Made by a program: the position numbers and the translations under genes
In this document: in pieces, positions 1-17,637 of the stretch
Numbering within the stretch: the stretch's first letter is position 1
How the letters are laid out: the number at the start of each line of letters is the position of its first letter
Notes under the pieces: generated by a model
What the model was told of the DNA's origin: nothing
Databases searched by the model: none
Seen by the model: only the letters and a program-made list of their open reading frames with translations
Virus record (IMG/VR): IMGVR_UViG_2579778784_000009
DNA from: a virus
Lineage: Duplodnaviria > Heunggongvirae > Uroviricota > Caudoviricetes
Strand: one strand, 5' to 3'
Length of the DNA: 17,637 nt

Positions 1-1143
1 CTATGCTGTTTTGATATCTACGATAATCCAGTCTTTACCACGATCATCATTGTATCGGTCGGTCATTTTTCTGGATTTATGGCCTAACAACTTTTGCGTA
101 TCCAGACCCTGTTCCCGATATAACCGTTCTGACAGAGATCGCTGCTCATGAAATGTGGGCGCAGTTCCTTGCTCCCATTTTATGCCACATTTTTCCCTGG
201 CCTTTTTAAAAGCCGTTGTCAGAGTATTCGCAGAAACCTGGTCTCCTCTGTTTGCTTGAGAGGTTGTGTGACGGTAATGGACCAGATATTTACTAACAAC
301 AGCATCCCTGCACTGAGATATAACTTCACGAAGGGTAATATTCAGAGCATCGCATTTCAGGTTAAGCGGAATAGCAAGTTTTGAACCGGTTTTTTTCTGA
401 GTAATGTGCAACATGTCGTCCCAGATATCAGAGAATTTCAAATTGCAGATATCGCCTAAACGTTGTCCAGTGACAAGAGCAAGTAGCATCCCGCATTTTA
501 AATAGGGCTGCCGTCTGCTTACGCTGTCAAATATTGCCTGCCATTCGGGCAGTGATAATCTTTGGCGGTTTACTCGATTTCGCGGTTGTTTTGTTGCCTG
601 CGCTGGGTTAAATCCTGGCGGAACATGTCCTGCGTGTTGTGCTTCTTTGAAGACGTCGATTAACACCATTCTCACGACTTGCGCCATCCTGTTATGACCT
701 TCAGCCTTTACAGCATCAATTATTTCGGCAATATCAAGTGCGGTAATATCCTTGAGGTGTTGTATTCCACAATGCTCACGGAAAAGACGAATGGGTTTGC
801 CTTTTTGCCGATAGGAGTTGGGTCTTAGTTCATTATGTTGCAGCCTGTCCTCCTGGATAGAAATATATTTATCAAGCCATTCTGTCACCGTAATGTCTGA
901 GCGCCTGCCTTTCATTCTTTCCAGACGCTCATTGACGCTTAATATTTGTCGGGTACGTTGTTCAGCAATAATGGTATTTGCTTCAGTAGCAACTTGTTTT
1001 GCTTCATTCTCATCAGTTCCTAAGCTATGAAAACGACCGGATAGTGGATGTTTGTATTGCCAATATACCTTTCCGGTTCGCTTATCTAATTTGCAATATA
1101 AATTGGGTATAGAGATTTTGTGAGATCGGGGTCTAGCAGCCAT
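1..1143 (-). CDS. int: Phage integrase, tyrosine recombinase (lambda Int-like)
   Basis: 380-aa ORF with ATG at 1143. C-terminus (HEQRSLSERLYREQG...LLGHKSRKMTDRYNDDRGKDW) matches the lambda Int catalytic region from recall. Overlaps the upstream xis stop, as in lambda. Confidence 0.9.
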   Translation of the reverse strand: MAARPRSHKISIPNLYCKLDKRTGKVYWQYKHPLSGRFHSLGTDENEAKQVATEANTIIAEQRTRQILSVNERLERMKGRRSDITVTEWLDKYISIQEDRLQHNELRPNSYRQKGKPIRLFREHCGIQHLKDITALDIAEIIDAVKAEGHNRMAQVVRMVLIDVFKEAQHAGHVPPGFNPAQATKQPRNRVNRQRLSLPEWQAIFDSVSRRQPYLKCGMLLALVTGQRLGDICNLKFSDIWDDMLHITQKKTGSKLAIPLNLKCDALNITLREVISQCRDAVVSKYLVHYRHTTSQANRGDQVSANTLTTAFKKAREKCGIKWEQGTAPTFHEQRSLSERLYREQGLDTQKLLGHKSRKMTDRYNDDRGKDWIIVDIKTA

Positions 1144-1369
1144 CAGCGATTATCCGTTGGAGTTTTGGGTTTGCGTTTATTGGGAGTTGCGGTTCTGCAA
1201 GCGTTCCTACAAAACGGGAATTTCGGTCAATCATCCAGTAGCGACCAACTTTTATAGCGGGTGGGGCCATCATTTTCCCTTGCGCGTATTTTTTCAGAAC
1301 TCGCTCACTTGGTGCTAAGTCCCCAAATTCTTCTTTAGCCCAGTCCTGTAAAGTGATTAGTCGAGACAT
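1133..1369 (-). CDS. xis: Excisionase (Xis-like)
   Basis: 78 aa, ATG at 1369 preceded by GAGGAGG. ITLQDW...APPAIKVGRYW resembles lambda Xis LTLQEW...PPPVKDGREY. Sits immediately upstream of int with overlap. Confidence 0.75.
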   Translation of the reverse strand: MSRLITLQDWAKEEFGDLAPSERVLKKYAQGKMMAPPAIKVGRYWMIDRNSRFVGTLAEPQLPINANPKLQRIIADGC

Positions 1370-1508
1370 TTGTCCTCCTCTTAGCTGCTGAGGGAGTTTG
1401 TGACCGATATATCTGACATGATATTAAGCTCATGGCAGGTACATCTCTTGACTGGTCATAGAGATAAATTTAATGCTGAGAAATGCAGTATTGAATTTAT
1501 CAATTTTT

Positions 1509-1748
1509 CTATTTCCTGCGTATGGCACGTAACTTCTTAATGTGTTCTGCCGTTTCGATCTCTTCTGCTATCCGATCTGCATCAGCTTTATTCACAGGTT
1601 CAAAGTCATGATTAAAGCGGAACATGCTGGCGATACATGTTCTGCCTTTTCGGATGTAGTGAACTTTGTTGTGGGTAGAACGCAGGATTTTGCAGGGAGT
1701 GCCGTGGTGGTCGACGTACCAGGTGTTAGGAAAAATGATTCTGAACAT
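1509..1748 (-). CDS. Hypothetical protein (79 aa), delayed-early region
   Basis: ATG at 1748 preceded by GAGGTG. Same strand as int/xis. No family recognised. Confidence 0.5.
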   Translation of the reverse strand: MFRIIFPNTWYVDHHGTPCKILRSTHNKVHYIRKGRTCIASMFRFNHDFEPVNKADADRIAEEIETAEHIKKLRAIRRK

Positions 1749-1795
1749 TTTTACACCTCAGTTGGACGATGTTGAAATTTGCTGCTTTGAGGCCA

Positions 1796-2014
1796 TCACA
1801 GTCCCCATTGTTTGTTCTTAAGTTCGATCTCCTCCTGGCAACTTGCACAAGTCCGACAACCCTGAACGGCCAGGCGTCTTCGTTCATCTATCGGATCGCC
1901 ACACTCACAACAATGAGTGGCAGATATAGCCTGGTGGTTCAGGCGGCGCATTTTTATTGCTGTGTTGCGCTGTAATTCTTCAATTTCTGATGCTGAATCA
2001 ATGATGTCTGCCAT
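1796..2014 (-). CDS. DksA/TraR-family C4 zinc-finger protein
   Basis: 72 aa with CxxC(17)CxxC (CCECGDPIDERRRLAVQGCRTCASC), typical of phage TraR-like proteins. Confidence 0.7.
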   Translation of the reverse strand: MADIIDSASEIEELQRNTAIKMRRLNHQAISATHCCECGDPIDERRRLAVQGCRTCASCQEEIELKNKQWGL

Positions 2015-2063
2015 CTTTCATTAATCCCTGAATTGTTGGTTAATACGCTTGAGGGTGAATGCG

Positions 2064-2090
2064 AATAATAAAAAAGGAGCCTGTAGCTCC
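2064..2090 (-). terminator. Putative intrinsic terminator in the leftward operon
   Basis: Hairpin GGAGC-CTGTA-GCTCC at 2076-2090. The plus-strand A-run at 2067-2075 becomes a U-run after the hairpin on the minus strand. Confidence 0.4.
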
Positions 2091-2112
2091 ATGATGATTT
2101 TGTTTTTCATGT

Positions 2113-2328
2113 TCACCGTTCCTTAAAGACGCCGTTTAACATGCCGATCGCCAGGCTTAAATGAGTCGGTGTGAATCCCATCAGCGTTACCGTTTCGCGG
2201 TGCTTCTTCAGTACGCTACGGCAAATGTCATCGACGTTTTTATCCGGAAACTGCTGTCTGGCTTTTTTGATTTCATAATTAGCCTGACGGGCAATACTGC
2301 GAAGGGCGTTTTCTTGCTGAGGTGTCAT
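2113..2328 (-). CDS. Hypothetical protein (71 aa from ATG 2328; ORF extends to 2394)
   Basis: ORF with two in-frame ATGs (2394, 2328). Start is uncertain and no family is recognised. Confidence 0.45.
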   Translation of the reverse strand: MTPQQENALRSIARQANYEIKKARQQFPDKNVDDICRSVLKKHRETVTLMGFTPTHLSLAIGMLNGVFKER

Positions 2329-2404
2329 TGAACAAGTCCCATGTCGGCAAGCATAAGCACACAGAATATGAAGCCCGCTGCCAGAAAAATGCATTCAGTG
2401 GTTG

Positions 2405-2596
2405 TCATACCTGGTCTCTCTCATCTGCTTCTGCTTTCGCCACCATCATTTCCAGCTTTTGTGAAAGGGATGTGGCTAACGTATGAAATTCTTCGTCTGT
2501 TTCTACTGGTATTGGCACAAACCTGACTCCAATTTGAGCGAGGCTATGTGCCATCTCGATACTCGTTCTTAACTCAACGGGAGATGCTTTGTGCAT
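2405..2596 (-). CDS. Hypothetical protein (63 aa), at the lambda orf63 position
   Basis: ATG at 2596. Sits between the orf60a-like gene and the upstream small ORFs. No direct sequence recall. Confidence 0.5.
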   Translation of the reverse strand: MHKASPVELRTSIEMAHSLAQIGVRFVPIPVETDEEFHTLATSLSQKLEMMVAKAEADERDQV

Positions 2597-2757
2597 ACAG
2601 CCCCTCGTTTATTATTTATCTCCTCAGCCAGCCGCTGGGCTTTCAGTGGATTTTGGATAACAGAAAGGCCGGGAAATACCCAGCCTCGCTTTGTAACGGA
2701 GTAGACGAAAGTGATCGCGCCTACCCGGATATTATCGTGAGGATGCTTCATCGCCAT
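2569..2757 (-). CDS. Lambda orf60a-like small protein (62 aa)
   Basis: [30 protein letters not shown]... recalled as lambda orf60a. Lies immediately upstream of exo, as in lambda. Confidence 0.55.
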
Positions 2758-3428
2758 TGCTCCCCAAATACAAAACCAATTTCAGCCAGTGCCACGTCCA
2801 TTTTTTCGATGAACTCCGGCACCATCTCGTCAAAATTCGCCATGTACTTTTCATTCCGCTCAATCACGACATAATGCAGGCCTTCACGCTTCATACGCGG
2901 GTCATAGTTGGCAAAGTACCAGGCATCTTTTCGCGTCACCCACATGCTGTACTGCACCTGGGCCATGTAAGCCGATTTTATGGCCTCGAAACCACCGAGC
3001 CGGAACTTCATGAAATCCCGGGAGGTAAACGGGCATTTCAGTTCAAGGCCGTTGCCGTCACTGCATAAACCATCGGGAGAGCAGGCGGTGCGCATACTTT
3101 CGTCGCGATAGATGATCGGGGATTCAGTAACATTCACGCCGGAAGTGAATTCAAACAGGGTTCTGGCGTCGTTCTCGTACTGTTTTCCCCAGGCCAGCGC
3201 CTTAGCATTAACTTCCGGAGCCACACCGGTGCAAACCTCAGCCAGCAGGGTGTGGAAGTAGGACATTTTCATGTCAGGCCACTTCTTTCCTGAGCGGGGC
3301 TTTGCTATCACGTTGTGAACTTCTGAAGCGGTGATGACGCCGAGCCGTAATTTGTGCCATGCATCATCCCCCTGTTCGACAGCTCTCACGTCGATCCCGG
3401 TACGCTGCAGGATAATGTCCGGTGTCAT
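2748..3428 (-). CDS. exo: Lambda exonuclease (Red alpha)
   Basis: 226 aa; [54 protein letters not shown]... is essentially lambda Exo by recall. Confidence 0.95.
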
Positions 3429-4210
3429 GCTGCCACCTTCTGCTCAGTGGCTTTCTGTTTCAGGAATCCAAGAGCTTTCACTGCTTCGGCCTGTGTCAGT
3501 TCTGACGATGCGCGAATGTCGCGGCGAAATATCTGGGAACAGAGCGGCAATAAGTCGTCATCCCATGTTTTATCCAGGGCGATCAGCAGAGTGTTAATCT
3601 CCTGCATGGTTTCATCGTTAACCGGAGTGATGTCGCGTTCTGGCTGACGTTCTGCAGTGTATGCAGTATTTTCGACAATGCGCTCGGCTTCATCCTTGTC
3701 ATAGATACCAGCAAATCCGAAGGCCAGACGGGCACACTGAATCATGGCTTTATGCCGTAACATCCGTTTGGGATGCGACTGCCACGGCCCCGTGATTTCT
3801 CTGCCTTCGCGAGTTTTGAATGGTTCGCGGCGGCATTCATCCATCCATTCGGTAACGCAGATCGGATGATTACGGTCCTTGCGGTAAATCCGGCATGTAC
3901 AGGATTCATTGTCCTGCTCAAAGTCCATGCCATCAAACTGCTGGTTTTCATTGATGATGCGGGACCAGCCATCAACGCCCACCACCGGAACGATGCCGTT
4001 CTGCTTATCAGGGAAGGCGTAAATTTCTTTCGTCCACGGATTAAGGCCGTACTGGTTGGCGACGATCAACAATGCGATGAACTGCGCATCGCTGGCATCA
4101 CCTTTAAATGCTGTCTGGCGAAGAGTGGTGATCAGTTCCTGTGGGTCGACAGAATCCATGCCGACACGTTCAGCCAGCTTCCCTGCCAGCGTTGCGAGTG
4201 CTGTACTCAT
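3425..4210 (-). CDS. bet: Single-strand annealing protein Bet (Red beta)
   Basis: 261 aa; [66 protein letters not shown]... matches lambda Bet. Overlaps the exo start. Confidence 0.95.
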
Positions 4211-4215
4211 CCGTT

Positions 4216-4512
4216 TTATACCTCTGAATCAATATCAACCTGATGGTGAGCAATGGTTTCAACCATGTACCGGATGTGTTCTGCCATGCGCTCCTGAAAC
4301 TCAACATCGTCATCAAACGCACGGGTAATGGCTTTTTTGCTGGCCCCGTGGCGTTGCAAATGATCGATGCATAGCGATTCAAACAGGTGCTGGGGCAGGC
4401 CTTTTTCCATGTCGTCTGCCAGTTCTGCCTCTTTCTCTTCACGGGCGATCTGCTGGTAGTGACGCACCCAGCTCTGAGCCTCAAGACGATCCTGAATGTA
4501 ATAAGCGTTCAT
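4216..4512 (-). CDS. gam: Host-nuclease (RecBCD) inhibitor Gam, short form
   Basis: 98 aa starting [15 protein letters not shown], equal to the GamS portion of lambda Gam. AGGAG RBS upstream of ATG 4512. Confidence 0.9.
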
Positions 4513-4586
4513 GGCTGAACTCCTGAAATAGCTGTGAAAATATCGCCCGCGAAATGCCAGGCTGATTAGGAAAACAGGAAAGGGGG

Positions 4587-4997
4587 TTAGTGATTCAGGC
4601 CGTTGCCGCGTCCGTCGAGAAAAACTTCCACGAGCAAGTCACGGGTATAAGTGCGCTCGATGCCGCGATGCAGATAAAGCCGTCCGCGTAAATTAGCTGA
4701 TGCAGTCCAGGTACCATCTTTGTGTTTGACCAGCATTCCTGGCATGACCGCACCGCGATTAACGGTCTGTGTTCCGTAATGTTGATGAACCATAAAAACT
4801 CCTGCCCGTAAGCTGGGCTGCTGAACATATAGAGACTTCTGCGCGTATTCAGGCGGTGGATGGCCGCCGGTTGTCATAACTAAACCGCCTCGTTGAAGCG
4901 ACTGAGGTATGAAATGTTGAGTTAATTTCAGCTGGTCACACCGACGTTCACGCGTCCGTTTCACCCCTCGCACTCCCCGAAGCCTGCTGAAATTCAA
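4587..4997 (-). CDS. Hypothetical protein at the first position of the pL operon; start uncertain
   Basis: 136-aa ORF whose track start is TTG. Internal ATGs at 4877 (GAGG upstream) and 4793 (GGAG 5 nt upstream). Arg-rich N-terminal stretch ([15 protein letters not shown]). Confidence 0.35.
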
Positions 4998-5065
4998 ACT
5001 GCGGATCTAAGCGGTCATCGCAACGGTGAATCAGGTGGTTGCCGTATCGTTGTGTTGTTGCGATA

Positions 5066-5127
5066 TGGTGATAATAGCTATTGCTATTGGTGATATCAAT
5101 ACTTATTGCTATTGGTTGATGTGTTTT
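5066..5127 (-). promoter_or_regulatory. OL/pL-like leftward promoter with operator repeats
   Basis: Minus strand -35 TTGATA (plus 5094-5099), 17-nt spacer, -10 TATTAT (plus 5071-5076). TTGCTATTGG repeated at 5081-5090 and 5106-5115; the same 9-mer recurs in the cI-cro intergenic region. Confidence 0.55.
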
Positions 5128-5242
5128 GATATTAAATGTTTGATAGCAAAAAGAATTAATTTTGTGACTTGCATCGCATAGCGATAACTGAAGGGAGGAT
5201 GTGGTGGTTTTTCGAACGGTTTGTGTGATGAGGGGACAAAAG

Positions 5243-5268
5243 AAAACCCGGCACGGTGGCCGGGATTC
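5243..5268 (-). terminator. Putative intrinsic terminator ending the cI passenger operon
   Basis: Hairpin CCCGGC-ACGGTG-GCCGGG (5247-5264), followed on the minus strand by UUUUCUUUUG. Lies directly 3' of the ASCH gene stop. Confidence 0.5.
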
Positions 5269-5646
5269 TTACGCAGGTAGGTAAAGATATGATTGTGGTG
5301 GCTTAATATTACTACCTAGAGCAGAGATAGGAATTGGTTCTTTATATCTTTCCACTTCACCAATTTTTATTGCGTAGGCCTTTTCTCTACCTGAATAATA
5401 TGAGTCATAAAATTGCTTAGAAATACCTGCGTGCTTTTCCGTCTTTTTCCAAAGAGATTCCGGTTCGTCACTTAGTATTGATTCAATACGGAATTGACCA
5501 ACAACTTTACCTAATGGCATCGTGGCATAAATAACAACGGTGCTAATTTGCGGATTTTTGAATATACCTTTACGAAACTCGAACCGCTTTGTTCCGTTCA
5601 ATATTTTTTCTGCAAACTCAGGCTTAATGGATAATAAAACTTTCAT
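5269..5646 (-). CDS. ASCH-domain (PUA-like fold) protein, 125 aa
   Basis: N-terminus MKVLLSIKPEFAEKILNGTKRFEFRK fits the ASCH pattern. AT-rich. Overlaps the 3' end of the upstream gene by 23 nt. Confidence 0.7.
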   Translation of the reverse strand: MKVLLSIKPEFAEKILNGTKRFEFRKGIFKNPQISTVVIYATMPLGKVVGQFRIESILSDEPESLWKKTEKHAGISKQFYDSYYSGREKAYAIKIGEVERYKEPIPISALGSNIKPPQSYLYLPA

Positions 5647-6685
5647 TTATCTTGCCTAACTCGATGATCTTTAAGAACTGCTCATTTGTGAGTTTAAAGT
5701 GACTCCATCGGAATGCACGCGAACCATTTAGCCCCACATGATCTATTAAAATAGCACGATTGGGTCTCTTTGGCAAAGACAGATTGTATGTGAATCTTAT
5801 AATGAAAGGGTATCGACGTTCTTTATAGATTTTTCTGAGTTCATCTTCAGAAAATACGCTAAAACGAATACAATAGTCTACAAAACTATCTTCGCTTAAA
5901 AATTCAGAAATATTTTTTACGCTCTCAACTACACATAATGTACTGGCTACAGAACGATAGCGAGCTGGCCCTTTTTTGTCTCCGGTTCTATAGATGACAA
6001 TGATATCTCCTCTTTTCATTCCCATCACAGAACGCATTCCACATATGTAAATTTTATGAATGCTGTTAGCATGGGATATATCTTTGACAATATCTGGTGA
6101 TTCATTTACAAGTTTTGAATCAGGGAATAGTCTAGTGTGATATTCGGGATAAATCGCCAGTAAATATTTGTTGGCCCTTGATGTCATTATTCGAGGGTAA
6201 TCTAATAAAATATCACCATAAGGCTCATGCAAAGACCTCGCATATACAAACTCTTTCCCGTTATGTGTTTCTTTTTCACCATGAATGTAAAATCCGTACG
6301 TTTGGAAAAGTTTTATTAGATGGACGTGTTTGTCGAAAACAGTAACATAAATATCATCAGATTTTGATGAAAATGCATGGTCAAACGCTTTTTTTAGAAA
6401 TCGTTGTCCGCGAAGGGTGCCTTTAGATTCAAATTTGAATGTTCCTATCTTTAGATGACGTCCTGGTGGGAGCGCTGGATTAATGTCATTTGCATCATCA
6501 TTTTCTTTTAGATACATAAAACCTTCGATTTTATGCTTGTCATCATAGAGCACATAAGCTGATTCTCCTTCTCTGGCTTTTTTTTCTAACCAAAGAGGAA
6601 ACTCTTTATAATCTTTTTTTAAAGAGTCAAAAAATGGGTCATTGTGATCAAAATCAGAGAATTTCTCATATTTTAAAGTATCCAT
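5624..6685 (-). CDS. Uncharacterised protein (353 aa from ATG 6685; ORF extends to 6697) with GNAT-like N-terminal features
   Basis: Long AT-rich ORF. GGAG lies 6 nt before the second ATG. N-terminal half has the GNAT-like motif FQTYGFYIHGE. C-terminal half is unassigned. Confidence 0.7.
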   Translation of the reverse strand: MDTLKYEKFSDFDHNDPFFDSLKKDYKEFPLWLEKKAREGESAYVLYDDKHKIEGFMYLKENDDANDINPALPPGRHLKIGTFKFESKGTLRGQRFLKKAFDHAFSSKSDDIYVTVFDKHVHLIKLFQTYGFYIHGEKETHNGKEFVYARSLHEPYGDILLDYPRIMTSRANKYLLAIYPEYHTRLFPDSKLVNESPDIVKDISHANSIHKIYICGMRSVMGMKRGDIIVIYRTGDKKGPARYRSVASTLCVVESVKNISEFLSEDSFVDYCIRFSVFSEDELRKIYKERRYPFIIRFTYNLSLPKRPNRAILIDHVGLNGSRAFRWSHFKLTNEQFLKIIELGKINESFIIH

Positions 6686-6765
6686 TAAGTTCTCCATTCT
6701 AAAATGAATAATTAAGTTGTTTTACTGAATGAGCACAATGCCCGGTTGATAATTTTTAATTGGTA

Positions 6766-7458
6766 CTATCCATGCTTCCTATACGTCTGCGGCATGCTCC
6801 CAATAACTTTCCCGAAGATAAATACCCGGTTCATCTCATCTTTCTCGATCGGGTCCCACGGTGAGTAGCTTTTGTTATCAGAGATAACCAGCAGCTTATC
6901 CTTCATCATTTGCAGGCGCTTTACATGGGCTGTGTCGTCGTACAGAAACGCATAGATACCATCACCGTCGAAAGATTTAACCGTGATATCAACGAATAGA
7001 AGATCACCAGGTTCAATCGTTCCTGACATGCTGTCACCGCGTACGTTAATGATGCGGATATTTTCTGCCTTCCTACCATCGAACATGTGACGAGCATCGT
7101 CAAACGAGTACTCAACCGAGCGTAGAACTTCTACAAACTCACGGTTGATGACTCCCGGCCCGGCACTCACTTCTATATCAAGAACGTCAATTTTAAAGTA
7201 TTTGGAATAGCTGACAGCAGGCTTCCCTGATTGTTGACCGTCATTTCTCATCGGGCCTATGCCTGATGAGAGCCATTCTGTTCGAACACCCAATGCATTA
7301 GCTATTTCAACAATTTTTGTTGAGCCGCGCGCGTTGCCGCTTGTCAGTCTCCAGATTGTGGGTTGAGCTACGCCAGACGCCTTTGCAAGAGCGCCTTGAG
7401 ACATTCCAGATTGTTCCATCGCTAGGTTTAAGCGATCAGCAAGAGTTTCTTTTTTCAT
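6766..7458 (-). CDS. cI: CI-type prophage repressor (HTH plus S24 LexA-like peptidase domain)
   Basis: N-terminal HTH (SQGALAKASGVAQPTIWRL) and C-terminal VRGDSMSGTIEPGDLLFVD...VKRL (Ser/Lys dyad). Track start at 7494 is TTG. ATG at 7458 has no RBS and lies about 10 nt from a TATAAA, so the mRNA is probably leaderless like lambda cI from pRM. Confidence 0.85.
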   Translation of the reverse strand: MKKETLADRLNLAMEQSGMSQGALAKASGVAQPTIWRLTSGNARGSTKIVEIANALGVRTEWLSSGIGPMRNDGQQSGKPAVSYSKYFKIDVLDIEVSAGPGVINREFVEVLRSVEYSFDDARHMFDGRKAENIRIINVRGDSMSGTIEPGDLLFVDITVKSFDGDGIYAFLYDDTAHVKRLQMMKDKLLVISDNKSYSPWDPIEKDEMNRVFIFGKVIGSMPQTYRKHG

Positions 7459-7568
7459 AAGTTTTAATTTATACGCTTGCGTATTGATGGTCAAAACACG
7501 TTTTGCTATTGCTTGGATTAATACGCATTGCTATTATTTATTCATTGCAATACCAATAGGAATTGATA
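7459..7568. promoter_or_regulatory. OR-like divergent control region (pR, pRM, operators)
   Basis: Plus strand pR: -35 TTGCTT (7509-7514), 17-nt spacer, -10 TATTAT (7532-7537). TTGCTATTG at 7503, TTGCTATTA at 7528, related CATTGCAATA at 7544. Lies between divergent cI and cro. Confidence 0.6.
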
Positions 7569-7796
7569 ATGACAAATCAAACCATTCAACTCGCAATCAG
7601 TATTACAGGTAGTCAAAAACGACTGGCAGATCTATGCGGTGTAGCCCAACCCACAGTTTGGCGTTGGCTACACGGTGGCGGAATTGATGCCCGCTATGTA
7701 ATGAAAATTGTCTCAGCCACTGGTGGAAAGATTAAACCAGCAGATATTCGTCCCGACCTCGCACCATTGTTTAACGCGAGTAATTCTGCCGCCTAA
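7569..7796 (+). CDS. cro: Cro-like HTH regulator (YdaS-like)
   Basis: 75 aa from ATG 7569 with AGGA RBS. HTH motif SQKRLADLCGVAQPTVWRWL. First gene of the rightward operon, divergent from cI. Confidence 0.75.
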   Translation: MTNQTIQLAISITGSQKRLADLCGVAQPTVWRWLHGGGIDARYVMKIVSATGGKIKPADIRPDLAPLFNASNSAA

Positions 7797-7820
7797 ACTG
7801 CGGCGTTAACTGATAAGGCA

Positions 7821-8366
7821 ATGACTATGCAACCACTTACATACCAACAGACTAGCGGATTTAGCCCGACTGCGGTGATAAATCGTTCTCAAACAAAACA
7901 GGCGCCAGGCCACGAAAAAATCCGTGATGCCGTTCGCGCCTGGTCGGCTGCAGATAATCAGGATGTTGTTGCCGCACTCATTGTGAATGAGTATCGGGAG
8001 CAGGGCGGCGGCACCATCGATTTCCCTGATGATGTCAGCCGTGCACGCCAGAAGCTGTTCCGCTTTCTCGATAACAAATTCGATTCTGAAAAATACCGAA
8101 ATAACGTGCGTGAACTGACCCCGGCAATTCTGGCGGTACTACCGCTGGAATATCGCGGCCACCTGGTTGAGCAGGATAGCTACATGGCTCGGCTGGCTGA
8201 AATGGAAAAGGAACTCAGTGAGGCAAAACAGGCTGTCATTCTCAACGCACCACGCCACCAGAAACTGAAGGAGATGAGTGAAGGCATTGTGTCGATGTTT
8301 CGTGTGGACCCGGATCTGGCTGGTCCATTGATGGCGATGGTCACCACCATGCTGGGGGCAATATGA
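7821..8366 (+). CDS. YdaT-family protein (CII-position regulator)
   Basis: 181 aa with AAGG RBS. IVNEYREQGGG and LTPAILAVLPLEYRGHL resemble Rac YdaT by recall. Sits between cro and O. Confidence 0.65.
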   Translation: MTMQPLTYQQTSGFSPTAVINRSQTKQAPGHEKIRDAVRAWSAADNQDVVAALIVNEYREQGGGTIDFPDDVSRARQKLFRFLDNKFDSEKYRNNVRELTPAILAVLPLEYRGHLVEQDSYMARLAEMEKELSEAKQAVILNAPRHQKLKEMSEGIVSMFRVDPDLAGPLMAMVTTMLGAI

Positions 8367-8452
8367 CAGGTTCAGAAATGGCGAAAGCCGGTCTGCGCGA
8401 ACAGAACCGACTTTCAGGTGCAAATCGTAACACACTCATTGCGGGAGGAATT

Positions 8453-9382
8453 ATGGCAAACACTGCTGAGATATTCAATTTTCCAGTGCCGGATGTGGCA
8501 CAAAAGGAGCCGCGCGTGGCAGATCTCGATGATGGTTATACGCGCATTGCAAATGAGTTGCTGGAAGCTGTGATGCTGGCCGGATTAACACAGCACCAGC
8601 TTCTGGTCTTCCTGGCTGTCATGCGCAAAACATATGGCTTTAATAAAAAACTGGATTGGGTGAGCAACGAGCAACTTTCCGAGTTGACCGGGATATTGCC
8701 GCACAAGTGTTCTGCTGCAAAAAGTGTTCTGGTAAAGCGTGGGATTTTTATTCAGAGCGGGCGGAATATCGGCATTAATAATGTGGTCAGTGAATGGTCA
8801 ACATTACCCGAATCAGGTAAGAAAAATAAAGTTTACCTGAAAGAGGTAAATTTACCTGAATCAGGTAAGAAAAGTTTACCCAAATCAGGTAAAGACGTTT
8901 ACCCGAATCAGGTAAACACAAAAGACAAACTAACAAAAGACAATATAAAACCTTTTTCGTCCGAGAATTCTGGCGAATCCTCTGACCAGCCAGAAAACGA
9001 TCTTCCTGTGGTGAAACCGGATGCTGCAATTCAGAGCGGCAGCAAGTGGGGGACAGCAGAAGACCTGACCGCCGCAGAGTGGATGTTTGACATGGTGAAG
9101 ACCATCGCGCCATCAGCCAGAAAACCGAATTTTGCAGGGTGGGCCAACGACATCCGCCTGATGCGTGAGCGTGACGGGCGTAACCATCGCGACATGTGCG
9201 TTCTGTTCCGCTGGGCCTGCCAGGACAACTTCTGGTCCGGTAACGTGCTGAGTCCAGCAAAACTCCGCGACAAGTGGACTCAGCTCGAAATTAACCGCAA
9301 CAAGCAACAGGCTGGTGTGACTGCCAGCAAACCAAAACTCGACCTGACAAACACTGACTGGATTTACGGGGTGGAGCTATGA
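8453..9382 (+). CDS. O: Replication initiator O
   Basis: From ATG 8453 (GGGAGG RBS): MANTAEIFNFPV...ADLDDGYTRIANELLEA parallels the lambda O N-terminus. Contains the iteron array. Stop overlaps the P start (ATGA). Confidence 0.9.
   Translation: MANTAEIFNFPVPDVAQKEPRVADLDDGYTRIANELLEAVMLAGLTQHQLLVFLAVMRKTYGFNKKLDWVSNEQLSELTGILPHKCSAAKSVLVKRGIFIQSGRNIGINNVVSEWSTLPESGKKNKVYLKEVNLPESGKKSLPKSGKDVYPNQVNTKDKLTKDNIKPFSSENSGESSDQPENDLPVVKPDAAIQSGSKWGTAEDLTAAEWMFDMVKTIAPSARKPNFAGWANDIRLMRERDGRNHRDMCVLFRWACQDNFWSGNVLSPAKLRDKWTQLEINRNKQQAGVTASKPKLDLTNTDWIYGVEL
8804..8952 (+). repeat. Replication origin: five palindromic iterons plus an AT-rich tract inside O
   Basis: TTACC(C/T)(G/A)AATCAGGTAA-type 17-mers at 8804, 8833 (degenerate), 8852, 8876 and 8899, followed by an A-rich segment at 8916-8952. 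Confidence 0.8.
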
Positions 9383-10092
9383 AAAATATTGCCGCGCAGA
9401 TGATTAACTTTGACCGTGAGCAGATGCGTCGAATCGCCAACAACATGCCGGAACAATACGACGAAAAGCCGCAGGTGCAGCAGGTGGCGCAGATCATCAA
9501 CGGTGTGTTCAGCCAGCTGCTTGCGACATTTCCGGCAAGCCTCGCGAACCGCGACCAGAACGAGCTGAACGAAATCCGCCGTCAGTGGGTTATGGCTTTC
9601 CGTGAAAATGGAATTACCACTATGGAGCAGGTTAACGCCGGAATGCGCGTGGCCCGCCGACAGGAGCGACCATTCCTGCCGTCGCCCGGCCAGTTCGTAG
9701 CGTGGTGTAAGCAGAGTGGCGGGGCGTTAGGTATCACTGTTGACCAAGTCATAACCGAATACTGGGATTGGCGTAATCGTTCCTTCGAATTCACTTCCAG
9801 CGAGCATTTCCCGTGGTCACAGCCTGTCATGTACCACATCTGCGTCGAACTGCGCCACCGCAGCACAGAGCGCCAGTTAACGCATGGTGAGCTGGCGCGT
9901 GAAGCCGGCGATCTGCTGGACATGTGGGAGAGGCGCGTCACCGAGGGCAAACCAGTACCGCCTGTGCGCCGGGCGATTGCAGCACCGGCTGCCGAGCATG
10001 GCCCGACGCCAATCCAGCTGCTTCAGGCGAAGTACAACCGCAACAAGTCGAACGGGATGGTGCGAAGTGGTAAAGAAGATAATAAAGAATAA
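9379..10092 (+). CDS. P: Replication protein P (helicase loader) with divergent C-terminal half
   Basis: The first ~110 aa (MKNIAAQMINFDREQMRRIANNMPEQYDEKPQVQQVAQIING...) are near-identical to lambda P by recall; the C-terminal half differs. Confidence 0.85.
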   Translation: MKNIAAQMINFDREQMRRIANNMPEQYDEKPQVQQVAQIINGVFSQLLATFPASLANRDQNELNEIRRQWVMAFRENGITTMEQVNAGMRVARRQERPFLPSPGQFVAWCKQSGGALGITVDQVITEYWDWRNRSFEFTSSEHFPWSQPVMYHICVELRHRSTERQLTHGELAREAGDLLDMWERRVTEGKPVPPVRRAIAAPAAEHGPTPIQLLQAKYNRNKSNGMVRSGKEDNKE

Positions 10093-10170
10093 TATTTAGG
10101 GTTATAGGTCTTAGCCCATTTTAAATGGAAGGCAGACATGCAGCCATGCATACTTCGCATGGCAACATAA

Positions 10171-10599
10171 TTATTTAGACAAACTATCTAATTTTTGCGT
10201 CGCTTTTTGTGTTAGGTCGCTGTAACTGATAAACCCTACGTTAGCACCTACAATTAACACTAAGAACACTAAGCTGCATATGGATAGAGTGGCAGATTTA
10301 TGCTTATGGAAAACAAAATATGCTACTATTGCACTTAATATGAAGGAAATGAATAGAAATATAGATGTTGATGTTTTTAGATATTTTTCAGGAAATAATG
10401 GGTGAGCAATAATGTATACAAGATTAAGTAGTATATAAATTGCTACCGGAATGAAAATCATGCTCCAGTGTGTATCTTTTTTGGGAGGGATTGGCTGCAA
10501 ATAATCAGACACCGTTTTTCCATCAGTTTCAAGAAGAATTACTAGATCTCTTACTTCACCACTGACTTGAGTGCCATCCTTAGTAGTAATGTTAATCAT
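10171..10599 (-). CDS. Small membrane protein (142 aa from ATG 10599), three predicted TM helices
   Basis: GGAGGG RBS 5 nt upstream of the ATG. Hydrophobic segments IFIPVAIYILLNLVYIIA, IFLFISFILSAIVAYFVF and LSICSLVFLVLIVGANVGFI. Very AT-rich. ATGA overlap with the upstream gene. Confidence 0.6.
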   Translation of the reverse strand: MINITTKDGTQVSGEVRDLVILLETDGKTVSDYLQPIPPKKDTHWSMIFIPVAIYILLNLVYIIAHPLFPEKYLKTSTSIFLFISFILSAIVAYFVFHKHKSATLSICSLVFLVLIVGANVGFISYSDLTQKATQKLDSLSK

Positions 10600-10973
10600 T
10601 TTTTCCCTCCAAATACGATTCCCTCTACGTCTTTGGAAGCTTTTTGTGATGACCACTCCTCTGAATCAGGTGATTTAATTAAAAATATTGTATCTCCATC
10701 AAAAATCGTATTTGTTCCGTAAAAATTTACATTTGATAGATCACCACCAAAAACCCTCTGCCCACTCGAGGTAATTGCCTCACCTAATTTAGTAAAATTA
10801 CCTGCAATAGATGATTTTCTTTTTCCACTTCTATTCAAAGTGGCTTTAATTACACCACCACCATCCTTAGAGTTAAATAATTGAATGTCCACTCCAGCAG
10901 TTGGTTGTATATATTTTGAAAGCTCTTTCTTGAACTTGTTAATATATTTATCTTTGTTTTCTTTGTTGGTCAT
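10596..10973 (-). CDS. Hypothetical Lys/Gly-rich soluble protein (125 aa)
   Basis: ATG at 10973. Translationally coupled to the membrane protein gene. AT-rich, antisense to the early-right operon. Confidence 0.6.
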   Translation of the reverse strand: MTNKENKDKYINKFKKELSKYIQPTAGVDIQLFNSKDGGGVIKATLNRSGKRKSSIAGNFTKLGEAITSSGQRVFGGDLSNVNFYGTNTIFDGDTIFLIKSPDSEEWSSQKASKDVEGIVFGGKK

Positions 10974-11240
10974 TGGTTAGATCCATAGTTCTGGCTGTGA
11001 TTAGGTGAAAGTATACAAGGTTTTTAAAGCGAAGATCACTGTTTTGGCTTCAAGATAGTTTTGATTTATCGTAATCAATCCGCCATAATCCTCTCATCGG
11101 AGCCTGAACAACTCCGGTGACTTCTGCGCATTTAAGGGGACTTAAATGCGACCACAATCTGAACTCATCACCTTGTCACAGATGCAGAAATGCACCTGCG
11201 ATGTCTTGCATCCAGCGTTTGATCTCTGCGGAGGTGAAGC

Positions 11241-11696
11241 GTGAACCTCCCACAAGATGGCATCAAATTACATCGCGGTAACTTCACCGCTGTCGGTCAG
11301 CAGATCCAGACTTATCTGGAAGACGGCAAATGCTTTCGCATGGTGCTTAAACCGTGGCGCGAGAGACGCAGTCTTTCCCAGAATGCACTCAGCCACATGT
11401 GGTACAGCGAAATCAGTGAATACCTCATCAGCAGGGGTAAAACGTTCGCCACTCCAGCTTGGGTAAAAGATGCTCTCAAACACACATATCTCGGTTATGA
11501 AACCAAAGACCTGGTTGATGTCGTAACCGGTGATATCACCACTATCCAGTCGTTACGCCATACCTCCGATCTTGATACCGGAGAGATGTATGTCTTCCTG
11601 TGTAAGGTTGAAGCCTGGGCGGTGAATATTGGCTGCCACCTGACTATTCCGCAGAGCTGCGAGTTCCAGCTGCTCCGCGACAAGCAGGAGGCGTAA
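11241..11696 (+). CDS. ninB: NinB-family recombination protein
   Basis: 151 aa from GTG 11241 with [25 protein letters not shown] resembles the NinB core motif. Confidence 0.7.
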
Positions 11697-11866
11697 TGGC
11701 TACACCGCTTATTCGTGTCATGAACGGACACATCTACAGAGTATCAAATCGTCGTAAGCGTAAGCCTGAGCTGAAGCCATCCGAAATACCAACACTGCTC
11801 GGATATACCGCCAGCCTGGTTGATAAAAAATGGTTGCGACTGGCAGCAAGGAGGAGTCATGGCTGA
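11696..11866 (+). CDS. ninE: NinE-like small basic protein (56 aa)
   Basis: Sub-threshold ORF not in the track. ATG overlaps the ninB stop (TAATG). Basic, with KKWLRLAARR near the C-terminus. Sits at the DLP12 ninE position. Confidence 0.4.
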   Translation: MATPLIRVMNGHIYRVSNRRKRKPELKPSEIPTLLGYTASLVDKKWLRLAARRSHG

Positions 11867-12149
11867 TTTGAGAAAAGCAGCGCGTGGTCGGGAATGCCAG
11901 GTAAGAATCCCTGGCGTATGTAATGGCAACCCTGAAACGTCTGTACTGGCACATATCCGGCTGACTGGATTGTGCGGCACCGGTACCAAACCGCCAGACC
12001 TGATTGCCACCATTGCATGTTCTGCCTGCCACGACGAAATCGACCGCCGCACACATTTTGTCGATGCTGCATATGCAAAAGAATGCGCGCTGGAAGGTAT
12101 GGCGAGAACACAGGTTATGTGGCTGAAAGAGGGGGTTATTAAGGCGTGA
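11859..12149 (+). CDS. ybcO: YbcO-like (DUF1364) putative nuclease
   Basis: 96 aa from ATG 11859 with [44 protein letters not shown]... recalled as DLP12 YbcO. Confidence 0.7.
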
Positions 12150-12508
12150 ATACCTACAGCATCACATTACCCTGGCCTCCGAGCAATAATCGCTATTACC
12201 GCCATAATCGCGGGCGCACGCACGTCAGCGCAGAGGGGCAGGCATACCGCGATAACGTCGCCCGAATCATTAAAAACGCAATGCTGGATATCGGCCTGGC
12301 TATGCCTGTGAAAATCCGCATTGAGTGCCACATGCCGGATCGCCGTCGCCGTGACCTGGATAATCTGCAAAAAGCCGCTTTTGACGCACTCACTAAAGCA
12401 GGTTTCTGGCTGGATGATGCTCAGGTCGTTGATTACCGCGTTGTGAAGATGCCTGTTACCAAAGGTGGGAGGCTGGAACTGACCATCACCGAAATGGGGA
12501 ATGAATGA
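12146..12508 (+). CDS. rusA: Holliday-junction resolvase RusA
   Basis: 120 aa; [37 protein letters not shown]... matches E. coli RusA by recall. Confidence 0.9.
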
Positions 12509-12645
12509 TGTTTGAGTTTAATATGGCAGAACTTCTTCGCCACCGCTGGGGGCGTCTGCGCTTATATCGTTTCCCCGGTTCTGTTTTGACCGATTACCGA
12601 ATACTGAAGAATTACGCCAAAACCCTGACAGGAACAGGAGTATGA
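12505..12645 (+). CDS. ylcG: YlcG-like small protein (46 aa)
   Basis: Sub-threshold ORF, ATG overlapping the rusA stop (ATGATG). Sits at the DLP12 ylcG position between rusA and Q. Confidence 0.45.
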
Positions 12646-12730
12646 AGTCAGAGATAACAATCAACTAATACTGTTTTGTTGATTTTTGCTTGTAATTGGC
12701 GTTCTGGTCTGATTTTTGTGGAGTAAGTTG

Positions 12731-13114
12731 ATGCGTGATATTCAGATGGTTCTTGAGCGTTGGGGTGCGTGGGCGGCTAATAATCATGAAGATGTGACCT
12801 GGTCGTCCATTGCCGCCGGTTTTAAGGGATTAATTCCTTCAAAAGTAAAATCTCGCCCGCAATGTTGTGACGATGACGCGATGATCATTTGCGGGTGCAT
12901 GGCCCGTCTGAAAAAGAACAACAGCGATTTACACGATTTATTAGTAGATTATTATGTATGTGGTATGACATTCATGTCACTGGCAAGTAAGCATTGCTGC
13001 TCGGATGGTTATATCGGGAAAAGGTTACAGAAGGCTGAGGGCATAATTGAAGGGATGTTAATGGCATTAGATATCCGGTTAGATATGGATATCGTTGCTA
13101 ATAATTCTAATTGA
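12731..13114 (+). CDS. Q: Late-gene antiterminator Q (QuuD / phage 82-21 type)
   Basis: From ATG 12731 with [41 protein letters not shown]... recalled as DLP12 QuuD. Confidence 0.85.
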
Positions 13115-13251
13115 TATGCAATTGTTTACTAAAAGTTATTAAAAATGGGGCGTGGAAACGCCCCCAAAATAAAGGGTAATATATAACAGAAGGTTTATAT
13201 AGTAAGAAGCAAGGTAGTGCTTCTAAAGGAAGTGGCTTGAGGGCTCCACTT

Positions 13252-13291
13252 ATATGTTGCGGAGGCAAAGCCTCCCGCAACATATCTTTTT
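13252..13291 (+). terminator. Intrinsic terminator downstream of Q (tR'-like)
   Basis: Long hairpin ATATGTTGCGGAGG-CAAAG-CCTCCCGCAACATAT followed by CTTTTTC. Preceded by two smaller hairpins at 13148-13165 and 13207-13224. Confidence 0.6.
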
Positions 13292-13302
13292 CGTAAGTCA
13301 GA

Positions 13303-14385
13303 TTAGAACTGATAAACCAGACCTACAGCGACGATGTCGTCGGTATCAATACCAGCTGTTTTGGTAAACTTACTATCGTCAATTAAGTTGATTTTGTAAT
13401 CAACAAAAGTGGACATGTTTTTATTAAAGTAGTAAGTAGCACCGACATCGACATACTTGACTAAGTCTCGGTCACCATGAACACCAAGGTCTTTACCTTT
13501 TGACTGAAGGTAAGCAACAGATGGACGCAGACCGAAGTCAAACTGATATTGTGCTACTGCTTCAAAGTTTTGTGCTTTGTTTGCAATATGGTTATTACCA
13601 AAAACGGTCATATTCTGAGTTTCAGAATATGTGGTAGCCAGATAGATATTGTTCGCATCATATTTCAGGCCTGCAGCCCATACTTCCGCATTTTTGCCGG
13701 AGGCATTGAATTTGCTCTTACCATAGGCGACCTGACCGTCAGTGCGATCTGATTTAGCATAGGTTGCACCCACGCCGAATCCTTCATACTCATAAGTAGT
13801 GGAGAAACCGAAACCATCACCATTGGCTTCAGTTACGTCAGTGCGGTCATTTTTACCCTGATACTGAGCAGCAAAGTTCAGGCCATCGACCAGACCAAAG
13901 AAGTCGTTGTTACGATAAGTTGCAACACCAGTAGTGCGACCAGTCATGAACACATCTGTTTGGGTCCAGGTATCACCACCGAATTCTGGCAGAACGTCAG
14001 TCCACGCACCGATGTCGTATGCTACACCGTAGTTACGGCCGTAATCGATTGAGCCGTAATCACCAAATTTCAGGCCTGCAAATGCAAGACGGGTTTTGTC
14101 TTTGGAAGAACCTTGAGATTCAGCACGGTTGCCTTTGAATTCATATTCCCACTGACCGAAACCAGTCAGTTGATCGTTGATTTGGGTTTCACCTTTGAAG
14201 CCAAGACGGGCATAAGTAGTATCACCATCATCTGCATCATTAGAGGAGAAGTAGTGCTTGGCATTAACTTTCCCGTATAGATCCAGCTTGTTACTGTCTT
14301 TATTATAAATTTCAGCTGCCTGAGCAGACATCGCCATCAGTACTGATGCAGCTACAGCAGAAATTGCCACTGTTAATTTTTTCAT
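13303..14385 (-). CDS. nmpC: OmpC-family porin, NmpC/Lc type (phage-borne)
   Basis: Signal peptide [23 protein letters not shown], then [16 protein letters not shown]...VGLVYQF, a classic general porin. The track ORF has a spurious 20-aa N-terminal extension. Confidence 0.9.
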
Positions 14386-14811
14386 TGTACGCCCTTTTTT
14401 TGAACTATTATTAAAAAATGATGTCACTGCGCGATAAATATTCATCTAATCAATGTGATTATTTCAAGATGTAAGTTTTAGTTTCTCATTTAATTTGTGA
14501 AGTAGATCTCTATTTTTATCGGAACCTTTTCTATCTAATCCTATTCATGGCTCTTGTCTGAACAAAAATAAATCTATTAGCTAATTTATATTAATGGCAC
14601 TTATTTATAAGTGCTCTATAATTCTTTAGCTTAATTTAAACAAACTAAAAATAACATCGGAAATTATTAACTGGTTATTTGTTGAAGTTTTCTTATGCAT
14701 TTGTGGTGGTGTTTTGAACACTCGGTGGCATTCTCACAAATATCATTTAGTAGTTTACGTACGTAAAAAATTGGTTATGCTGTTAAGAGTGGTTACTTCG
14801 TCACACAGCTT

Positions 14812-14845
14812 AAACCCGCCGTCGAGCGGGTTTTTCCATTTTTTG
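14812..14845 (+). terminator. Intrinsic terminator upstream of the lysis genes
   Basis: AAACCCGC-CGTCGA-GCGGGTTT hairpin followed by TTTTTCCATTTTTTG, about 130 bp before the holin start. Confidence 0.6.
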
Positions 14846-14973
14846 AGTCTCGATATTAGCTGATAACCCAATACCTGAGTTATTCACTGACTCCGAATCT
14901 GTTACGTTTCTGCCTTTATTGCGATACGTAGTATCCCCTTAATTTACACCCGCTTTGTCTGCGAGGTGGGGTT

Positions 14974-15188
14974 ATGAAATCCATGGATAAGTTAACAACG
15001 GGTGTCGCCTATGGTACCTCAGCAGGTAGTGCCGGGTACTGGTTTTTACAGTTGCTCGATAAAGTCACGCCCTCACAGTGGGCGGCAATAGGTGTGCTGG
15101 GTAGCCTGGTATTTGGCCTGCTGACGTACCTGACAAACCTTTATTTCAAGATTAAAGAAGATAAGCGCAAGGCTGCGAGAGGTGAATA

Positions 15189-15189
<1 letters not shown>
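14974..15189 (+). CDS. S: Class II holin/antiholin, phage 21 S type (dual-start)
   Basis: 71 aa, MKSMDK dual-start motif, GAGGTGGGG RBS. Matches S21 by recall. Stop overlaps the endolysin ATG. Confidence 0.9.

Positions 15190-17637
<2,448 letters not shown>

Follow-up and report, generated by a model that had tools for sequence, protein, structure and literature searches.

How does a lambdoid prophage express its early-left operon when no N antiterminator can be recognised downstream of pL? The question is raised by the early region of a lambdoid, Bievrevirus-type prophage, which we analysed in a window of 17,637 nucleotides (the whole stretch of DNA, to which all coordinates refer). A first-pass annotation had described the first gene after pL as a protein with an arginine-rich N-terminus reminiscent of N antiterminators, had recognised no nutL site, and had left the early-left antitermination mechanism unclear. 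We consider it probable that the prophage has no N, that its pL and operators are followed by ~270 nt of untranslated leader and then by kil, and that transcription from pL runs on without antitermination.

The early-left region and its promoter

Between 4400 and 5300, the window shares 97% identity with the phages 4A7 and Lambda_4C10 of Escherichia, and 96% with Perceval, a member of the genus Bievrevirus. Relatives with a matching pL region, namely 4A7, Perceval and the PhiR series, have been isolated as phages. The left end of the gene order is occupied by int, xis and small ORFs, which precede exo (2748-3428), bet (3425-4210) and gam (4216-4512, minus strand; Pfam PF06064, E = 1.4e-64). 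The kil gene (4587-4793, minus strand, stop codon included; 68 aa) lies between gam and pL/oL. Read from the promoter, the pL operon comprises kil, gam as the next gene, bet and exo, and then the orf60a/63/61-like genes. An intrinsic terminator just upstream of oL (about 5237-5264, minus strand; CCCGGCCACCGTGCCGGG followed by TTTTCTTTTG) ends the transcript of cI, a 357-aa gene and an ASCH-domain gene. The latter two genes occupy the rex position, between this oL-side terminator and cI (6766-7494). After cI comes oR, followed in this order by a YdaS-type cro, a YdaT-type cII, O and P. Two leftward genes (10171-10973), which oppose pR transcription, are located after P; ninB through RusA and then Q (12716-13114) complete the order.

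The leftward promoter that had been placed amid operator repeats is confirmed as a consensus match. pL (5071-5099, minus strand) comprises the -35 element TTGATA at 5099-5094, a 17-nt spacer and the -10 element TATTAT at 5076-5071, and was the top minus-strand match in a promoter scan, agreeing with 10 of the 12 consensus positions. The oL repeats extend over 5072-5116: the 13-mer ACCAATAGCAATA occurs twice, at 5116-5104 and 5091-5079, and palindromic cores of the form CAATANNTATTG are found at 5097-5108 and 5072-5083. This palindrome is enriched, with 23 matches in the window against 11.2 +/- 3.9 in shuffled sequences (none of 200 shuffles reached 23), and the matches cluster at 5072-5108 and at oR, 7519-7565. 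A direct repeat of 49 nt with 73% identity links oL and oR.

Transcription is predicted to start at about A5064. Among prophages carrying two operator/promoter sets, homology begins exactly at 5064, and a purine (A or G) is present there in all of them. Such an onset of homology at a purine, across two operator sets, fits a transcription start at this position. Prophages of a third promoter/operator type join the leader homology at about 5030.

The first gene and the arginine-rich frame

The first open reading frame downstream of pL covers 4587-4997 on the minus strand. It starts with TTG, comprises 136 codons and contains, as residues 5-19, the arginine-rich stretch of 15 residues which had suggested a likeness to N. 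These properties of the translation are as first described, and the remainder of the protein is indeed unlike N: residues 69-136 are Kil.

Only this second half of the frame corresponds to a gene. Met69 is encoded by the ATG at 4793, and the ribosome-binding site AGGAG (4799-4803, minus strand), 5 nt before this ATG, is invariant in 47 distinct relatives. The 68-aa form matches phrog_294 ('Kil protein for bacterial septation inhibition') with E = 1.3e-37, and within the 136-residue frame only residues 60-136 match a PHROGs profile, again phrog_294. The NCBIfam model NF008465 (FtsZ inhibitor, KilR) aligns from Met69 with profile positions 1-70 of 73 (E = 1.8e-17), at a score below the subfamily cutoff of 92 bits. 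The Kil proteins of HK225 and phi80 start at the residue equivalent to Met69, with MV(H/N)QHYGT and MINHYGT, respectively. An identical 68-aa protein, named 'cell division inhibitor protein', is found on at least 1000 contigs. Among relatives, 18 of the 18 variable sites in kil are third codon positions, in loci preselected for 100% protein identity. Furthermore, kil is located between the immunity region and the recombination genes, as in phi80, HK225, KO-TP1 and Rac. From these comparisons, the first gene of the pL operon is evidently an ordinary 68-residue Kil of the KilR/phi80 type (FtsZ inhibitor family), with its predicted start at ATG 4793. By family membership, it is a putative blocker of cell division acting via FtsZ.

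Rac KilR and phi80 Kil are homologous to the window protein, share its start, are of similar size (69-73 aa against 68) and are encoded at the corresponding point of the pL operon, ahead of the recombination genes. In contrast, sequence identity to these proteins is only 36-42% (36% to K-12 KilR, BLASTP E = 9e-13; 42% to phi80 Kil); HK225 Kil is 85% identical. The position relative to the promoter also differs, as kil comes first after pL in the window whereas another gene and a terminator come first in phi80 and HK225. The Kil of phage lambda (47 aa) is unrelated, since no Pfam match was obtained for the window protein. According to the first-pass annotation, the usual kil, cIII and ral genes were all absent between gam and pL. 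This is correct for cIII and ral, because this interval holds only one gene, but not for kil, which is that gene (phrog_294, NF008465).

What does the arginine-rich stretch then represent? Its codons (4985-4941) are in the kil frame and upstream of the start assigned above, and the ORF is not kept in relatives; to describe the first gene as having an arginine-rich N-terminus is wrong. The stretch falls within a G-rich segment of the RNA (5025-4922; G content 0.37, C/G about 0.5), and this richness in G accounts for its Arg, Gly and Val codons. We collected 80 IMG/VR loci encoding an identical Kil, which yielded 61 distinct sequences over promoter, leader and kil. In 40 of them the arginine-rich frame continues uninterrupted into kil, and in the other 21 it is disrupted: 15 carry a C-to-T change at 4904 that creates an in-frame TAG, four have a frame-shifting insertion of 5 nt between 4926 and 4925, and two are frameshifted by a 1-nt indel. 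In some relatives, arginines of the motif are changed to Cys or Trp. Segregating sites over 4878-4997 are distributed as 9/6/6 among codon positions 1/2/3, without codon periodicity. A collection of about 15 billion proteins contains no exact copy of the 136-aa sequence, and no feature covers 4800-5064 among the E. coli genomes listed from RefSeq.

A profile search against the N, Nun and kil families, which had been proposed as a check, returned Kil only. The arginine-rich part matches neither N, N36 or Nun nor any other Pfam family, even at E <= 10, and PHROGs and NCBIfam give Kil alone. The clear homology of the frame is to a non-antiterminator function, which contradicts the N-like reading; with no N family match and no conservation as coding sequence, the stretch does not qualify as an N-like RNA-binding motif.

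One may still imagine that the leader encodes an arginine-rich, N-like RNA-binding protein, starting at TTG 4997 or GTG 4964, alone or fused to Kil, which antiterminates pL. Its sequence RTRERR is superficially like the lambda N motif TRRRERR, a GGAG lies 7 nt before GTG 4964, one variant (L008) has ATG in place of this GTG, and there are the 40 distinct relatives whose frame remains open into kil. However, the C-terminus of such a protein would be inconsistent among relatives (stop at 4904, frameshifts, fusion to Kil), some of them carry Cys or Trp in place of its arginines, and GTG 4964 is lost in another variant (L055). Neither codon periodicity nor a match to N, N36 or Nun was found, no boxA/boxB target and no second site in pR are available, and the exact protein is produced by no gene caller. 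We therefore give this proposal hardly any credence. The comparison with lambda N and nutL leads to the same contrast: in both cases we look at the first transcribed stretch after pL, and the conceptual translation of the window has an arginine-rich run, but the window lacks a conserved ORF, an N family match, boxA/boxB, a second site in pR and a tL1-type terminator to overcome. The arginine-rich 'N-terminus' is most simply a conceptual read-through of a G-rich untranslated leader, apparently non-coding and not a conserved ORF.

The untranslated leader and its hairpin module

Neither an N gene nor a nut site nor an HK022-type put RNA turned up at any point in the window, and in this respect the first-pass annotation had pointed to a real puzzle. 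Profile searches with the other early ORFs of the window revealed no antiterminator family except Q. As stated at first pass, the leader has no lambda-type boxA/boxB: boxA is missing from it, window-wide boxA matches occur at chance level (29 against 31.3 expected), and no boxB target for N was found in the leader. Local alignment of the leader with the pR arm gave only chance 8-9-mers in common and no leader-like copy. The likeness of GGUGAAACGGACGCGUGAACGUC in the leader to GGUGAAGCGUGAACCUCC at 11231-11254 was likewise judged to be due to chance.

Rfam returned nothing at gathering threshold for the whole window and only chance-level matches for 4560-5150 at E <= 10. Rfam has no put family, and the put sites of HK022 itself went undetected with it. 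A covariance model (R1) was built from HK022 putL and putR and six putL homologues, with the published structure (PMC9378689). The control scores were 99.6 bits for HK022 putL and 56.2 bits for putR. On the window, R1 gave no match in the leader; the best hit, with 10.3 bits and E about 1.2, was on the other strand inside bet. A second put copy in the pR operon was not found either. Searches of the literature for phi80 N/nutL and for Perceval yielded nothing on antitermination for this lineage. The svsR sRNA of the NC-SV prophage has no bearing on the pL leader, since it is located where cI ends, at its 3′ side.

The untranslated leader itself extends over ~270 nt, from 5064 to 4794, and comprises two parts. 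The 5′ half (4915-5064, minus strand; 150 nt) is lineage-specific, C-rich at first and then G-rich (4985-4941). It is found only in Bievrevirus-type phages and prophages, and is present in 2198 of 5426 complete E. coli genomes (about 40%). Comparison with the leaders of phi80, KO-TP1, HK225, ENT1 and HK022 gave no significant similarity (z = -0.9 to 2.0). Over the leader, diversity is 2-6 times below that of kil third positions (pi 0.008-0.028 against 0.048, in loci chosen for identical Kil). Mild C>G stretches, with C/G about 1.5, occur at 5064-4987 and 4934-4831, and an untranslated leader of ~270 nt with such stretches could bring about an attenuation of transcription of its own.

An RNA structure prediction of the leader had also been suggested, and its outcome differs between the parts. 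The whole leader folds no better than shuffled sequences (z = +0.78), whereas a covarying hairpin is present at 4912-4874. For the 5′ end, a terminal stem is possible between 5065-5057 and 5024-5016, and further helices are predicted. The consensus fold of 47 close relatives contains no double compensatory pairs and one-sided changes only, from a shallow alignment with an uninformative shuffle control.

The 3′ part of the leader has a wider distribution. A module at about 4914-4852 is also present in phi80, HK225, the Klebsiella phage KO-TP1 and Enterobacter phages such as ENT1, and an exact-pattern scan with its 26-nt core yielded 17 further loci in Enterobacter, Citrobacter, Scandinavium and Huaxiibacter. 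The module consists of CAUACC, a hairpin with variable stem sequence and the near-invariant UUAUGACAACCGGCGGCCAUCCACCG. The hairpin (4874-4912, minus strand) is composed of a 5′ arm at 4912-4895, a loop at 4894-4892 and a 3′ arm at 4891-4874. Within its stem, a Shine-Dalgarno-like GAG(G) box is paired, as is the AUG that begins a short uORF; the start of this uORF is predicted to be occluded.

Covariation supports this hairpin. In 15 divergent sequences, for which the search pattern dictated the 26-nt core but not the stem, seven pairs are changed on both sides (36 cells). Of the hairpin cells, 97.5% are paired, compared with 85.1% in shuffles (0/500), and the covariation score is 0.383 against 0.066 or less for slid partners. 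In addition, minimum-free-energy folding of four independent sequences gave this hairpin each time (z = -2.5 to -4.7). The covariance model R2, made for the module, scored 87 bits at 4852-4912 of the window and 76-87 bits across homologues. It detected exactly one copy each in the window, the whole phi80 genome, HK225, KO-TP1 and ENT1; with one copy per phage, the module is not a nut-like pair.

The first part of the uORF (4851-4877, minus strand) begins with the ATG at 4877-4875 and reads MTTGGHPPP. A small GGCGG/CCGCC hairpin (4868-4864 with 4856-4852) is contained in the near-invariant 28-nt core of this part, 4879-4852. Past PPP, the uORF varies in frame and in length (11-30 codons) and in some cases overlaps the start that follows. 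Nucleotides such as GCGCAGAAGTCT persist among relatives in differing frames, which places their conservation at the level of RNA or DNA. No stop codon closes the uORF in the window lineage; it continues in frame into kil, giving a fused form of 96 aa, and this uORF-kil fusion is called as a protein in some genomes. Taken as a whole, the module is a conserved RNA element which is undescribed and belongs to no Rfam family.

An RNA feature is also known from the kil leader of another prophage with YdaS/YdaT-type immunity: the small RNA KilS (b4833) lies in the kilR 5′ UTR of K-12 Rac (PMC8175672). However, KilS ends at its own terminator and the window leader has none. Alignment of the leader with the region upstream of K-12 Rac kilR, including KilS, scored within the shuffle range, and R2 found no copy in K-12 Rac.

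Could the true product of the operon's first gene be a 96-aa Kil, N-terminally extended from ATG 4877? From 4877, the reading frame continues into kil without interruption in each of the 61 relatives, gene calls in many genomes have the extended form (among them the 'prophage Kil protein' of O157:H7 TW14359), and the PHROG profile aligns nine residues upstream of Met69. On the other hand, the starts of KilR and of the HK225 and phi80 Kil proteins coincide with Met69, and a strong AGGAG precedes ATG 4793. The uORF is separate in other genera, where its length and frame vary; moreover, ATG 4877 is buried in the hairpin and 4794-4877 shows no third-position excess. An extended product seems unlikely to us, and we retain the 68-residue Kil starting at ATG 4793.

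The same features bear on the idea that the leader acts chiefly as an attenuator that depends on Rho and on translation and holds the toxic kil low, translation of the uORF with its PPP stall site deciding on Rho loading. The hairpin would occlude the Shine-Dalgarno-like box and the AUG, the start of the uORF is kept while its length and frame vary, and mild C>G stretches are present. In the phi80 record, a rho-dependent tL1B is annotated between the module and kil. Rac kilR is reportedly silenced by Rho/NusG-dependent termination. Yet the C/G ratios are modest, Rho loading and the role of PPP are speculative, and the uORF lacks a stop in the window lineage, so that ribosomes would run into kil. 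We consider an attenuator of this kind a tentative possibility.

Terminators and expression of the early-left operon

The surroundings of the module differ between the window lineage and its relatives. A homologous 61-nt module heads the kil region in the post-tL1 region of phi80, HK225, KO-TP1, ENT1 and enterobacterial prophages, as it does in the window. In phi80, HK225, KO-TP1 and ENT1, the module starts 0-10 nt past the T-run of an intrinsic terminator. Such a terminator is found directly upstream of the module in 16 of the 16 genome loci with enough upstream sequence, the hairpin before the T-run being only weak in one of them (L104). It closes a variable first pL gene: 'N' followed by tL1A in phi80, gp38 in HK225 and gp28 in KO-TP1. 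The window lineage, in contrast, has 150 nt of unrelated leader in place of this gene and its terminator. No hairpin with a T-run is present upstream of the module in the window (CAACATTTCATACC), and the homology with the relatives starts inside the terminator T-run (ATTTCATACC).

Further along the operon, the minus strand from 5064 to 2100 contains only weak candidates for intrinsic terminators (4644-4628, 4562-4545, 4092-4074 and 2687-2665). The first convincing one past pL is at about 2070-2090 (minus strand; GGAGCTACAGGCTCC followed by TTTTTT), between the orf61-like gene on one side and the DksA-like gene, xis and int on the other. This good intrinsic terminator, at 2090-2076, still precedes xis and int, an observation which counts against N-independence.

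We infer that the first gene and terminator of the relatives were replaced here by the 150 nt, with the junction within the terminator T-run. Transcripts from pL would then proceed through kil, gam, bet, exo and the orf60a/63/61-like genes and meet no intrinsic terminator before about 2090-2076. With the terminator missing, N-type antitermination is most likely dispensable for early-left expression. For the hairpin/uORF module, the most likely role is tuning of the toxic kil region, through control of uORF translation and possibly of Rho access. Relatives with the same arrangement have been isolated as phages, which indicates that the arrangement is functional. On the best reading of the sequence, the absence of N, nut and put would be explained by the loss of tL1 and not by a hidden antiterminator.

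The rightward operon presents a different picture. The path from pR to Q includes a hairpin after P (10099-10117) and the two opposing genes at 10171-10973. Antitermination of some kind, or promoters within the operon, may still be required there.

The HK022 put sites suggest another way to dispense with N, in which the leader (its 5′ 150 nt or the hairpin module) would be a cis-acting RNA that modifies RNA polymerase. Like putL and putR, the leader is a conserved non-coding RNA from the +1 of pL in a lambdoid phage without N. Its conservation from +1 holds across two immunity types and exceeds that of kil synonymous sites, and the leader is very widespread. However, the put model is not matched, the leader is present only once and is missing from the pR operon, and an effect on the polymerase is only conjectural for the window. 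The relatives carry the hairpin module downstream, not upstream, of the terminator, and the 5′ half lacks structural support. We judge a put analogue that replaces N to be improbable. In its broader form, the proposal is that the ~270-nt pL leader is a novel cis-acting regulatory RNA which lets this lambdoid prophage lineage dispense with N, either by a 5′ half that modifies elongation or by a module that gates Rho termination or translation; this, too, we regard as doubtful. The loss of tL1 remains our preferred explanation.

For annotation, this means removing the long ORF with its TTG start, together with any N-like label, in favour of a 68-aa kil starting at 4793. The kil gene itself is already known; a by-product of the analysis is a leader RNA module that is conserved, shows covariation and lacks annotation. 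In many enterobacterial lambdoid phages, this structured RNA with its short uORF stands at the head of the kil region, and RNA family libraries do not contain it. Early-left expression in a very common E. coli prophage lineage proceeds without N, nut or put, apparently through the missing tL1. As Kil is toxic and KilR is tied to Rho-dependent silencing in K-12, the module would be a reasonable target for work on prophage silencing.

A conserved RNA element ahead of kil

The 3′ part of the untranslated pL leader harbors a module composed of a covarying hairpin and the start of an upstream open reading frame (window 4852-4912, minus strand). The same module was located in phi80 (L003:3502-3562), in HK225 (L004:3003-3063), in Klebsiella phage KO-TP1 (L092:1503-1563), in Enterobacter phage ENT1 (L093:1500-1560) and at the 17 enterobacterial genome loci L095-L111. 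Each phage has a single copy, which stands at the head of the kil region in phi80-type phages and enterobacterial prophages. Rfam holds no entry for it; the module is a conserved, unannotated RNA element. In the K-12 Rac prophage, the small RNA KilS is annotated within the kilR 5′ UTR (L094:4406-4503, minus strand) and ends at its own terminator. KilS occupies an analogous position 5′ of a kil-type gene, but its sequence is unrelated to the window leader.

Leaders and first genes of the pL operon

The long pL leader is conserved between phi80 (L003:2770-3186), KO-TP1 (L092:845-1283) and ENT1 (L093:1260-1320), including ...AAAGCATTTCTCCCGCATCAGCGGGTAACGACAGAGGGTAAG immediately 5′ of the first ORF. 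The first ORF itself differs wholly between the three phages: phi80 ‘N’ comprises 98 amino acids, KO-TP1 gp28 65 and the ENT1 product about 51. Family searches returned no N-family match for phi80 ‘N’, and the annotation of phi80 includes a putative nutL but no nutR. The name ‘N’ in phi80 may have been given by position only.

Inserted genes and the lysis region

A gene encoding an ASCH domain (125 aa) and a 357-aa gene without assigned function (phrog_6345; window 5269-6697, minus strand) stand where rexAB would be, in the interval from cI to oL. Both are AT-rich, and they have their own terminator (5264-5247). Perceval carries other genes at this position. The pair is possibly an accessory or defence cassette.

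Within the 25-nt cro-cII gap, a small hairpin (GCCGC-CUAAACU-GCGGC; 7785-7815, plus strand) overlaps the cro stop codon and lacks a T-run; lambda bears nutR and tR1 at the corresponding place. Further downstream, leftward genes without assigned function lie within the rightward operons: two between P and ninB (10171-10973) and one of 380 aa between Q and the holin gene (13303-14445), all on the minus strand. Transcription from pR and pR′ has to cross them. Past the second insert come a candidate pR′ (14594-14622) and a candidate tR′ (14812-14833).

Finally, ORF 15872-16618, an IstB/DnaC-like ATPase (phrog_50, phrog_27475), and ORF 16615-17637 look like an IS21-family element (15644-17637, minus strand). 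This element adjoins the 3′ side of the holin and 134-aa endolysin ORF (15189-15593); given an insertion directly after these genes, the lysis cassette may be disrupted.

Follow-up and report, generated by a model that had tools for sequence, protein, structure and literature searches.

Identification of the operator unit

The window, a 17,637-nucleotide stretch of phage DNA, carries a cI repressor gene between two control regions in which a short sequence recurs, and the question was whether this repeat marks operators and which immunity they would define. Computation here established the sites and their register, and showed that they overlap promoter-like hexamers, are conserved and occur together with the CI N-terminal domain. 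Very probably they make up the switch that governs immunity in a 4A7-like lambdoid prophage, in which CI and Cro would act on 16-bp operators in the style of lambda.

A sequence-only reading had reported a 9-mer twice in each control region (OL and OR) and had proposed it as the basis of the immunity specificity. The copies were found as described: TTGCTATTG at 5081-5089, 5106-5114 and 7503-7511, all exact, and TTGCTATTA, with one mismatch to it, at 7528-7536. The spacing of 25 bp in OL and in OR was likewise confirmed, with exact coordinates. Exact TTGCTATTG was observed 3 times against 0.20 expected, a count of at least 3 was reached in 0/200 dinucleotide-preserving shuffles, and every 9-mer copy was confined to the two intergenic control regions. 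The assignment of the 9-mers to immunity operators can be maintained, but the 9-mer is not the unit, being the right half of a 16-bp dyad. AATA or AACA lies 8 bp upstream of each copy and completes a pseudo-palindrome AATA[C/G]-N6-[G/C]TATT (AATA-S-N6-S-TATT), of which the 9-mer comprises positions 8-16 and one flanking, non-conserved base.

A footprint comparison with eight relatives, drawn from five genera, took in the window phage itself, phage ST104 of Salmonella, one Klebsiella phage and Kluyvera, Citrobacter and Raoultella prophages. The 9-mer was not constant at the operators: in ST104 the position of OL1 was kept and the 9-mer was missing there, only a one-mismatch copy, ATGCTATTG, being present on the opposite strand, and OR3 contains no 9-mer at all, the dyad still being kept. 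A position weight matrix (PWM) was built from five sites, with the site at 7549 held out. Matches of at least 13 bits were found only in OL and OR and included the held-out sixth site at 7549 (15.5-16 bits), while 0.44 matches of at least 10 bits were expected from background in the whole window. The four copies listed earlier were real, and three other sites (OR3 at 7470-7485, a fourth OR site at 7549-7564 and a distal OL site at 5142-5157) had been overlooked (Table 1). A generic inverted-repeat finder did not pick up the operators because their arms are too short. Among the papers open to searching, full-text searches found none with the operator sequences and, likewise, no published operator of ST104.

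Table 1. Coordinates of genes, promoter elements, operators and neighbouring features in the window
Feature	Position	Strand	Description
pL -10 TATTAT	5071..5076	-	Overlapped by OL1; promoter scan
OL1 AATAGCTATTGCTATT	5073..5088	.	Perfect 6-bp arms; contains 9-mer at 5081; PWM 22.6 bits
pL -35 TTGATA	5094..5099	-	2 bp in common with OL2; promoter scan
OL2 AATACTTATTGCTATT	5098..5113	.	25 bp from OL1; contains 9-mer at 5106; PWM 20.0 bits
Distal weak OL site GATAGCAAAAAGAATT	5142..5157	.	Centre 44 bp from OL2 centre; 7.1 bits only; function putative
Terminator-like hairpin and T run	5247..5264	-	Ends cI/cargo operon before OL
Two cargo genes	5269..6697	-	Co-oriented with cI; candidate defence pair PDC-M11 A/B (PADLOC)
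cI, 230 aa	6766..7458	-	HTH_3 N-terminal and Peptidase_S24 C-terminal domain (Pfam)
pRM -10 TAAATT	7466..7471	-	Followed by 7 nt, then ATG at 7458; promoter scan
OR3 TATACGCTTGCGTATT	7470..7485	.	Over pRM spacer and -10; PWM 13.8-16.1 bits; identical in 8/8 relatives
pRM -35 TTGACC	7489..7494	-	Directly abuts OR2; promoter scan; GGTCAA invariant in relatives
OR2 AACACGTTTTGCTATT	7495..7510	.	Weak left half; contains 9-mer at 7503; PWM 15.8-16.4 bits; conserved in relatives
pR -35 TTGCTT	7509..7514	+	Assigned by eye; 3/6; TTGC conserved in relatives
OR1 AATACGCATTGCTATT	7520..7535	.	Overlaps pR -10; contains 9-mer variant at 7528; PWM 21-22 bits
pR -10 TATTAT	7532..7537	+	From sequence; predicted start near A7544
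Fourth OR site AATACCAATAGGAATT	7549..7564	.	About +6 to +21 of pR transcript; held-out PWM 15.5-16.0 bits
cro, 75 aa	7569..7796	+	YdaS/P22-Cro type; recognition helix AQPTVWRW, like that of CI

Arrangement of operators and promoters

Three OR dyads lie in exact 25/25-bp register between the divergent cI and cro genes and overlap pR and pRM. Beyond cI, a second operator cluster, OL, lies across pL, and the distance from the OL2 centre to the OR2 centre is 2397 bp. The earlier statement that the operators overlap the -35 and -10 elements of pL and pR was borne out, for pL by a promoter scan and for pR by eye. The scan independently picked pL (TTGATA-17-TATTAT, 5099 to 5071, 10/12) and pRM (TTGACC-17-TAAATT, 9/12). 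The pR promoter, TTGCTT-17-TATTAT at 7509-7537, was absent from the scan list since its -35 element, which shares TT with OR2, matches at only 3/6 positions and falls below the threshold. Overall, the scan returned 8 promoter-like sites versus 9.4 in shuffles; there was no excess, and therefore promoter hexamers alone prove little.

The fourth OR site overlaps the cro leader and ribosome-binding site (AGGAA, 7558-7562). It reads AATAC...GGAATT in 7/8 relatives, with variable centre and spacer, and is degenerate in ST104 and in one more distant subfamily. OL1 has an orthologous site at the same position in the 8 relatives, and in all of them the OL1-OL2 spacing is 25 bp. The distal OL site is GATAGCnAAnnGAATT in 8/8 relatives, its flanking spacer having diverged. 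In three relatives, a further complete site intervenes between OL2 and the distal one. In the window, GATGTGTTTTGATATT (5118-5133) was considered as a third OL site at that place and was not claimed, being a degenerate remnant of 0.8 bits.

CI dimers, with a 434-like helix-turn-helix (HTH) and an S24 self-cleavage domain, are predicted to bind the 16-bp pseudo-palindromes through the half-site AATA-[G/C]-N-N-A. OR1 covers the pR -10 element, OR2 touches the pR -35 and abuts the pRM -35, and OR3 covers the pRM spacer and -10. From these positions over pR and pRM, CI bound at OR1 and OR2 would be expected to silence cro, and occupation of OR3 by either CI or Cro to silence cI. OL1 and OL2 cover the pL -10 and -35 elements, at a distance of 2.4 kb past the two cargo genes expressed in the prophage. 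Cro, with its closely similar recognition helix, is predicted to occupy the same sites as CI. Binding itself, cooperativity, the order of site filling, pRM activation, looping and the transcription starts may be envisaged by analogy with known phages. Upstream of cI, about 44.5 bp separate the centre of OR2 from the ATG, compared with about 42 bp in lambda; lambda-style activation of pRM is not to be assumed.

It is possible, although doubtful, that the switch has a 4+4-site design rather than the 3+3 of lambda, with the fourth OR site and the distal OL site as dedicated auxiliary sites. In each of them a half of canonical sequence is paired with an atypical GAATT half, and the two sites read in the same orientation. 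The OR of CP-933P, with its four palindromes, and the OL3 of HK022, which stands at a distance, are partial precedents. Such sites might act as a roadblock or translational block on cro; alternatively, as a pair, they might anchor a loop between OL and OR or a CI complex of higher order.

The start of cI

It had also been proposed that cI is leaderless, its ATG lying close to a TATAAA with no ribosome-binding site. On the minus strand, TATAAA occupies 7473-7468, with the first base of the ATG (A, 7458) 9 nt away, and AGGA, GGAG and GAGG were absent upstream of the cI ATG in the window and in the 8 relatives. It may be concluded that cI is probably leaderless, but the choice of TATAAA as the pRM -10 element did not hold, the likelier element being TAAATT (7471-7466), which is 17 bp from TTGACC. 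By analogy with lambda, the cI mRNA from pRM probably starts at the AUG or 1 nt before it, and cI would be leaderless for this reason. The gap between the -10 element and the ATG is a constant 7 nt of variable sequence in the 8 relatives, with AATT and TA invariant; a gap fixed in length, variable in sequence and free of a ribosome-binding site is hard to explain unless the AUG stands at the 5' end. Leaderless repressor genes have been documented for lambda cI and CP-933P paaR2 (PMC8630535).

It is unlikely, although conceivable, that cI is not strictly leaderless, either because transcription starts from TATAAA with a leader of about 3 nt or because CI is made mostly from longer, pRE-type transcripts. 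TATAAA on its own is the better -10 match (5/6), and a YdaT-type CII, which drives an alternative upstream start in related systems (PMC9986795), is present. However, TATAAA is only 15 bp from TTGACC, the sole good -35 element, whereas TAAATT stands at the optimal 17 bp and was chosen by the scan. A length-invariant, sequence-variable gap with a ribosome-binding site in none of the relatives also argues for the leaderless start.

Conservation of the operators and their linkage to the CI DNA-binding domain

CI matched HTH_3 (1.4e-6) and Peptidase_S24 (1.3e-18) in Pfam and contains the recognition helix AQPTIWRL at residue 31 and the self-cleavage motifs SAGPG at 98 (Ala-Gly), GDSM at 141 (Ser) and VKRL at 179 (Lys). 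In databases, this repressor appears only under the name of XRE or helix-turn-helix regulator. The CI helix was identical in 8/8 relatives; QPTVWRW of Cro was also found in 8/8, the preceding A being replaced by K in ST104.

In the footprint, variable columns made up 4/50 of the outer operator positions, 10/30 of the centres and 35/57 of the non-operator positions (outer operator versus outside columns, p = 5e-9). The 25-bp spacings were invariant, and variation in OR1 was limited to centre positions 6-7 and position 16. Among 80 near-identical loci, polymorphism was sparse, and its lower frequency at outer operator positions (4/40 vs 17/70, p = 0.08) was a trend only. The OL operators were found in 74/80 of these loci, at variable distance from cI; the remaining 6 either stop 214-1328 bp beyond cI, where OL may not yet have been reached, or were not positioned by the cI anchor.

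The operator sequence co-varied with the DNA-binding domain of CI, both in domain swaps (loci L013, L006, L012 and L007) and in a reciprocal search. In L013, the N-terminal domain is 95% identical and the C-terminal domain 40%, and the operators are kept. In PhiR5_1, with a C-terminal domain of 100% and an N-terminal domain of 55% identity, OR is different and there was no motif match of at least 10 bits. L012 (C-terminal 90%, N-terminal 50%) also has a different OR and a single isolated 12-bit match outside OR and OL, and L007 (C-terminal 90%, N-terminal 26%, HK022-like) has a different OR and no motif matches. The reciprocal search covered 119 viral contig stretches with two copies of TTGCTATT 25 bp apart, and a CI N-terminal domain with the QPTIWRL helix was encoded close to the pair in 84 of them, a count that takes in a subfamily of 60-67% CI N-terminal domain identity in which the four-site OR layout is kept. 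The motif tracks the N-terminal domain with its recognition helix and not the C-terminal domain, in line with the proposal that these operators mark immunity specificity.

These data also bear on two other readings of the repeats. The 9-mer TTGCTATTG could itself be the recognition unit, in direct repeat, with a protein bound head-to-tail every 25 bp: all four copies are on the + strand despite the divergence of pL and pR, and ATTGCTATT is the commonest half among the relatives. This is highly improbable, given that AATA or AACA 8 bp before each copy makes a dyad and that OR3, without a 9-mer, is yet identical in all eight relatives with the dyad ATACGC..GCGTAT. Moreover, in ST104 and six other relatives OL1 is AATAGCA.....TATT/C, its place unchanged and the common half read from the opposite strand, and HTH/S24 repressors of the CI fold bind as symmetric dimers, as homology to the 434 repressor indicates. 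It is scarcely credible, in turn, that promoter hexamers and the AT-rich make-up of intergenic DNA account for the repeats, with no protein-binding sites involved. The left halves are conserved too, though outside any hexamer, OR3 and the 7549 site do not coincide with the pR hexamers, and the motif is lost on exchange of the CI N-terminal domain alone, while pR and pL are still needed; the footprint value of 5e-9 points the same way. These observations outweigh the facts that TATT supplies the TT of both -35 elements and the TATT of both TATTAT -10 elements, that TTGCTATT pairs lie over -35 and -10 elements in unrelated phage contigs too, and that promoter-like matches in the region are no commoner than in shuffles.

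Comparison with known immunity systems

As in lambda, cI and cro diverge from a region of three tandem dyad operators: the first covers the pR -10, the second falls between the -35 elements of pR and pRM, and the last covers pRM. Also as in lambda, a second cluster stands at pL about 2.4 kb away, beyond a terminator and cargo genes expressed in the prophage, the repressor has HTH and S24 domains, and no ribosome-binding site precedes cI. The cargo pair occupies the slot of lambda rexAB and is outside the switch, but sets the OL-OR distance. Operators in lambda are spaced 24/23 bp from centre to centre, compared with 25/25 bp here. The window further differs from lambda in its 16-bp operators of unrelated sequence, an all-alpha Cro of YdaS/P22-Cro type, a YdaT-type CII, the lack of an N-like gene after pL, the extra conserved sites at 7549-7564 and 5142-5157, and an OR2 that abuts rather than overlaps the pRM -35. 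The 270-nt leader between pL and kil was considered as a put-like or other structured RNA, and this was rejected: it had no Rfam match and folded no better than shuffles (z = +0.8). A search for GevT/GevA gave unrelated matches only.

The repressor of phage 434 binds as a dimer to a dyad operator of which the conserved outer 4 bp are contacted and the variable centre is not. It is the closest solved structure to CI residues 6-67 (PDB 1per, 2or1, 1r69; E = 2e-5 to 7e-5). Its operator differs, being 14 bp long (ACAA-N6-TTGT), and the recognition helix sequences are different.

Judged by sequence, the window is a 4A7-like lambdoid phage with a CI of the ST104 repressor type. The ST104-type specificity, that of Salmonella phages ST104, SE1 and ST160, was distinguished as a class of its own in PMC2629481. 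CI of ST104 is 86% identical to that of the window, with an identical recognition helix and identical HTH residues 20-48; OR3 and OR2 are identical, OR1 is one centre base off, and OL1, OL2 and the distal site are present at equal spacing. The two phages are predicted from this similarity to be homoimmune. In other respects ST104 is different. This P22-like podovirus carries gene 24 (N-like), a c1/CII of lambda type and another cargo gene; at its OL1 the common half reads on the opposite strand, and its fourth OR site is present in degenerate form.

The annotation of ST104 labels its CI HK022-like. CI of the window is 40% identical to HK022 CI overall. HK022-type immunity was nevertheless rejected, since the HK022 operators, read directly, are TGAAC-N5-GTTCA and the N-terminal domain is only 29% identical; no TGAAC-N5-GTTCA sites were found in OR or OL of the window, and the window-type PWM had no match in the HK022 immunity region. 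For HK022, PMC8053113, citing Carlson & Little 1993, reports an OL of two adjacent sites and a distant third with looping between them; OL-OR looping was demonstrated as well. This distant third site parallels the distal site at 5142-5157.

The PaaR2-YdaS-YdaT switch of CP-933P (E. coli O157:H7) shares a YdaS-type Cro and a YdaT-type CII with the window. In CP-933P, the repressor gene was shown experimentally to be leaderless and cargo is co-transcribed with it (PMC8630535, PMC9986795), and OR comprises four palindromes, two of them with a degenerate half-site, with a copy at OL/pL (PMC8630535). Its operators, in contrast, are 18-bp palindromes with the half-site GTTTAGTAA, and the window CII is related to YdaT only distantly (E = 2e-4 to 8bt1). 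The CP-933P YdaT consensus occurs exactly at 11061 and, with one mismatch, where cro starts, this second copy not being conserved in relatives with other cII types. As a CII site it was set aside and kept only as a lead, the window CII being only distantly related.

Distribution and significance

The cI N-terminal segment together with OR was found in 719/5,426 complete E. coli genomes; prophages of Salmonella, Klebsiella, Kluyvera, Citrobacter and Raoultella also share the recognition helix and the operators. This immunity type is common, and the switch is that of a lambda-like prophage common in E. coli. The switch adds no new principle beyond lambda. The defined operator AATA-S-N6-S-TATT, with pL, pR and pRM mapped, allows homoimmunity to be predicted, for example, between 4A7-like coliphages and ST104-like Salmonella phages. 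It may also serve in the design of reporters and orthogonal repressor/operator parts, and it helps to annotate the variable slot of defence genes co-transcribed with cI.

Predicted operator unit and number of sites

The sequence-only reading had placed a shared 9-mer at 5081 and 5106 in the OL region and at 7503 and 7528 in the OR region with a spacing of 25 bp in both, and all four positions and the spacing were found to be exact. Three exact copies of the 9-mer were observed against 0.20 expected, and none of 200 shuffles reached three. AATA or AACA was present 8 bp upstream of every 9-mer; therefore, the repeated element is a 16-bp dyad, AATA-N8-TATT. Because a further dyad lay in the same 25-bp register at 7470, the OR region contains three such sites, at 7470, 7495 and 7520. 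When 17 different strong sites of the window and the relatives were pooled, the half-site consensus was A-A-T-A-[G/C]-[C/G/T]-N-A, in which positions 1-4 were nearly invariant and G and C were equally frequent at position 5.

A fourth OR site, over the cro leader, scored 15.5 bits with a position-weight matrix (PWM) built on the strong sites of the relatives. With this matrix, 0.44 hits of at least 10 bits were expected in the whole window, and all window hits at this threshold were confined to OL or OR. The operators that had been noticed, and essentially their functional reading, stood; corrections concerned the repeat unit, how many sites there are and which hexamer serves as the -10 element of pRM.

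Coordinates of the immunity region and flanking genes
Feature	Position	Strand	Remark
gam	4216-4512
OL1	5073-5088
OL2	5098-5113
Distal OL site	5142-5157		GATAGCnAAnnGAATT
cI	6766-7458	minus
OR3 dyad	7470-7485		TATACGCTTGCGTATT; starts exactly 25 bp before OR2
OR2	7495-7510
OR1	7520-7535
Fourth OR site	7549-7564		AATACCAATAGGAATT; 16.0 bits with a PWM from five window sites only
cro	7569-7796
cII-position gene	7821-8366		upstream of O and P

Conservation of the operators

The relatives, whose CI proteins were 82-86% identical except in locus L013 (56% overall), came from Salmonella phage ST104, from a phage of Klebsiella and from Kluyvera, Citrobacter and Raoultella prophages. In all of them, OR3, OR2 and OR1 kept the 25/25-bp register, and OL1 and OL2 lay 25 bp apart, 1.1-2.9 kb beyond cI. 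OR3 was identical in every relative, as was OR2 except for one centre base in L009; the OR2-OR1 spacer differed at 7 of 9 positions. Over OR and OL, variable columns numbered 4/50 in the outer operator, 10/30 in the centres and 35/57 elsewhere (outer operator versus outside columns, Fisher p = 5e-9).

The weak distal OL element was present in all relatives. The fourth OR site was kept as AATAC-N6-GAATT in seven of the eight, 12-13 nt past OR1 and with a variable centre and spacer, and only its right half is explained by the ribosome-binding site. The distal OL site parallels the distant OL3 of HK022, for which looping was reported (PMC8053113), and the fourth OR site parallels the OR of CP-933P, which holds four palindromes.

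Predicted promoters and the probable start of cI

A promoter scan independently returned pL (TTGATA-17-TATTAT, 5099 to 5071) and pRM (TTGACC-17-TAAATT, 7494 to 7466), both on the minus strand. The putative pR (TTGCTT-17-TATTAT, 7509-7537) was placed by eye; its -35 element matches at 3/6 positions, below the threshold of the scan, which did not return it. OL1 covered the -10 element and spacer of pL, and OL2 had 2 bp in common with its -35 element. OR1 overlapped the pR -10 element, OR2 shared TT with the pR -35 element and adjoined that of pRM, and OR3 lay over the spacer of pRM and over 2 bp of the -10 element of the same promoter. This agreed with the proposed overlap of the sites with the -35/-10 elements of pL and pR. 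The centres of OL2 and OR2 were 2397 bp apart. A terminator-like hairpin at 5264-5247 (minus strand) ended the operon of cI and the cargo genes ahead of OL.

The coding strand of cI reads TTGACC, 17 bp, TAAATT, AAAACTT and ATG, so that the ATG begins with the eighth base past the -10 element, at a distance where transcripts usually start. Among the relatives, the gap between the -10 element and the ATG was always 7 nt and variable in sequence, and no ribosome-binding site was found ahead of cI in any relative compared; cro, unlike cI, has AGGAA 6 nt ahead of its ATG. The lack of a ribosome-binding site was as first described. TAAATT was preferred as the -10 element to the TATAAA first noted (7473-7468), because the latter lies only 15 bp from TTGACC. 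On this arrangement, cI is probably leaderless. Leaderless repressor genes are documented in lambda (cI) and in CP-933P (paaR2), whose switch likewise has YdaS and YdaT (PMC8630535).

A second terminator-like hairpin (12 pairs, then a T-rich tail) was located antisense within cI at 7245-7272 on the plus strand; in prophage NC-SV, an sRNA (svsR) encoded antisense at the cI 3' end has been reported (PMC12803456). Additionally, TTGATTTATCGTAATCAA at 11061-11078, intergenic in the nin area, exactly matched the site of CP-933P YdaT, the CII equivalent (TTGATT-N6-AATCAA), and a one-mismatch copy lay over the cro start codon at 7563-7580. Because the window CII is only distantly related to this YdaT, these candidate sites are a lead and not a call.

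Predicted operator specificity and the CI N-terminal domain

Predicted operator specificity tracked the CI N-terminal domain. L013, with 95% identity in this domain and 40% in the C-terminal domain, retained all operators. PhiR5_1 (C-terminal domain 100%, N-terminal 55%) had ACAACCA-type repeats in OR and no PWM match of at least 10 bits. OR was also of the ACAACCA type in locus L012 (90% and 50%, respectively), where the sole such match was an isolated 12-bit one outside OR and OL. Locus L007 (90%; 26%, HK022-like) had TGAAC...GTTCA repeats in OR and no PWM match. These CI genes are mosaics, produced by recombination between the two domains: C-terminal domains of 100% or 90% identity were combined with three kinds of DNA-binding domain, and the operator type differed with each kind, whereas the same N-terminal domain was also joined to a C-terminal domain of 40% identity. 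The helix AQPTIWRL was common to all operator-positive loci. The Cro helix was AQPTVWRW; its QPTVWRW core was found in all relatives, and the leading A was K in ST104.

Viral contigs were searched for two copies of TTGCTATT 25 bp apart, and 119 stretches were examined. In 84, a CI N-terminal domain with QPTIWRL was encoded 76-2518 bp from the match. Fourteen of these formed a subfamily with an N-terminal domain only 60-67% identical, and both members inspected kept the four-site OR layout. Another three stretches were fragments of the same type of phage that contained OL alone, some nine were promoter regions in which unrelated phages have analogous AATAGC...GCTATT dyads, and the others appear to be tandem repeats or to match by chance. 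Six contigs (L158, L176, L190, L175, L210 and L105) carried AATAGC-N3-5-GCTATT dyads 25 bp apart over a -35 element and a TATTAT -10 element. Their unrelated repressor/Cro pairs had no detectable similarity to the window CI N-terminal domain; either this operator/promoter design recurs among phages, or the relationship is a very distant one.

The 434 repressor has the nearest solved N-terminal domain, and HK022 CI is 40% identical to the window CI, yet its operators differ. ST104 is listed as a separate class of repressor specificity in PMC2629481, which states no operator for it, and a full-text literature search with the operator strings returned no paper. In the source databases, the exact CI protein is named as a regulator of the XRE or helix-turn-helix kind or as a phage-related repressor.

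Phage identity and the cargo slot

Along its entire length, the segment 4500-8400 shared 98.8% identity with the Escherichia phages 4A7, Lambda_4C10, 1W and 3W of the genus Bievrevirus. The gene order was int, exo, bet, gam, kil, OL, two cargo genes, cI, cro, the cII-position gene, O and P. CI contained HTH_3 and Peptidase_S24 domains, and Cro and the cII-position protein matched the YdaS and YdaT families, respectively. No N-like antiterminator gene was found downstream of pL (4795-5064, minus strand), where about 270 nt ahead of kil are untranslated; this leader had no match in an Rfam search, and its RNA fold was not better than shuffles. kil lies in the frame of ORF 4587-4997, and the 4A7 annotation, which is 207 nt long, is equivalent to about 4588-4794. 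By eye, a tyrosine-integrase-like gene was read at the left end (1-1143, minus strand) and a 380-aa OmpC/NmpC-like porin gene on the late-gene side of the prophage (13303-14445, minus strand). A 191-bp tandem duplication (15683-15873 and 15875-16065, 100% identical) may be genuine or may have arisen in assembly.

The cargo genes (5269-6697, minus strand), encoding proteins of 357 aa and of 125 aa with an ASCH domain, matched the PADLOC candidate defence system PDC-M11 A/B (E = 2e-133 and 7e-52); the pair is annotated as GevT/GevA toxin-antitoxin in phage PhiR47_2. This slot was variable: cI stop to OL measured 663-1986 bp in 80 loci with CI at least 99% identical, and PhiR5_1 has a HipA-like pair there. 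The cI N-terminal segment with OR (7250-7600) is frequent: it was present in 719 of 5,426 complete E. coli genomes at an identity of at least 90%, nearly always as a single chromosomal copy, and the exact CI protein was found in E. coli strain 536.

As read computationally, and with good support at that level, the region is a textbook lambdoid immunity region, in which only the two conserved auxiliary sites, the fourth OR site and the distal OL site, are slightly out of the ordinary.

Follow-up and report, generated by a model that had tools for sequence, protein, structure and literature searches.

We found that the two overlapping genes lying directly 3' of the cI repressor in this stretch of caudovirus DNA (the window, 17,637 nucleotides) are, on the evidence of their profile and nucleotide matches, a copy of an already known cassette, catalogued as GevT/GevA, as PDC-M11 and as the GNAT-EVE + ASCH family. 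The explanation that we favor, with a probability of about 55%, is that gevTA is a toxin–antitoxin or exclusion cassette carried as a moron between cI and OL/pL of a lambdoid Escherichia coli prophage and co-transcribed with cI. In this reading, the toxin and antitoxin roles of GevT and GevA are taken from database annotation, and we infer the acetylation target, the mode of neutralization and the anti-phage effect. The occurrence of gevTA in an E. coli prophage is a rediscovery of a known candidate, and this copy, under its native regulation, lends itself as an E. coli model for work on the mechanism.

The initial annotation had described two same-strand, overlapping genes encoding 353 and 125 aa downstream of cI, and the reading frames bear this out (Table 1). 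The longest ORF for gevT (5624–6697) extends to an in-frame ATG at 6697 and would encode 357 aa in the ORF listing. Given that a GGAG at 6695–6692 is spaced 6 nt before the second ATG and that the 100% identical database cluster (P0001) is 353 aa long, this second ATG is likely the real start. Since GevT and GevA each have more than 1600 homologs in the database, neither ORF can be attributed to chance. The two genes share a short dual-coding stretch, through which their translation is probably coupled. The description of the segment as AT-rich also held: its GC fraction is 0.34–0.37 over 5400–6800, against about 0.50–0.54 on both sides. The cassette looks like a horizontally acquired moron.

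Table 1. Features of the immunity region surrounding gevTA (positions in the window)
Feature	Position	Strand	Description
OL/pL region	5071..5149	.	Just past the terminator; ATAGCAA half-sites at 5081, 5106 and 5143
Intrinsic terminator	5237..5264	-	Directly 3' of the gevA stop; predicted to close the cI-gevT-gevA unit
gevA (PDC-M11B)	5269..5646	-	125 aa; predicted stand-alone family-2 ASCH protein
gevT/gevA overlap	5624..5646	-	23 nt, dual-coding (gevT 3' end, gevA 5' end)
gevT (PDC-M11A)	5624..6685	-	353 aa from the likely start, ATG 6685; predicted GNAT + PUA-like reader
GevT C-terminal PUA-like (EVE/ASCH-type) reader domain	5627..6175	-	Approximately residues 175–357 (357-aa numbering); predicted
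GevT N-terminal GNAT acetyltransferase domain	6218..6685	-	Approximately residues 5–160 (357-aa numbering); predicted
cI-gevT spacer	6686..6765	-	68–80 nt; fold z = -0.02, no notable RNA structure
cI repressor	6766..7458	-	HTH_3 + Peptidase_S24 (autopeptidase); presumed first gene of the unit
OR/pRM/pR region	7466..7560	.	Separates cI from the cro-like gene; two ATAGCAA half-sites, 7503 and 7528
cro-like gene	7563-7796		Pfam and PHROGs searches

The surroundings of the pair are those of a lambdoid immunity region. The upstream gene was recognized as a CI-like repressor by Pfam (Peptidase_S24, 1.5e-18, and HTH_3) and by PHROGs (phrog_4 and phrog_6201). The ATAGCAA half-site occurs 8 times in the window against 2.8 expected, and five of these sites cluster at 5081–5149 and 7503–7534, thereby flanking the immunity region on both sides. 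Promoter-like elements are present on the minus strand in the OL/pL region (TTGATA-17-TATTAT at 5099–5071) and upstream of cI (TTGACC-17-TAAATT at 7494–7466). A scan of the cI-gevT spacer yielded neither terminator-like sites nor minus-strand promoter-like matches (0 of each). The hairpin-plus-U-tract terminator reported earlier before OL/pL was recovered as a 6-bp all-GC stem (CCCGGC-N6-GCCGGG) followed by TTTTCTTTTG, with a folding energy of -15.2 kcal/mol and z = -3.35, and none of 200 shuffled sequences was as stable. This layout fits co-transcription of gevTA with cI. Because promoter-like matches in the region are not above chance (8 versus 9.3 in shuffles), the transcription architecture itself is one that we infer; in view of the same count, an internal promoter-like match for gevA that could be an analog of lambda pLIT (TTGCCA-17-TATTTT, 5776–5748) is left unclaimed.

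The profile and structure searches that the initial annotation had proposed as a check resolved both products into recognizable domains. The AlphaFold2 model of GevT (pLDDT 88.4, pTM 0.86) is soluble and globular and has two domains, an N-terminal GNAT acetyltransferase fold and, joined to it, a "modified-base reader" of the EVE/ASCH type. Nothing significant was recovered with full-length GevT from Pfam and NCBIfam, and the domains taken separately gave only sub-threshold matches (EVE, E = 0.19; Acetyltransf_10, E = 0.14). The family-level matches were far stronger, namely to the PADLOC model PDC-M11A (PDLC04419; 2.1e-133, residues 6–356 on profile positions 10–356 of 357) and to PHROGs phrog_6345 (1e-186). 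The best match of the GNAT domain by both sequence and Foldseek is the spermidine/spermine acetyltransferase PaiA, albeit a weak one (E 2e-5; 15 bits in NCBIfam, where the cutoff is 250), and the acetyl-CoA loop of GevT is non-canonical, with KGTLRG aligned to QKHGLG of PaiA; this loop counts against the model that we favor. Numerous Lys and Arg residues are invariant.

By its sequence, GevA is a family-2 ASCH protein and a relative of the Zymomonas ASCH RNase, with only a putative RNase activity of its own. ASCH is its sole Pfam match (2.5e-8), and PADLOC PDC-M11B (PDLC04425) covers residues 1–123 at 6.8e-52. A GevA profile run against the PDB retrieved ZmASCH (5guq/5gus) at 4e-18 over 120 residues, and ZmASCH in turn matches the PDC-M11B model at 3e-29. 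ZmASCH is the family-2 ASCH protein ZMO0922 of Zymomonas mobilis (PDB 5GUQ) and acts in vitro as a Mg-dependent single-stranded RNA RNase; its residues Y47, T49, R32, Y90, Q127 and S128 have been implicated in nucleic-acid binding and cleavage. The homology of the two proteins is clear, and these cleft residues are shared: Y40, T42, R25 and Y83 of GevA correspond to Y47, T49, R32 and Y90, and Q118/S119 to Q127/S128. They differ in that ZmASCH K53 aligns to the invariant G46 of GevA and in their genomic partners. The 375-aa protein encoded upstream of ZmASCH is unlike GevT (hhalign probability 0.1%) and has no PADLOC match, and ZmASCH was rejected as a GevA ortholog by synteny. Since no GevT homolog adjoins it, the RNase data concern an orphan or differently partnered relative.

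The same fold recurs in the C-terminal domain of GevT, for which ZmASCH is the best structural match. As a sequence paralog of GevA this domain was rejected: hhalign aligned only 29 N-terminal columns, with a probability of 41%, and the kinship between the two therefore holds only at the level of the fold. ASCH proteins of the YqfB type are N4-acetylcytidine amidohydrolases of about 100 aa with a Lys-Thr-Glu catalytic triad, whose Thr lies in a GxKxxTxR motif. GevA does not display this combination of size, triad and motif.

We then placed the pair in its wider family. The adjacent genes match both PDC-M11 HMMs over their full length, and GevT has the N-terminal GNAT fold and the fused C-terminal EVE/PUA-like domain of the GNAT-EVE + ASCH family, with an ASCH gene in the same operon. 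This copy agrees with the family, and with PDC-M11, in its proteins, gene order and gamma-proteobacterial prophage habitat, and nothing structural sets it apart. The (PIN)-GNAT-EVE + ASCH operons are predicted toxin–antitoxin systems (Iyer et al. 2013; Bell, Wolf & Koonin 2020), and Bell et al. 2020 (PMC7641849) reported prophages of beta- and gamma-proteobacteria as a frequent setting of GNAT-EVE + ASCH. In Payne et al. (bioRxiv 10.1101/2024.01.29.577857), PDC-M11 is listed, with candidate status only, among 145 phage defense candidates; the PDC systems were detected inside BREX, DISARM and type I RM loci. Eight lambdoid coliphage records contain the cassette itself at an identity of at least 99.8% (99.8–99.9%), and 275 of the 5426 complete E. 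coli genomes (~5%) contain it at 99% identity or more. In one record, PV340567.1 (phage PhiR47_2), the 99.8%-identical genes carry the product names "GevT toxin" and "GevA antitoxin". A phage PhiR47.1 is mentioned in a Laub-lab preprint. The earlier label "uncharacterized" is thus not supported, given both these annotated records and the two studies. Our literature search recovered no experimental paper on GevTA (toxicity, neutralization or mechanism), no published account of its target or defense phenotype, and no published anti-phage phenotype or later test of PDC-M11, so that the toxicity of GevT and its neutralization by GevA rest on the GenBank product name.

At 50% identity, the GevTA/PDC-M11 family falls into about 1,900 clusters from many phyla, and the pairing of its two genes is strongly conserved. 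Of 80 loci drawn from Proteobacteria, Bacteroidota, Firmicutes, Verrucomicrobiota and Acidobacteriota, 77 have a gevA gene on the same strand directly after gevT. Among the 69 same-strand loci in which the gevA start motif was found, again across many phyla, 66 share an overlap of exactly 23 nt, and the remaining three overlap by 29 nt. Some relatives begin with a TIR or PIN domain, and one (P0308) combines PIN, GNAT, reader and GevA in a single protein (B profile, 7.6e-33). The present copy is the short form, without PIN or TIR, and it also lacks the AAA_17 ATPase present at about 10 of the 80 loci elsewhere. The cassette occurs widely beside integrases and other mobile-element genes. An S24 repressor is the upstream neighbor in only 3 of 73 loci of other species, and the linkage to cI is consequently a trait of this phage lineage rather than of the whole family.

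Within the prophage, gevTA occupies the slot of lambda rexAB, as had been proposed: it lies on the same strand as cI and fills the interval up to OL/pL, and no terminator separates it from cI. Like RexA/RexB, it is a two-gene cassette that ends at a terminator before pL, and its expression in the lysogen is probable. The resemblance does not extend to the proteins, and the earlier statement that neither is Rex-like agrees with our searches, in which PADLOC returned only PDC-M11 models and the PHROGs matches of GevT and GevA were unrelated to Rex. RexB is a membrane protein, whereas GevT and GevA model as soluble globular domains without a Pfam membrane family, and the predicted chemistry of GevTA is acetyl transfer as opposed to the membrane depolarization of lambda RexAB. 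In sister phages with 97% identical flanks the slot is filled by different cassettes, one of them a pair annotated as HipA toxin/HipD antitoxin. Both this cargo and the PDC-M11 assignment uphold the initial suggestion of a prophage-expressed defense or exclusion module as a candidate; its supposed novelty is not supported, in view of the GevT/GevA entries in GenBank and the published family descriptions.

GNAT-fold toxins are known from several type II systems. TacT, AtaT, KacT and ItaT acetylate aminoacyl-tRNA, and TacT, AtaT and KacT, which act on its alpha-amine, are single-domain GNAT proteins of about 160–175 aa with an upstream RHH/DUF1778 DNA-binding antitoxin. GevTA resembles these systems in pairing a GNAT-fold toxin with a small protein of the same operon, and by analogy a shared outcome of translation arrest is plausible. 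The architecture differs: GevT is twice the size and has a reader domain, an ASCH gene downstream supplies its partner, RHH/DUF1778 matches numbered 0, and neither Pfam nor structure comparison brought GevT specifically close to any of the four toxins in sequence or fold. In DarTG the toxin modifies nucleic acid and the antitoxin is an enzyme that removes the modification, and CapRel(SJ46) is a fused toxin–antitoxin whose antitoxin domain senses phage. Both are analogies without homology, which might serve as templates for GevA in view of the GevT–GevA fusion in P0308.

The model that we favor would operate as follows. In the lysogen, gevTA would be transcribed with cI from pRM/pRE up to the hairpin after gevA. 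The GNAT domain of GevT would use acetyl-CoA to acetylate a nucleic-acid-linked substrate chosen by the EVE/ASCH-type reader, most likely aminoacyl-tRNA or another RNA, leading to an arrest of growth or translation. GevA, with the same reader fold and a translationally coupled gene, would restrain GevT by binding it, by occupying its substrate or by hydrolyzing its product. Superinfection or prophage loss would tip the balance and release GevT, resulting in abortive-infection-type exclusion, prophage addiction or both. In favor of this model are the anatomy and position of gevTA, its family membership and annotation, the published predictions, the kinship of GevA with ZmASCH, the conserved pairing, the TIR and PIN relatives and the cargo of the slot in sister phages. 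The covalent GevT–GevA fusion counts against a simple labile-antitoxin version of this model. Also weighing against the model are the candidate status of PDC-M11, the dependence of toxicity on a product name, the chance-level promoter scan and the lineage-specific linkage to cI.

The toxin/antitoxin annotation, the wide occurrence of the cassette beside mobile-element genes and the lack of a defense phenotype in the literature searched would suit a pair devoted purely to addiction or stabilization of lysogeny, which penalizes only cells whose prophage is lost or inactivated, or tunes the lysis–lysogeny decision, and plays no role against other phages. We consider this unlikely, as the family was detected through its embedding in known defense systems, its relatives are fused to immune-type TIR and PIN effectors, and exclusion genes (rexAB) classically occupy this slot, with other toxin–antitoxin or exclusion-like cargo there in sister phages.

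A somewhat more doubtful proposal is that GevTA works on nucleic acid as an immune module of the writer/reader(/eraser) type. The EVE-like pocket would recognize a modified or foreign base, and acetylation by the GNAT domain would fall on the nucleic acid itself, for example as an ac4C-like mark on a base of tRNA, rRNA or phage DNA. GevA would then be more than a passive antidote, either sensing phage nucleic acid and releasing GevT or removing the mark as a hydrolase. The reader fold common to both proteins, the TIR, PIN and GevA fusions and the RNA cleavage by ZmASCH are compatible with it. If true, GevTA would be the first anti-phage system to work via nucleic-acid acetylation.

Acetylation specifically of a DNA base, proposed by Iyer et al. 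2013 as cited in Bell et al. 2020 (PMC7641849), has GevT writing the mark under guidance of its EVE-like reader so as to label or protect phage or host DNA or to attack modified foreign DNA, with GevA as a second reader or eraser and toxicity as a side effect. This seems quite improbable to us: gevTA lies in the lysogenically expressed immunity region, whereas the DNA-modifying Mom sits among late genes; ZmASCH, the closest characterized GevA relative, acts on single-stranded RNA; the PIN (RNase) fusions in the family likewise point to RNA; and the database annotation is that of a toxin and antitoxin. Finally, that GevT acetylates a small molecule (a polyamine, antibiotic or metabolite) to the benefit of the lysogen, with GevA an unrelated passenger, is suggested by the PaiA match but is very improbable given the weakness of that match, the constant fusion of the GNAT domain to a nucleic-acid reader, the pairing with an ASCH gene via the 23-nt overlap and the many invariant Lys/Arg residues.

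GevTA/PDC-M11 joins an acetyltransferase to two domains of the modified-base-reader type in a very widespread family. Genes that lysogens express from the cI-proximal slot of a lambdoid prophage determine whether another phage can grow, so knowing the cargo of this slot helps predict phage susceptibility. Elsewhere in the window, the ORF at 15872–16618, which has a PADLOC 'DrmD' match, is the IS21 IstB ATPase (Pfam, 9e-111) and not a defense gene.

The window corresponds to the early region of a lambdoid prophage of E. coli, in which the genes are ordered int, exo, bet, gam, kil, OL/pL, the gevA/gevT pair, cI and OR, followed by cro-like and cII-like genes, O, P, the nin-region genes and Q, and ending with a porin gene, holin, lysozyme and an IS21 element. 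The initial annotation had described an AT-rich pair of overlapping same-strand genes 3' of cI, closed by a terminator ahead of OL/pL, and this observation was confirmed in every particular. First, both ORFs are real: the likely gevT start is preceded by GGAG at 6-nt spacing, a 100%-identical database cluster is likewise 353 aa long, and the two genes overlap by 23 nt. Second, the hairpin folds at -15.2 kcal/mol (z = -3.35; equalled by 0/200 shuffles), and ATAGCAA operator half-sites are grouped at 5081-5149 and 7503-7534, on either side of the immunity region. Third, the GC content is 0.34-0.37 over the cassette versus ~0.5 in both flanks. In the cI-gevT spacer, we found neither a terminator-like site nor a notable fold (z = -0.02).

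Table. Coordinates of features in the window and of cI-OL slot cargo in sister phages
Feature	Position	Strand	Details
gevT ORF	5624-6697	minus	likely start ATG 6685; 353 aa
gevA	5269-5646	minus	125 aa
CI repressor	end 6766		HTH + S24
GC hairpin + T-tract	5264-5237		immediately after gevA
pL-like promoter consensus	5099-5071		
ORF	10171-10656	minus	phrog_16940, weak 7TM-like match
ORF	10596-10973	minus	phrog_18061; overlaps ORF 10171-10656
Outer-membrane porin gene	13303-14445	minus	Pfam Porin_1 2e-151; downstream of Q-like antiterminator
IS21-family element	15600-17637		continues past window end
istB	15872-16618		
istA	16615-17637		continues past window end
PhiR70_1 slot cargo	L086 1368-2890		three genes of no known function
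PhiR5_1 slot cargo	L087 1386-2959		pair annotated HipA toxin / HipD antitoxin
Perceval slot cargo	L088 1358-2908		340-aa protein + transmembrane protein

The cassette is the already known GevTA, or PDC-M11, its products giving full-length PADLOC-DB matches to PDC-M11A (GevT, 2.1e-133) and PDC-M11B (GevA, 6.8e-52). The PDC set comprises 145 untested candidate phage defence systems, inferred from genes embedded in BREX, DISARM and type I RM loci (bioRxiv 10.1101/2024.01.29.577857). Eight lambdoid coliphage records contain the 1523-bp cassette segment at an identity of at least 99.8%, and 275 of the 5426 complete E. coli genomes have it at 99% or more, always on the chromosome. One of the eight phage records, PhiR47_2 (PV340567.1), labels the genes 'GevT toxin' and 'GevA antitoxin'; the roles used here are taken from database annotation, and 'Gev' is evidently short for GNAT-EVE. 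Bell, Wolf and Koonin (2020, PMC7641849) predicted that (PIN)-GNAT-EVE proteins, together with the ASCH gene that accompanies them, form toxin-antitoxin systems. Literature searches found no experimental papers on GevTA. Thus, the earlier proposal of a new prophage defence or exclusion module holds in part: the pair is a legitimate candidate of this kind in the rexAB slot, but it is not new, since it was already in the databases and the comparative-genomics literature.

The argument from position, that the pair occupies the place of rexAB, gains support from the varied cargo of this slot. Sister phages with gam-kil-OL and cI-cro flanks ~97% identical to those of the window carry other genes between cI and OL (Table), including an annotated toxin-antitoxin pair in PhiR5_1 and, in Perceval, a pair resembling RexAB in layout. 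As near-identical flanks hold differing cargo, the cI-OL slot of this phage lineage is a cargo-exchange hotspot.

Searching 1.84 billion cluster representatives with a profile recovered 1869 GevT relatives at E <= 1e-3, of which 381 reach E <= 1e-30. We sampled 80 gevT loci, one genome per species, from Gamma-, Beta-, Alpha-, Delta- and Epsilonproteobacteria, Bacteroidota, Firmicutes, Verrucomicrobiota and Acidobacteriota. All 80 contain a GevA homologue, which is directly downstream on the same strand in 77 and convergent in three, all from Vibrio/Photobacterium (L013, L017, L022); two of these (L013, L022) have a 506-523-aa gene just upstream. Among the 69 same-strand loci with a gevA start motif, 66 have an overlap of exactly 23 nt and 3 one of 29 nt, a remarkable dual-coding constraint that argues for obligatorily coupled gevT/gevA expression. 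The genes nearby differ from locus to locus and are of the kinds usual in mobile DNA, namely AAA_17 ATPases (10 loci), integrases (5), S24 repressors (3), and SIR2, STAND, Fic and restriction endonuclease genes. Candidatus Pantoea deserta has the order cI, gevT, gevA, N, the same slot as in the window. An Acidovorax locus (L077 6010-9901) has two tandem GNAT-reader/ASCH pairs with a small GNAT gene between them. E. coli also has a second, divergent allele (57% identity; P0111, 195 member sequences), which in GCA_012178925.1 (L085 1-2533) adjoins a phage-type integrase, not cI.

Among the best 150 GevT representatives, 72 are plain two-domain proteins and 32 have N-terminal extensions. A Pfam scan covering some of the latter revealed a TIR domain in P0243, PIN domains in P0300 and P0308, and an extra N-terminal ASCH domain in three proteins of ~620 aa (P0321, P0336, P0343). 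The TIR and PIN fusions lend the family an immune-effector flavour. P0308 is a single PIN-GNAT-reader-GevA polypeptide (GevA profile on residues 510-630, 7.6e-33), and this covalent fusion shows that GevT and GevA work jointly, either on one another or on a shared substrate.

GevT has no Pfam match at threshold. Its confident AlphaFold2 model, built from 52 homologues (pLDDT 88.4, pTM 0.86), has a PUA-like β-barrel as its C-terminal half. The structural matches of this domain are led by the Zymomonas mobilis ASCH protein ZmASCH (13.3), followed by the EVE-domain proteins 2gbs, 1wmm and 2ar1 (12.6-11.8), THYN1 with 5mC DNA bound (11.5), the EVE-HNH restriction enzyme VcaM4I (10.5), YTH m6A readers (9.3-9.7), the McrB N-terminal domain (8.8) and classical ASCH proteins such as TRIP4 and YqfB (7.6). 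By this ranking, the modeled domain falls in the wing of the superfamily that reads modified bases. At the level of pattern, the segment GDIIVIYRT resembles the EVE signature 'GD..v.fYhS'.

GevA is an ASCH domain (Pfam 2.5e-8), and its family profile matches ZmASCH (PDB 5GUQ/5GUS) across 120 residues (4e-18). ZmASCH is a nucleic-acid-binding protein that cuts single-stranded RNA in vitro, and Tyr47, Lys53 and Ser128 are important (PMC5615036). Invariant in GevA are Y40 (Tyr47), T42 (Thr49), R25 (Arg32), Y83 (Tyr90) and Q118/S119 (Gln127/Ser128), whereas the Lys53 position is an invariant Gly. The canonical GxKxxExR motif appears as GTKRFEFR. YqfB is an amidohydrolase with a nucleophilic Thr at the position of the motif Glu, and GevA is therefore not a YqfB-type enzyme. 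In Z. mobilis (L082 3825-5447), ZmASCH (ZMO0922) itself matches the PDC-M11B models; a gene 48 nt upstream in the same orientation encodes a 375-aa protein that lacks Pfam and PADLOC matches as well as any similarity to GevT, and this protein could be a different kind of partner for proteins of the GevA type.

Most likely, with a probability of about 55% for the reading as a whole, the cassette is a toxin-antitoxin/exclusion module co-expressed with cI. The reader domain of GevT would select a nucleic-acid-linked substrate for GevT to acetylate, GevA would neutralize GevT, and superinfection or prophage loss would disturb the pair and arrest the cell. The covalent fusion counts against a simple labile antitoxin and leaves room for GevA as a sensor or eraser. 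The annotated toxin and antitoxin could instead form a pure addiction module serving no defence role, which we regard as unlikely. RNA or aminoacyl-tRNA is the favored target on three grounds: GNAT toxins offer an analogy, some relatives are fused to PIN domains, and the homologue of GevA is active on RNA; acetylation of a DNA base, proposed earlier for such enzymes by Iyer et al. (cited in PMC7641849), seems more doubtful still. That GevT, with its reader domain, is a small-molecule acetyltransferase is highly improbable. The mechanistic question is readily testable in E. coli.

Elsewhere in the window, a second AT-rich island (10100-11100, GC 0.34-0.38) between P and the nin region could be another moron; its two ORFs have no PADLOC match or assigned function. 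The porin resembles the Lc/NmpC-type lysogenic-conversion porins, and a very AT-rich segment (14400-14800, GC 0.28) comes after its gene. Because the IS21 element directly follows the 134-aa phage lysozyme ORF, this copy of the prophage probably has an interrupted lysis region; the PADLOC 'DrmD' match of istB is a false positive of the AAA-ATPase kind. No N antiterminator was recognizable between pL and kil (4587-5070). The Kil match of ORF 4587-4997 is confined to its C-terminal 77 aa, and the upstream in-frame part, which has no Pfam match, contains an Arg-rich GVKRTRERR reminiscent of an N-type ARM peptide.

Follow-up and report, generated by a model that had tools for sequence, protein, structure and literature searches.

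The stretch of DNA analysed here (the window, 17,637 nucleotides of IMG/VR virus record IMGVR_UViG_2579778784_000009) derives from a lambda-like prophage of E. coli and carries, between OR and OL, a cI repressor gene followed by two further genes and a terminator. We refer to the first of these two genes and its product as T and to the second as A. The features are as follows:

6766–7458, minus strand: cI-type repressor with HTH_3 and Peptidase_S24 domains (Pfam; RefSeq and GenBank annotation)
6692–6695, minus strand: Shine-Dalgarno sequence GGAG, 6 nt 5′ of the T start codon (read from the sequence)
5624–6685, minus strand: T gene (GevT-like; PADLOC PDC-M11A), an open reading frame encoding a 353-residue fusion of GNAT and PUA-like domains, stop codon 5624–5626
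6230–6685, minus strand: GNAT acyltransferase domain of T, residues 1–152
5627–6193, minus strand: PUA-like (EVE/ASCH-type) C-terminal domain of T, residues 165–353
5624–5646, minus strand: out-of-frame overlap of 23 nt between the end of T and the start of A (read from the sequence)
5269–5646, minus strand: A gene (GevA-like; PADLOC PDC-M11B), encoding a 125-residue ZmASCH-type ASCH protein
5247–5264, minus strand: intrinsic terminator, CCCGGC-ACCGTG-GCCGGG and then a T run (terminator scan and sequence)
5071–5115, minus strand: putative PL (TTGATA-17-TATTAT) between two exact CCAATAGCAATA operator-like repeats (OL) (promoter scan)

The arrangement of this region suggests how the two genes are expressed. 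The start of T at 6685 was chosen from the Shine-Dalgarno site and the lengths of homologues, and leaves a gap of about 80 nt behind cI in which the terminator scan found no terminator-like site; the terminator beyond A begins 5 nt past the A stop codon. The promoter scan gave no dedicated signal for the pair, as the promoter-like sites number 8 against 9.0 expected, which is the chance level. Since T and A lie directly downstream of cI without an intervening terminator, they are presumably co-transcribed with it in lysogens, with cI as the first gene of a transcript that the terminator at 5247–5264 is predicted to close. Judged from the sequence, A is translationally coupled to T through the conserved 23 nt overlap. 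The putative PL and OL would form the left border of the immunity region, and the CCAATAGCAATA motif is found again in the cI–cro gap (7501–7564); 7 matches are counted where 1.8 are expected, a number reached in 0 of 200 shuffles. The position of the pair in the cI operon is rexAB-like, a point that the preliminary description of this locus had missed.

The fold of T is taken from structure prediction and profile searches, because searches of Pfam and NCBIfam with T alone gave nothing significant. The AF2 model (pLDDT 86.9) has an N-terminal GNAT acyltransferase fold with a PUA-superfamily domain fused C-terminal to it. T matches the PADLOC model PDLC04419 over its full length (E 2.1e-133) as well as PHROG 6345 (E 1e-186), and Pfam Acetyltransf_1 is detected on two of its relatives (P0124 and P0142). 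The structures nearest to the GNAT domain are N-terminal acetyltransferases, PaiA and RimI; the known aminoacyl-tRNA-acetylating toxins are absent among the top structure matches listed for this domain, and there is no base-acetylating GNAT among the closest structures. The loop at the β4–α3 position reads K88-G-T-L-R-G93 and departs from the acetyl-CoA consensus Q/R-x-x-G-x-G/A; of its residues only the last glycine is near-invariant, with T90 and R92 kept in close homologues. The C-terminal domain has no Pfam EVE match, and its nearest structure is ZmASCH and not one of the solved EVE proteins. A is a remote paralogue of this domain.

A itself is recognized by Pfam ASCH (E 2.5e-8), aligns end to end with PADLOC PDC-M11B (E 6.8e-52), and matches the ZmASCH structure 5GUS over residues 3–123 (E 8e-16). 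Among the relatives of A, only ZmASCH, from Zymomonas mobilis (PDB 5GUQ/5GUS), has been studied biochemically; it binds single-stranded RNA and cleaves it in vitro, and is without acidic catalytic residues. A is of ZmASCH type, as seen from full-length homology and comparison of the nucleic-acid-binding residues Tyr47, Lys53 and Ser128: ZmASCH Y47 corresponds to A Y40 (82 of 82 sequences) and S128 to S119 (81 of 82), and K53 aligns with A G46, next to K47, which is K or R in 69 of 82. Eleven residues of A are invariant in all 82 sequences (P9, K20, E23, R25, Y40, P44, W66, G74, Y83, A92 and P117) and three more, S119 among them, are kept in 81; the predicted pocket that they outline resembles the site of an enzyme or of a ligand binder. 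In 58 of 80 loci, moreover, A shows higher conservation than T. The ZmASCH gene stands alone, its upstream 375-residue neighbor being unrelated to T, and we accordingly rejected its biochemistry as that of the same system; its RNase activity may not transfer to A, since ZmASCH is not encoded beside a GNAT-EVE gene.

The resemblance of A to YqfB is of a more limited kind. The two proteins have in common the ASCH fold and a GxKxxExR-type motif, within which YqfB K21 and R26 correspond to A K20 and R25. However, the YqfB nucleophile Thr24 is replaced by Glu23, a glutamate in 82 of 82 partner proteins, and of the YqfB triad (Thr24-Lys21-Glu74, with oxyanion-hole Arg26) Glu74 is not alignable. Beyond the motif hhalign detects no homology between A and YqfB (probability 1.3%). 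The suggestion that A is a YqfB-style eraser is thus abandoned in favor of a ZmASCH-type protein.

The two genes are tightly linked. An ASCH gene accompanies T in all 80 species-level loci, directly downstream of it in 77 and nearby in the remaining 3; in the window it is a separate gene of the same predicted operon. In 72 of the 77 same-strand loci of other species the two genes overlap by exactly these 23 nt, and the identities of T and A correlate across loci (r = 0.59). A Rosetta-stone fusion of the form PIN-GNAT-EVE-ASCH (P0186) carries a C-terminal ASCH that matches the free-ASCH profile with E 8e-36, although this covalent fusion is known from a single cluster representative and may be due to a frameshift. 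Other relatives of T are fused to TIR or PIN domains, and TIR-like, membrane and AAA_17 accessory genes adjoin the pair in some loci. Some relatives of about 615 residues have a YqfB/PH0355-like ASCH at the N-terminus. A docking of ASCH on T taken from a model of a natural ASCH-PIN-GNAT-PUA fusion was discarded: its domains fold (pLDDT 86), but with a pTM of 0.62 their packing is unreliable, and the fused N-terminal ASCH belongs to the different, YqfB/PH0355-like subfamily. In total the relatives form 1,421 clusters at 50% identity, spread across many bacterial phyla.

The pair is thus real and strongly conserved, and the system is already known, not novel. Both proteins match the PADLOC PDC-M11A and PDC-M11B models end to end, and PDC-M11, which PADLOC carries as a phage-defence candidate only, is still termed a candidate in a July 2026 preprint. 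Operons of GNAT-EVE and ASCH genes were predicted to be toxin–antitoxin systems by Bell et al. 2020 (PMC7641849), who describe the GNAT-EVE forms as prophage-borne in γ-proteobacteria and suggested that GNAT-EVE may protect phages from restriction. According to the account in PMC7641849, Iyer et al. 2013 had made the same toxin–antitoxin prediction and proposed acetylation of DNA bases. A pair labeled GevT toxin and GevA antitoxin is present in GenBank PV340567.1 (Escherichia phage PhiR47_2), and is 99.4% identical to that of the window; a literature search did not find the study behind these labels, which stand as annotation, nor any experimental work on GevTA/PDC-M11 that addresses toxicity, rescue or phage defence.

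The preliminary description, which amounts to a rediscovery from sequence of a system already predicted and catalogued, had read the locus as a possible acetyltransferase toxin, pointing to GNAT toxins that acetylate aminoacyl-tRNA, paired with an ASCH reader or eraser in a plausible abortive-infection logic. Part of this holds. The analysis confirms an ASCH fold for the small protein (Pfam and 5GUS) and a GNAT fold for the large (AF2 model, structure and profile matches), the co-occurrence of the two genes is strict across genomes (80 of 80 loci in the neighborhood survey), and the toxin/partner reading agrees with the GevT/GevA labels, the earlier toxin–antitoxin prediction and the essentiality of an ASCH gene in Dickeya described below. 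The parts that fall away are the eraser function and membership in the classical GNAT/RHH class, from which the locus differs in antitoxin type and gene order.

The genomic settings of the pair are varied. Among 5,426 complete E. coli genomes 275 carry it, O157:H7 and ST131 lineages included, and it also occurs in viable temperate phages. In these 275 genomes T is hit by IS1, by IS5 and by two 1-nt indels and A has no interruptions, an asymmetry in the direction that a toxin–antitoxin pair would give but not significant given only four events, a T gene three times longer than A and the clonality of many of the genomes. The order repressor–T–A recurs in Salmonella lambdoid prophages and in P2/186-like prophages of Klebsiella, Dickeya and Aeromonas, and a cI-like gene lies upstream of the pair in 12 of 80 loci. 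A Vibrio cholerae homologue is flanked by type I-F CRISPR-Cas/SNIPE on one side and by a SIR2 gene on the other, and a Neorhizobium homologue, only distantly linked to the GNAT-EVE + ASCH system, has a Type ISP restriction enzyme and a reverse transcriptase as neighbors; these defence-island settings are suggestive of a role in phage defence. In a Tn-seq study of Dickeya dadantii 3937 the prophage ASCH gene Dda3937_01763 is essential and the acetyltransferase is absent from the essential list. This strain carries an adjacent pair (ADM97071/ADM97072), and the support that Dickeya gives to toxin–antitoxin behavior depends on a putative mapping of Dda3937_01763 to ADM97071.

We propose that the pair is a two-gene GNAT-EVE + ASCH toxin–antitoxin-like module, a lysogenic-conversion cassette in a lambdoid immunity region that acts through abortive infection, a reading that as a whole we consider reasonably probable. 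That T and A form a toxin–antitoxin-like module is its best-founded part and is likely; an anti-phage role is evenly balanced. T would acetylate, using acetyl-CoA, a target brought to the active site by the PUA-like domain – most likely RNA (tRNA or aminoacyl-tRNA) or a modified base – and this acetylation would lead to growth arrest. Of these targets, an RNA- or tRNA-linked one is possible but somewhat doubtful. In the uninfected lysogen A would hold T harmless, and may do so through the nucleic-acid ligand that it would share with T, by competition, shielding or processing, rather than as a simple protein plug. We favor such neutralization at the level of the substrate because the conservation of A equals or exceeds that of T and because A has the nucleic-acid-binding residues of ZmASCH in its invariant pocket, and we put it forward tentatively, at slightly less than even confidence; direct binding of A to T is a possible alternative. 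A superinfecting phage would then upset the balance between T and A and allow T to stop the cell, as RexAB does in abortive infection from the same slot, and it is in lysogens that the module probably acts in this way. A narrower version, in which T is a nucleic-acid acetyltransferase (N4-acetylcytidine or a hypermodified base, for example) and A, as a paralogue of its targeting domain, occupies, shields or processes the same site, seems to us improbable.

Several of these observations could be read otherwise. In several prophage backbones that are unrelated to one another the pair is part of the repressor operon, where it adjoins cI or lies between cI and int. Such a location would also suit a toxin–antitoxin system for prophage addiction or stabilization, serving to arrest or kill any cell in which the prophage or its immunity region has been lost or inactivated rather than to exclude other phages. 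The essential ASCH gene of the Dickeya lysogen fits such a role, and the literature search found no recorded defence phenotype. We nonetheless regard addiction as unlikely, given that homologues occur in defence islands outside prophages (in V. cholerae with CRISPR-Cas/SNIPE and SIR2, in Neorhizobium with Type ISP and reverse transcriptase), that some relatives carry TIR and PIN effector domains as fusions, and that exclusion genes are the typical occupants of the rexAB-type slot. Addiction and phage exclusion are compatible with each other. The authors of the Dickeya study read the essentiality in yet another way, taking the ASCH protein for an endoribonuclease that represses the lytic transcripts of its own prophage, in which case the acetyltransferase would be a separate passenger. 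The in vitro cleavage of single-stranded RNA by ZmASCH is in keeping with this, but that protein is without acidic catalytic residues. An activity of A alone also leaves the constant presence of T unexplained, and the coupling of the two genes in 80 of 80 loci, non-prophage ones included, their conserved overlap and correlated divergence, and the existence of fused forms make the passenger reading highly improbable.

A further possibility is that T is a writer of base acetylation in DNA or RNA and A its reader or eraser, the acetyl mark being read, shielded or removed by A and also by the PUA-like domain of T; this would serve self-marking, counter-defence against host restriction, or a reversible attack like that of DarTG on the nucleic acid of phage or host. 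It draws on the DNA-base proposal of Iyer et al. 2013, as relayed in PMC7641849, and on the restriction-protection suggestion of Bell et al. in the same paper, and there are two PUA-like modules in one system, a fold known to read modified bases. The invariant, enzyme- or ligand-like pocket of A would also be in line with it, as would the 615-residue relatives with their YqfB/PH0355-like ASCH, YqfB being an N4-acetylcytidine amidohydrolase. Nevertheless, A is without the threonine nucleophile of YqfB and without homology to that enzyme outside the motif, and the structures closest to T include no base-acetylating GNAT. Expression from the repressor operon in lysogens fits host protection better than counter-defence during lytic growth, and the essentiality of A in Dickeya argues that T is harmful when unopposed. 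We hold this writer-and-eraser scheme to be decidedly improbable.

Unrelated prophage backbones have repeatedly captured the pair behind their repressor genes, in the slot that RexAB occupies in lambda. If T is a growth-arresting acetyltransferase steered by a PUA-like reader domain, it would represent a new effector logic for toxin–antitoxin and abortive-infection systems and would assign a function to an ASCH subfamily of very wide distribution. If base acetylation were indeed involved, this would be the first immunity or toxin–antitoxin system built on it, with an antitoxin derived from a duplicated substrate-recognition module of the toxin.

Comparison with known systems places the pair at graded distances. 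The GevT/GevA genes of PhiR47_2 have the quoted nucleotide identity across the whole pair, the same gene sizes (1074 and 378 nt) and the same order kil–A–T–cI–cro, and there is essentially no difference at the sequence level. Within PADLOC PDC-M11 the other PDC-M11A models describe longer forms of about 444–501 residues with N-terminal extensions, and the window holds the minimal two-gene form. The (PIN)-GNAT-EVE + ASCH operons (PMC7641849) likewise join a GNAT to a PUA-superfamily domain at its C-terminus and have an ASCH gene next to it, with a prophage setting in γ-proteobacteria for the GNAT-EVE subtype, but their PIN domain and AAA_17 gene are absent at this locus.

The GNAT/RHH systems (TacAT, AtaRT, KacAT and ItaRT) also combine a GNAT-fold toxin with a small, putatively neutralizing protein, and acetyl-CoA-dependent growth arrest is likely to be the common logic. 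In those systems, however, an RHH/DUF1778 antitoxin is encoded upstream of the toxin, whereas here an ASCH partner lies downstream of T; T is twice the size and has the extra PUA-like domain, and profile and structure searches gave no specific similarity of T to their toxins. DarTG is a mechanistic analogue only, in which a nucleic-acid-modifying toxin and a partner acting on the same nucleic acid may follow a like logic, with unrelated folds and chemistry (ADP-ribosylation and a macrodomain). RexAB of lambda has no sequence or fold kinship with T and A, neither of which has a Rex match in Pfam, PADLOC or NCBIfam, and while RexB is a membrane protein, T and A are predicted to be soluble and oriented to nucleic acids. 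Nonetheless, RexAB occupies the same slot, as two genes directly downstream of cI that end at a terminator before OL/PL, and because both the slot and the logic of expression match, we regard T and A as a candidate exclusion system expressed in lysogens.

The window is an E. coli prophage of lambdoid type, inserted beside icd; its sequence is 100% identical in several ExPEC chromosomes, and phages Lambda_4C10, 4A7, D2, 1W and 3W are 99.9% identical to it. The gene order is int-xis-...-exo-bet-gam-kil-[A-T]-cI-cro(YdaS-like)-YdaT-O-P-nin region-Q-porin-lysis, where T is a GevT-like protein and A its GevA-like ASCH partner, with these features in and beside the pair:

5624..6697, minus strand: ORF of the T gene, true start ATG at 6685 (353 aa)
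5269..5646, minus strand: ORF of the A gene (125 aa)
5264-5247, minus strand: strong intrinsic terminator (terminator scan), 5 nt past the A stop codon
5099->5071, minus strand: best promoter-like site of the region (promoter scan), just past the terminator
4587-4997, minus strand: TTG-started ORF of 136 aa (mechanical ORF list)

The T start at 6685 has a GGAG 6 nt upstream of the ATG, homologues are 350–357 aa long, and the two genes overlap out of frame by 23 nt. Over the pair the GC content is 0.36, compared with about 0.5 in the flanking DNA, a drop typical of an acquired cassette. T begins some 80 nt beyond the cI stop codon at 6766, and the terminator scan finds no terminator-like site in this gap. 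Two exact CCAATAGCAATA repeats flank the promoter-like site at 5099->5071, and an operator-like motif, CAATAGCAA(T/A)A, is present at a putative OL/PL site (5079-5115) and again in the cI-cro gap (OR; 7501-7564); it has seven matches where 1.8 are expected, a number reached in none of 200 shuffles. These two sites are the putative boundaries of the immunity region of a YdaS/YdaT-type lambdoid phage, and the positions of the terminator, the OL/PL-like site and cI therefore place the pair inside it, between OL/PL and cI. In lambda this slot is filled by rexA-rexB, whereas here it is filled by T-A, and with this layout the pair is presumably co-transcribed with cI in lysogens. Within the 3′ portion of T, ahead of the A start codon, are two promoter-like sites on the minus strand (5748-5776 and 5631-5658). 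They could be a source of extra antitoxin transcript, and such putative internal sites would parallel PLit, which gives an extra rexB transcript; the number of promoter-like hits in the region is, however, no greater than chance.

The 136-aa ORF is probably over-extended: RefSeq places only a Kil-type cell-division inhibitor of 68 aa at 4587-4793, and GenBank PV340567 gives a Kil of 128 aa. Other features of the prophage, the last three from the RefSeq annotation of the identical chromosome, are:

10171-10973, minus strand: second low-GC (0.36) overlapping gene pair, between P and the nin region
13303-14385, minus strand: OmpC-like porin
16176-16469, minus strand: Iss/Bor serum-survival lipoprotein
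16950-17276, plus strand: TonB-family protein

The gene pair occupies the place where lambda has ren and is possibly a further moron or exclusion cassette; both products are hypothetical proteins in RefSeq, neither has a PADLOC match, and the first has a sub-threshold 7TM-type Pfam match and nothing else. The porin, Iss/Bor and TonB-family genes are other lysogenic-conversion genes.

Pfam finds no matches in T alone. The AlphaFold2 model is confident (pLDDT 86.9, pTM 0.84; 34 homologues used) and has a complete GNAT topology in residues 1-152, a domain that Foldseek matches to PaiA with CoA (E 6e-7). PaiA is also reached by sequence alone using a 48-sequence T profile (E 8e-4), in an alignment spanning the beta4-alpha3 CoA loop, and two T relatives pass the Pfam Acetyltransf_1 threshold. 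The GNAT fold proposed in the preliminary description is thus correct. The acetyl-CoA site fares less clearly: the loop is in the right position, but its sequence, K88-G-T-L-R-G93, departs from Q/RxxGxG/A and G93 is its sole near-invariant position, so that a cofactor site is plausible, not proven. Family-invariant residues of the GNAT domain are W32, E61, K79, K84, Y113, G131 and E145. A second domain, missed in the preliminary description, spans residues 165-353 and is PUA-like; Bell et al. (PMC7641849) class it as EVE, an assignment not confirmed here beyond PUA-like.

That the small protein is an ASCH protein, as had been proposed, is borne out by Pfam (E 2.5e-8) and by its closest solved relative, ZmASCH of Zymomonas mobilis (5GUS/5GUQ; E 8e-16 over residues 3-123), and on sequence A is assigned to the ZmASCH type. 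ZmASCH binds single-stranded nucleic acid and cleaves ssRNA in vitro, activities requiring Tyr47, Lys53 and Ser128. Tyr47 and Ser128 align with Y40 and S119 of A, and Lys53 with G46, which adjoins K47. Eleven residues are invariant across 82 partner proteins of other species (P9, K20, E23, R25, Y40, P44, W66, G74, Y83, A92 and P117), and Q118, S119 and Y122 are kept in 81 of the 82. A is also remotely paralogous to the C-terminal domain of T: the two match in profile-profile comparison (E 2.8e-4 over 110 columns) and have common motifs (LLSIKPEF/LLAIYPEYH and VIYAT/VIYRT) that contain the Tyr equivalent to ZmASCH Tyr47. The suggestion that A is a YqfB-type eraser does not hold up. YqfB acts through Lys21, the nucleophile Thr24, Glu74 and Arg26; when its sequence, checked against 1TE7, was aligned to the A family, the GxKxxExR motif was the sole aligned part, and the Thr24 position is Glu23, a Glu in 82 of 82 sequences.

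Linkage of the two genes was assessed in 80 loci, one genome per species, with a T relative at 45–74% identity, covering Proteobacteria, Bacteroidota, Firmicutes, Acidobacteriota, Verrucomicrobiota and Campylobacterota. An ASCH gene accompanies T in all 80, directly downstream on the same strand in 77 and close by but convergent in three, and the exact 23-nt overlap is present in 72 of the 77. Divergence of T is correlated with that of A (r = 0.59). Compared with the window proteins, relatives of A average 54.9% identity and those of T 51.6%, and in 58 loci A is the better conserved of the two; conservation of A at least equal to that of T is unusual for a simple type II antitoxin. The pairing is real, its co-inheritance strict and its translational coupling tight. 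At 50% identity the whole family falls into 1,421 clusters. Among the relatives, P0186 is a PIN-GNAT-EVE-ASCH fusion with a C-terminal ASCH that fits the profile of the free partner (E 8e-36), although as a single cluster representative it may be a frameshift artefact.

The repressor-T-A order also occurs in a Salmonella lambdoid prophage, P2/186-like prophages of Klebsiella, Dickeya and Aeromonas carry T-A between repressor and int, and a cI-like gene lies upstream of T on the same strand in 12 of the 80 loci; the pair has been captured repeatedly behind repressor genes of unrelated prophage backbones. Other neighbors include:

L002/L004:1-11065: Vibrio cholerae defence island with Csy2-Csy3-Csy4, a SNIPE/T5orf172 nuclease, a GNAT-EVE/ASCH/AAA_17-18 trio, umuDC and SIR2 (1,269 aa)
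L090:4234-4986: 250-aa TIR-like protein (PADLOC TIR effector, E 2e-7), encoded immediately upstream of T in a P2-like prophage of Aeromonas
L011:4876-5976 (one of the 80 species loci): unannotated, membrane-anchored protein of ~335–358 aa
L092:3909-4976, L086:3893-4969, L095:3987-4991: further cases of this ~335–358-aa protein

In V. cholerae the pair and its AAA_17/18 gene thus lie between type I-F CRISPR-Cas/SNIPE and the SIR2 gene; an AAA_17-like gene accompanies the pair in about 14 of the 80 loci. The Neorhizobium locus, a distant variant, is likewise in a defence island, with a Type ISP restriction enzyme and a reverse transcriptase as neighbors. The ~335–358-aa protein is next to T-A in 10 of the 80 loci, and is also found in Klebsiella, Dickeya and Haemophilus loci. 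It has a hydrophobic C-terminal tail, a variable position and orientation relative to T-A, and no match in Pfam or PADLOC searches; possible roles are those of an optional third component or a membrane effector, and the window lacks it. T relatives with fused PIN or TIR domains exist, such as P0124, a 532-aa TIR-GNAT-EVE fusion (Pfam TIR_2, E 2e-13), and the window holds the minimal two-gene form.

Indirect functional evidence comes from a 2026 Tn-seq study of Dickeya dadantii 3937, in whose prophage #1 the ASCH gene Dda3937_01763 and the CI repressor 01765 are essential; the list of essential genes does not contain the acetyltransferase. Two consecutive accessions of strain 3937, ADM97071 for an ASCH protein and ADM97072 for a 'GNAT family acetyltransferase', share 90% clusters with a T-A pair that a sister strain carries between CI and int; Dda3937_01763 is presumed to be ADM97071. 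The authors of that study suggest that the ASCH protein is an RNase preventing virion production. On this rival reading an RNase regulating its own prophage would agree with the in vitro cleavage by ZmASCH, an activity that may not carry over to A since ZmASCH is a solo gene whose upstream neighbor is unrelated to T; an essential partner beside a dispensable enzyme can be reread as a classic antitoxin signature. In E. coli, all 275 T-carrying genomes also have A, uninterrupted in every one, and T is disrupted by IS1 in E138 (NZ_AP022351) and IS5 in MSI001 (NZ_CP076645) and has 1-nt length changes in NZ_CM142675 and NZ_CP053245 (SCU-485), the last with a diverged A as well (98% identity and a 3-nt length change). 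The direction of these disruptions fits toxin-antitoxin logic, but with four events and a T three times longer than A it is not significant. Strains with disrupted T would be useful natural controls.

We propose that T would acetylate a target presented to its active site by the PUA-like domain, most plausibly RNA (tRNA or aminoacyl-tRNA, for instance) or a modified base, with growth arrest as the outcome, and that A would neutralise T. The strong conservation of A and its invariant ligand-type pocket make it more likely that A acts on the same nucleic acid, which it could compete for, shield or process, than that it simply plugs T; binding T directly is the less favored alternative. Infection by another phage would then release T and cause abortive infection. 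The same pair could instead, though less probably, serve purely in prophage addiction, a reading favored by its repeated capture by prophages and opposed by its place in the V. cholerae defence island, or could be a non-toxic base-acetylation writer/reader system, for which the two PUA-like domains speak and against which the Dickeya essentiality does. The preliminary observation is confirmed, and its interpretation, an acetyltransferase toxin with an ASCH partner, finds partial support.

Although real and widespread, the system has already been predicted, catalogued and named. Bell et al. (2020; PMC7641849), after Iyer et al. (2013), reported that (PIN)-GNAT-EVE operons nearly always encode an ASCH protein, predicted these operons to be toxin-antitoxin systems, none then characterised, and pointed out that in beta- and gamma-proteobacteria the GNAT-EVE forms are carried by prophages. 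Over their full lengths, T and A match the PADLOC candidate system PDC-M11 (E 2e-133 and 7e-52), still a 'phage defense candidate' in a July 2026 preprint, and in the GenBank record of phage PhiR47_2 (PV340567.1, 99.4% identical) they are named 'GevT toxin' and 'GevA antitoxin'; our literature search found no experimental paper on GevT/GevA or the PDC-M11 pair. To this we add the paralogy of A with the T C-terminal domain and the occurrence of ZmASCH outside such operons, the unusual conservation of A and the nearly fixed 23-nt overlap, repeated prophage capture behind repressors, the rereading of the Dickeya Tn-seq data as antitoxin-type essentiality, and evidence against a YqfB-type mechanism for A.

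Follow-up and report, generated by a model that had tools for sequence, protein, structure and literature searches.

The P gene in the early-right region of this lambdoid prophage is a natural chimera, generated by homologous exchange within a conserved RRQ-RPFLPSPGQFVAW block that joins a lambda-type N-terminal half to a phi80-type C-terminal half. Within the window (the whole stretch of DNA that was analyzed, 17,637 nucleotides), positions 7569-10092 of the plus strand hold four genes assigned by Pfam, namely a Cro-position YdaS-family gene, a CII-position YdaT-family gene, an O initiator and a P helicase loader, all found where a preliminary description of the region had placed them. We consider it very probable that the mosaic P is an old cassette allele in a pR-driven early-right operon and that it works by analogy with lambda. 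The region is an ordinary early-right (regulation and replication) operon of a lambda-like E. coli prophage, and its chimeric P is a tidy case of already-known phage mosaicism rather than a new system.

The lambda/phi80 junction within P

The gene for the P helicase loader (9379..10092, plus strand) matched Phage_lambda_P (PF06992) at 166.2 bits against a cut-off of 26, and the match spanned residues 38-195 of the protein and positions 1-161/162 of the profile. The protein was also assigned to phrog_109, 'P-like helicase loader', with an E value of 2e-88. P starts at 9379, in overlap with the stop of O at 9382 (ATGA), an arrangement found also in phi80, 4A7 and lambda; lambda P (PF06992; PDB 6BBM, 8V9T, 9OA1, 9OA2, 8V9S) thus has the same family and the same O-overlapping start position. 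The profile, the coupling to the O gene and the predicted fold of domain III all place the protein among the PF06992 loaders.

Pairwise alignment with lambda P revealed that divergence is not uniform along the protein. The identity is 96% over residues 1-110 and about 22% afterwards, with a sharp drop after residues 108-110 or thereabouts; by segment, it is 98% (residues 1-50), 95% (51-108), 14% (109-150), 31% (151-195) and 17% (196-237). The N-terminal 110 residues or so had been called near-identical to lambda P. This holds for the protein but not for the DNA, which is 12% diverged in the N-half: codons 1-94 show 97% amino-acid but 88% nucleotide identity, with a dS of 0.90 and a dN/dS of 0.015. 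In contrast, the N-half is only 64% identical to those of phi80 gp14, HK639 gp55 ('P-like helicase loader'), HK225 and mEp237 P. Codons 96-228 are 97% identical in amino acids and 88% in nucleotides to HK639 P and 94% identical in amino acids to phi80 gp14; the nucleotide identity of the C-half to phi80, HK639, HK225 and mEp237 is 86-87%. The description of the C-half as non-lambda is accurate insofar as its identity to lambda P is about 22%, but it belongs to the known phi80 gp14/HK639 type of loader.

The position of the crossover was estimated by the maximum chi-square method over 276 informative nucleotide sites. The best fit was at nt 9654-9657 (codon 92/93) with a chi2 of 150, a value reached by none of 1000 permutations. 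This breakpoint and the switch in the identity profile confirm that the suspected intragenic mosaic junction is real. The crossover block, as delimited by the chi-square breakpoint and the ends of megablast matches (9655..9707, plus strand), encodes RRQERPFLPSPGQFVAW, a sequence that both the lambda and the phi80 lineage have kept; the conserved RPFLPSPGQFVAW block is common to this P and lambda P. The block is near the boundary of lambda P domains II and III, so that the crossover is just ahead of domains III and IV.

An explanation without recombination is that the C-terminal half of P merely evolves faster and gives the appearance of a switch. The N-half of the P family is indeed more conserved than the C-half, with 64% and 24% identity, respectively, between lambda and phi80. 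However, the C-half of the window P is 94-97% identical to phi80/HK639 while its N-half is 97% identical to lambda, and rate variation alone is insufficient because the two halves show conflicting affinities; nor would it account for a breakpoint that permutation failed to reproduce. The three-way comparison among lambda, phi80/HK639 and the window P refutes this explanation, and we give it practically no credence.

Phage 4A7 (Bievrevirus) is 97.9% identical to the window over 4900-9707, a stretch that takes in a PDC-M11-like pair, the cI, cro, cII and O genes, and P up to codon 110. In a megablast of 7400-10200, all matches to lambda-type phages among those listed ended at 9707. This position was considered as the recent recombination point of the prophage and rejected, since the density of mismatches against 4A7 is up already from about nt 9100. 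There are only about 25 mismatches between roughly 5200 and 9100; the similarity decays from there and stops at 9707. The junction relevant to the recent history of the prophage is about 600 nt upstream of the P junction, near nt 9100 in O.

Regulators, initiator and origin upstream of P

The Cro-position regulator is a 75-aa protein of the YdaS/HTH family read from ATG 7569 (7569..7796, plus strand; ORF 7563). It matched YdaS_toxin (PF15943) at 54.5 bits, with a cut-off of 30, and phrog_35, 'transcriptional repressor', and it is 100% identical to 4A7 gp49, 57% to gp51, the Cro-position repressor of HK639, and 31% to Rac YdaS. The CII-position regulator is a 179-aa protein of the YdaT family read from ATG 7827 (7827..8366, plus strand; the 181-aa ORF opens at 7821). 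Its gene sits between the cro-like gene and O, that is, in the cII slot. It matched YdaT_toxin (PF06254) at 102 bits, with a cut-off of 21, and phrog_163, 'CII-like transcriptional activator'. Its identity is 67% to phi80 CII, 53% to HK639 gp52 and 35% over 96 aa to Rac YdaT; it gave no match to lambda CII and a weak one to the CP-933P YdaT structure 8bt1 (E 2e-4). The Pfam matches, both above cut-off, bear out the placement of YdaS- and YdaT-family proteins in the cro and cII positions. YdaT has been described as a POU-type HTH tetramer standing in for CII (PMC9986795), and proteins of both families at these positions are described elsewhere in the literature as Cro/CII equivalents. The Pfam names 'toxin YdaS/YdaT' are a likely annotation trap, yet the proteins occupy the cro and cII positions here.

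The designation of these regulators as Rac-type is correct at the family level, but the proteins are closer to phi80 CII and HK639 gp51 than to their Rac counterparts. In Rac, ydaST is followed by ydaU and ydaV, replication genes that are unrelated to O and P, whereas O and P take the places of ydaU and ydaV in the window. No significant match to a RacR-like repressor was found in the region, and identities of 31% to YdaS and 35% to YdaT do not make it a member of the racR-ydaS-ydaT-ydaU-ydaV module. In phi80 itself, a YdaT-family CII precedes O/P-like genes. The view of the region as a hybrid of Rac-type regulators and lambda-type replication genes is a loose one, since the same cI-cro-cII-O block is present in isolated phages with a lambda-type P: 4A7, Lambda_4C10, Perceval, 1W, 3W and PhiR70_1 carry it at about 97-98% identity to the window, followed by a full lambda-type P and then ren.

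The YdaS-family gene in the cro slot is divergent from a cI-like gene across a control region of 110 bp (7459..7568), which is presumed to contain the OR operators and pRM/pR. The CI-like repressor (6766..7458, minus strand), with an HTH (HTH_3) and an S24 autopeptidase domain (Peptidase_S24, E 1.5e-18), is transcribed away from the early-right operon. It is 97% identical to 4A7 CI and 45% to HK639 CI, and RefSeq annotates a 230-aa form of it in E. coli 536. In the cI-cro intergenic region, a palindrome, ATACGCTTGCGTAT, spans 7471-7484 and recurs in part at 7517-7535 and 7543-7556; from their position, these sites are presumed to be operators. The minus strand carries a promoter-like TTGACC-17-TAAATT at 7494-7466. 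The CP-933P YdaT consensus TTGATTN6AATCAA has one exact copy (11061-11078), and a copy with a single mismatch is at the start of cro. Enrichment of this operator consensus was rejected, as 10 of 200 shuffles did as well as the 5 matches observed (1.8 expected); only the single exact copy stands out.

The O-type replication initiator (8453..9382, plus strand) matched Phage_rep_O (PF04492) at 116.4 bits, with a cut-off of 28.7. Its ORF is open from 8363, where RefSeq places the start of O. The likely start is ATG 8453, which has GGGAGGAATT upstream and aligns with the starts of lambda O and phi80 gp15. This O had been described as lambda-type, which is true of its C-terminal part, with 95% amino-acid identity to lambda O over the last 150 codons, but not of the whole protein, which is 68% identical over its full length and has different iterons. 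Its lambda-likeness is confined to the C-terminal half, and the N-domain accompanies five non-lambda iterons. The C-terminal tail is the lambda-type KPKLDLTNTDWIYGVEL, whereas P in phi80, HK639, HK225 and mEp237 is paired with the phi80-type initiator tail KPDLDFNNTDWAYGVIR.

A repeat search located the origin iterons within O (8804..8920) as five palindromic copies of about 17-19 bp, TTACCCGAATCAGGTAA, with a spacing of 19-29 bp. Every copy is an inverted repeat, and their sequence is not that of lambda, whose iteron PMC7466680 gives as ATCCCTCAAAACGAGGGA. An A-rich tract to their right (8918..8950), with the direct repeat ACAAAAGACAAACTA / ACAAAAGACAATATA at 8918-8947, is the presumed DNA-unwinding element, as the AT-rich region of ori-lambda has an analogous position (PMC7466680). 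A minus-strand pO-like promoter, TTGAAT-17-CATAAT, is at 8478-8450. Between cII and O there is a strong hairpin at about 8385-8417, which lacks a clear U-tract and has a fold z-score of only -1.6. A search of this interval for an oop/M3-like antisense RNA gave no alignment to phi80 M3 or lambda oop, and an Rfam scan of the whole window returned 0 families at the gathering threshold.

Age, spread and linkage of the chimeric allele

Both halves of P are at a dS of 0.7-0.9 and a dN/dS of 0.01-0.04 from their nearest references. The dS of the N-half is 0.90 against both lambda and 4A7; codons 96-228 have a dS of 0.72-0.77 and a dN/dS of 0.02-0.04 against phi80 and HK639. A recent lambda x phi80 cross is ruled out by such dS values on both halves. 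The P chimera is an old, selectively maintained allele.

At least 1000 public contigs carry the exact P protein, E. coli 536 among them, and its annotation there and elsewhere reads "replication protein P"; a 228-aa relative (P0069) was found on 932 contigs. The P gene was 100% identical in E. coli 536 and among all other genome matches listed; 38 of the 20,395 records examined had a best P-gene match of at least 99% identity. The chimeric P was absent from 50,697 phage records, where the best tblastn identity was 83%. The allele is common in E. coli prophages and absent from isolated phages. In loci L009, L012 and L013, this P DNA (94-100% identity) stands with different cI/cro alleles. In L011 and L043, where the similarity begins only at 8916, it follows other O N-domains, and in L012-L014 it has another P tail, the similarity running out at 9965 (codon 196), close to the border of domains III and IV. 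The P allele moves as a cassette between E. coli prophages with different immunity, origin types and P C-terminal tails. P-like proteins of roughly 150 aa without domains I and II also exist among the relatives of the chimera.

We examined the association between O tails and P halves in 162 loci, which were chosen by similarity to two queries rather than at random. In all 160 loci with a readable upstream tail, the type of the O C-tail matched that of the P N-half. This perfect association could come from linkage rather than functional constraint, because the two are physically adjacent. The type of the P C-half was uncoupled from that of the O tail and P N-half in nine loci (eight from IMG/VR and the window). 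A designed query for the reciprocal chimera, phi80-N/lambda-C, did not find it among its 80 best matches in IMG/VR, all of which were plain lambda-type P with 84-85% identity.

The prophage is lambdoid, and the icd-site prophage of E. coli 536 is a relative. The copy in the window has an IS100 in the lysis region, which may make the entire element defective although O and P are intact; the copy in E. coli 536 has an IS100 within the integrase. It could be proposed from these insertions that the chimeric P is a dead relic, an accidental fusion in a decaying cryptic prophage without loader activity. The stop codon of P has also been displaced by a downstream insertion, which added nine codons (RSGKEDNKE and the stop, 10066..10092, plus strand, from the protein alignment) to give a C-terminal extension that the window P has and lambda P does not. 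We attribute the extension to this insertion because the stop codon of phi80 and HK639 (10065) is where blastn similarity to them ends and a low-GC insert begins; the GC content falls to 35-37% over 10001-11000. On the other hand, the reading frame of P is intact with its ATGA overlap onto O, the residues invariant in an alignment of eight P sequences (lambda P and phi80 gp14 included) are all retained, both halves have evolved at the low dN/dS given above, and identical or near-identical P is present on thousands of contigs with several different flanking modules. A relic is thus very unlikely, and the allele is better regarded as one maintained by selection.

DnaB contacts and the modular replication region

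Codons 1-92 of the window P (9379..9654, plus strand) correspond by identity to the lambda-type domains I and II (limits from PMC12661323), an N-terminal lasso and an oligomerizing domain to which O binding is classically assigned. Codons 111-228 (9708..10065, plus strand), on the basis of identity and an AF2 model, comprise a domain III and C-terminal lasso of the phi80 gp14/HK639 type, the lasso being GPTPIQLLQAKYNRNK. Domains III (about 120-192) and IV (193-233) of lambda P make DnaB contact sites iii and iv, and the principal contacts in cryo-EM are those of domain III at the CTD interfaces and of the C-terminal lasso at the DH-LH site (PMC12661323). The swapped part corresponds to these two domains, in agreement with the proposal that the replaced segment is the one that contacts DnaB.

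The P C-half is a divergent homologue of the same domain of lambda P. It matched the lambda P domain III chain 8v9s by HMMER (E 1.6e-7), and the AF2 model aligned to 8v9s over 70 columns with a target-normalized TM-score of 0.80 and an rmsd of 2.4 A, which indicates the same predicted domain III fold despite about 22% identity over residues 111-228. The confidence of the model is moderate, with a mean pLDDT of 64.6 and values of 76-83 in the domain III helices. Its best PDB matches were the lambda P chains in the DnaB complexes 9oa1 and 9oa2. A search of a literature library gave no description specific to this P chimera or to phi80 gp14 biochemistry.

The operon encodes in order a Cro-like repressor, a CII-like activator of the YdaT family, O with its own origin, and P. 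By analogy with lambda, from which all the protein-protein and protein-DNA contacts below are taken, we propose that the N-domain of O would bind the five iterons within its own gene and its lambda-type C-terminal tail would recruit P through the lambda-type N-half of the latter. The phi80-type domain III and C-terminal lasso would then grip and open the host DnaB, followed by its loading at the A-rich tract.

The preliminary description, whose interpretation of the region is partly supported, had further suggested that recombination gave the prophage a P that differs from lambda P in helicase loading. The difference could concern affinity for DnaB or allele specificity, dependence on chaperones, toxicity, or evasion of a factor that targets the C-half. 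The exchanged segment makes large DnaB interfaces in the lambda P-DnaB structures and is highly diverged from lambda P, and the lambda-N/phi80-C combination recurs while its reciprocal was not among the 80 best matches to the designed query. This absence, however, rests on those 80 matches from a single collection. Both types of C-half come from coliphages, belong to one Pfam family and have the same predicted domain III fold, and phi80-type phages grow on E. coli too, which gives no indication of changed loading. The strong purifying selection on an old chimera also argues against a recent innovation of the prophage. We consider this suggestion unlikely, and favor a mosaic loader that works by analogy with lambda. 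It is unlikely, too, that phi80-type domains III-IV with a lambda-type O-binding half make a loader that handles DnaB measurably differently. Possible differences would be in affinity, in dependence on DnaK/DnaJ/GrpE for release, in tolerance of dnaB (groP) alleles, or in going unrecognized by a host or prophage factor directed against lambda P. If true, altered DnaB handling would explain why lambda-N/phi80-C is common and its reciprocal unseen. The borders between functional modules of P-type loaders would then lie at the natural junctions, near codons 92-110 and 196.

Laboratory lambda-phi80 and lambda-82 hybrids were reportedly used by Furth, Dove, Blattner and colleagues in 1977-78 to map the specificity domains of O and P. 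The exchangeable units in such hybrids are the O N-domain with the origin, the O C-domain with the N-part of P, and the C-part of P with the host. The same units are exchanged here, but the chimera in the window is natural, old and widespread. While of little weight alone, the region shows the classical lambdoid replication module to be made of exchangeable units. Here these are an O N-domain and the iterons that go with it, an O tail and the matching P N-half, and the DnaB-binding half of P. The natural junctions in P are close to the domain borders in the 2025 cryo-EM structures of DnaB with lambda P, and the chimera and its relatives are ready-made constructs for dissecting O binding, oligomerization and the opening of DnaB by P.

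Layout of the immunity and replication region

Genes were identified by ORF listing and Pfam scans, and their function labels were cross-checked in PHROGs. The immunity and replication genes of the window are in the standard lambdoid layout. A CI-like repressor gene (6766-7458, minus strand; HTH_3 and Peptidase_S24) is separated by a 110-bp control region from the plus-strand gene of a 75-aa YdaS-family HTH protein (7569-7796), which is followed on the same strand by genes for a YdaT-family protein of 179 or 181 aa (7821 or 7827-8366), an O-type initiator (ending at 9382 and probably starting at 8453, within an ORF open from 8363) and, last, a P-type helicase loader (9379-10092). The PHROGs labels of the four plus-strand genes (transcriptional repressor, CII-like activator, replication initiation O-like and P-like helicase loader) all agree with the Pfam-based functions. 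Over nucleotides 614-15577 the window shares 99.97% identity with the prophage next to icd in E. coli 536, where the annotations of these four genes read HTH protein, YdaT domain protein, replication protein and replication protein P. The region is an ordinary lambdoid mosaic and its RefSeq annotation is already correct.

The preliminary description had placed YdaS-like and YdaT-like proteins of Rac type in the cro and cII positions. Pfam families and layout bear out both placements, and the 181-aa protein, a member of the YdaT family in Pfam, is 35% identical to Rac YdaT over 96 aa; the Cro-position protein is 31% identical to Rac YdaS. However, the annotated cII product of phi80 is 67% identical and HK639 gp52 53% identical to the CII-position protein, and HK639 gp51 is 57% identical to the Cro-position protein. 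Since these identities exceed those with Rac, the designation "Rac-type" is correct at the family level only. The CII-position protein showed no similarity to lambda CII; YdaT has been documented as functionally equivalent to CII in lambdoid prophages, and its "toxin" label is disputed (PMC9986795, PMC5917428, PMC8630535). The whole cI-cro-cII-O block occurs at ~97-98% identity in the isolated phages 4A7, Lambda_4C10, Perceval, 1W, 3W and PhiR70_1.

The operator consensus of CP-933P YdaT, TTGATTN6AATCAA, occurs without mismatch at 11061-11078, upstream of a ybcN/ninB-like gene, where it overlaps a promoter-like TTGATT-17-CATAAT; a one-mismatch copy (7563-7580) straddles the start codon of the cro-like gene. 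The five matches in the window, against 1.8 expected, are not significant, and the exact copy alone stands out. The same ybcN/ninB-like gene is also preceded by a conserved hairpin, GCATTTAAGGGGACTTAAATGC (11129-11150), which the phi80 annotation calls "IR4".

Several other features of the prophage were recorded. Downstream of cI, the rexA/rexB position (5269-6697, minus strand) holds genes for a 357-aa protein with an acetyltransferase-like N-part and a 125-aa partner with an ASCH domain. The pair matches the PADLOC candidate defence system PDC-M11 (PDC-M11A, E 2e-133; PDC-M11B, E 7e-52) and is also found in phage 4A7 and E. coli 536. A 380-aa ORF (13303-14445, minus strand), located between the Q-like antiterminator and lysis genes, corresponds to a prophage-borne porin annotated OmpC in the 536 copy. 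An IS100 of the IS21 family, whose istA and istB genes lie on the minus strand, has inserted in the lysis-gene region (15577-17637) and truncates the lysozyme gene. The window's integrase (1-1143) is intact, whereas in E. coli 536 IS100 sits inside the integrase; the differing positions indicate a source strain other than 536 and an independently placed IS100 copy.

A lambda-phi80 junction within P

Alignment with lambda P gives 98% identity for residues 1-50 of P and 95% for residues 51-108; past residue 108, identity falls to 14%, 31% and 17% in successive blocks. The trend is the opposite for phi80 gp14 and HK639 P, with 56% identity at the start and 86-100% thereafter. When window 7400-10200 was searched by megablast, the matches of lambda-type phages, among those listed, all stopped at 9707, and the 3' part of P beyond this point had DNA matches only to phi80, HK639, HK225 and mEp237 (86-87% identity). 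A maximum chi-square scan over 276 informative sites placed the switch between nt 9654 and 9657, at codon 92/93, with a chi2 of 150 that was reached in 0 of 1000 permutations. The crossover sits in a block encoding ARRQ-RPFLPSPGQFVAW; because this block is common to both lineages, the proteins diverge only from residue 111. Similarity to phi80 and HK639 stops at nt 10065, exactly their stop codon, where a low-GC insert starts, and P is nine residues longer. The conflicting similarity profiles and this endpoint therefore identify the "non-lambda C-terminal half" of the preliminary description as phi80 gp14 type. Its observation that P is near-identical to lambda P for about 110 residues and then diverges is confirmed, since pairwise alignment shows uneven divergence along P, and the proposed recombination junction is upheld by the scan. 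The near-identity holds for the protein but not for the DNA.

The low-GC insert (35-37%; 10093-11100) replaces ren between P and the ybcN/ninB-like gene, and its left edge is exactly the phi80/HK639 P stop codon. It contains two minus-strand ORFs, 10171-10656 and 10596-10973 (phrog_16940 and phrog_18061, function unassigned), one with a weak signal for a multi-pass membrane protein (7TMR-DISM_7TM, E 4e-4). PADLOC gave no matches in the insert.

Four domains were distinguished in lambda P by a 2025 structural study (cryo-EM and crystallography) of DnaB-lambda P: I (residues 1-29), an N-terminal lasso; II (~30-119), which forms a pentameric crown; III (~120-192), seated on DnaB CTD interfaces; and IV (193-233), a C-terminal lasso binding the DH-LH site (PMC12661323). 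The placement of domains III and IV agrees with the earlier statement that the C-terminal part of lambda P contacts DnaB. In older genetics, the N-terminal portion of P was credited with binding O and the C-terminal portion with interacting with the host (summary in PMC4926192). With these domain limits, the junction position indicates that the window's P combines lambda-type domains I and II with phi80-type domains III and IV. The C-half remains a homologue of the lambda domain, as it matches the domain III chain 8v9s by HMMER (E 1.6e-7). The AlphaFold model of P has a mean pLDDT of 64.6 (76-83 in the domain III helices); its best PDB matches are the lambda P chains of the DnaB complexes 9oa1 and 9oa2, and it superimposes on 8v9s with a target-normalised TM-score of 0.80 and an rmsd of 2.4 Å at 23% identity. 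This model, of moderate confidence, predicts a conserved domain III fold. The earlier interpretation is partly supported: the switch point is a real junction, and the change in helicase loading relative to lambda P that it proposes is conjectural.

The initiator and its pairing with P

The claim that O is lambda-type stands for its C-terminal 150 codons, which are 95% identical to lambda O in protein; overall identity is 68% and the iterons differ, so that O is itself mosaic relative to lambda. Five palindromic iterons, TTACCCGAATCAGGTAA, lie inside the O gene (8804-8920) and are followed by an A-rich repeat; the lambda iteron is ATCCCTCAAAACGAGGGA (PMC7466680). O probably starts at ATG 8453, because this codon is aligned with the lambda and phi80 starts and is preceded by GGGAGG. 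A possible oop/M3-like antisense unit lies between cII and O (8366-8478, minus strand). Its promoter resembles pO (TTGAAT-17-CATAAT, with TG) and its hairpin has a 14-bp stem; the stretch lacks a clear U-tract, has no Rfam match and folds with a z-score of only -1.6. It is overlain by the 30 codons that extend the annotated O ORF at its N-terminal end.

By analogy with lambda, O would bind the iterons and its tail would recruit P through domains I-II of P. Domains III-IV would bind DnaB and open it so that it can be loaded at the A-rich tract, and the Cro-like and CII-like proteins would run the lysis-lysogeny decision.

We classified 162 loci, namely lambda, phi80, HK639, 4A7, the window and 157 of 160 fetched IMG/VR loci; the upstream initiator tail was readable in 160. 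The last 17 residues of the initiator, KPKLDLTNTDWIYGV.. in the lambda form and KPDLDFNNTDWAY.V.. in the phi80 form, match the type of the P N-half in 160/160 loci, which were picked by similarity and in which O tail and P N-half are adjacent in DNA. The pairing holds even though phi80-type tails are joined to at least four different sequences directly upstream; one bearer, HK639 gp54, is otherwise unrelated to O. Within these two limits, the association is consistent with contact between the O tail and the P N-half. The C-half is uncoupled from the pairing, as nine classified loci (eight from IMG/VR and the window) carry a lambda-N/phi80-C P. A designed query for the reciprocal phi80-N/lambda-C P in IMG/VR returned only plain lambda-type P among its best 80 matches.

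P-like proteins of PPompW_EH2246 (L167 1896-3390) and Klebsiella Kp4865-4 (L168 ~1900-3390) align with the window's P only over its residues 101-228 or 101-229, at 50% and 43% identity, respectively. The annotated length for PPompW is 140 aa; both frames would start near P residue 80, for a length of roughly 150 aa. The initiators encoded upstream terminate in LDCTDWRDD (PPompW) and VDCPDWIDE (Kp4865-4), echoing the O tail LDLTNTDWIYGV. These short proteins suggest that the P C-half can act as a self-contained unit and that this type is a minimal loader comprising the end of domain II with domains III and IV.

Age, spread and exchange of the chimeric P

In DNA, P codons 1-94 share only 88% identity with lambda and 4A7 (dS 0.90, dN/dS 0.01), and codons 96-228 have dS 0.72-0.77 and dN/dS 0.02-0.04 against phi80 and HK639. 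These values on both halves indicate an old chimera under strong purifying selection; by dS, a recent lambda x phi80 cross is ruled out.

The identical 237-aa P is present in at least 1000 contigs in public data and a 228-aa relative, P0069, in 932. Among complete E. coli assemblies, 38 of 20,395 records have a best match of ≥99% identity to the P gene, which among the matches listed is full-length at 100%; a match over ≥80% of the gene was found in 186 genomes, a count that includes plain phi80-type genes at 81%. The chimera was found in 0 of 50,697 isolated-phage records, where tblastn identity peaked at 83% and the phi80-type phages account for the nine records between 80% and 90%. The chimeric allele is common in prophages and absent from sequenced isolated phages.

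The window and phage 4A7 differ by only ~25 mismatches over roughly nt 5200-9100, and mismatches rise to 6-18 per 100 nt from ~9100 to 9707. This rise puts the latest exchange boundary within the O C-terminal domain, at about nt 9100; to its right, the O tail and the entire chimeric P arrived as one piece. In IMG/VR loci the same P DNA (94-100% identity) is found beside other cI/cro alleles (L009, L012, L013), with other O N-domains (L011, L043; similarity begins at 8916, just right of the iterons) and with another P tail (L012-L014). In the last group similarity stops at 9965, which is P codon 196, near the domain III/IV border. P0069 carries this alternative tail, which resembles those of PPompW and Kp4865-4. 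A small point worth keeping is that natural P junctions lie close to structurally defined domain borders.

Follow-up and report, generated by a model that had tools for sequence, protein, structure and literature searches.

An AT-rich cassette at the ren position

Between P and ninB, the prophage in the window (the whole stretch of DNA analysed here, 17,637 nucleotides long) carries an AT-rich cassette of two genes on the minus strand, opposite the early-right operon. The cassette (10093–11045, ∼35% G+C) is an insert between P, which stops at 10092, and the region upstream of ninB. Positions 1–15577 of the window are 100% identical to a lambdoid prophage beside icd in E. coli BH100N, and the segment 10050–11150 has a 100% match in many further strains. 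Genes for a cI-like repressor, a cro-like protein, a YdaT-domain protein, O and P (9379–10092) precede the cassette, and a 32-aa ORF, NinB/YbcN (11241–11696), ninE, ybcO, rusA, ylcG and Q follow it. The corresponding interval of lambda reads P, ren and NinB, all on the plus strand, which bears out the ren position that an earlier, sequence-only reading of this DNA had assigned to the cassette.

The base composition of the cassette is unlike that of the flanking phage genes, as is characteristic of morons (34% versus 51–57% G+C). Genes A and B are each 33.6% G+C, compared with 56.7% for P, 50.9% for ninB and 46% for the whole window. GC3 is 0.25 in A and 0.28 in B, against 0.67 in P and 0.60–0.67 across the flanking phage genes. 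The sequence-only reading had set a 60-nt stretch of the cassette against a stretch of bet. The cassette half of that comparison stands, with 23.3% G+C at 10381–10440 in what is a real island; the 62% quoted for bet was cherry-picked, for bet averages 52% G+C and reaches 63% in its richest 60-nt stretch. Alignment of diverged Klebsiella and Enterobacter cassettes shows homology running from ∼60–70 nt upstream of the A start to the hairpins beyond B, and in other carriers the flanks of the cassette are unrelated.

Signals at the cassette boundaries

A consensus scan of positions 10974–11100 found no sigma-70 promoter. Reading the sequence directly suggests a candidate −10 hexamer, TATACT (11010–11015, minus strand), 36 nt upstream of the A start, and a weak −35-like GTGATC (11034–11039, minus strand; 3/6 matches) separated from it by an 18-nt spacer. 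Diverged cassettes have a −10-like element, TGATATAGT or TATAAT, at the equivalent place.

On the far side of the cassette, 7 nt past the stop codon of B, alignment and folding identify a conserved hairpin, GCCATGC-7 nt-GCATGGC (10143–10163), which is matched in position by a 15-bp stem in the Klebsiella-type cassette. Folding z-scores are −3 for the hairpin region of the window and −7 for that of another locus, L003, whose hairpin has a U-rich tail on the strand of rightward (pR) transcription. On the cassette strand, the conserved hairpin 3′ of B lacks a U-tract. A second, terminator-like hairpin followed by ATTTTAAA (10099–10117, plus strand) lies just after the P stop, between the convergent P and B and at a tR2-equivalent position. 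The two hairpins (10099–10163) look like a putative tR2-equivalent barrier between these convergent genes. Morons are further expected to carry their own promoter and terminator; here the cassette offers a −10-like element conserved in position and a 3′ hairpin, with no consensus promoter called.

Gene A and its family

Gene A (10596–10973, minus strand) starts at the ATG at 10973 and encodes a predicted soluble, cytoplasmic protein of 125 aa (WP_000182282.1; phrog_18061), annotated in RefSeq as a hypothetical protein. It has neither a TM helix nor a signal peptide. An exhaustive profile search with A (E ≤ 1e-3) returned at least 111 clusters at 50% identity; nearly all members are 120–135 aa long, align end to end and share conserved motifs, summarised as Y..N.FR...L.P..G / GG / Q.aFGG.l.g..F.GTN...e.n.I.LIK....W....A..DV. 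By sequence, A is the founder of a wide, conserved and uncharacterised family. Its AlphaFold2 model is weak (pLDDT 58) and has the topology helix, two strands, helix, two strands, helix. This order of secondary structure prompted a comparison with Roadblock/LC7-like folds, which we rejected at an hhalign probability of 0.06%.

One member of the family departs from the usual architecture. P0104 is a 447-aa protein in which an A domain (residues 7–119) is fused to an HNH endonuclease domain (191–231) and an uncharacterised C-terminal half. It is encoded on two short contigs (L010 and L011) from runs SRR22012404 and SRR22012406, apparently of one study, and is counted here as a single case. With an HNH fusion in place of B, P0104 is the clear exception to the pairing of A with B (see below) among the family members examined. 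The fusion favours A as a domain for sensing or regulation to which different effectors can be attached.

Gene B encodes a predicted inner-membrane protein

Gene B (10171–10599, minus strand) starts at the ATG at 10599 and encodes a predicted inner-membrane protein of 142 aa (WP_000608370.1; phrog_16940), likewise annotated in RefSeq as a hypothetical protein. A mechanical ORF list places the start at a GTG at 10656, giving 161 aa. We rejected this start because the Shine-Dalgarno sequence, RefSeq and the lengths of homologues (142 aa in all close ones) favour the ATG at 10599.

Topology prediction on B gives three hydrophobic segments. By hydropathy the TM helices span residues 47–65, 79–97 and 106–124, and the AlphaFold2 model likewise has three long helices. 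They are preceded by a soluble N-terminal domain of ∼45 aa, which is nearly invariant among the enterobacterial copies, its first 36 residues almost unchanged; the TM helices, unlike the N-terminus, diverge among the same copies. The protein ends in a charged amphipathic tail, SYSDLTQKATQKLDSLSK. B-type partners share the motif MK[IL]GxxEGTPEE[IV]..F..N.G....D[YF], with MK[IL]GxxEGTPEE as its N-terminal core, and have three TM helices, a basic TM2–TM3 loop (RFK/HKHK) and a charged tail. Counts of K+R (41 versus 29) weakly suggest an N-in/C-out topology for B. In Pfam, B has sub-threshold similarity only, to 7TMR-DISM_7TM and DUF2157 in the TM region, which most likely reflects composition only.

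Coupling and pairing of A and B

The A stop and B start overlap by 4 nt as ATGA (10596–10599, minus strand), an arrangement kept in nearly all homologous pairs. A GGAGGG Shine-Dalgarno sequence for B (10605–10610, minus strand) precedes the B ATG by 5 nt and falls within the final codons of A (..GGKK*). Both elements had been picked out in the sequence-only reading and can be read at 10599–10596 and 10610–10605. Its description of the pair as a soluble protein joined to a 3-TM membrane protein likewise agrees with hydropathy, with the AlphaFold2 models and with the lack of a TM helix in A.

Both genes are conserved at the level of protein sequence. Close homologues of A and B (63–92% identity) occur in Escherichia, Shigella, Enterobacter and Klebsiella. 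Compared with the Klebsiella-type copy, dN/dS is ∼0.08 for A (0.153/1.99; 76% identical) and ∼0.09 for B (0.225/2.47; 66% identical). A and B are real genes under strong purifying selection, and this selection together with recurrence in more than 40 independent loci indicates a feature that is more than chance.

In the more than 40 loci examined, a B-type protein follows A, usually with the 4-nt overlap; the partner is 124–143 aa long, and 188 aa in one distant copy on a conjugative element (L049). The pair is present at all lambdoid loci, in seven of eight species-representative genomes and on 17 of the 18 metagenome contigs with room for B, counts that refer to loci located via A and, for the representative genomes and metagenomes, to searches with a narrower A subfamily alignment. 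Gene order across these loci shows the pairing to be obligate, as far as sequence can tell.

Three loci gave no B. In L061 (metagenome contig Ga0114949_10129877), the 567 nt downstream of an A homologue hold no B-type gene by a simple ORF rule. L057 has an A match that looks truncated, and B was not found there. In L041, the same ORF rule gives no B downstream of a 92%-identical A, on a contig that has room for one. These B-less loci could be frameshifts, decayed copies or real orphans.

At two loci, a distant A–B pair with an N-terminally extended A lies directly downstream of another gene. In L047 (258–1895), this is a gene for a 545-aa protein with GHKL-ATPase-like motifs, and in L049 (3990–4760) a gene for a caspase-like Peptidase_C14 protein; neither upstream protein matches a PADLOC model. 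The two arrangements may be three-gene variants of the A–B module.

Searches of described families, structures and literature

Searches of curated libraries place neither protein in a described family. Against Pfam, PADLOC and NCBIfam, the A and B of the window have no match at E ≤ 1 (A) or above noise (B), and against PHROGs each finds only the cassette's own two function-unknown PHROGs. The HMMs of PADLOC-DB 2.0 give zero matches for both. Wider sampling of the families gave much the same picture. Among 78 A-family members, a Pfam scan found no convincing family match and PADLOC gave only four isolated matches (E 0.002 or weaker); seven distant B proteins had zero PADLOC matches. Besides the two PHROGs, the library scans of all these proteins yielded sub-threshold hits that reflect TM composition. 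PDB profile searches with the A and B families returned nothing below E = 0.06 and, for the A family, no relative by sequence. Structure comparison gave non-significant matches, and the A model is poor. No homology to a known defence, toxin, antitoxin, holin or exclusion protein was found in Pfam, PADLOC, PHROGs, NCBIfam or the PDB. The literature searched by accession, PHROG identifier and peptide string, including the DefensePredictor supplements, holds no mention of either protein and no expression or phenotype data. By these searches, neither A nor B is in any described family. The earlier remark that no family was recognised is accurate for curated libraries and falls short in one respect, as both proteins belong to wide uncharacterised families.

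Carriers and the P–ninB junction

In lambdoid prophages, the cassette is always antisense, with the replication genes on one side and ninB or DUF1367 on the other. This place and orientation are constant across O/P, DnaB-type and DnaC-type replication modules, and the nin modules also differ. A survey of the P–ninB junction in lambdoid prophages shows a variable cargo site. The cassette is present in 46 of 5426 complete E. coli genomes, and the flanks match in 2174. Other prophages whose P is closely related have different genes at the junction, and lambda has ren, so that the cassette is absent or replaced at one and the same junction in related phages, as is typical of morons. Alternative cargo includes colicin/immunity-like, DndB-like, HNH, methyltransferase, PRTase-like/NADAR and ren-like genes. 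In L002 (5297–10603), the A–B cassette itself adjoins colicin-like, colicin-immunity-like, DndB-like and HNH genes. At two other loci, L027 (3069–5455) and L028 (3065–5563), the cargo is either an MT-A70 methylase pseudogene accompanied by PRTase-like and NADAR genes, or a ren-like wHTH gene accompanied by Ea22 and HNH genes. Toxin–antitoxin (TA)-like genes lie near the cassette in two loci. PADLOC models were matched by two of ten tested neighbours, a DrmC-like PLD protein and a DndB-like protein, and with only these two matches guilt by association is weak.

The cassette is also found well outside lambdoid prophages. A plasmid-type pair, 42% identical, sits on a 4.8-kb Rep/MobC/relaxase plasmid; its cluster occurs on 189 contigs, each of at most 9.4 kb, from Klebsiella, E. 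coli and Salmonella. Further carriers include an element with an integrase and a rolling-circle Rep, a different type of prophage, and a conjugative element on which the cassette adjoins a caspase-like peptidase and DUF4238. On chromosomal islands it lies beside ligA, beside yacG, or near PIN, DUF4160/DUF2442 and Xre-MbcA genes. Hosts of the A–B subfamily span several phyla and include Nitrospira, Neptuniibacter, Nitrosomonas, Salinisphaerales, Syntrophaceae and Ca. Aadella. IMG/VR prophage-derived contigs contain the cassette; INPHARED phage genomes and PLSDB plasmids contain neither gene, nor the plasmid-type pair. On this distribution, the A–B unit behaves as a horizontally mobile accessory cassette, or moron. 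The antisense, AT-rich two-gene moron of the sequence-only reading is upheld, as a moron-like unit, by composition, by place and by carriers outside lambdoid prophages.

Resemblance to known systems

The concept of a prophage moron in which a cytoplasmic protein is paired with a small membrane one is already known from RexAB and from Butters gp30/31. Lambda RexA/RexB is a lysogen-expressed unit and provides a working model of a sensor joined to a membrane-depolarising effector in abortive infection. Like the A–B cassette, it is a two-gene prophage unit in an AT-rich accessory island and couples a cytoplasmic protein to a polytopic inner-membrane protein of ∼140 aa. The two differ in most specifics, however. 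Searches of Pfam and PADLOC give no sequence similarity between RexAB and A/B; B has three TM helices and a predicted cytoplasmic N-domain, whereas RexB has four TM helices; A has 125 aa and RexA 279 aa; and the cassette lies at the ren position as its own putative transcription unit rather than in the cI operon.

Mycobacteriophage Butters gp30/gp31 reportedly mediate prophage defence, a cytoplasmic and a multi-TM protein acting together against heterotypic phage, and gp31 is said to have four TM helices. Like A–B, it is an accessory pair of a prophage that joins a cytoplasmic protein to a multi-TM membrane protein, but host and sequences are unrelated, and PHROGs gives no homology beyond the cassette's own families.

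B also invites comparison with Class I holins such as lambda S105, which is under antiholin control. Three TM helices and a charged C-terminus in a small protein are the marks of this class and are all found in B, which could permeabilise the membrane once freed from an inhibitor. Unlike these holins, B matches no holin family, has an additional conserved N-terminal domain of ∼35–45 aa, and has a gene that lies apart from the lysis cassette and also occurs on elements other than phages. Nor is it linked to endolysin or spanin genes, the holin/lysozyme cassette of the prophage lying 4 kb away. The S105 antiholin is a product of an alternative start, whereas the partner of B is a separate 125-aa protein.

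Type II TA operons share with the cassette the form of a translationally coupled, mobile two-gene operon found on plasmids, prophages and islands and near TA genes. They differ in that no known toxin or antitoxin fold and no HTH, RHH or AbrB domain is found in A or its 78 relatives, and in that the putative toxin here is polytopic. Lambdoid morons in the sense of Hendrix and Juhala (bor, lom and HK97 gp15) likewise have a deviant composition, promoter-like and hairpin boundaries, and a junction that varies among related phages; they consist of one gene rather than two coupled genes, and the A–B cassette occurs also outside phages. The exclusion proteins HK97 gp15, P22 SieA and T4 Imm are each sufficient as single proteins and show no homology to B, which is accompanied by A in the loci examined, all found through A.

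Proposed function and alternatives

A coupled, strictly paired, conserved yet patchy and mobile module has a profile that fits conflict modules, and effector swapping, as in the A–HNH fusion, is typical of defence sensors. The variable hotspot at the P–ninB junction, the TA-like genes near two loci and the PADLOC candidate PDC-M11 in a second AT-rich antisense island of this prophage (see below) count on the same side. Against such a role we count the lack of homology to known families, the poor model of A, the fact that the HNH fusion is a single case, the lack of a copy in INPHARED or PLSDB, and the lack of a consensus promoter. On balance, we judge the chances about even that the A–B cassette is a conflict module, whether for phage defence or for toxin–antidote addiction. 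A narrower proposal, which we advance tentatively and with distinctly less confidence, is that A and B are the founders of a new, phylum-spanning two-gene anti-phage system. In such a system, the A sensor domain would gate a three-helix effector, or an HNH nuclease in some lineages, as a portable immunity spread by prophages, small plasmids and integrative elements. A specific role in abortive infection or exclusion, the typical use that the sequence-only reading named for pairs of this shape, would be suggested by the architecture of the pair and its mobility.

We conjecture that the prophage carries the cassette for use in the lysogen. Transcription would probably run leftward from the cassette's own weak, AT-rich promoter, against the early-right operon, and the hairpins between P and B may shield the cassette from rightward transcription. 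Translational coupling would give a fixed ratio of A to B. B would insert into the inner membrane and most likely expose its conserved N-terminal domain to the cytoplasm, where A most likely binds it. B would then serve as a small, holin-like membrane effector, with A either sensing an invader and releasing B or restraining B as an antidote. Abortive infection or exclusion of a superinfecting phage would result, or post-segregational stabilisation of the carrying element, or both. In this model we infer the promoter, the terminator, the topology, the contact between A and B and the function as a whole.

Three other explanations deserve weight. The cassette might be a pure TA pair, with B as a membrane toxin and A as a labile upstream antidote, that serves chiefly to keep small plasmids, integrative elements and prophages in the cell and not to block phage. 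The order of an upstream antidote and a downstream toxin with a 4-nt overlap is that of a classical type II TA operon, and two more observations point the same way, namely the neighbouring TA-like genes and the frequent presence of the cassette on tiny mobilisable plasmids and small integrative elements that carry little else. Yet no DNA-binding or antitoxin domain is detected in A, its fusion to an HNH nuclease is hard to explain for an antitoxin, and B is polytopic; known membrane toxins are, to our knowledge, much smaller, single-TM peptides. We regard this explanation as unlikely, though the strongest of the three. Superinfection exclusion at the inner membrane, in which the entry of incoming phage DNA is blocked without killing the cell, as by HK97 gp15, P22 SieA and T4 Imm, appears the least probable. 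A prophage moron whose small inner-membrane protein is presumably made in the lysogen, and which lies antisense to the lytic operon as other lysogen-expressed morons do, would suit it; but known exclusion proteins act alone, with no obligate cytoplasmic partner, and searches of Pfam and PHROGs revealed no homology to them. Moreover, plasmids and bacteria distant from the enterics carry the pair just as readily, and the A–HNH fusion points to intracellular sensing.

A role in host physiology or element maintenance outside conflict, whether as a membrane-stress, ion or signalling module or as a regulator of lysis timing, seems to us improbable, between the two preceding explanations in plausibility. 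The absence of homology to conflict proteins and the ordinary chromosomal neighbourhoods of some copies are compatible with it, as is the faint TM-region resemblance described above. Its difficulty lies in a patchy, phyla-spanning distribution that is biased towards mobile elements, in the variable neighbourhoods, in the rarity of the cassette among complete E. coli genomes, and in its placement in lambdoid phages apart from the lysis genes.

If the cassette is indeed a defence or addiction module, it would be a compact system of less than 1 kb, with both of its protein families missing from Pfam, NCBIfam and PADLOC, and it would contribute a new sensor-like domain coupled to a membrane protein or an HNH nuclease. 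The P–ninB (ren) junction would then be a cargo hotspot comparable to those of P2 and P4. Should the cassette lack a conflict phenotype, A and B would be an ordinary pair of conserved hypothetical moron genes. The module is small, native to E. coli and found in clinical lineages of UPEC, Klebsiella and Enterobacter, and is therefore directly testable.

Other features of the prophage

The 32-aa ORF just upstream of ninB (WP_224922665.1; 11146–11244, plus strand) has no family match; we take it that this ORF may be the ylcH of DLP12. L002 has a 32-aa ORF at the matching relative place (7426–7524).

A second AT-rich (∼35% G+C) antisense island (5269–6697, minus strand) occupies the rexAB position, with the N/kil region on one side and the repressor on the other; its products are a protein of 357 aa and an ASCH-domain protein of 125 aa. 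It matches the PADLOC candidate PDC-M11 (PDC-M11A, E 2e-133; PDC-M11B, E 7e-52), and the AT-rich antisense islands of this prophage thus include at least one candidate defence system.

An OmpC/NmpC-like porin gene (13303–14445, minus strand) lies antisense just downstream of the Q antiterminator gene, and the stretch after it (14400–14700) is only 25% G+C. The porin gene with this low-G+C stretch is a further moron-like insert.

After position 15577, the window departs from the BH100N prophage. The remainder (15578–17637) encodes IS21-family IstB (15872–16618, minus strand) and IstA (16615–17637, minus strand, running off the end). The IS21 insertion lies inside the lysozyme gene, leaving a truncated ORF (15189–15593), and with this gene interrupted the window's copy of the prophage is probably lysis-defective.

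Follow-up and report, generated by a model that had tools for sequence, protein, structure and literature searches.

Predicted late promoter beyond a reverse-oriented NmpC/Lc-type porin gene in a DLP12/PA-2-type lambdoid prophage

Homology to mapped late promoters indicates that the late promoter pR' and its qut site most likely lie between the porin gene and the holin gene S, at about 14754-14800, and that the late terminator tR' is most likely the hairpin and T-run at 14812-14844. Positions refer to the window, i.e. the whole 17,637-nucleotide stretch of viral DNA that was analyzed (IMG/VR record IMGVR_UViG_2579778784_000009). Taken as a whole, an arrangement in which the late promoter stands beyond the porin, the porin cassette is insulated and tR' occupies 14812-14844 is considered quite probable. 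The window would then carry a late-control region of the kind standard in DLP12/PA-2-type lambdoid prophages, with a porin moron sitting between the Q gene and the promoter that Q targets.

The sequence-only reading had placed an NmpC/Lc-type porin gene antisense between Q and S, and the gene content confirms this placement. The Q antiterminator gene (12731-13114, plus strand, QuuD/Q933W type, 127 aa) matches PF06530 (E 7.7e-54). Its product is 96% identical to QuuD of K-12 DLP12 and 81% identical, over 120 aa, to Q of the Stx2 phage VT2-Sakai, and it matches the solved Q21 structure (chains 6P18/6JNX) distantly (E 4e-8). For DLP12 Q, antitermination at a cognate qut site has been reported. 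The holin S gene (14974-15189, plus strand, P21 type with the dual start MKSM; PF04971, E 2e-35) is annotated as essD in RefSeq. It is followed by the SAR endolysin (lysozyme) gene R (15189-15587, plus strand, PF00959), which is truncated by an IS21-family insertion: rrrD is marked partial in RefSeq and istB and istA come next. A reverse-oriented porin between Q and holin S was found in 2,322 of 5,426 complete E. coli genomes as well as in K-12 DLP12. As the NmpC/Lc porin cassette of DLP12/PA-2-type lambdoid prophages, the locus has long been known.

The porin gene (13303-14385, minus strand) encodes a general porin of 360 aa with a 23-aa signal peptide. Its product covers the Porin_1 profile (PF00267) over its full length (positions 1-337 of 337, E 2.2e-151) and is 91% identical to Lc of phage PA-2 over the whole length; the first 23 residues are those of the annotated Lc signal peptide and the C-terminus is LVYQF, with a C-terminal Phe. 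The mechanically called ORF spans 13303-14445, while the real start is the ATG at 14385, annotated so both in phage PA-2 and in RefSeq (WP_000737271.1 of strain ECONIH2, whose coordinates are identical to those of the window porin). A putative CRP-type site (TGTGAagtagaTCTCT, 14496-14511, no strand assigned) is located in a region of 25-30% GC upstream of the porin; it is annotated in PA-2 (J02580), and its position in the window was derived from the alignment offset. One candidate porin promoter (TTGAAA-18-GAATAT, minus strand, 14467-14438) scored only 8/12, was not flagged by the promoter scan and was not relied on. The porin cassette (about 13137-14750) would form a self-contained leftward transcription unit, composed of the AT-rich CRP-type upstream region, the ORF, a structured 3' UTR (IpeX) and its own terminator at 13164-13137. 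The homologues PA-2 Lc and DLP12 NmpC are expressed in the lysogen and replace host porins; Lc acts in lysogenic conversion, in which OmpC, the receptor of PA-2, is lost. The lysogenic-conversion role that had been ascribed to porins of this type is thus the established role of these two proteins; outer-membrane expression is documented only for PA-2 lysogens and nmpC revertants, and by analogy with these homologues the present porin would be expressed in its lysogen.

The structured segment that follows Q is, as judged from its sequence, the porin 3' UTR (13137-13302, minus strand), equivalent to the IpeX sRNA of DLP12/PA-2. It comprises five stem-loops and ends in an intrinsic terminator of the porin/IpeX transcript (13137-13164, minus strand), detected by the terminator scan and made of the hairpin 13164-13147 followed by AUUUUUAAUA (T-run ATTTTTAATA). 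This third terminator was absent from the sequence-only reading. It folds at -13.8 kcal/mol and varies between haplotypes almost only in its loop; the complete 3' UTR folds on the minus strand at -53.6 kcal/mol (z -5.8). Between the porin stop at 13303 and the minus-strand terminator, the IpeX equivalent measures about 166 nt as compared to a reported 167 nt. When the spacer between Q and the porin stop was aligned with those of K-12 DLP12, PA-2 and 434B, the mean column identity was 93% and the differences fell mostly in loops. Among strand-informative variants in local stems, scored on about 19 closely related haplotypes, 4 events favored the minus strand as against 1 for the plus strand, which is a weak signal. 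In all phage records where the segment was found (36/36), it was accompanied by the porin. An Rfam search at gathering thresholds, and another over 12700-15200 with permissive E-values, matched no known RNA family; Rfam contains no model for IpeX or for the late leader. In the literature, IpeX of DLP12/PA-2 is said to lower OmpC/OmpF expression.

As had been proposed, two hairpins followed by T-runs do flank the porin on the plus strand, at 13252-13297 and 14812-14844. Four terminator-like sites were found against 2.6 +/- 1.6 in shuffles, which is not above chance, so that the reality of the terminators rests on conservation and not on number. The first hairpin (13252-13291) has 15 pairs and one bulge, folds at -21.9 kcal/mol (z -5.9) and is followed by CTTTTTCG on the plus strand; it was missed by the consensus terminator scan because of the bulge. 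Together with its T5 run, present on the plus strand only, it extends to 13297 and constitutes the first stem-loop of the porin 3' UTR as well as a possible plus-strand terminator for Q transcripts. The T5 run is shortened to T4A in roughly one third of related loci and therefore the latter role is uncertain. The hairpin belongs to IpeX and would at most stop transcripts leaving Q, without being tR'.

The only homologue of a late promoter mapped for this type of Q was found beyond the porin, at 14754-14788. The segment 14751-14835 is 78% identical to the late promoter, qut and terminator segment of VT2-Sakai, and the same cassette reaches up to 96% identity with other Stx phages over shorter stretches. 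When aligned to the annotated Sakai promoter, the predicted pR' (14754-14781, plus strand) consists of a -35 hexamer TTTACG (14754-59), a palindrome TTTACGTACGTAAA (14754-67), which is a candidate Q-binding element, and a -10 hexamer TATGCT (14776-81). These hexamers are weak (8/12) and were not flagged by the consensus scan. They are followed by a conserved start region GTTAAGAGTGGTTAC and the leader (14782-14811, plus strand). In Sakai, the PR' start has been mapped by dRNA-seq and Term-seq, with 258 nt from PR' to tR' and an RNase E GU|AUU site at +173. These reported distances are compatible with no start other than the A of GTTAAG[A]GTGG, and the homologous base of the window, A14788, is the predicted transcription start. 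It is located 186 nt upstream of S, and the -35 hexamer lies 1,640 nt past the Q stop. The 15-mer GTTAAGAGTGGTTAC is present in a single copy in the window (14782-14796) and also once per related locus. As a candidate sigma-dependent pause element, the block AGTGGTTAC at +1 to +9 offers a best -10-like hexamer of 2-3/6 here and of 4/6 (TACATT) in Sakai; its constancy is uninformative because the block is part of the search motif.

Counted from the predicted late start, the second plus-strand hairpin and its T-run occupy +25 to +57. Its stem (14812-14833, AAACCCGC/GCGGGTTT) folds at -12 kcal/mol and is followed by TTCCATTTTTT up to 14844, 129 nt ahead of the S start codon; this intrinsic terminator was flagged by the scan. 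Of 62 distinct related leaders, 52 have a hairpin with a T-run in this position, built from about 20 different stem sequences, as compared to 14% in shuffles. The PA-2-like haplotype has a mismatch in this stem. In Sakai, the homologous hairpin and U-run are contained within the 258-nt StxS precursor and therefore do not impose a complete stop there. Which of the two plus-strand terminators is tR', and where pR'/qut lies, had been left open; homology now assigns tR' to 14812-14844 and pR'/qut to the segment just before it.

These assignments do not support the earlier claim that the porin must be traversed in antisense by Q-dependent late transcription. No copy of the 15-mer was detected between Q and the porin, even with 3 mismatches allowed, and the plus-strand promoter scan of 13115-13300 returned no site. 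While the identities of the genes, the cassette's homology and distance from Q, and the folds were shown here, we infer the start site in this phage, the binding of Q to the palindrome, the efficiencies of the terminators and porin expression in the lysogen, and the following sequence of events is proposed. Q, the product of the early rightward transcript, would act through the cytoplasm; because it is a diffusible protein, a late promoter adjacent to the Q gene is a feature of the textbook examples and not a mechanistic requirement. Transcripts initiated at pR' near 14788 would stop at tR' when Q is absent. Q would load on RNA polymerase at pR', probably via the spacer palindrome, and the polymerase would then pass tR' into S, R and the structural genes. 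Since late transcription would start beyond the porin, it would never cross it. Among rightward transcripts, only the early one encoding Q would point into the porin, and it may be stopped by the hairpin and T5 run at 13252-13297 when it is not antiterminated.

In order to evaluate how this organization is distributed, 120 IMG/VR viral contigs carrying the 15-mer were surveyed. A PF06530 Q was found upstream on the same strand in 93 of them. The gap between Q and the motif was 4-45 nt in 16 of these 93 contigs and 0.6-3 kb in the rest, and the long gaps were filled overwhelmingly by minus-strand ORFs, including a porin in 37. A displaced cassette with intervening cargo is also found in the annotated phages SfII, Stx2a_1447 and Stx1_14040. 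The block formed by the -35, the palindrome and the -10 travels with the motif and not with Q. The class of the palindrome agreed with the clade of Q in every one of the 64 dereplicated Q/cassette pairs counted, which are those with one of the three main palindrome classes (27/27, 13/13 and 24/24), whether the cassette was adjacent or displaced; this agreement could partly reflect linkage rather than function.

Three other explanations were weighed against a late promoter beyond the porin. The classical lambda order would place pR'/qut directly after Q (13115-13250) and make 13252-13297 the tR', so that Q-modified polymerase would read through the antisense porin and the second terminator at 14812-14844 to reach S. 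The strong plus-strand hairpin and T5 run, 138-183 nt past the Q stop, do resemble the lambda pR'-tR' distance. Phage ev066 is also in line with this order: its Q is 88% identical, the cassette is absent, and another promoter-like site and a terminator stand right after Q and are followed by a reverse gene. We had expected ev066 to carry the cassette after its reverse gene; this was not borne out and counts against the late promoter beyond the porin, and the layout of ev066 shows that this Q clade does include a case of the textbook order with a moron in antisense. In the window, however, 13115-13300 has neither a plus-strand promoter-like site nor a copy of the start motif, and the segment is unlike any late-promoter cassette and is tied to the porin in the 36 phage records. 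Moreover, it corresponds to the porin 3' UTR, in which base changes mostly keep minus-strand pairing, the T-run of its plus-strand hairpin is not conserved, and the palindrome cognate to this Q clade is found at 14754-14767. A promoter directly after Q is hence regarded as very improbable for this phage. Antisense transcription of the porin could instead come from the early rightward operon: during induction, antiterminated Q transcripts would pass 13297 and silence the porin and IpeX near the time of lysis, while 13252-13297 would block them in the lysogen. This would supplement, and not replace, a late promoter beyond the porin. Q and the porin gene converge, with about 160 nt of overlap between their predicted 3' ends (plus-strand stop at 13297, minus-strand stop at 13137), and the T-run is on the plus side only; on the other hand, this run reads T4A in about a third of related loci and the hairpin is well enough explained as part of IpeX. 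We consider such a supplement possible, although not the likelier case.

The DLP12 literature suggests a different Q-responsive promoter. A primer (Pdlp12Fw) and the "-121 to +650" numbering put the +1 of the DLP12 lysis operon at window position 14434 (PMC7918800), directly after a sigma-E-like motif read from the sequence (GAACT-N17-TCACT, 14401-14434, plus strand). If this sigma-E-type promoter, divergent from the porin, were the one that responds to Q, 14754-14844 would only be a downstream terminator or leader to be passed by its transcripts. A review of that work names Q, RpoE and Hha as regulators of the operon, and in the DLP12 literature the promoter region through which Q controls the lysis operon is taken to be the DNA upstream of essD; a +1 at 14434 is likewise beyond the porin ORF. 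This position, attributed to sigma-E in the DLP12 papers, is 354 nt upstream of 14788 and conflicts with a sigma-70 pR' as the sole Q-responsive promoter. However, the Q proteins that have been studied (lambda, 82 and 21) load at a sigma-70-dependent promoter-proximal pause beside the binding element, and the mapped PR' served by the 81%-identical Sakai Q corresponds to 14788 and not to 14434. In addition, 14401-14434 belongs to the porin cassette and is missing in phages with other cargo, whereas the late cassette is present in all. The sigma-E-type promoter is therefore an unlikely target of Q.

The window can be compared with related systems. K-12 DLP12 (quuD - nmpC - essD/rrrD/rzpD) has the same gene order and orientation as the window, with the cassette motif present once, 173 nt upstream of essD; in the window, the stretch from tR' to S is 17 bases longer. 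An IS5 element interrupts nmpC in K-12, where the lysis genes are intact; in the window it is the endolysin gene that is interrupted, by the IS21-family element, and the porin gene is whole. In PA-2 (lc, GenBank J02580), the porin has the same location with respect to Q and the lysis genes as in the window, and its 3' UTR and CRP-type sites are shared; differences are seen in the external-loop regions of the porin and in the tR' stem, where PA-2 has the mismatch. In Sp5/VT2-Sakai and 933W (Q - PR' - StxS - tR' - tRNAs - stx2), the cassette made of promoter, palindrome, start motif and first hairpin is homologous to that of the window. The Sakai cassette overlaps the 3' end of Q while that of the window is displaced from it, and a second terminator at +258, which defines StxS in Sakai, has no counterpart before S. 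The Sakai cargo (tRNAs, stx) is forward and downstream of PR' and therefore Q-dependent, whereas the cargo of the window is reverse, upstream of pR' and Q-independent. Phage 21 (Q21, QBE, SDPE and tR'; 6P18/6JNX) shares the Pfam family of Q, the location of the QBE in the spacer, a short leader and the types of holin and SAR endolysin; its terminator, at +3 to +50, is also within about 50 nt of the start. Its Q is only about 30% identical, its pR' directly follows Q, and its QBE is a direct repeat (ATTGAGCA/AATGAGCA) where the conserved element of the window is a palindrome.

Placed in this way, the porin gene is insulated from late transcription, which fits expression in the lysogen, unlike the Q-dependent stx. 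For this Q family, adjacency of the late promoter to Q cannot be taken for granted, and predictions of late-induced prophage cargo should be anchored on the cassette (GTTAAGAGTGGTTAC and the terminator) and not on the Q gene. For the present locus, this mainly corrects an annotation-level reading. Tentatively, and with clearly less confidence than for the position of the late promoter, the interval between a PF06530-type Q and its late promoter could be a general slot for reverse, lysogen-expressed cargo, the spacer palindrome could coevolve with Q as a Q-binding element, unlike the direct repeat of Q21, and the overlap of the Q and IpeX 3' ends could switch off conversion at induction; we regard this joint reading as rather doubtful. 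Cargo seen in the slot includes porins and defence-like genes (KAP NTPase, NYN, ATPase+Dcm). The sequence GTTTAC...TAAAAAT (13124-13146), at the left junction of the porin insertion, was considered as a promoter remnant but dropped, being too short and AT-rich. A clearer partial copy of the cassette motif is found at the Q stop in Stx2a_1447.

The window, 17.6 kb in length, comprises the left and middle portions of a lambdoid prophage inserted beside icd. Read from left to right, it encodes an integrase, recombination functions, a repressor, replication functions and the nin-region genes ybcN, ninE, ybcO, rusA and ylcG, followed by the antiterminator gene Q (12731-13114, plus strand, PF06530), a reverse porin gene, the P21-type holin gene S (start 14974) and the endolysin gene R. 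The porin gene (13303-14385, minus strand) encodes a full-length PF00267 protein, which has the signal peptide of phage PA-2 Lc and shares 91% identity with that porin. This bears out the NmpC/Lc-type porin that the sequence-only reading had placed in reverse between Q and S, and plus-strand hairpins followed by T-runs are indeed present on both sides of it (13252-13291 and 14812-14844). Such a position of the porin has long been known. The cryptic prophage DLP12 of K-12 has the same order (quuD-nmpC-essD), and nmpC was reportedly located in the defective qsr' prophage by Highton et al. in 1985. The lc arrangement in PA-2 is recorded in GenBank J02580, and the classic PA-2 lc record extends over the Q-porin spacer. 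Several E. coli chromosomes (e.g. ECONIH2) match the region 12500-15600 at 100% identity. Of 5,426 complete E. coli genomes, 2,322 carry at least 80% of it, as do 36 phage records, phage 434B among them; the spacer 13100-13310 never occurs without the porin in phage records (36/36). The finding is already known, given the publications on the porin position, on IpeX (the sRNA from the porin 3' UTR of DLP12/PA-2), on the control of the DLP12 lysis operon by Q and on PR' in Q933-type phages. The remaining interest is general and reaches beyond the window: a slot for reverse-oriented cargo that separates Q from the late promoter pR', and a clade-specific palindrome. Overall, the described features were confirmed and their interpretation was supported in part.

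The DNA between the porin gene and S was used as a query against phage genomes, and 14751-14835 aligned with several hundred Stx phages. In VT2-Sakai, whose Q is 81% identical to that of the window, the counterpart lies directly after Q and is annotated as a putative late promoter, Q-utilisation site (qut) and terminator. The PR' start and the 3' end at tR', the Q-responsive terminator, have been mapped in the Sakai phage by dRNA-seq and Term-seq, 258 nt apart, and RNase E cuts the PR' transcript between GU and AUU at +173 (PMC7547250). Only one solution on the Sakai sequence is compatible with the 258 nt, this cleavage motif and +173: transcription starts at the bracketed A in GTTAAG[A]GTGG, which follows the annotated -10 TATCAT by seven bases, and the transcript ends in the T-run belonging to the second of the annotated terminators. 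By homology, the late transcript of the window is predicted to start at A14788 on the plus strand, with the pR' -35 TTTACG at 14754-14759, the -10 TATGCT at 14776-14781 and tR' at +25 to +57 (hairpin 14812-14833, then a T-rich run as far as 14844). The fully annotated phage 21, whose Q belongs to the same Pfam family and has a solved structure, follows the same plan: -35, Q-binding element in the spacer, -10, start, pause element and terminator at +3 to +50. The explanation as a whole, in which pR'/qut would lie at about 14754-14800 and tR' at 14812-14844, is highly probable on these sequence comparisons. It answers which of the two terminators is tR' and where pR'/qut lies; 13252-13291 belongs instead to the porin 3' UTR.

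The idea that Q-dependent transcription must run antisense through the porin gene was not upheld. The homologous pR' (14754-14788) is beyond the porin, and between Q and the porin we found neither a promoter-like site nor a copy, with up to three mismatches, of the 15-mer start motif GTTAAGAGTGGTTAC (14782-14796), which is single-copy in the window and in each related locus examined. Q-dependent late transcription would begin past the porin and head away from it, Q reaching pR'/qut across 1.64 kb; this distance is unproblematic because Q is a diffusible protein. A Q-responsive start at 14434 competes with 14788. According to a later paper on the DLP12 work (PMC7918800), the lysis operon is under Q, RpoE and Hha control, and its promoter fragment is numbered -121 to +650; placed from the primer sequence, the DLP12 +1 falls at window 14434, directly past a sigma-E-like GAACT-N17-TCACT (14401-14434, plus strand). 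However, the mapped Sakai start corresponds to 14788, Q proteins need a sigma-70-dependent promoter-proximal pause, and 14401-14434 is part of the porin cassette, missing in relatives that carry other cargo. We favour 14788; a Q-dependent start beyond the porin stands either way, because 14434 also lies beyond the porin ORF. A second plus-strand promoter-like site (14594-14622, ATGGCA-17-TATAAT, 10/12 match) shares with 14401-14434 a region of 25-30% GC upstream of the porin.

An IMG/VR scan for the 15-mer returned 120 contigs, and in 93 of them a PF06530 Q lies upstream of the motif in the same orientation. The Q stop is 4-45 nt from the motif in 16 of these 93 loci and 0.6-3 kb away in the remainder, where the gap contents are overwhelmingly minus-strand ORFs. 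A porin occupies 37 gaps; other fillers (in loci L019, L020, L022, L037, L055, L117, L118 and others) are KAP NTPase, NYN, AAA_15/21 ATPase with cytosine methylase, and NA37-like genes, as well as several ORFs without a Pfam match. The slot resembles a hotspot for defence genes and morons. The cassette (the conserved block from -35 to terminator) is displaced in this way also in the annotated phages SfII, Stx2a_1447 and Stx1_14040, with the stx genes coming after it in the last two. In Stx2a_1447 (L008 855-875), GTTTAAGAGTGCTAAC, a 12/15 match to the start motif, contains the Q stop codon; the reverse cargo therefore sits between partial direct repeats of the motif, a hint of recombination at this sequence. 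Among 62 distinct leaders, 52 are still followed by a hairpin and T-run, using about 20 different stems, versus 14% of shuffled sequences. At the position of window 14826-14832, in the 3' arm of tR', GAGCTGG replaces GAGCGGG in a common haplotype (L016, L028, L104 and PA-2, L005); the loss of a G-C pair should make tR' weaker. Compared with K-12 DLP12, 17 extra bases, CTGCCTTTATTGCGATA, are found at 14899-14915 between tR' and S.

The -35/-10 block moves together with the start motif and holds a short palindrome followed by an A-run (14754-14767). Its sequence varies by Q clade yet remains palindromic, the variants at this position and upstream of the 15-mer in loci L016-L135 being TTTACGTACGTAAA, ACGCGTACGC, GCGCGGTCCGC, GGAATTCC and ATTCGTTACGAAT. 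After dereplication, palindrome class matched Q clade in 27/27 pairs for TTTACRnnCGTAAA (Q933/DLP12-like Q), 13/13 for YGCGTACGCA and 24/24 for GCGGKCCGCA, independently of cargo between Q and the cassette. The palindrome is a candidate Q-binding element; such clade tracking is as expected of one, and linkage could contribute. In phage 21 the Q-binding element is a direct repeat, whereas the cassette of the window has a palindrome.

In Sakai the homologous hairpin with U7 (L003 864-890) looks canonical. It occupies +27 to +55 of the transcript from the mapped PR' and falls within the 258-nt precursor of StxS. It is evidently an incomplete stop that polymerase passes at least part of the time; the StxS paper (PMC7547250) does not mention it. 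Phage Lambda_ev066 (L006 2878-3010, L015) has a Q of the same clade, 88% identical to that of the window, without the conserved cassette. Its Q is directly followed by a promoter-like site of another kind, a terminator similar to Sakai tR' and then a reverse lipocalin (Blc) gene, so that late transcription would cross a reverse moron. The order Q, promoter, terminator, reverse gene thus fits some phages of this Q clade without fitting the window.

Read on the minus strand, the segment after Q (13302-13137) forms five stem-loops with a fold of -53.6 kcal/mol (z -5.8); an intrinsic terminator, made up of hairpin 13164-13147 and then AUUUUUAAUA, is the final one. The whole segment is 93% identical to its counterparts in DLP12, PA-2 and 434B, with differences mostly in loops, and contains an IpeX equivalent of about 166 nt. 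According to reviews, IpeX is a 167-nt RNA of DLP12/PA-2 produced within the porin transcript, which reduces OmpC and also OmpF. Strand-informative changes in local stems (G-U versus A-C) give four events for the minus strand and one for the plus strand, a weak but consistent indication of minus-strand origin. The 13252-13291 element is the first stem-loop of the porin 3' UTR. Read on the plus strand, it is a strong hairpin (-21.9 kcal/mol, z -5.9) followed by CTTTTTCG; this T-run exists on the plus strand only. Whether it also stops transcripts leaving Q is evenly balanced, because the T-run is T4A in roughly a third of related loci. Terminator-like sites are not above chance by count (4 versus 2.6 +/- 1.6), and the case therefore rests on comparison with other genomes.

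An IS100/IS21-family element (istB, istA; 15588-17637), which extends to the window end, truncates R behind codon 133, and given this cut the prophage should be unable to lyse its present host. The istB of this element contains a perfect 191-nt tandem duplication (15683-15873 and 15875-16065, spacing 192); the junction introduces a TAG, which leaves an IstB of only 248 aa. In ECONIH2 the segment is present once, in contrast to the two copies in the window. When the junction was searched in the 5,426 complete E. coli genomes, all of the best matches listed were in two pieces, as a single copy predicts. The duplication may be specific to the strain or an artefact of assembly.
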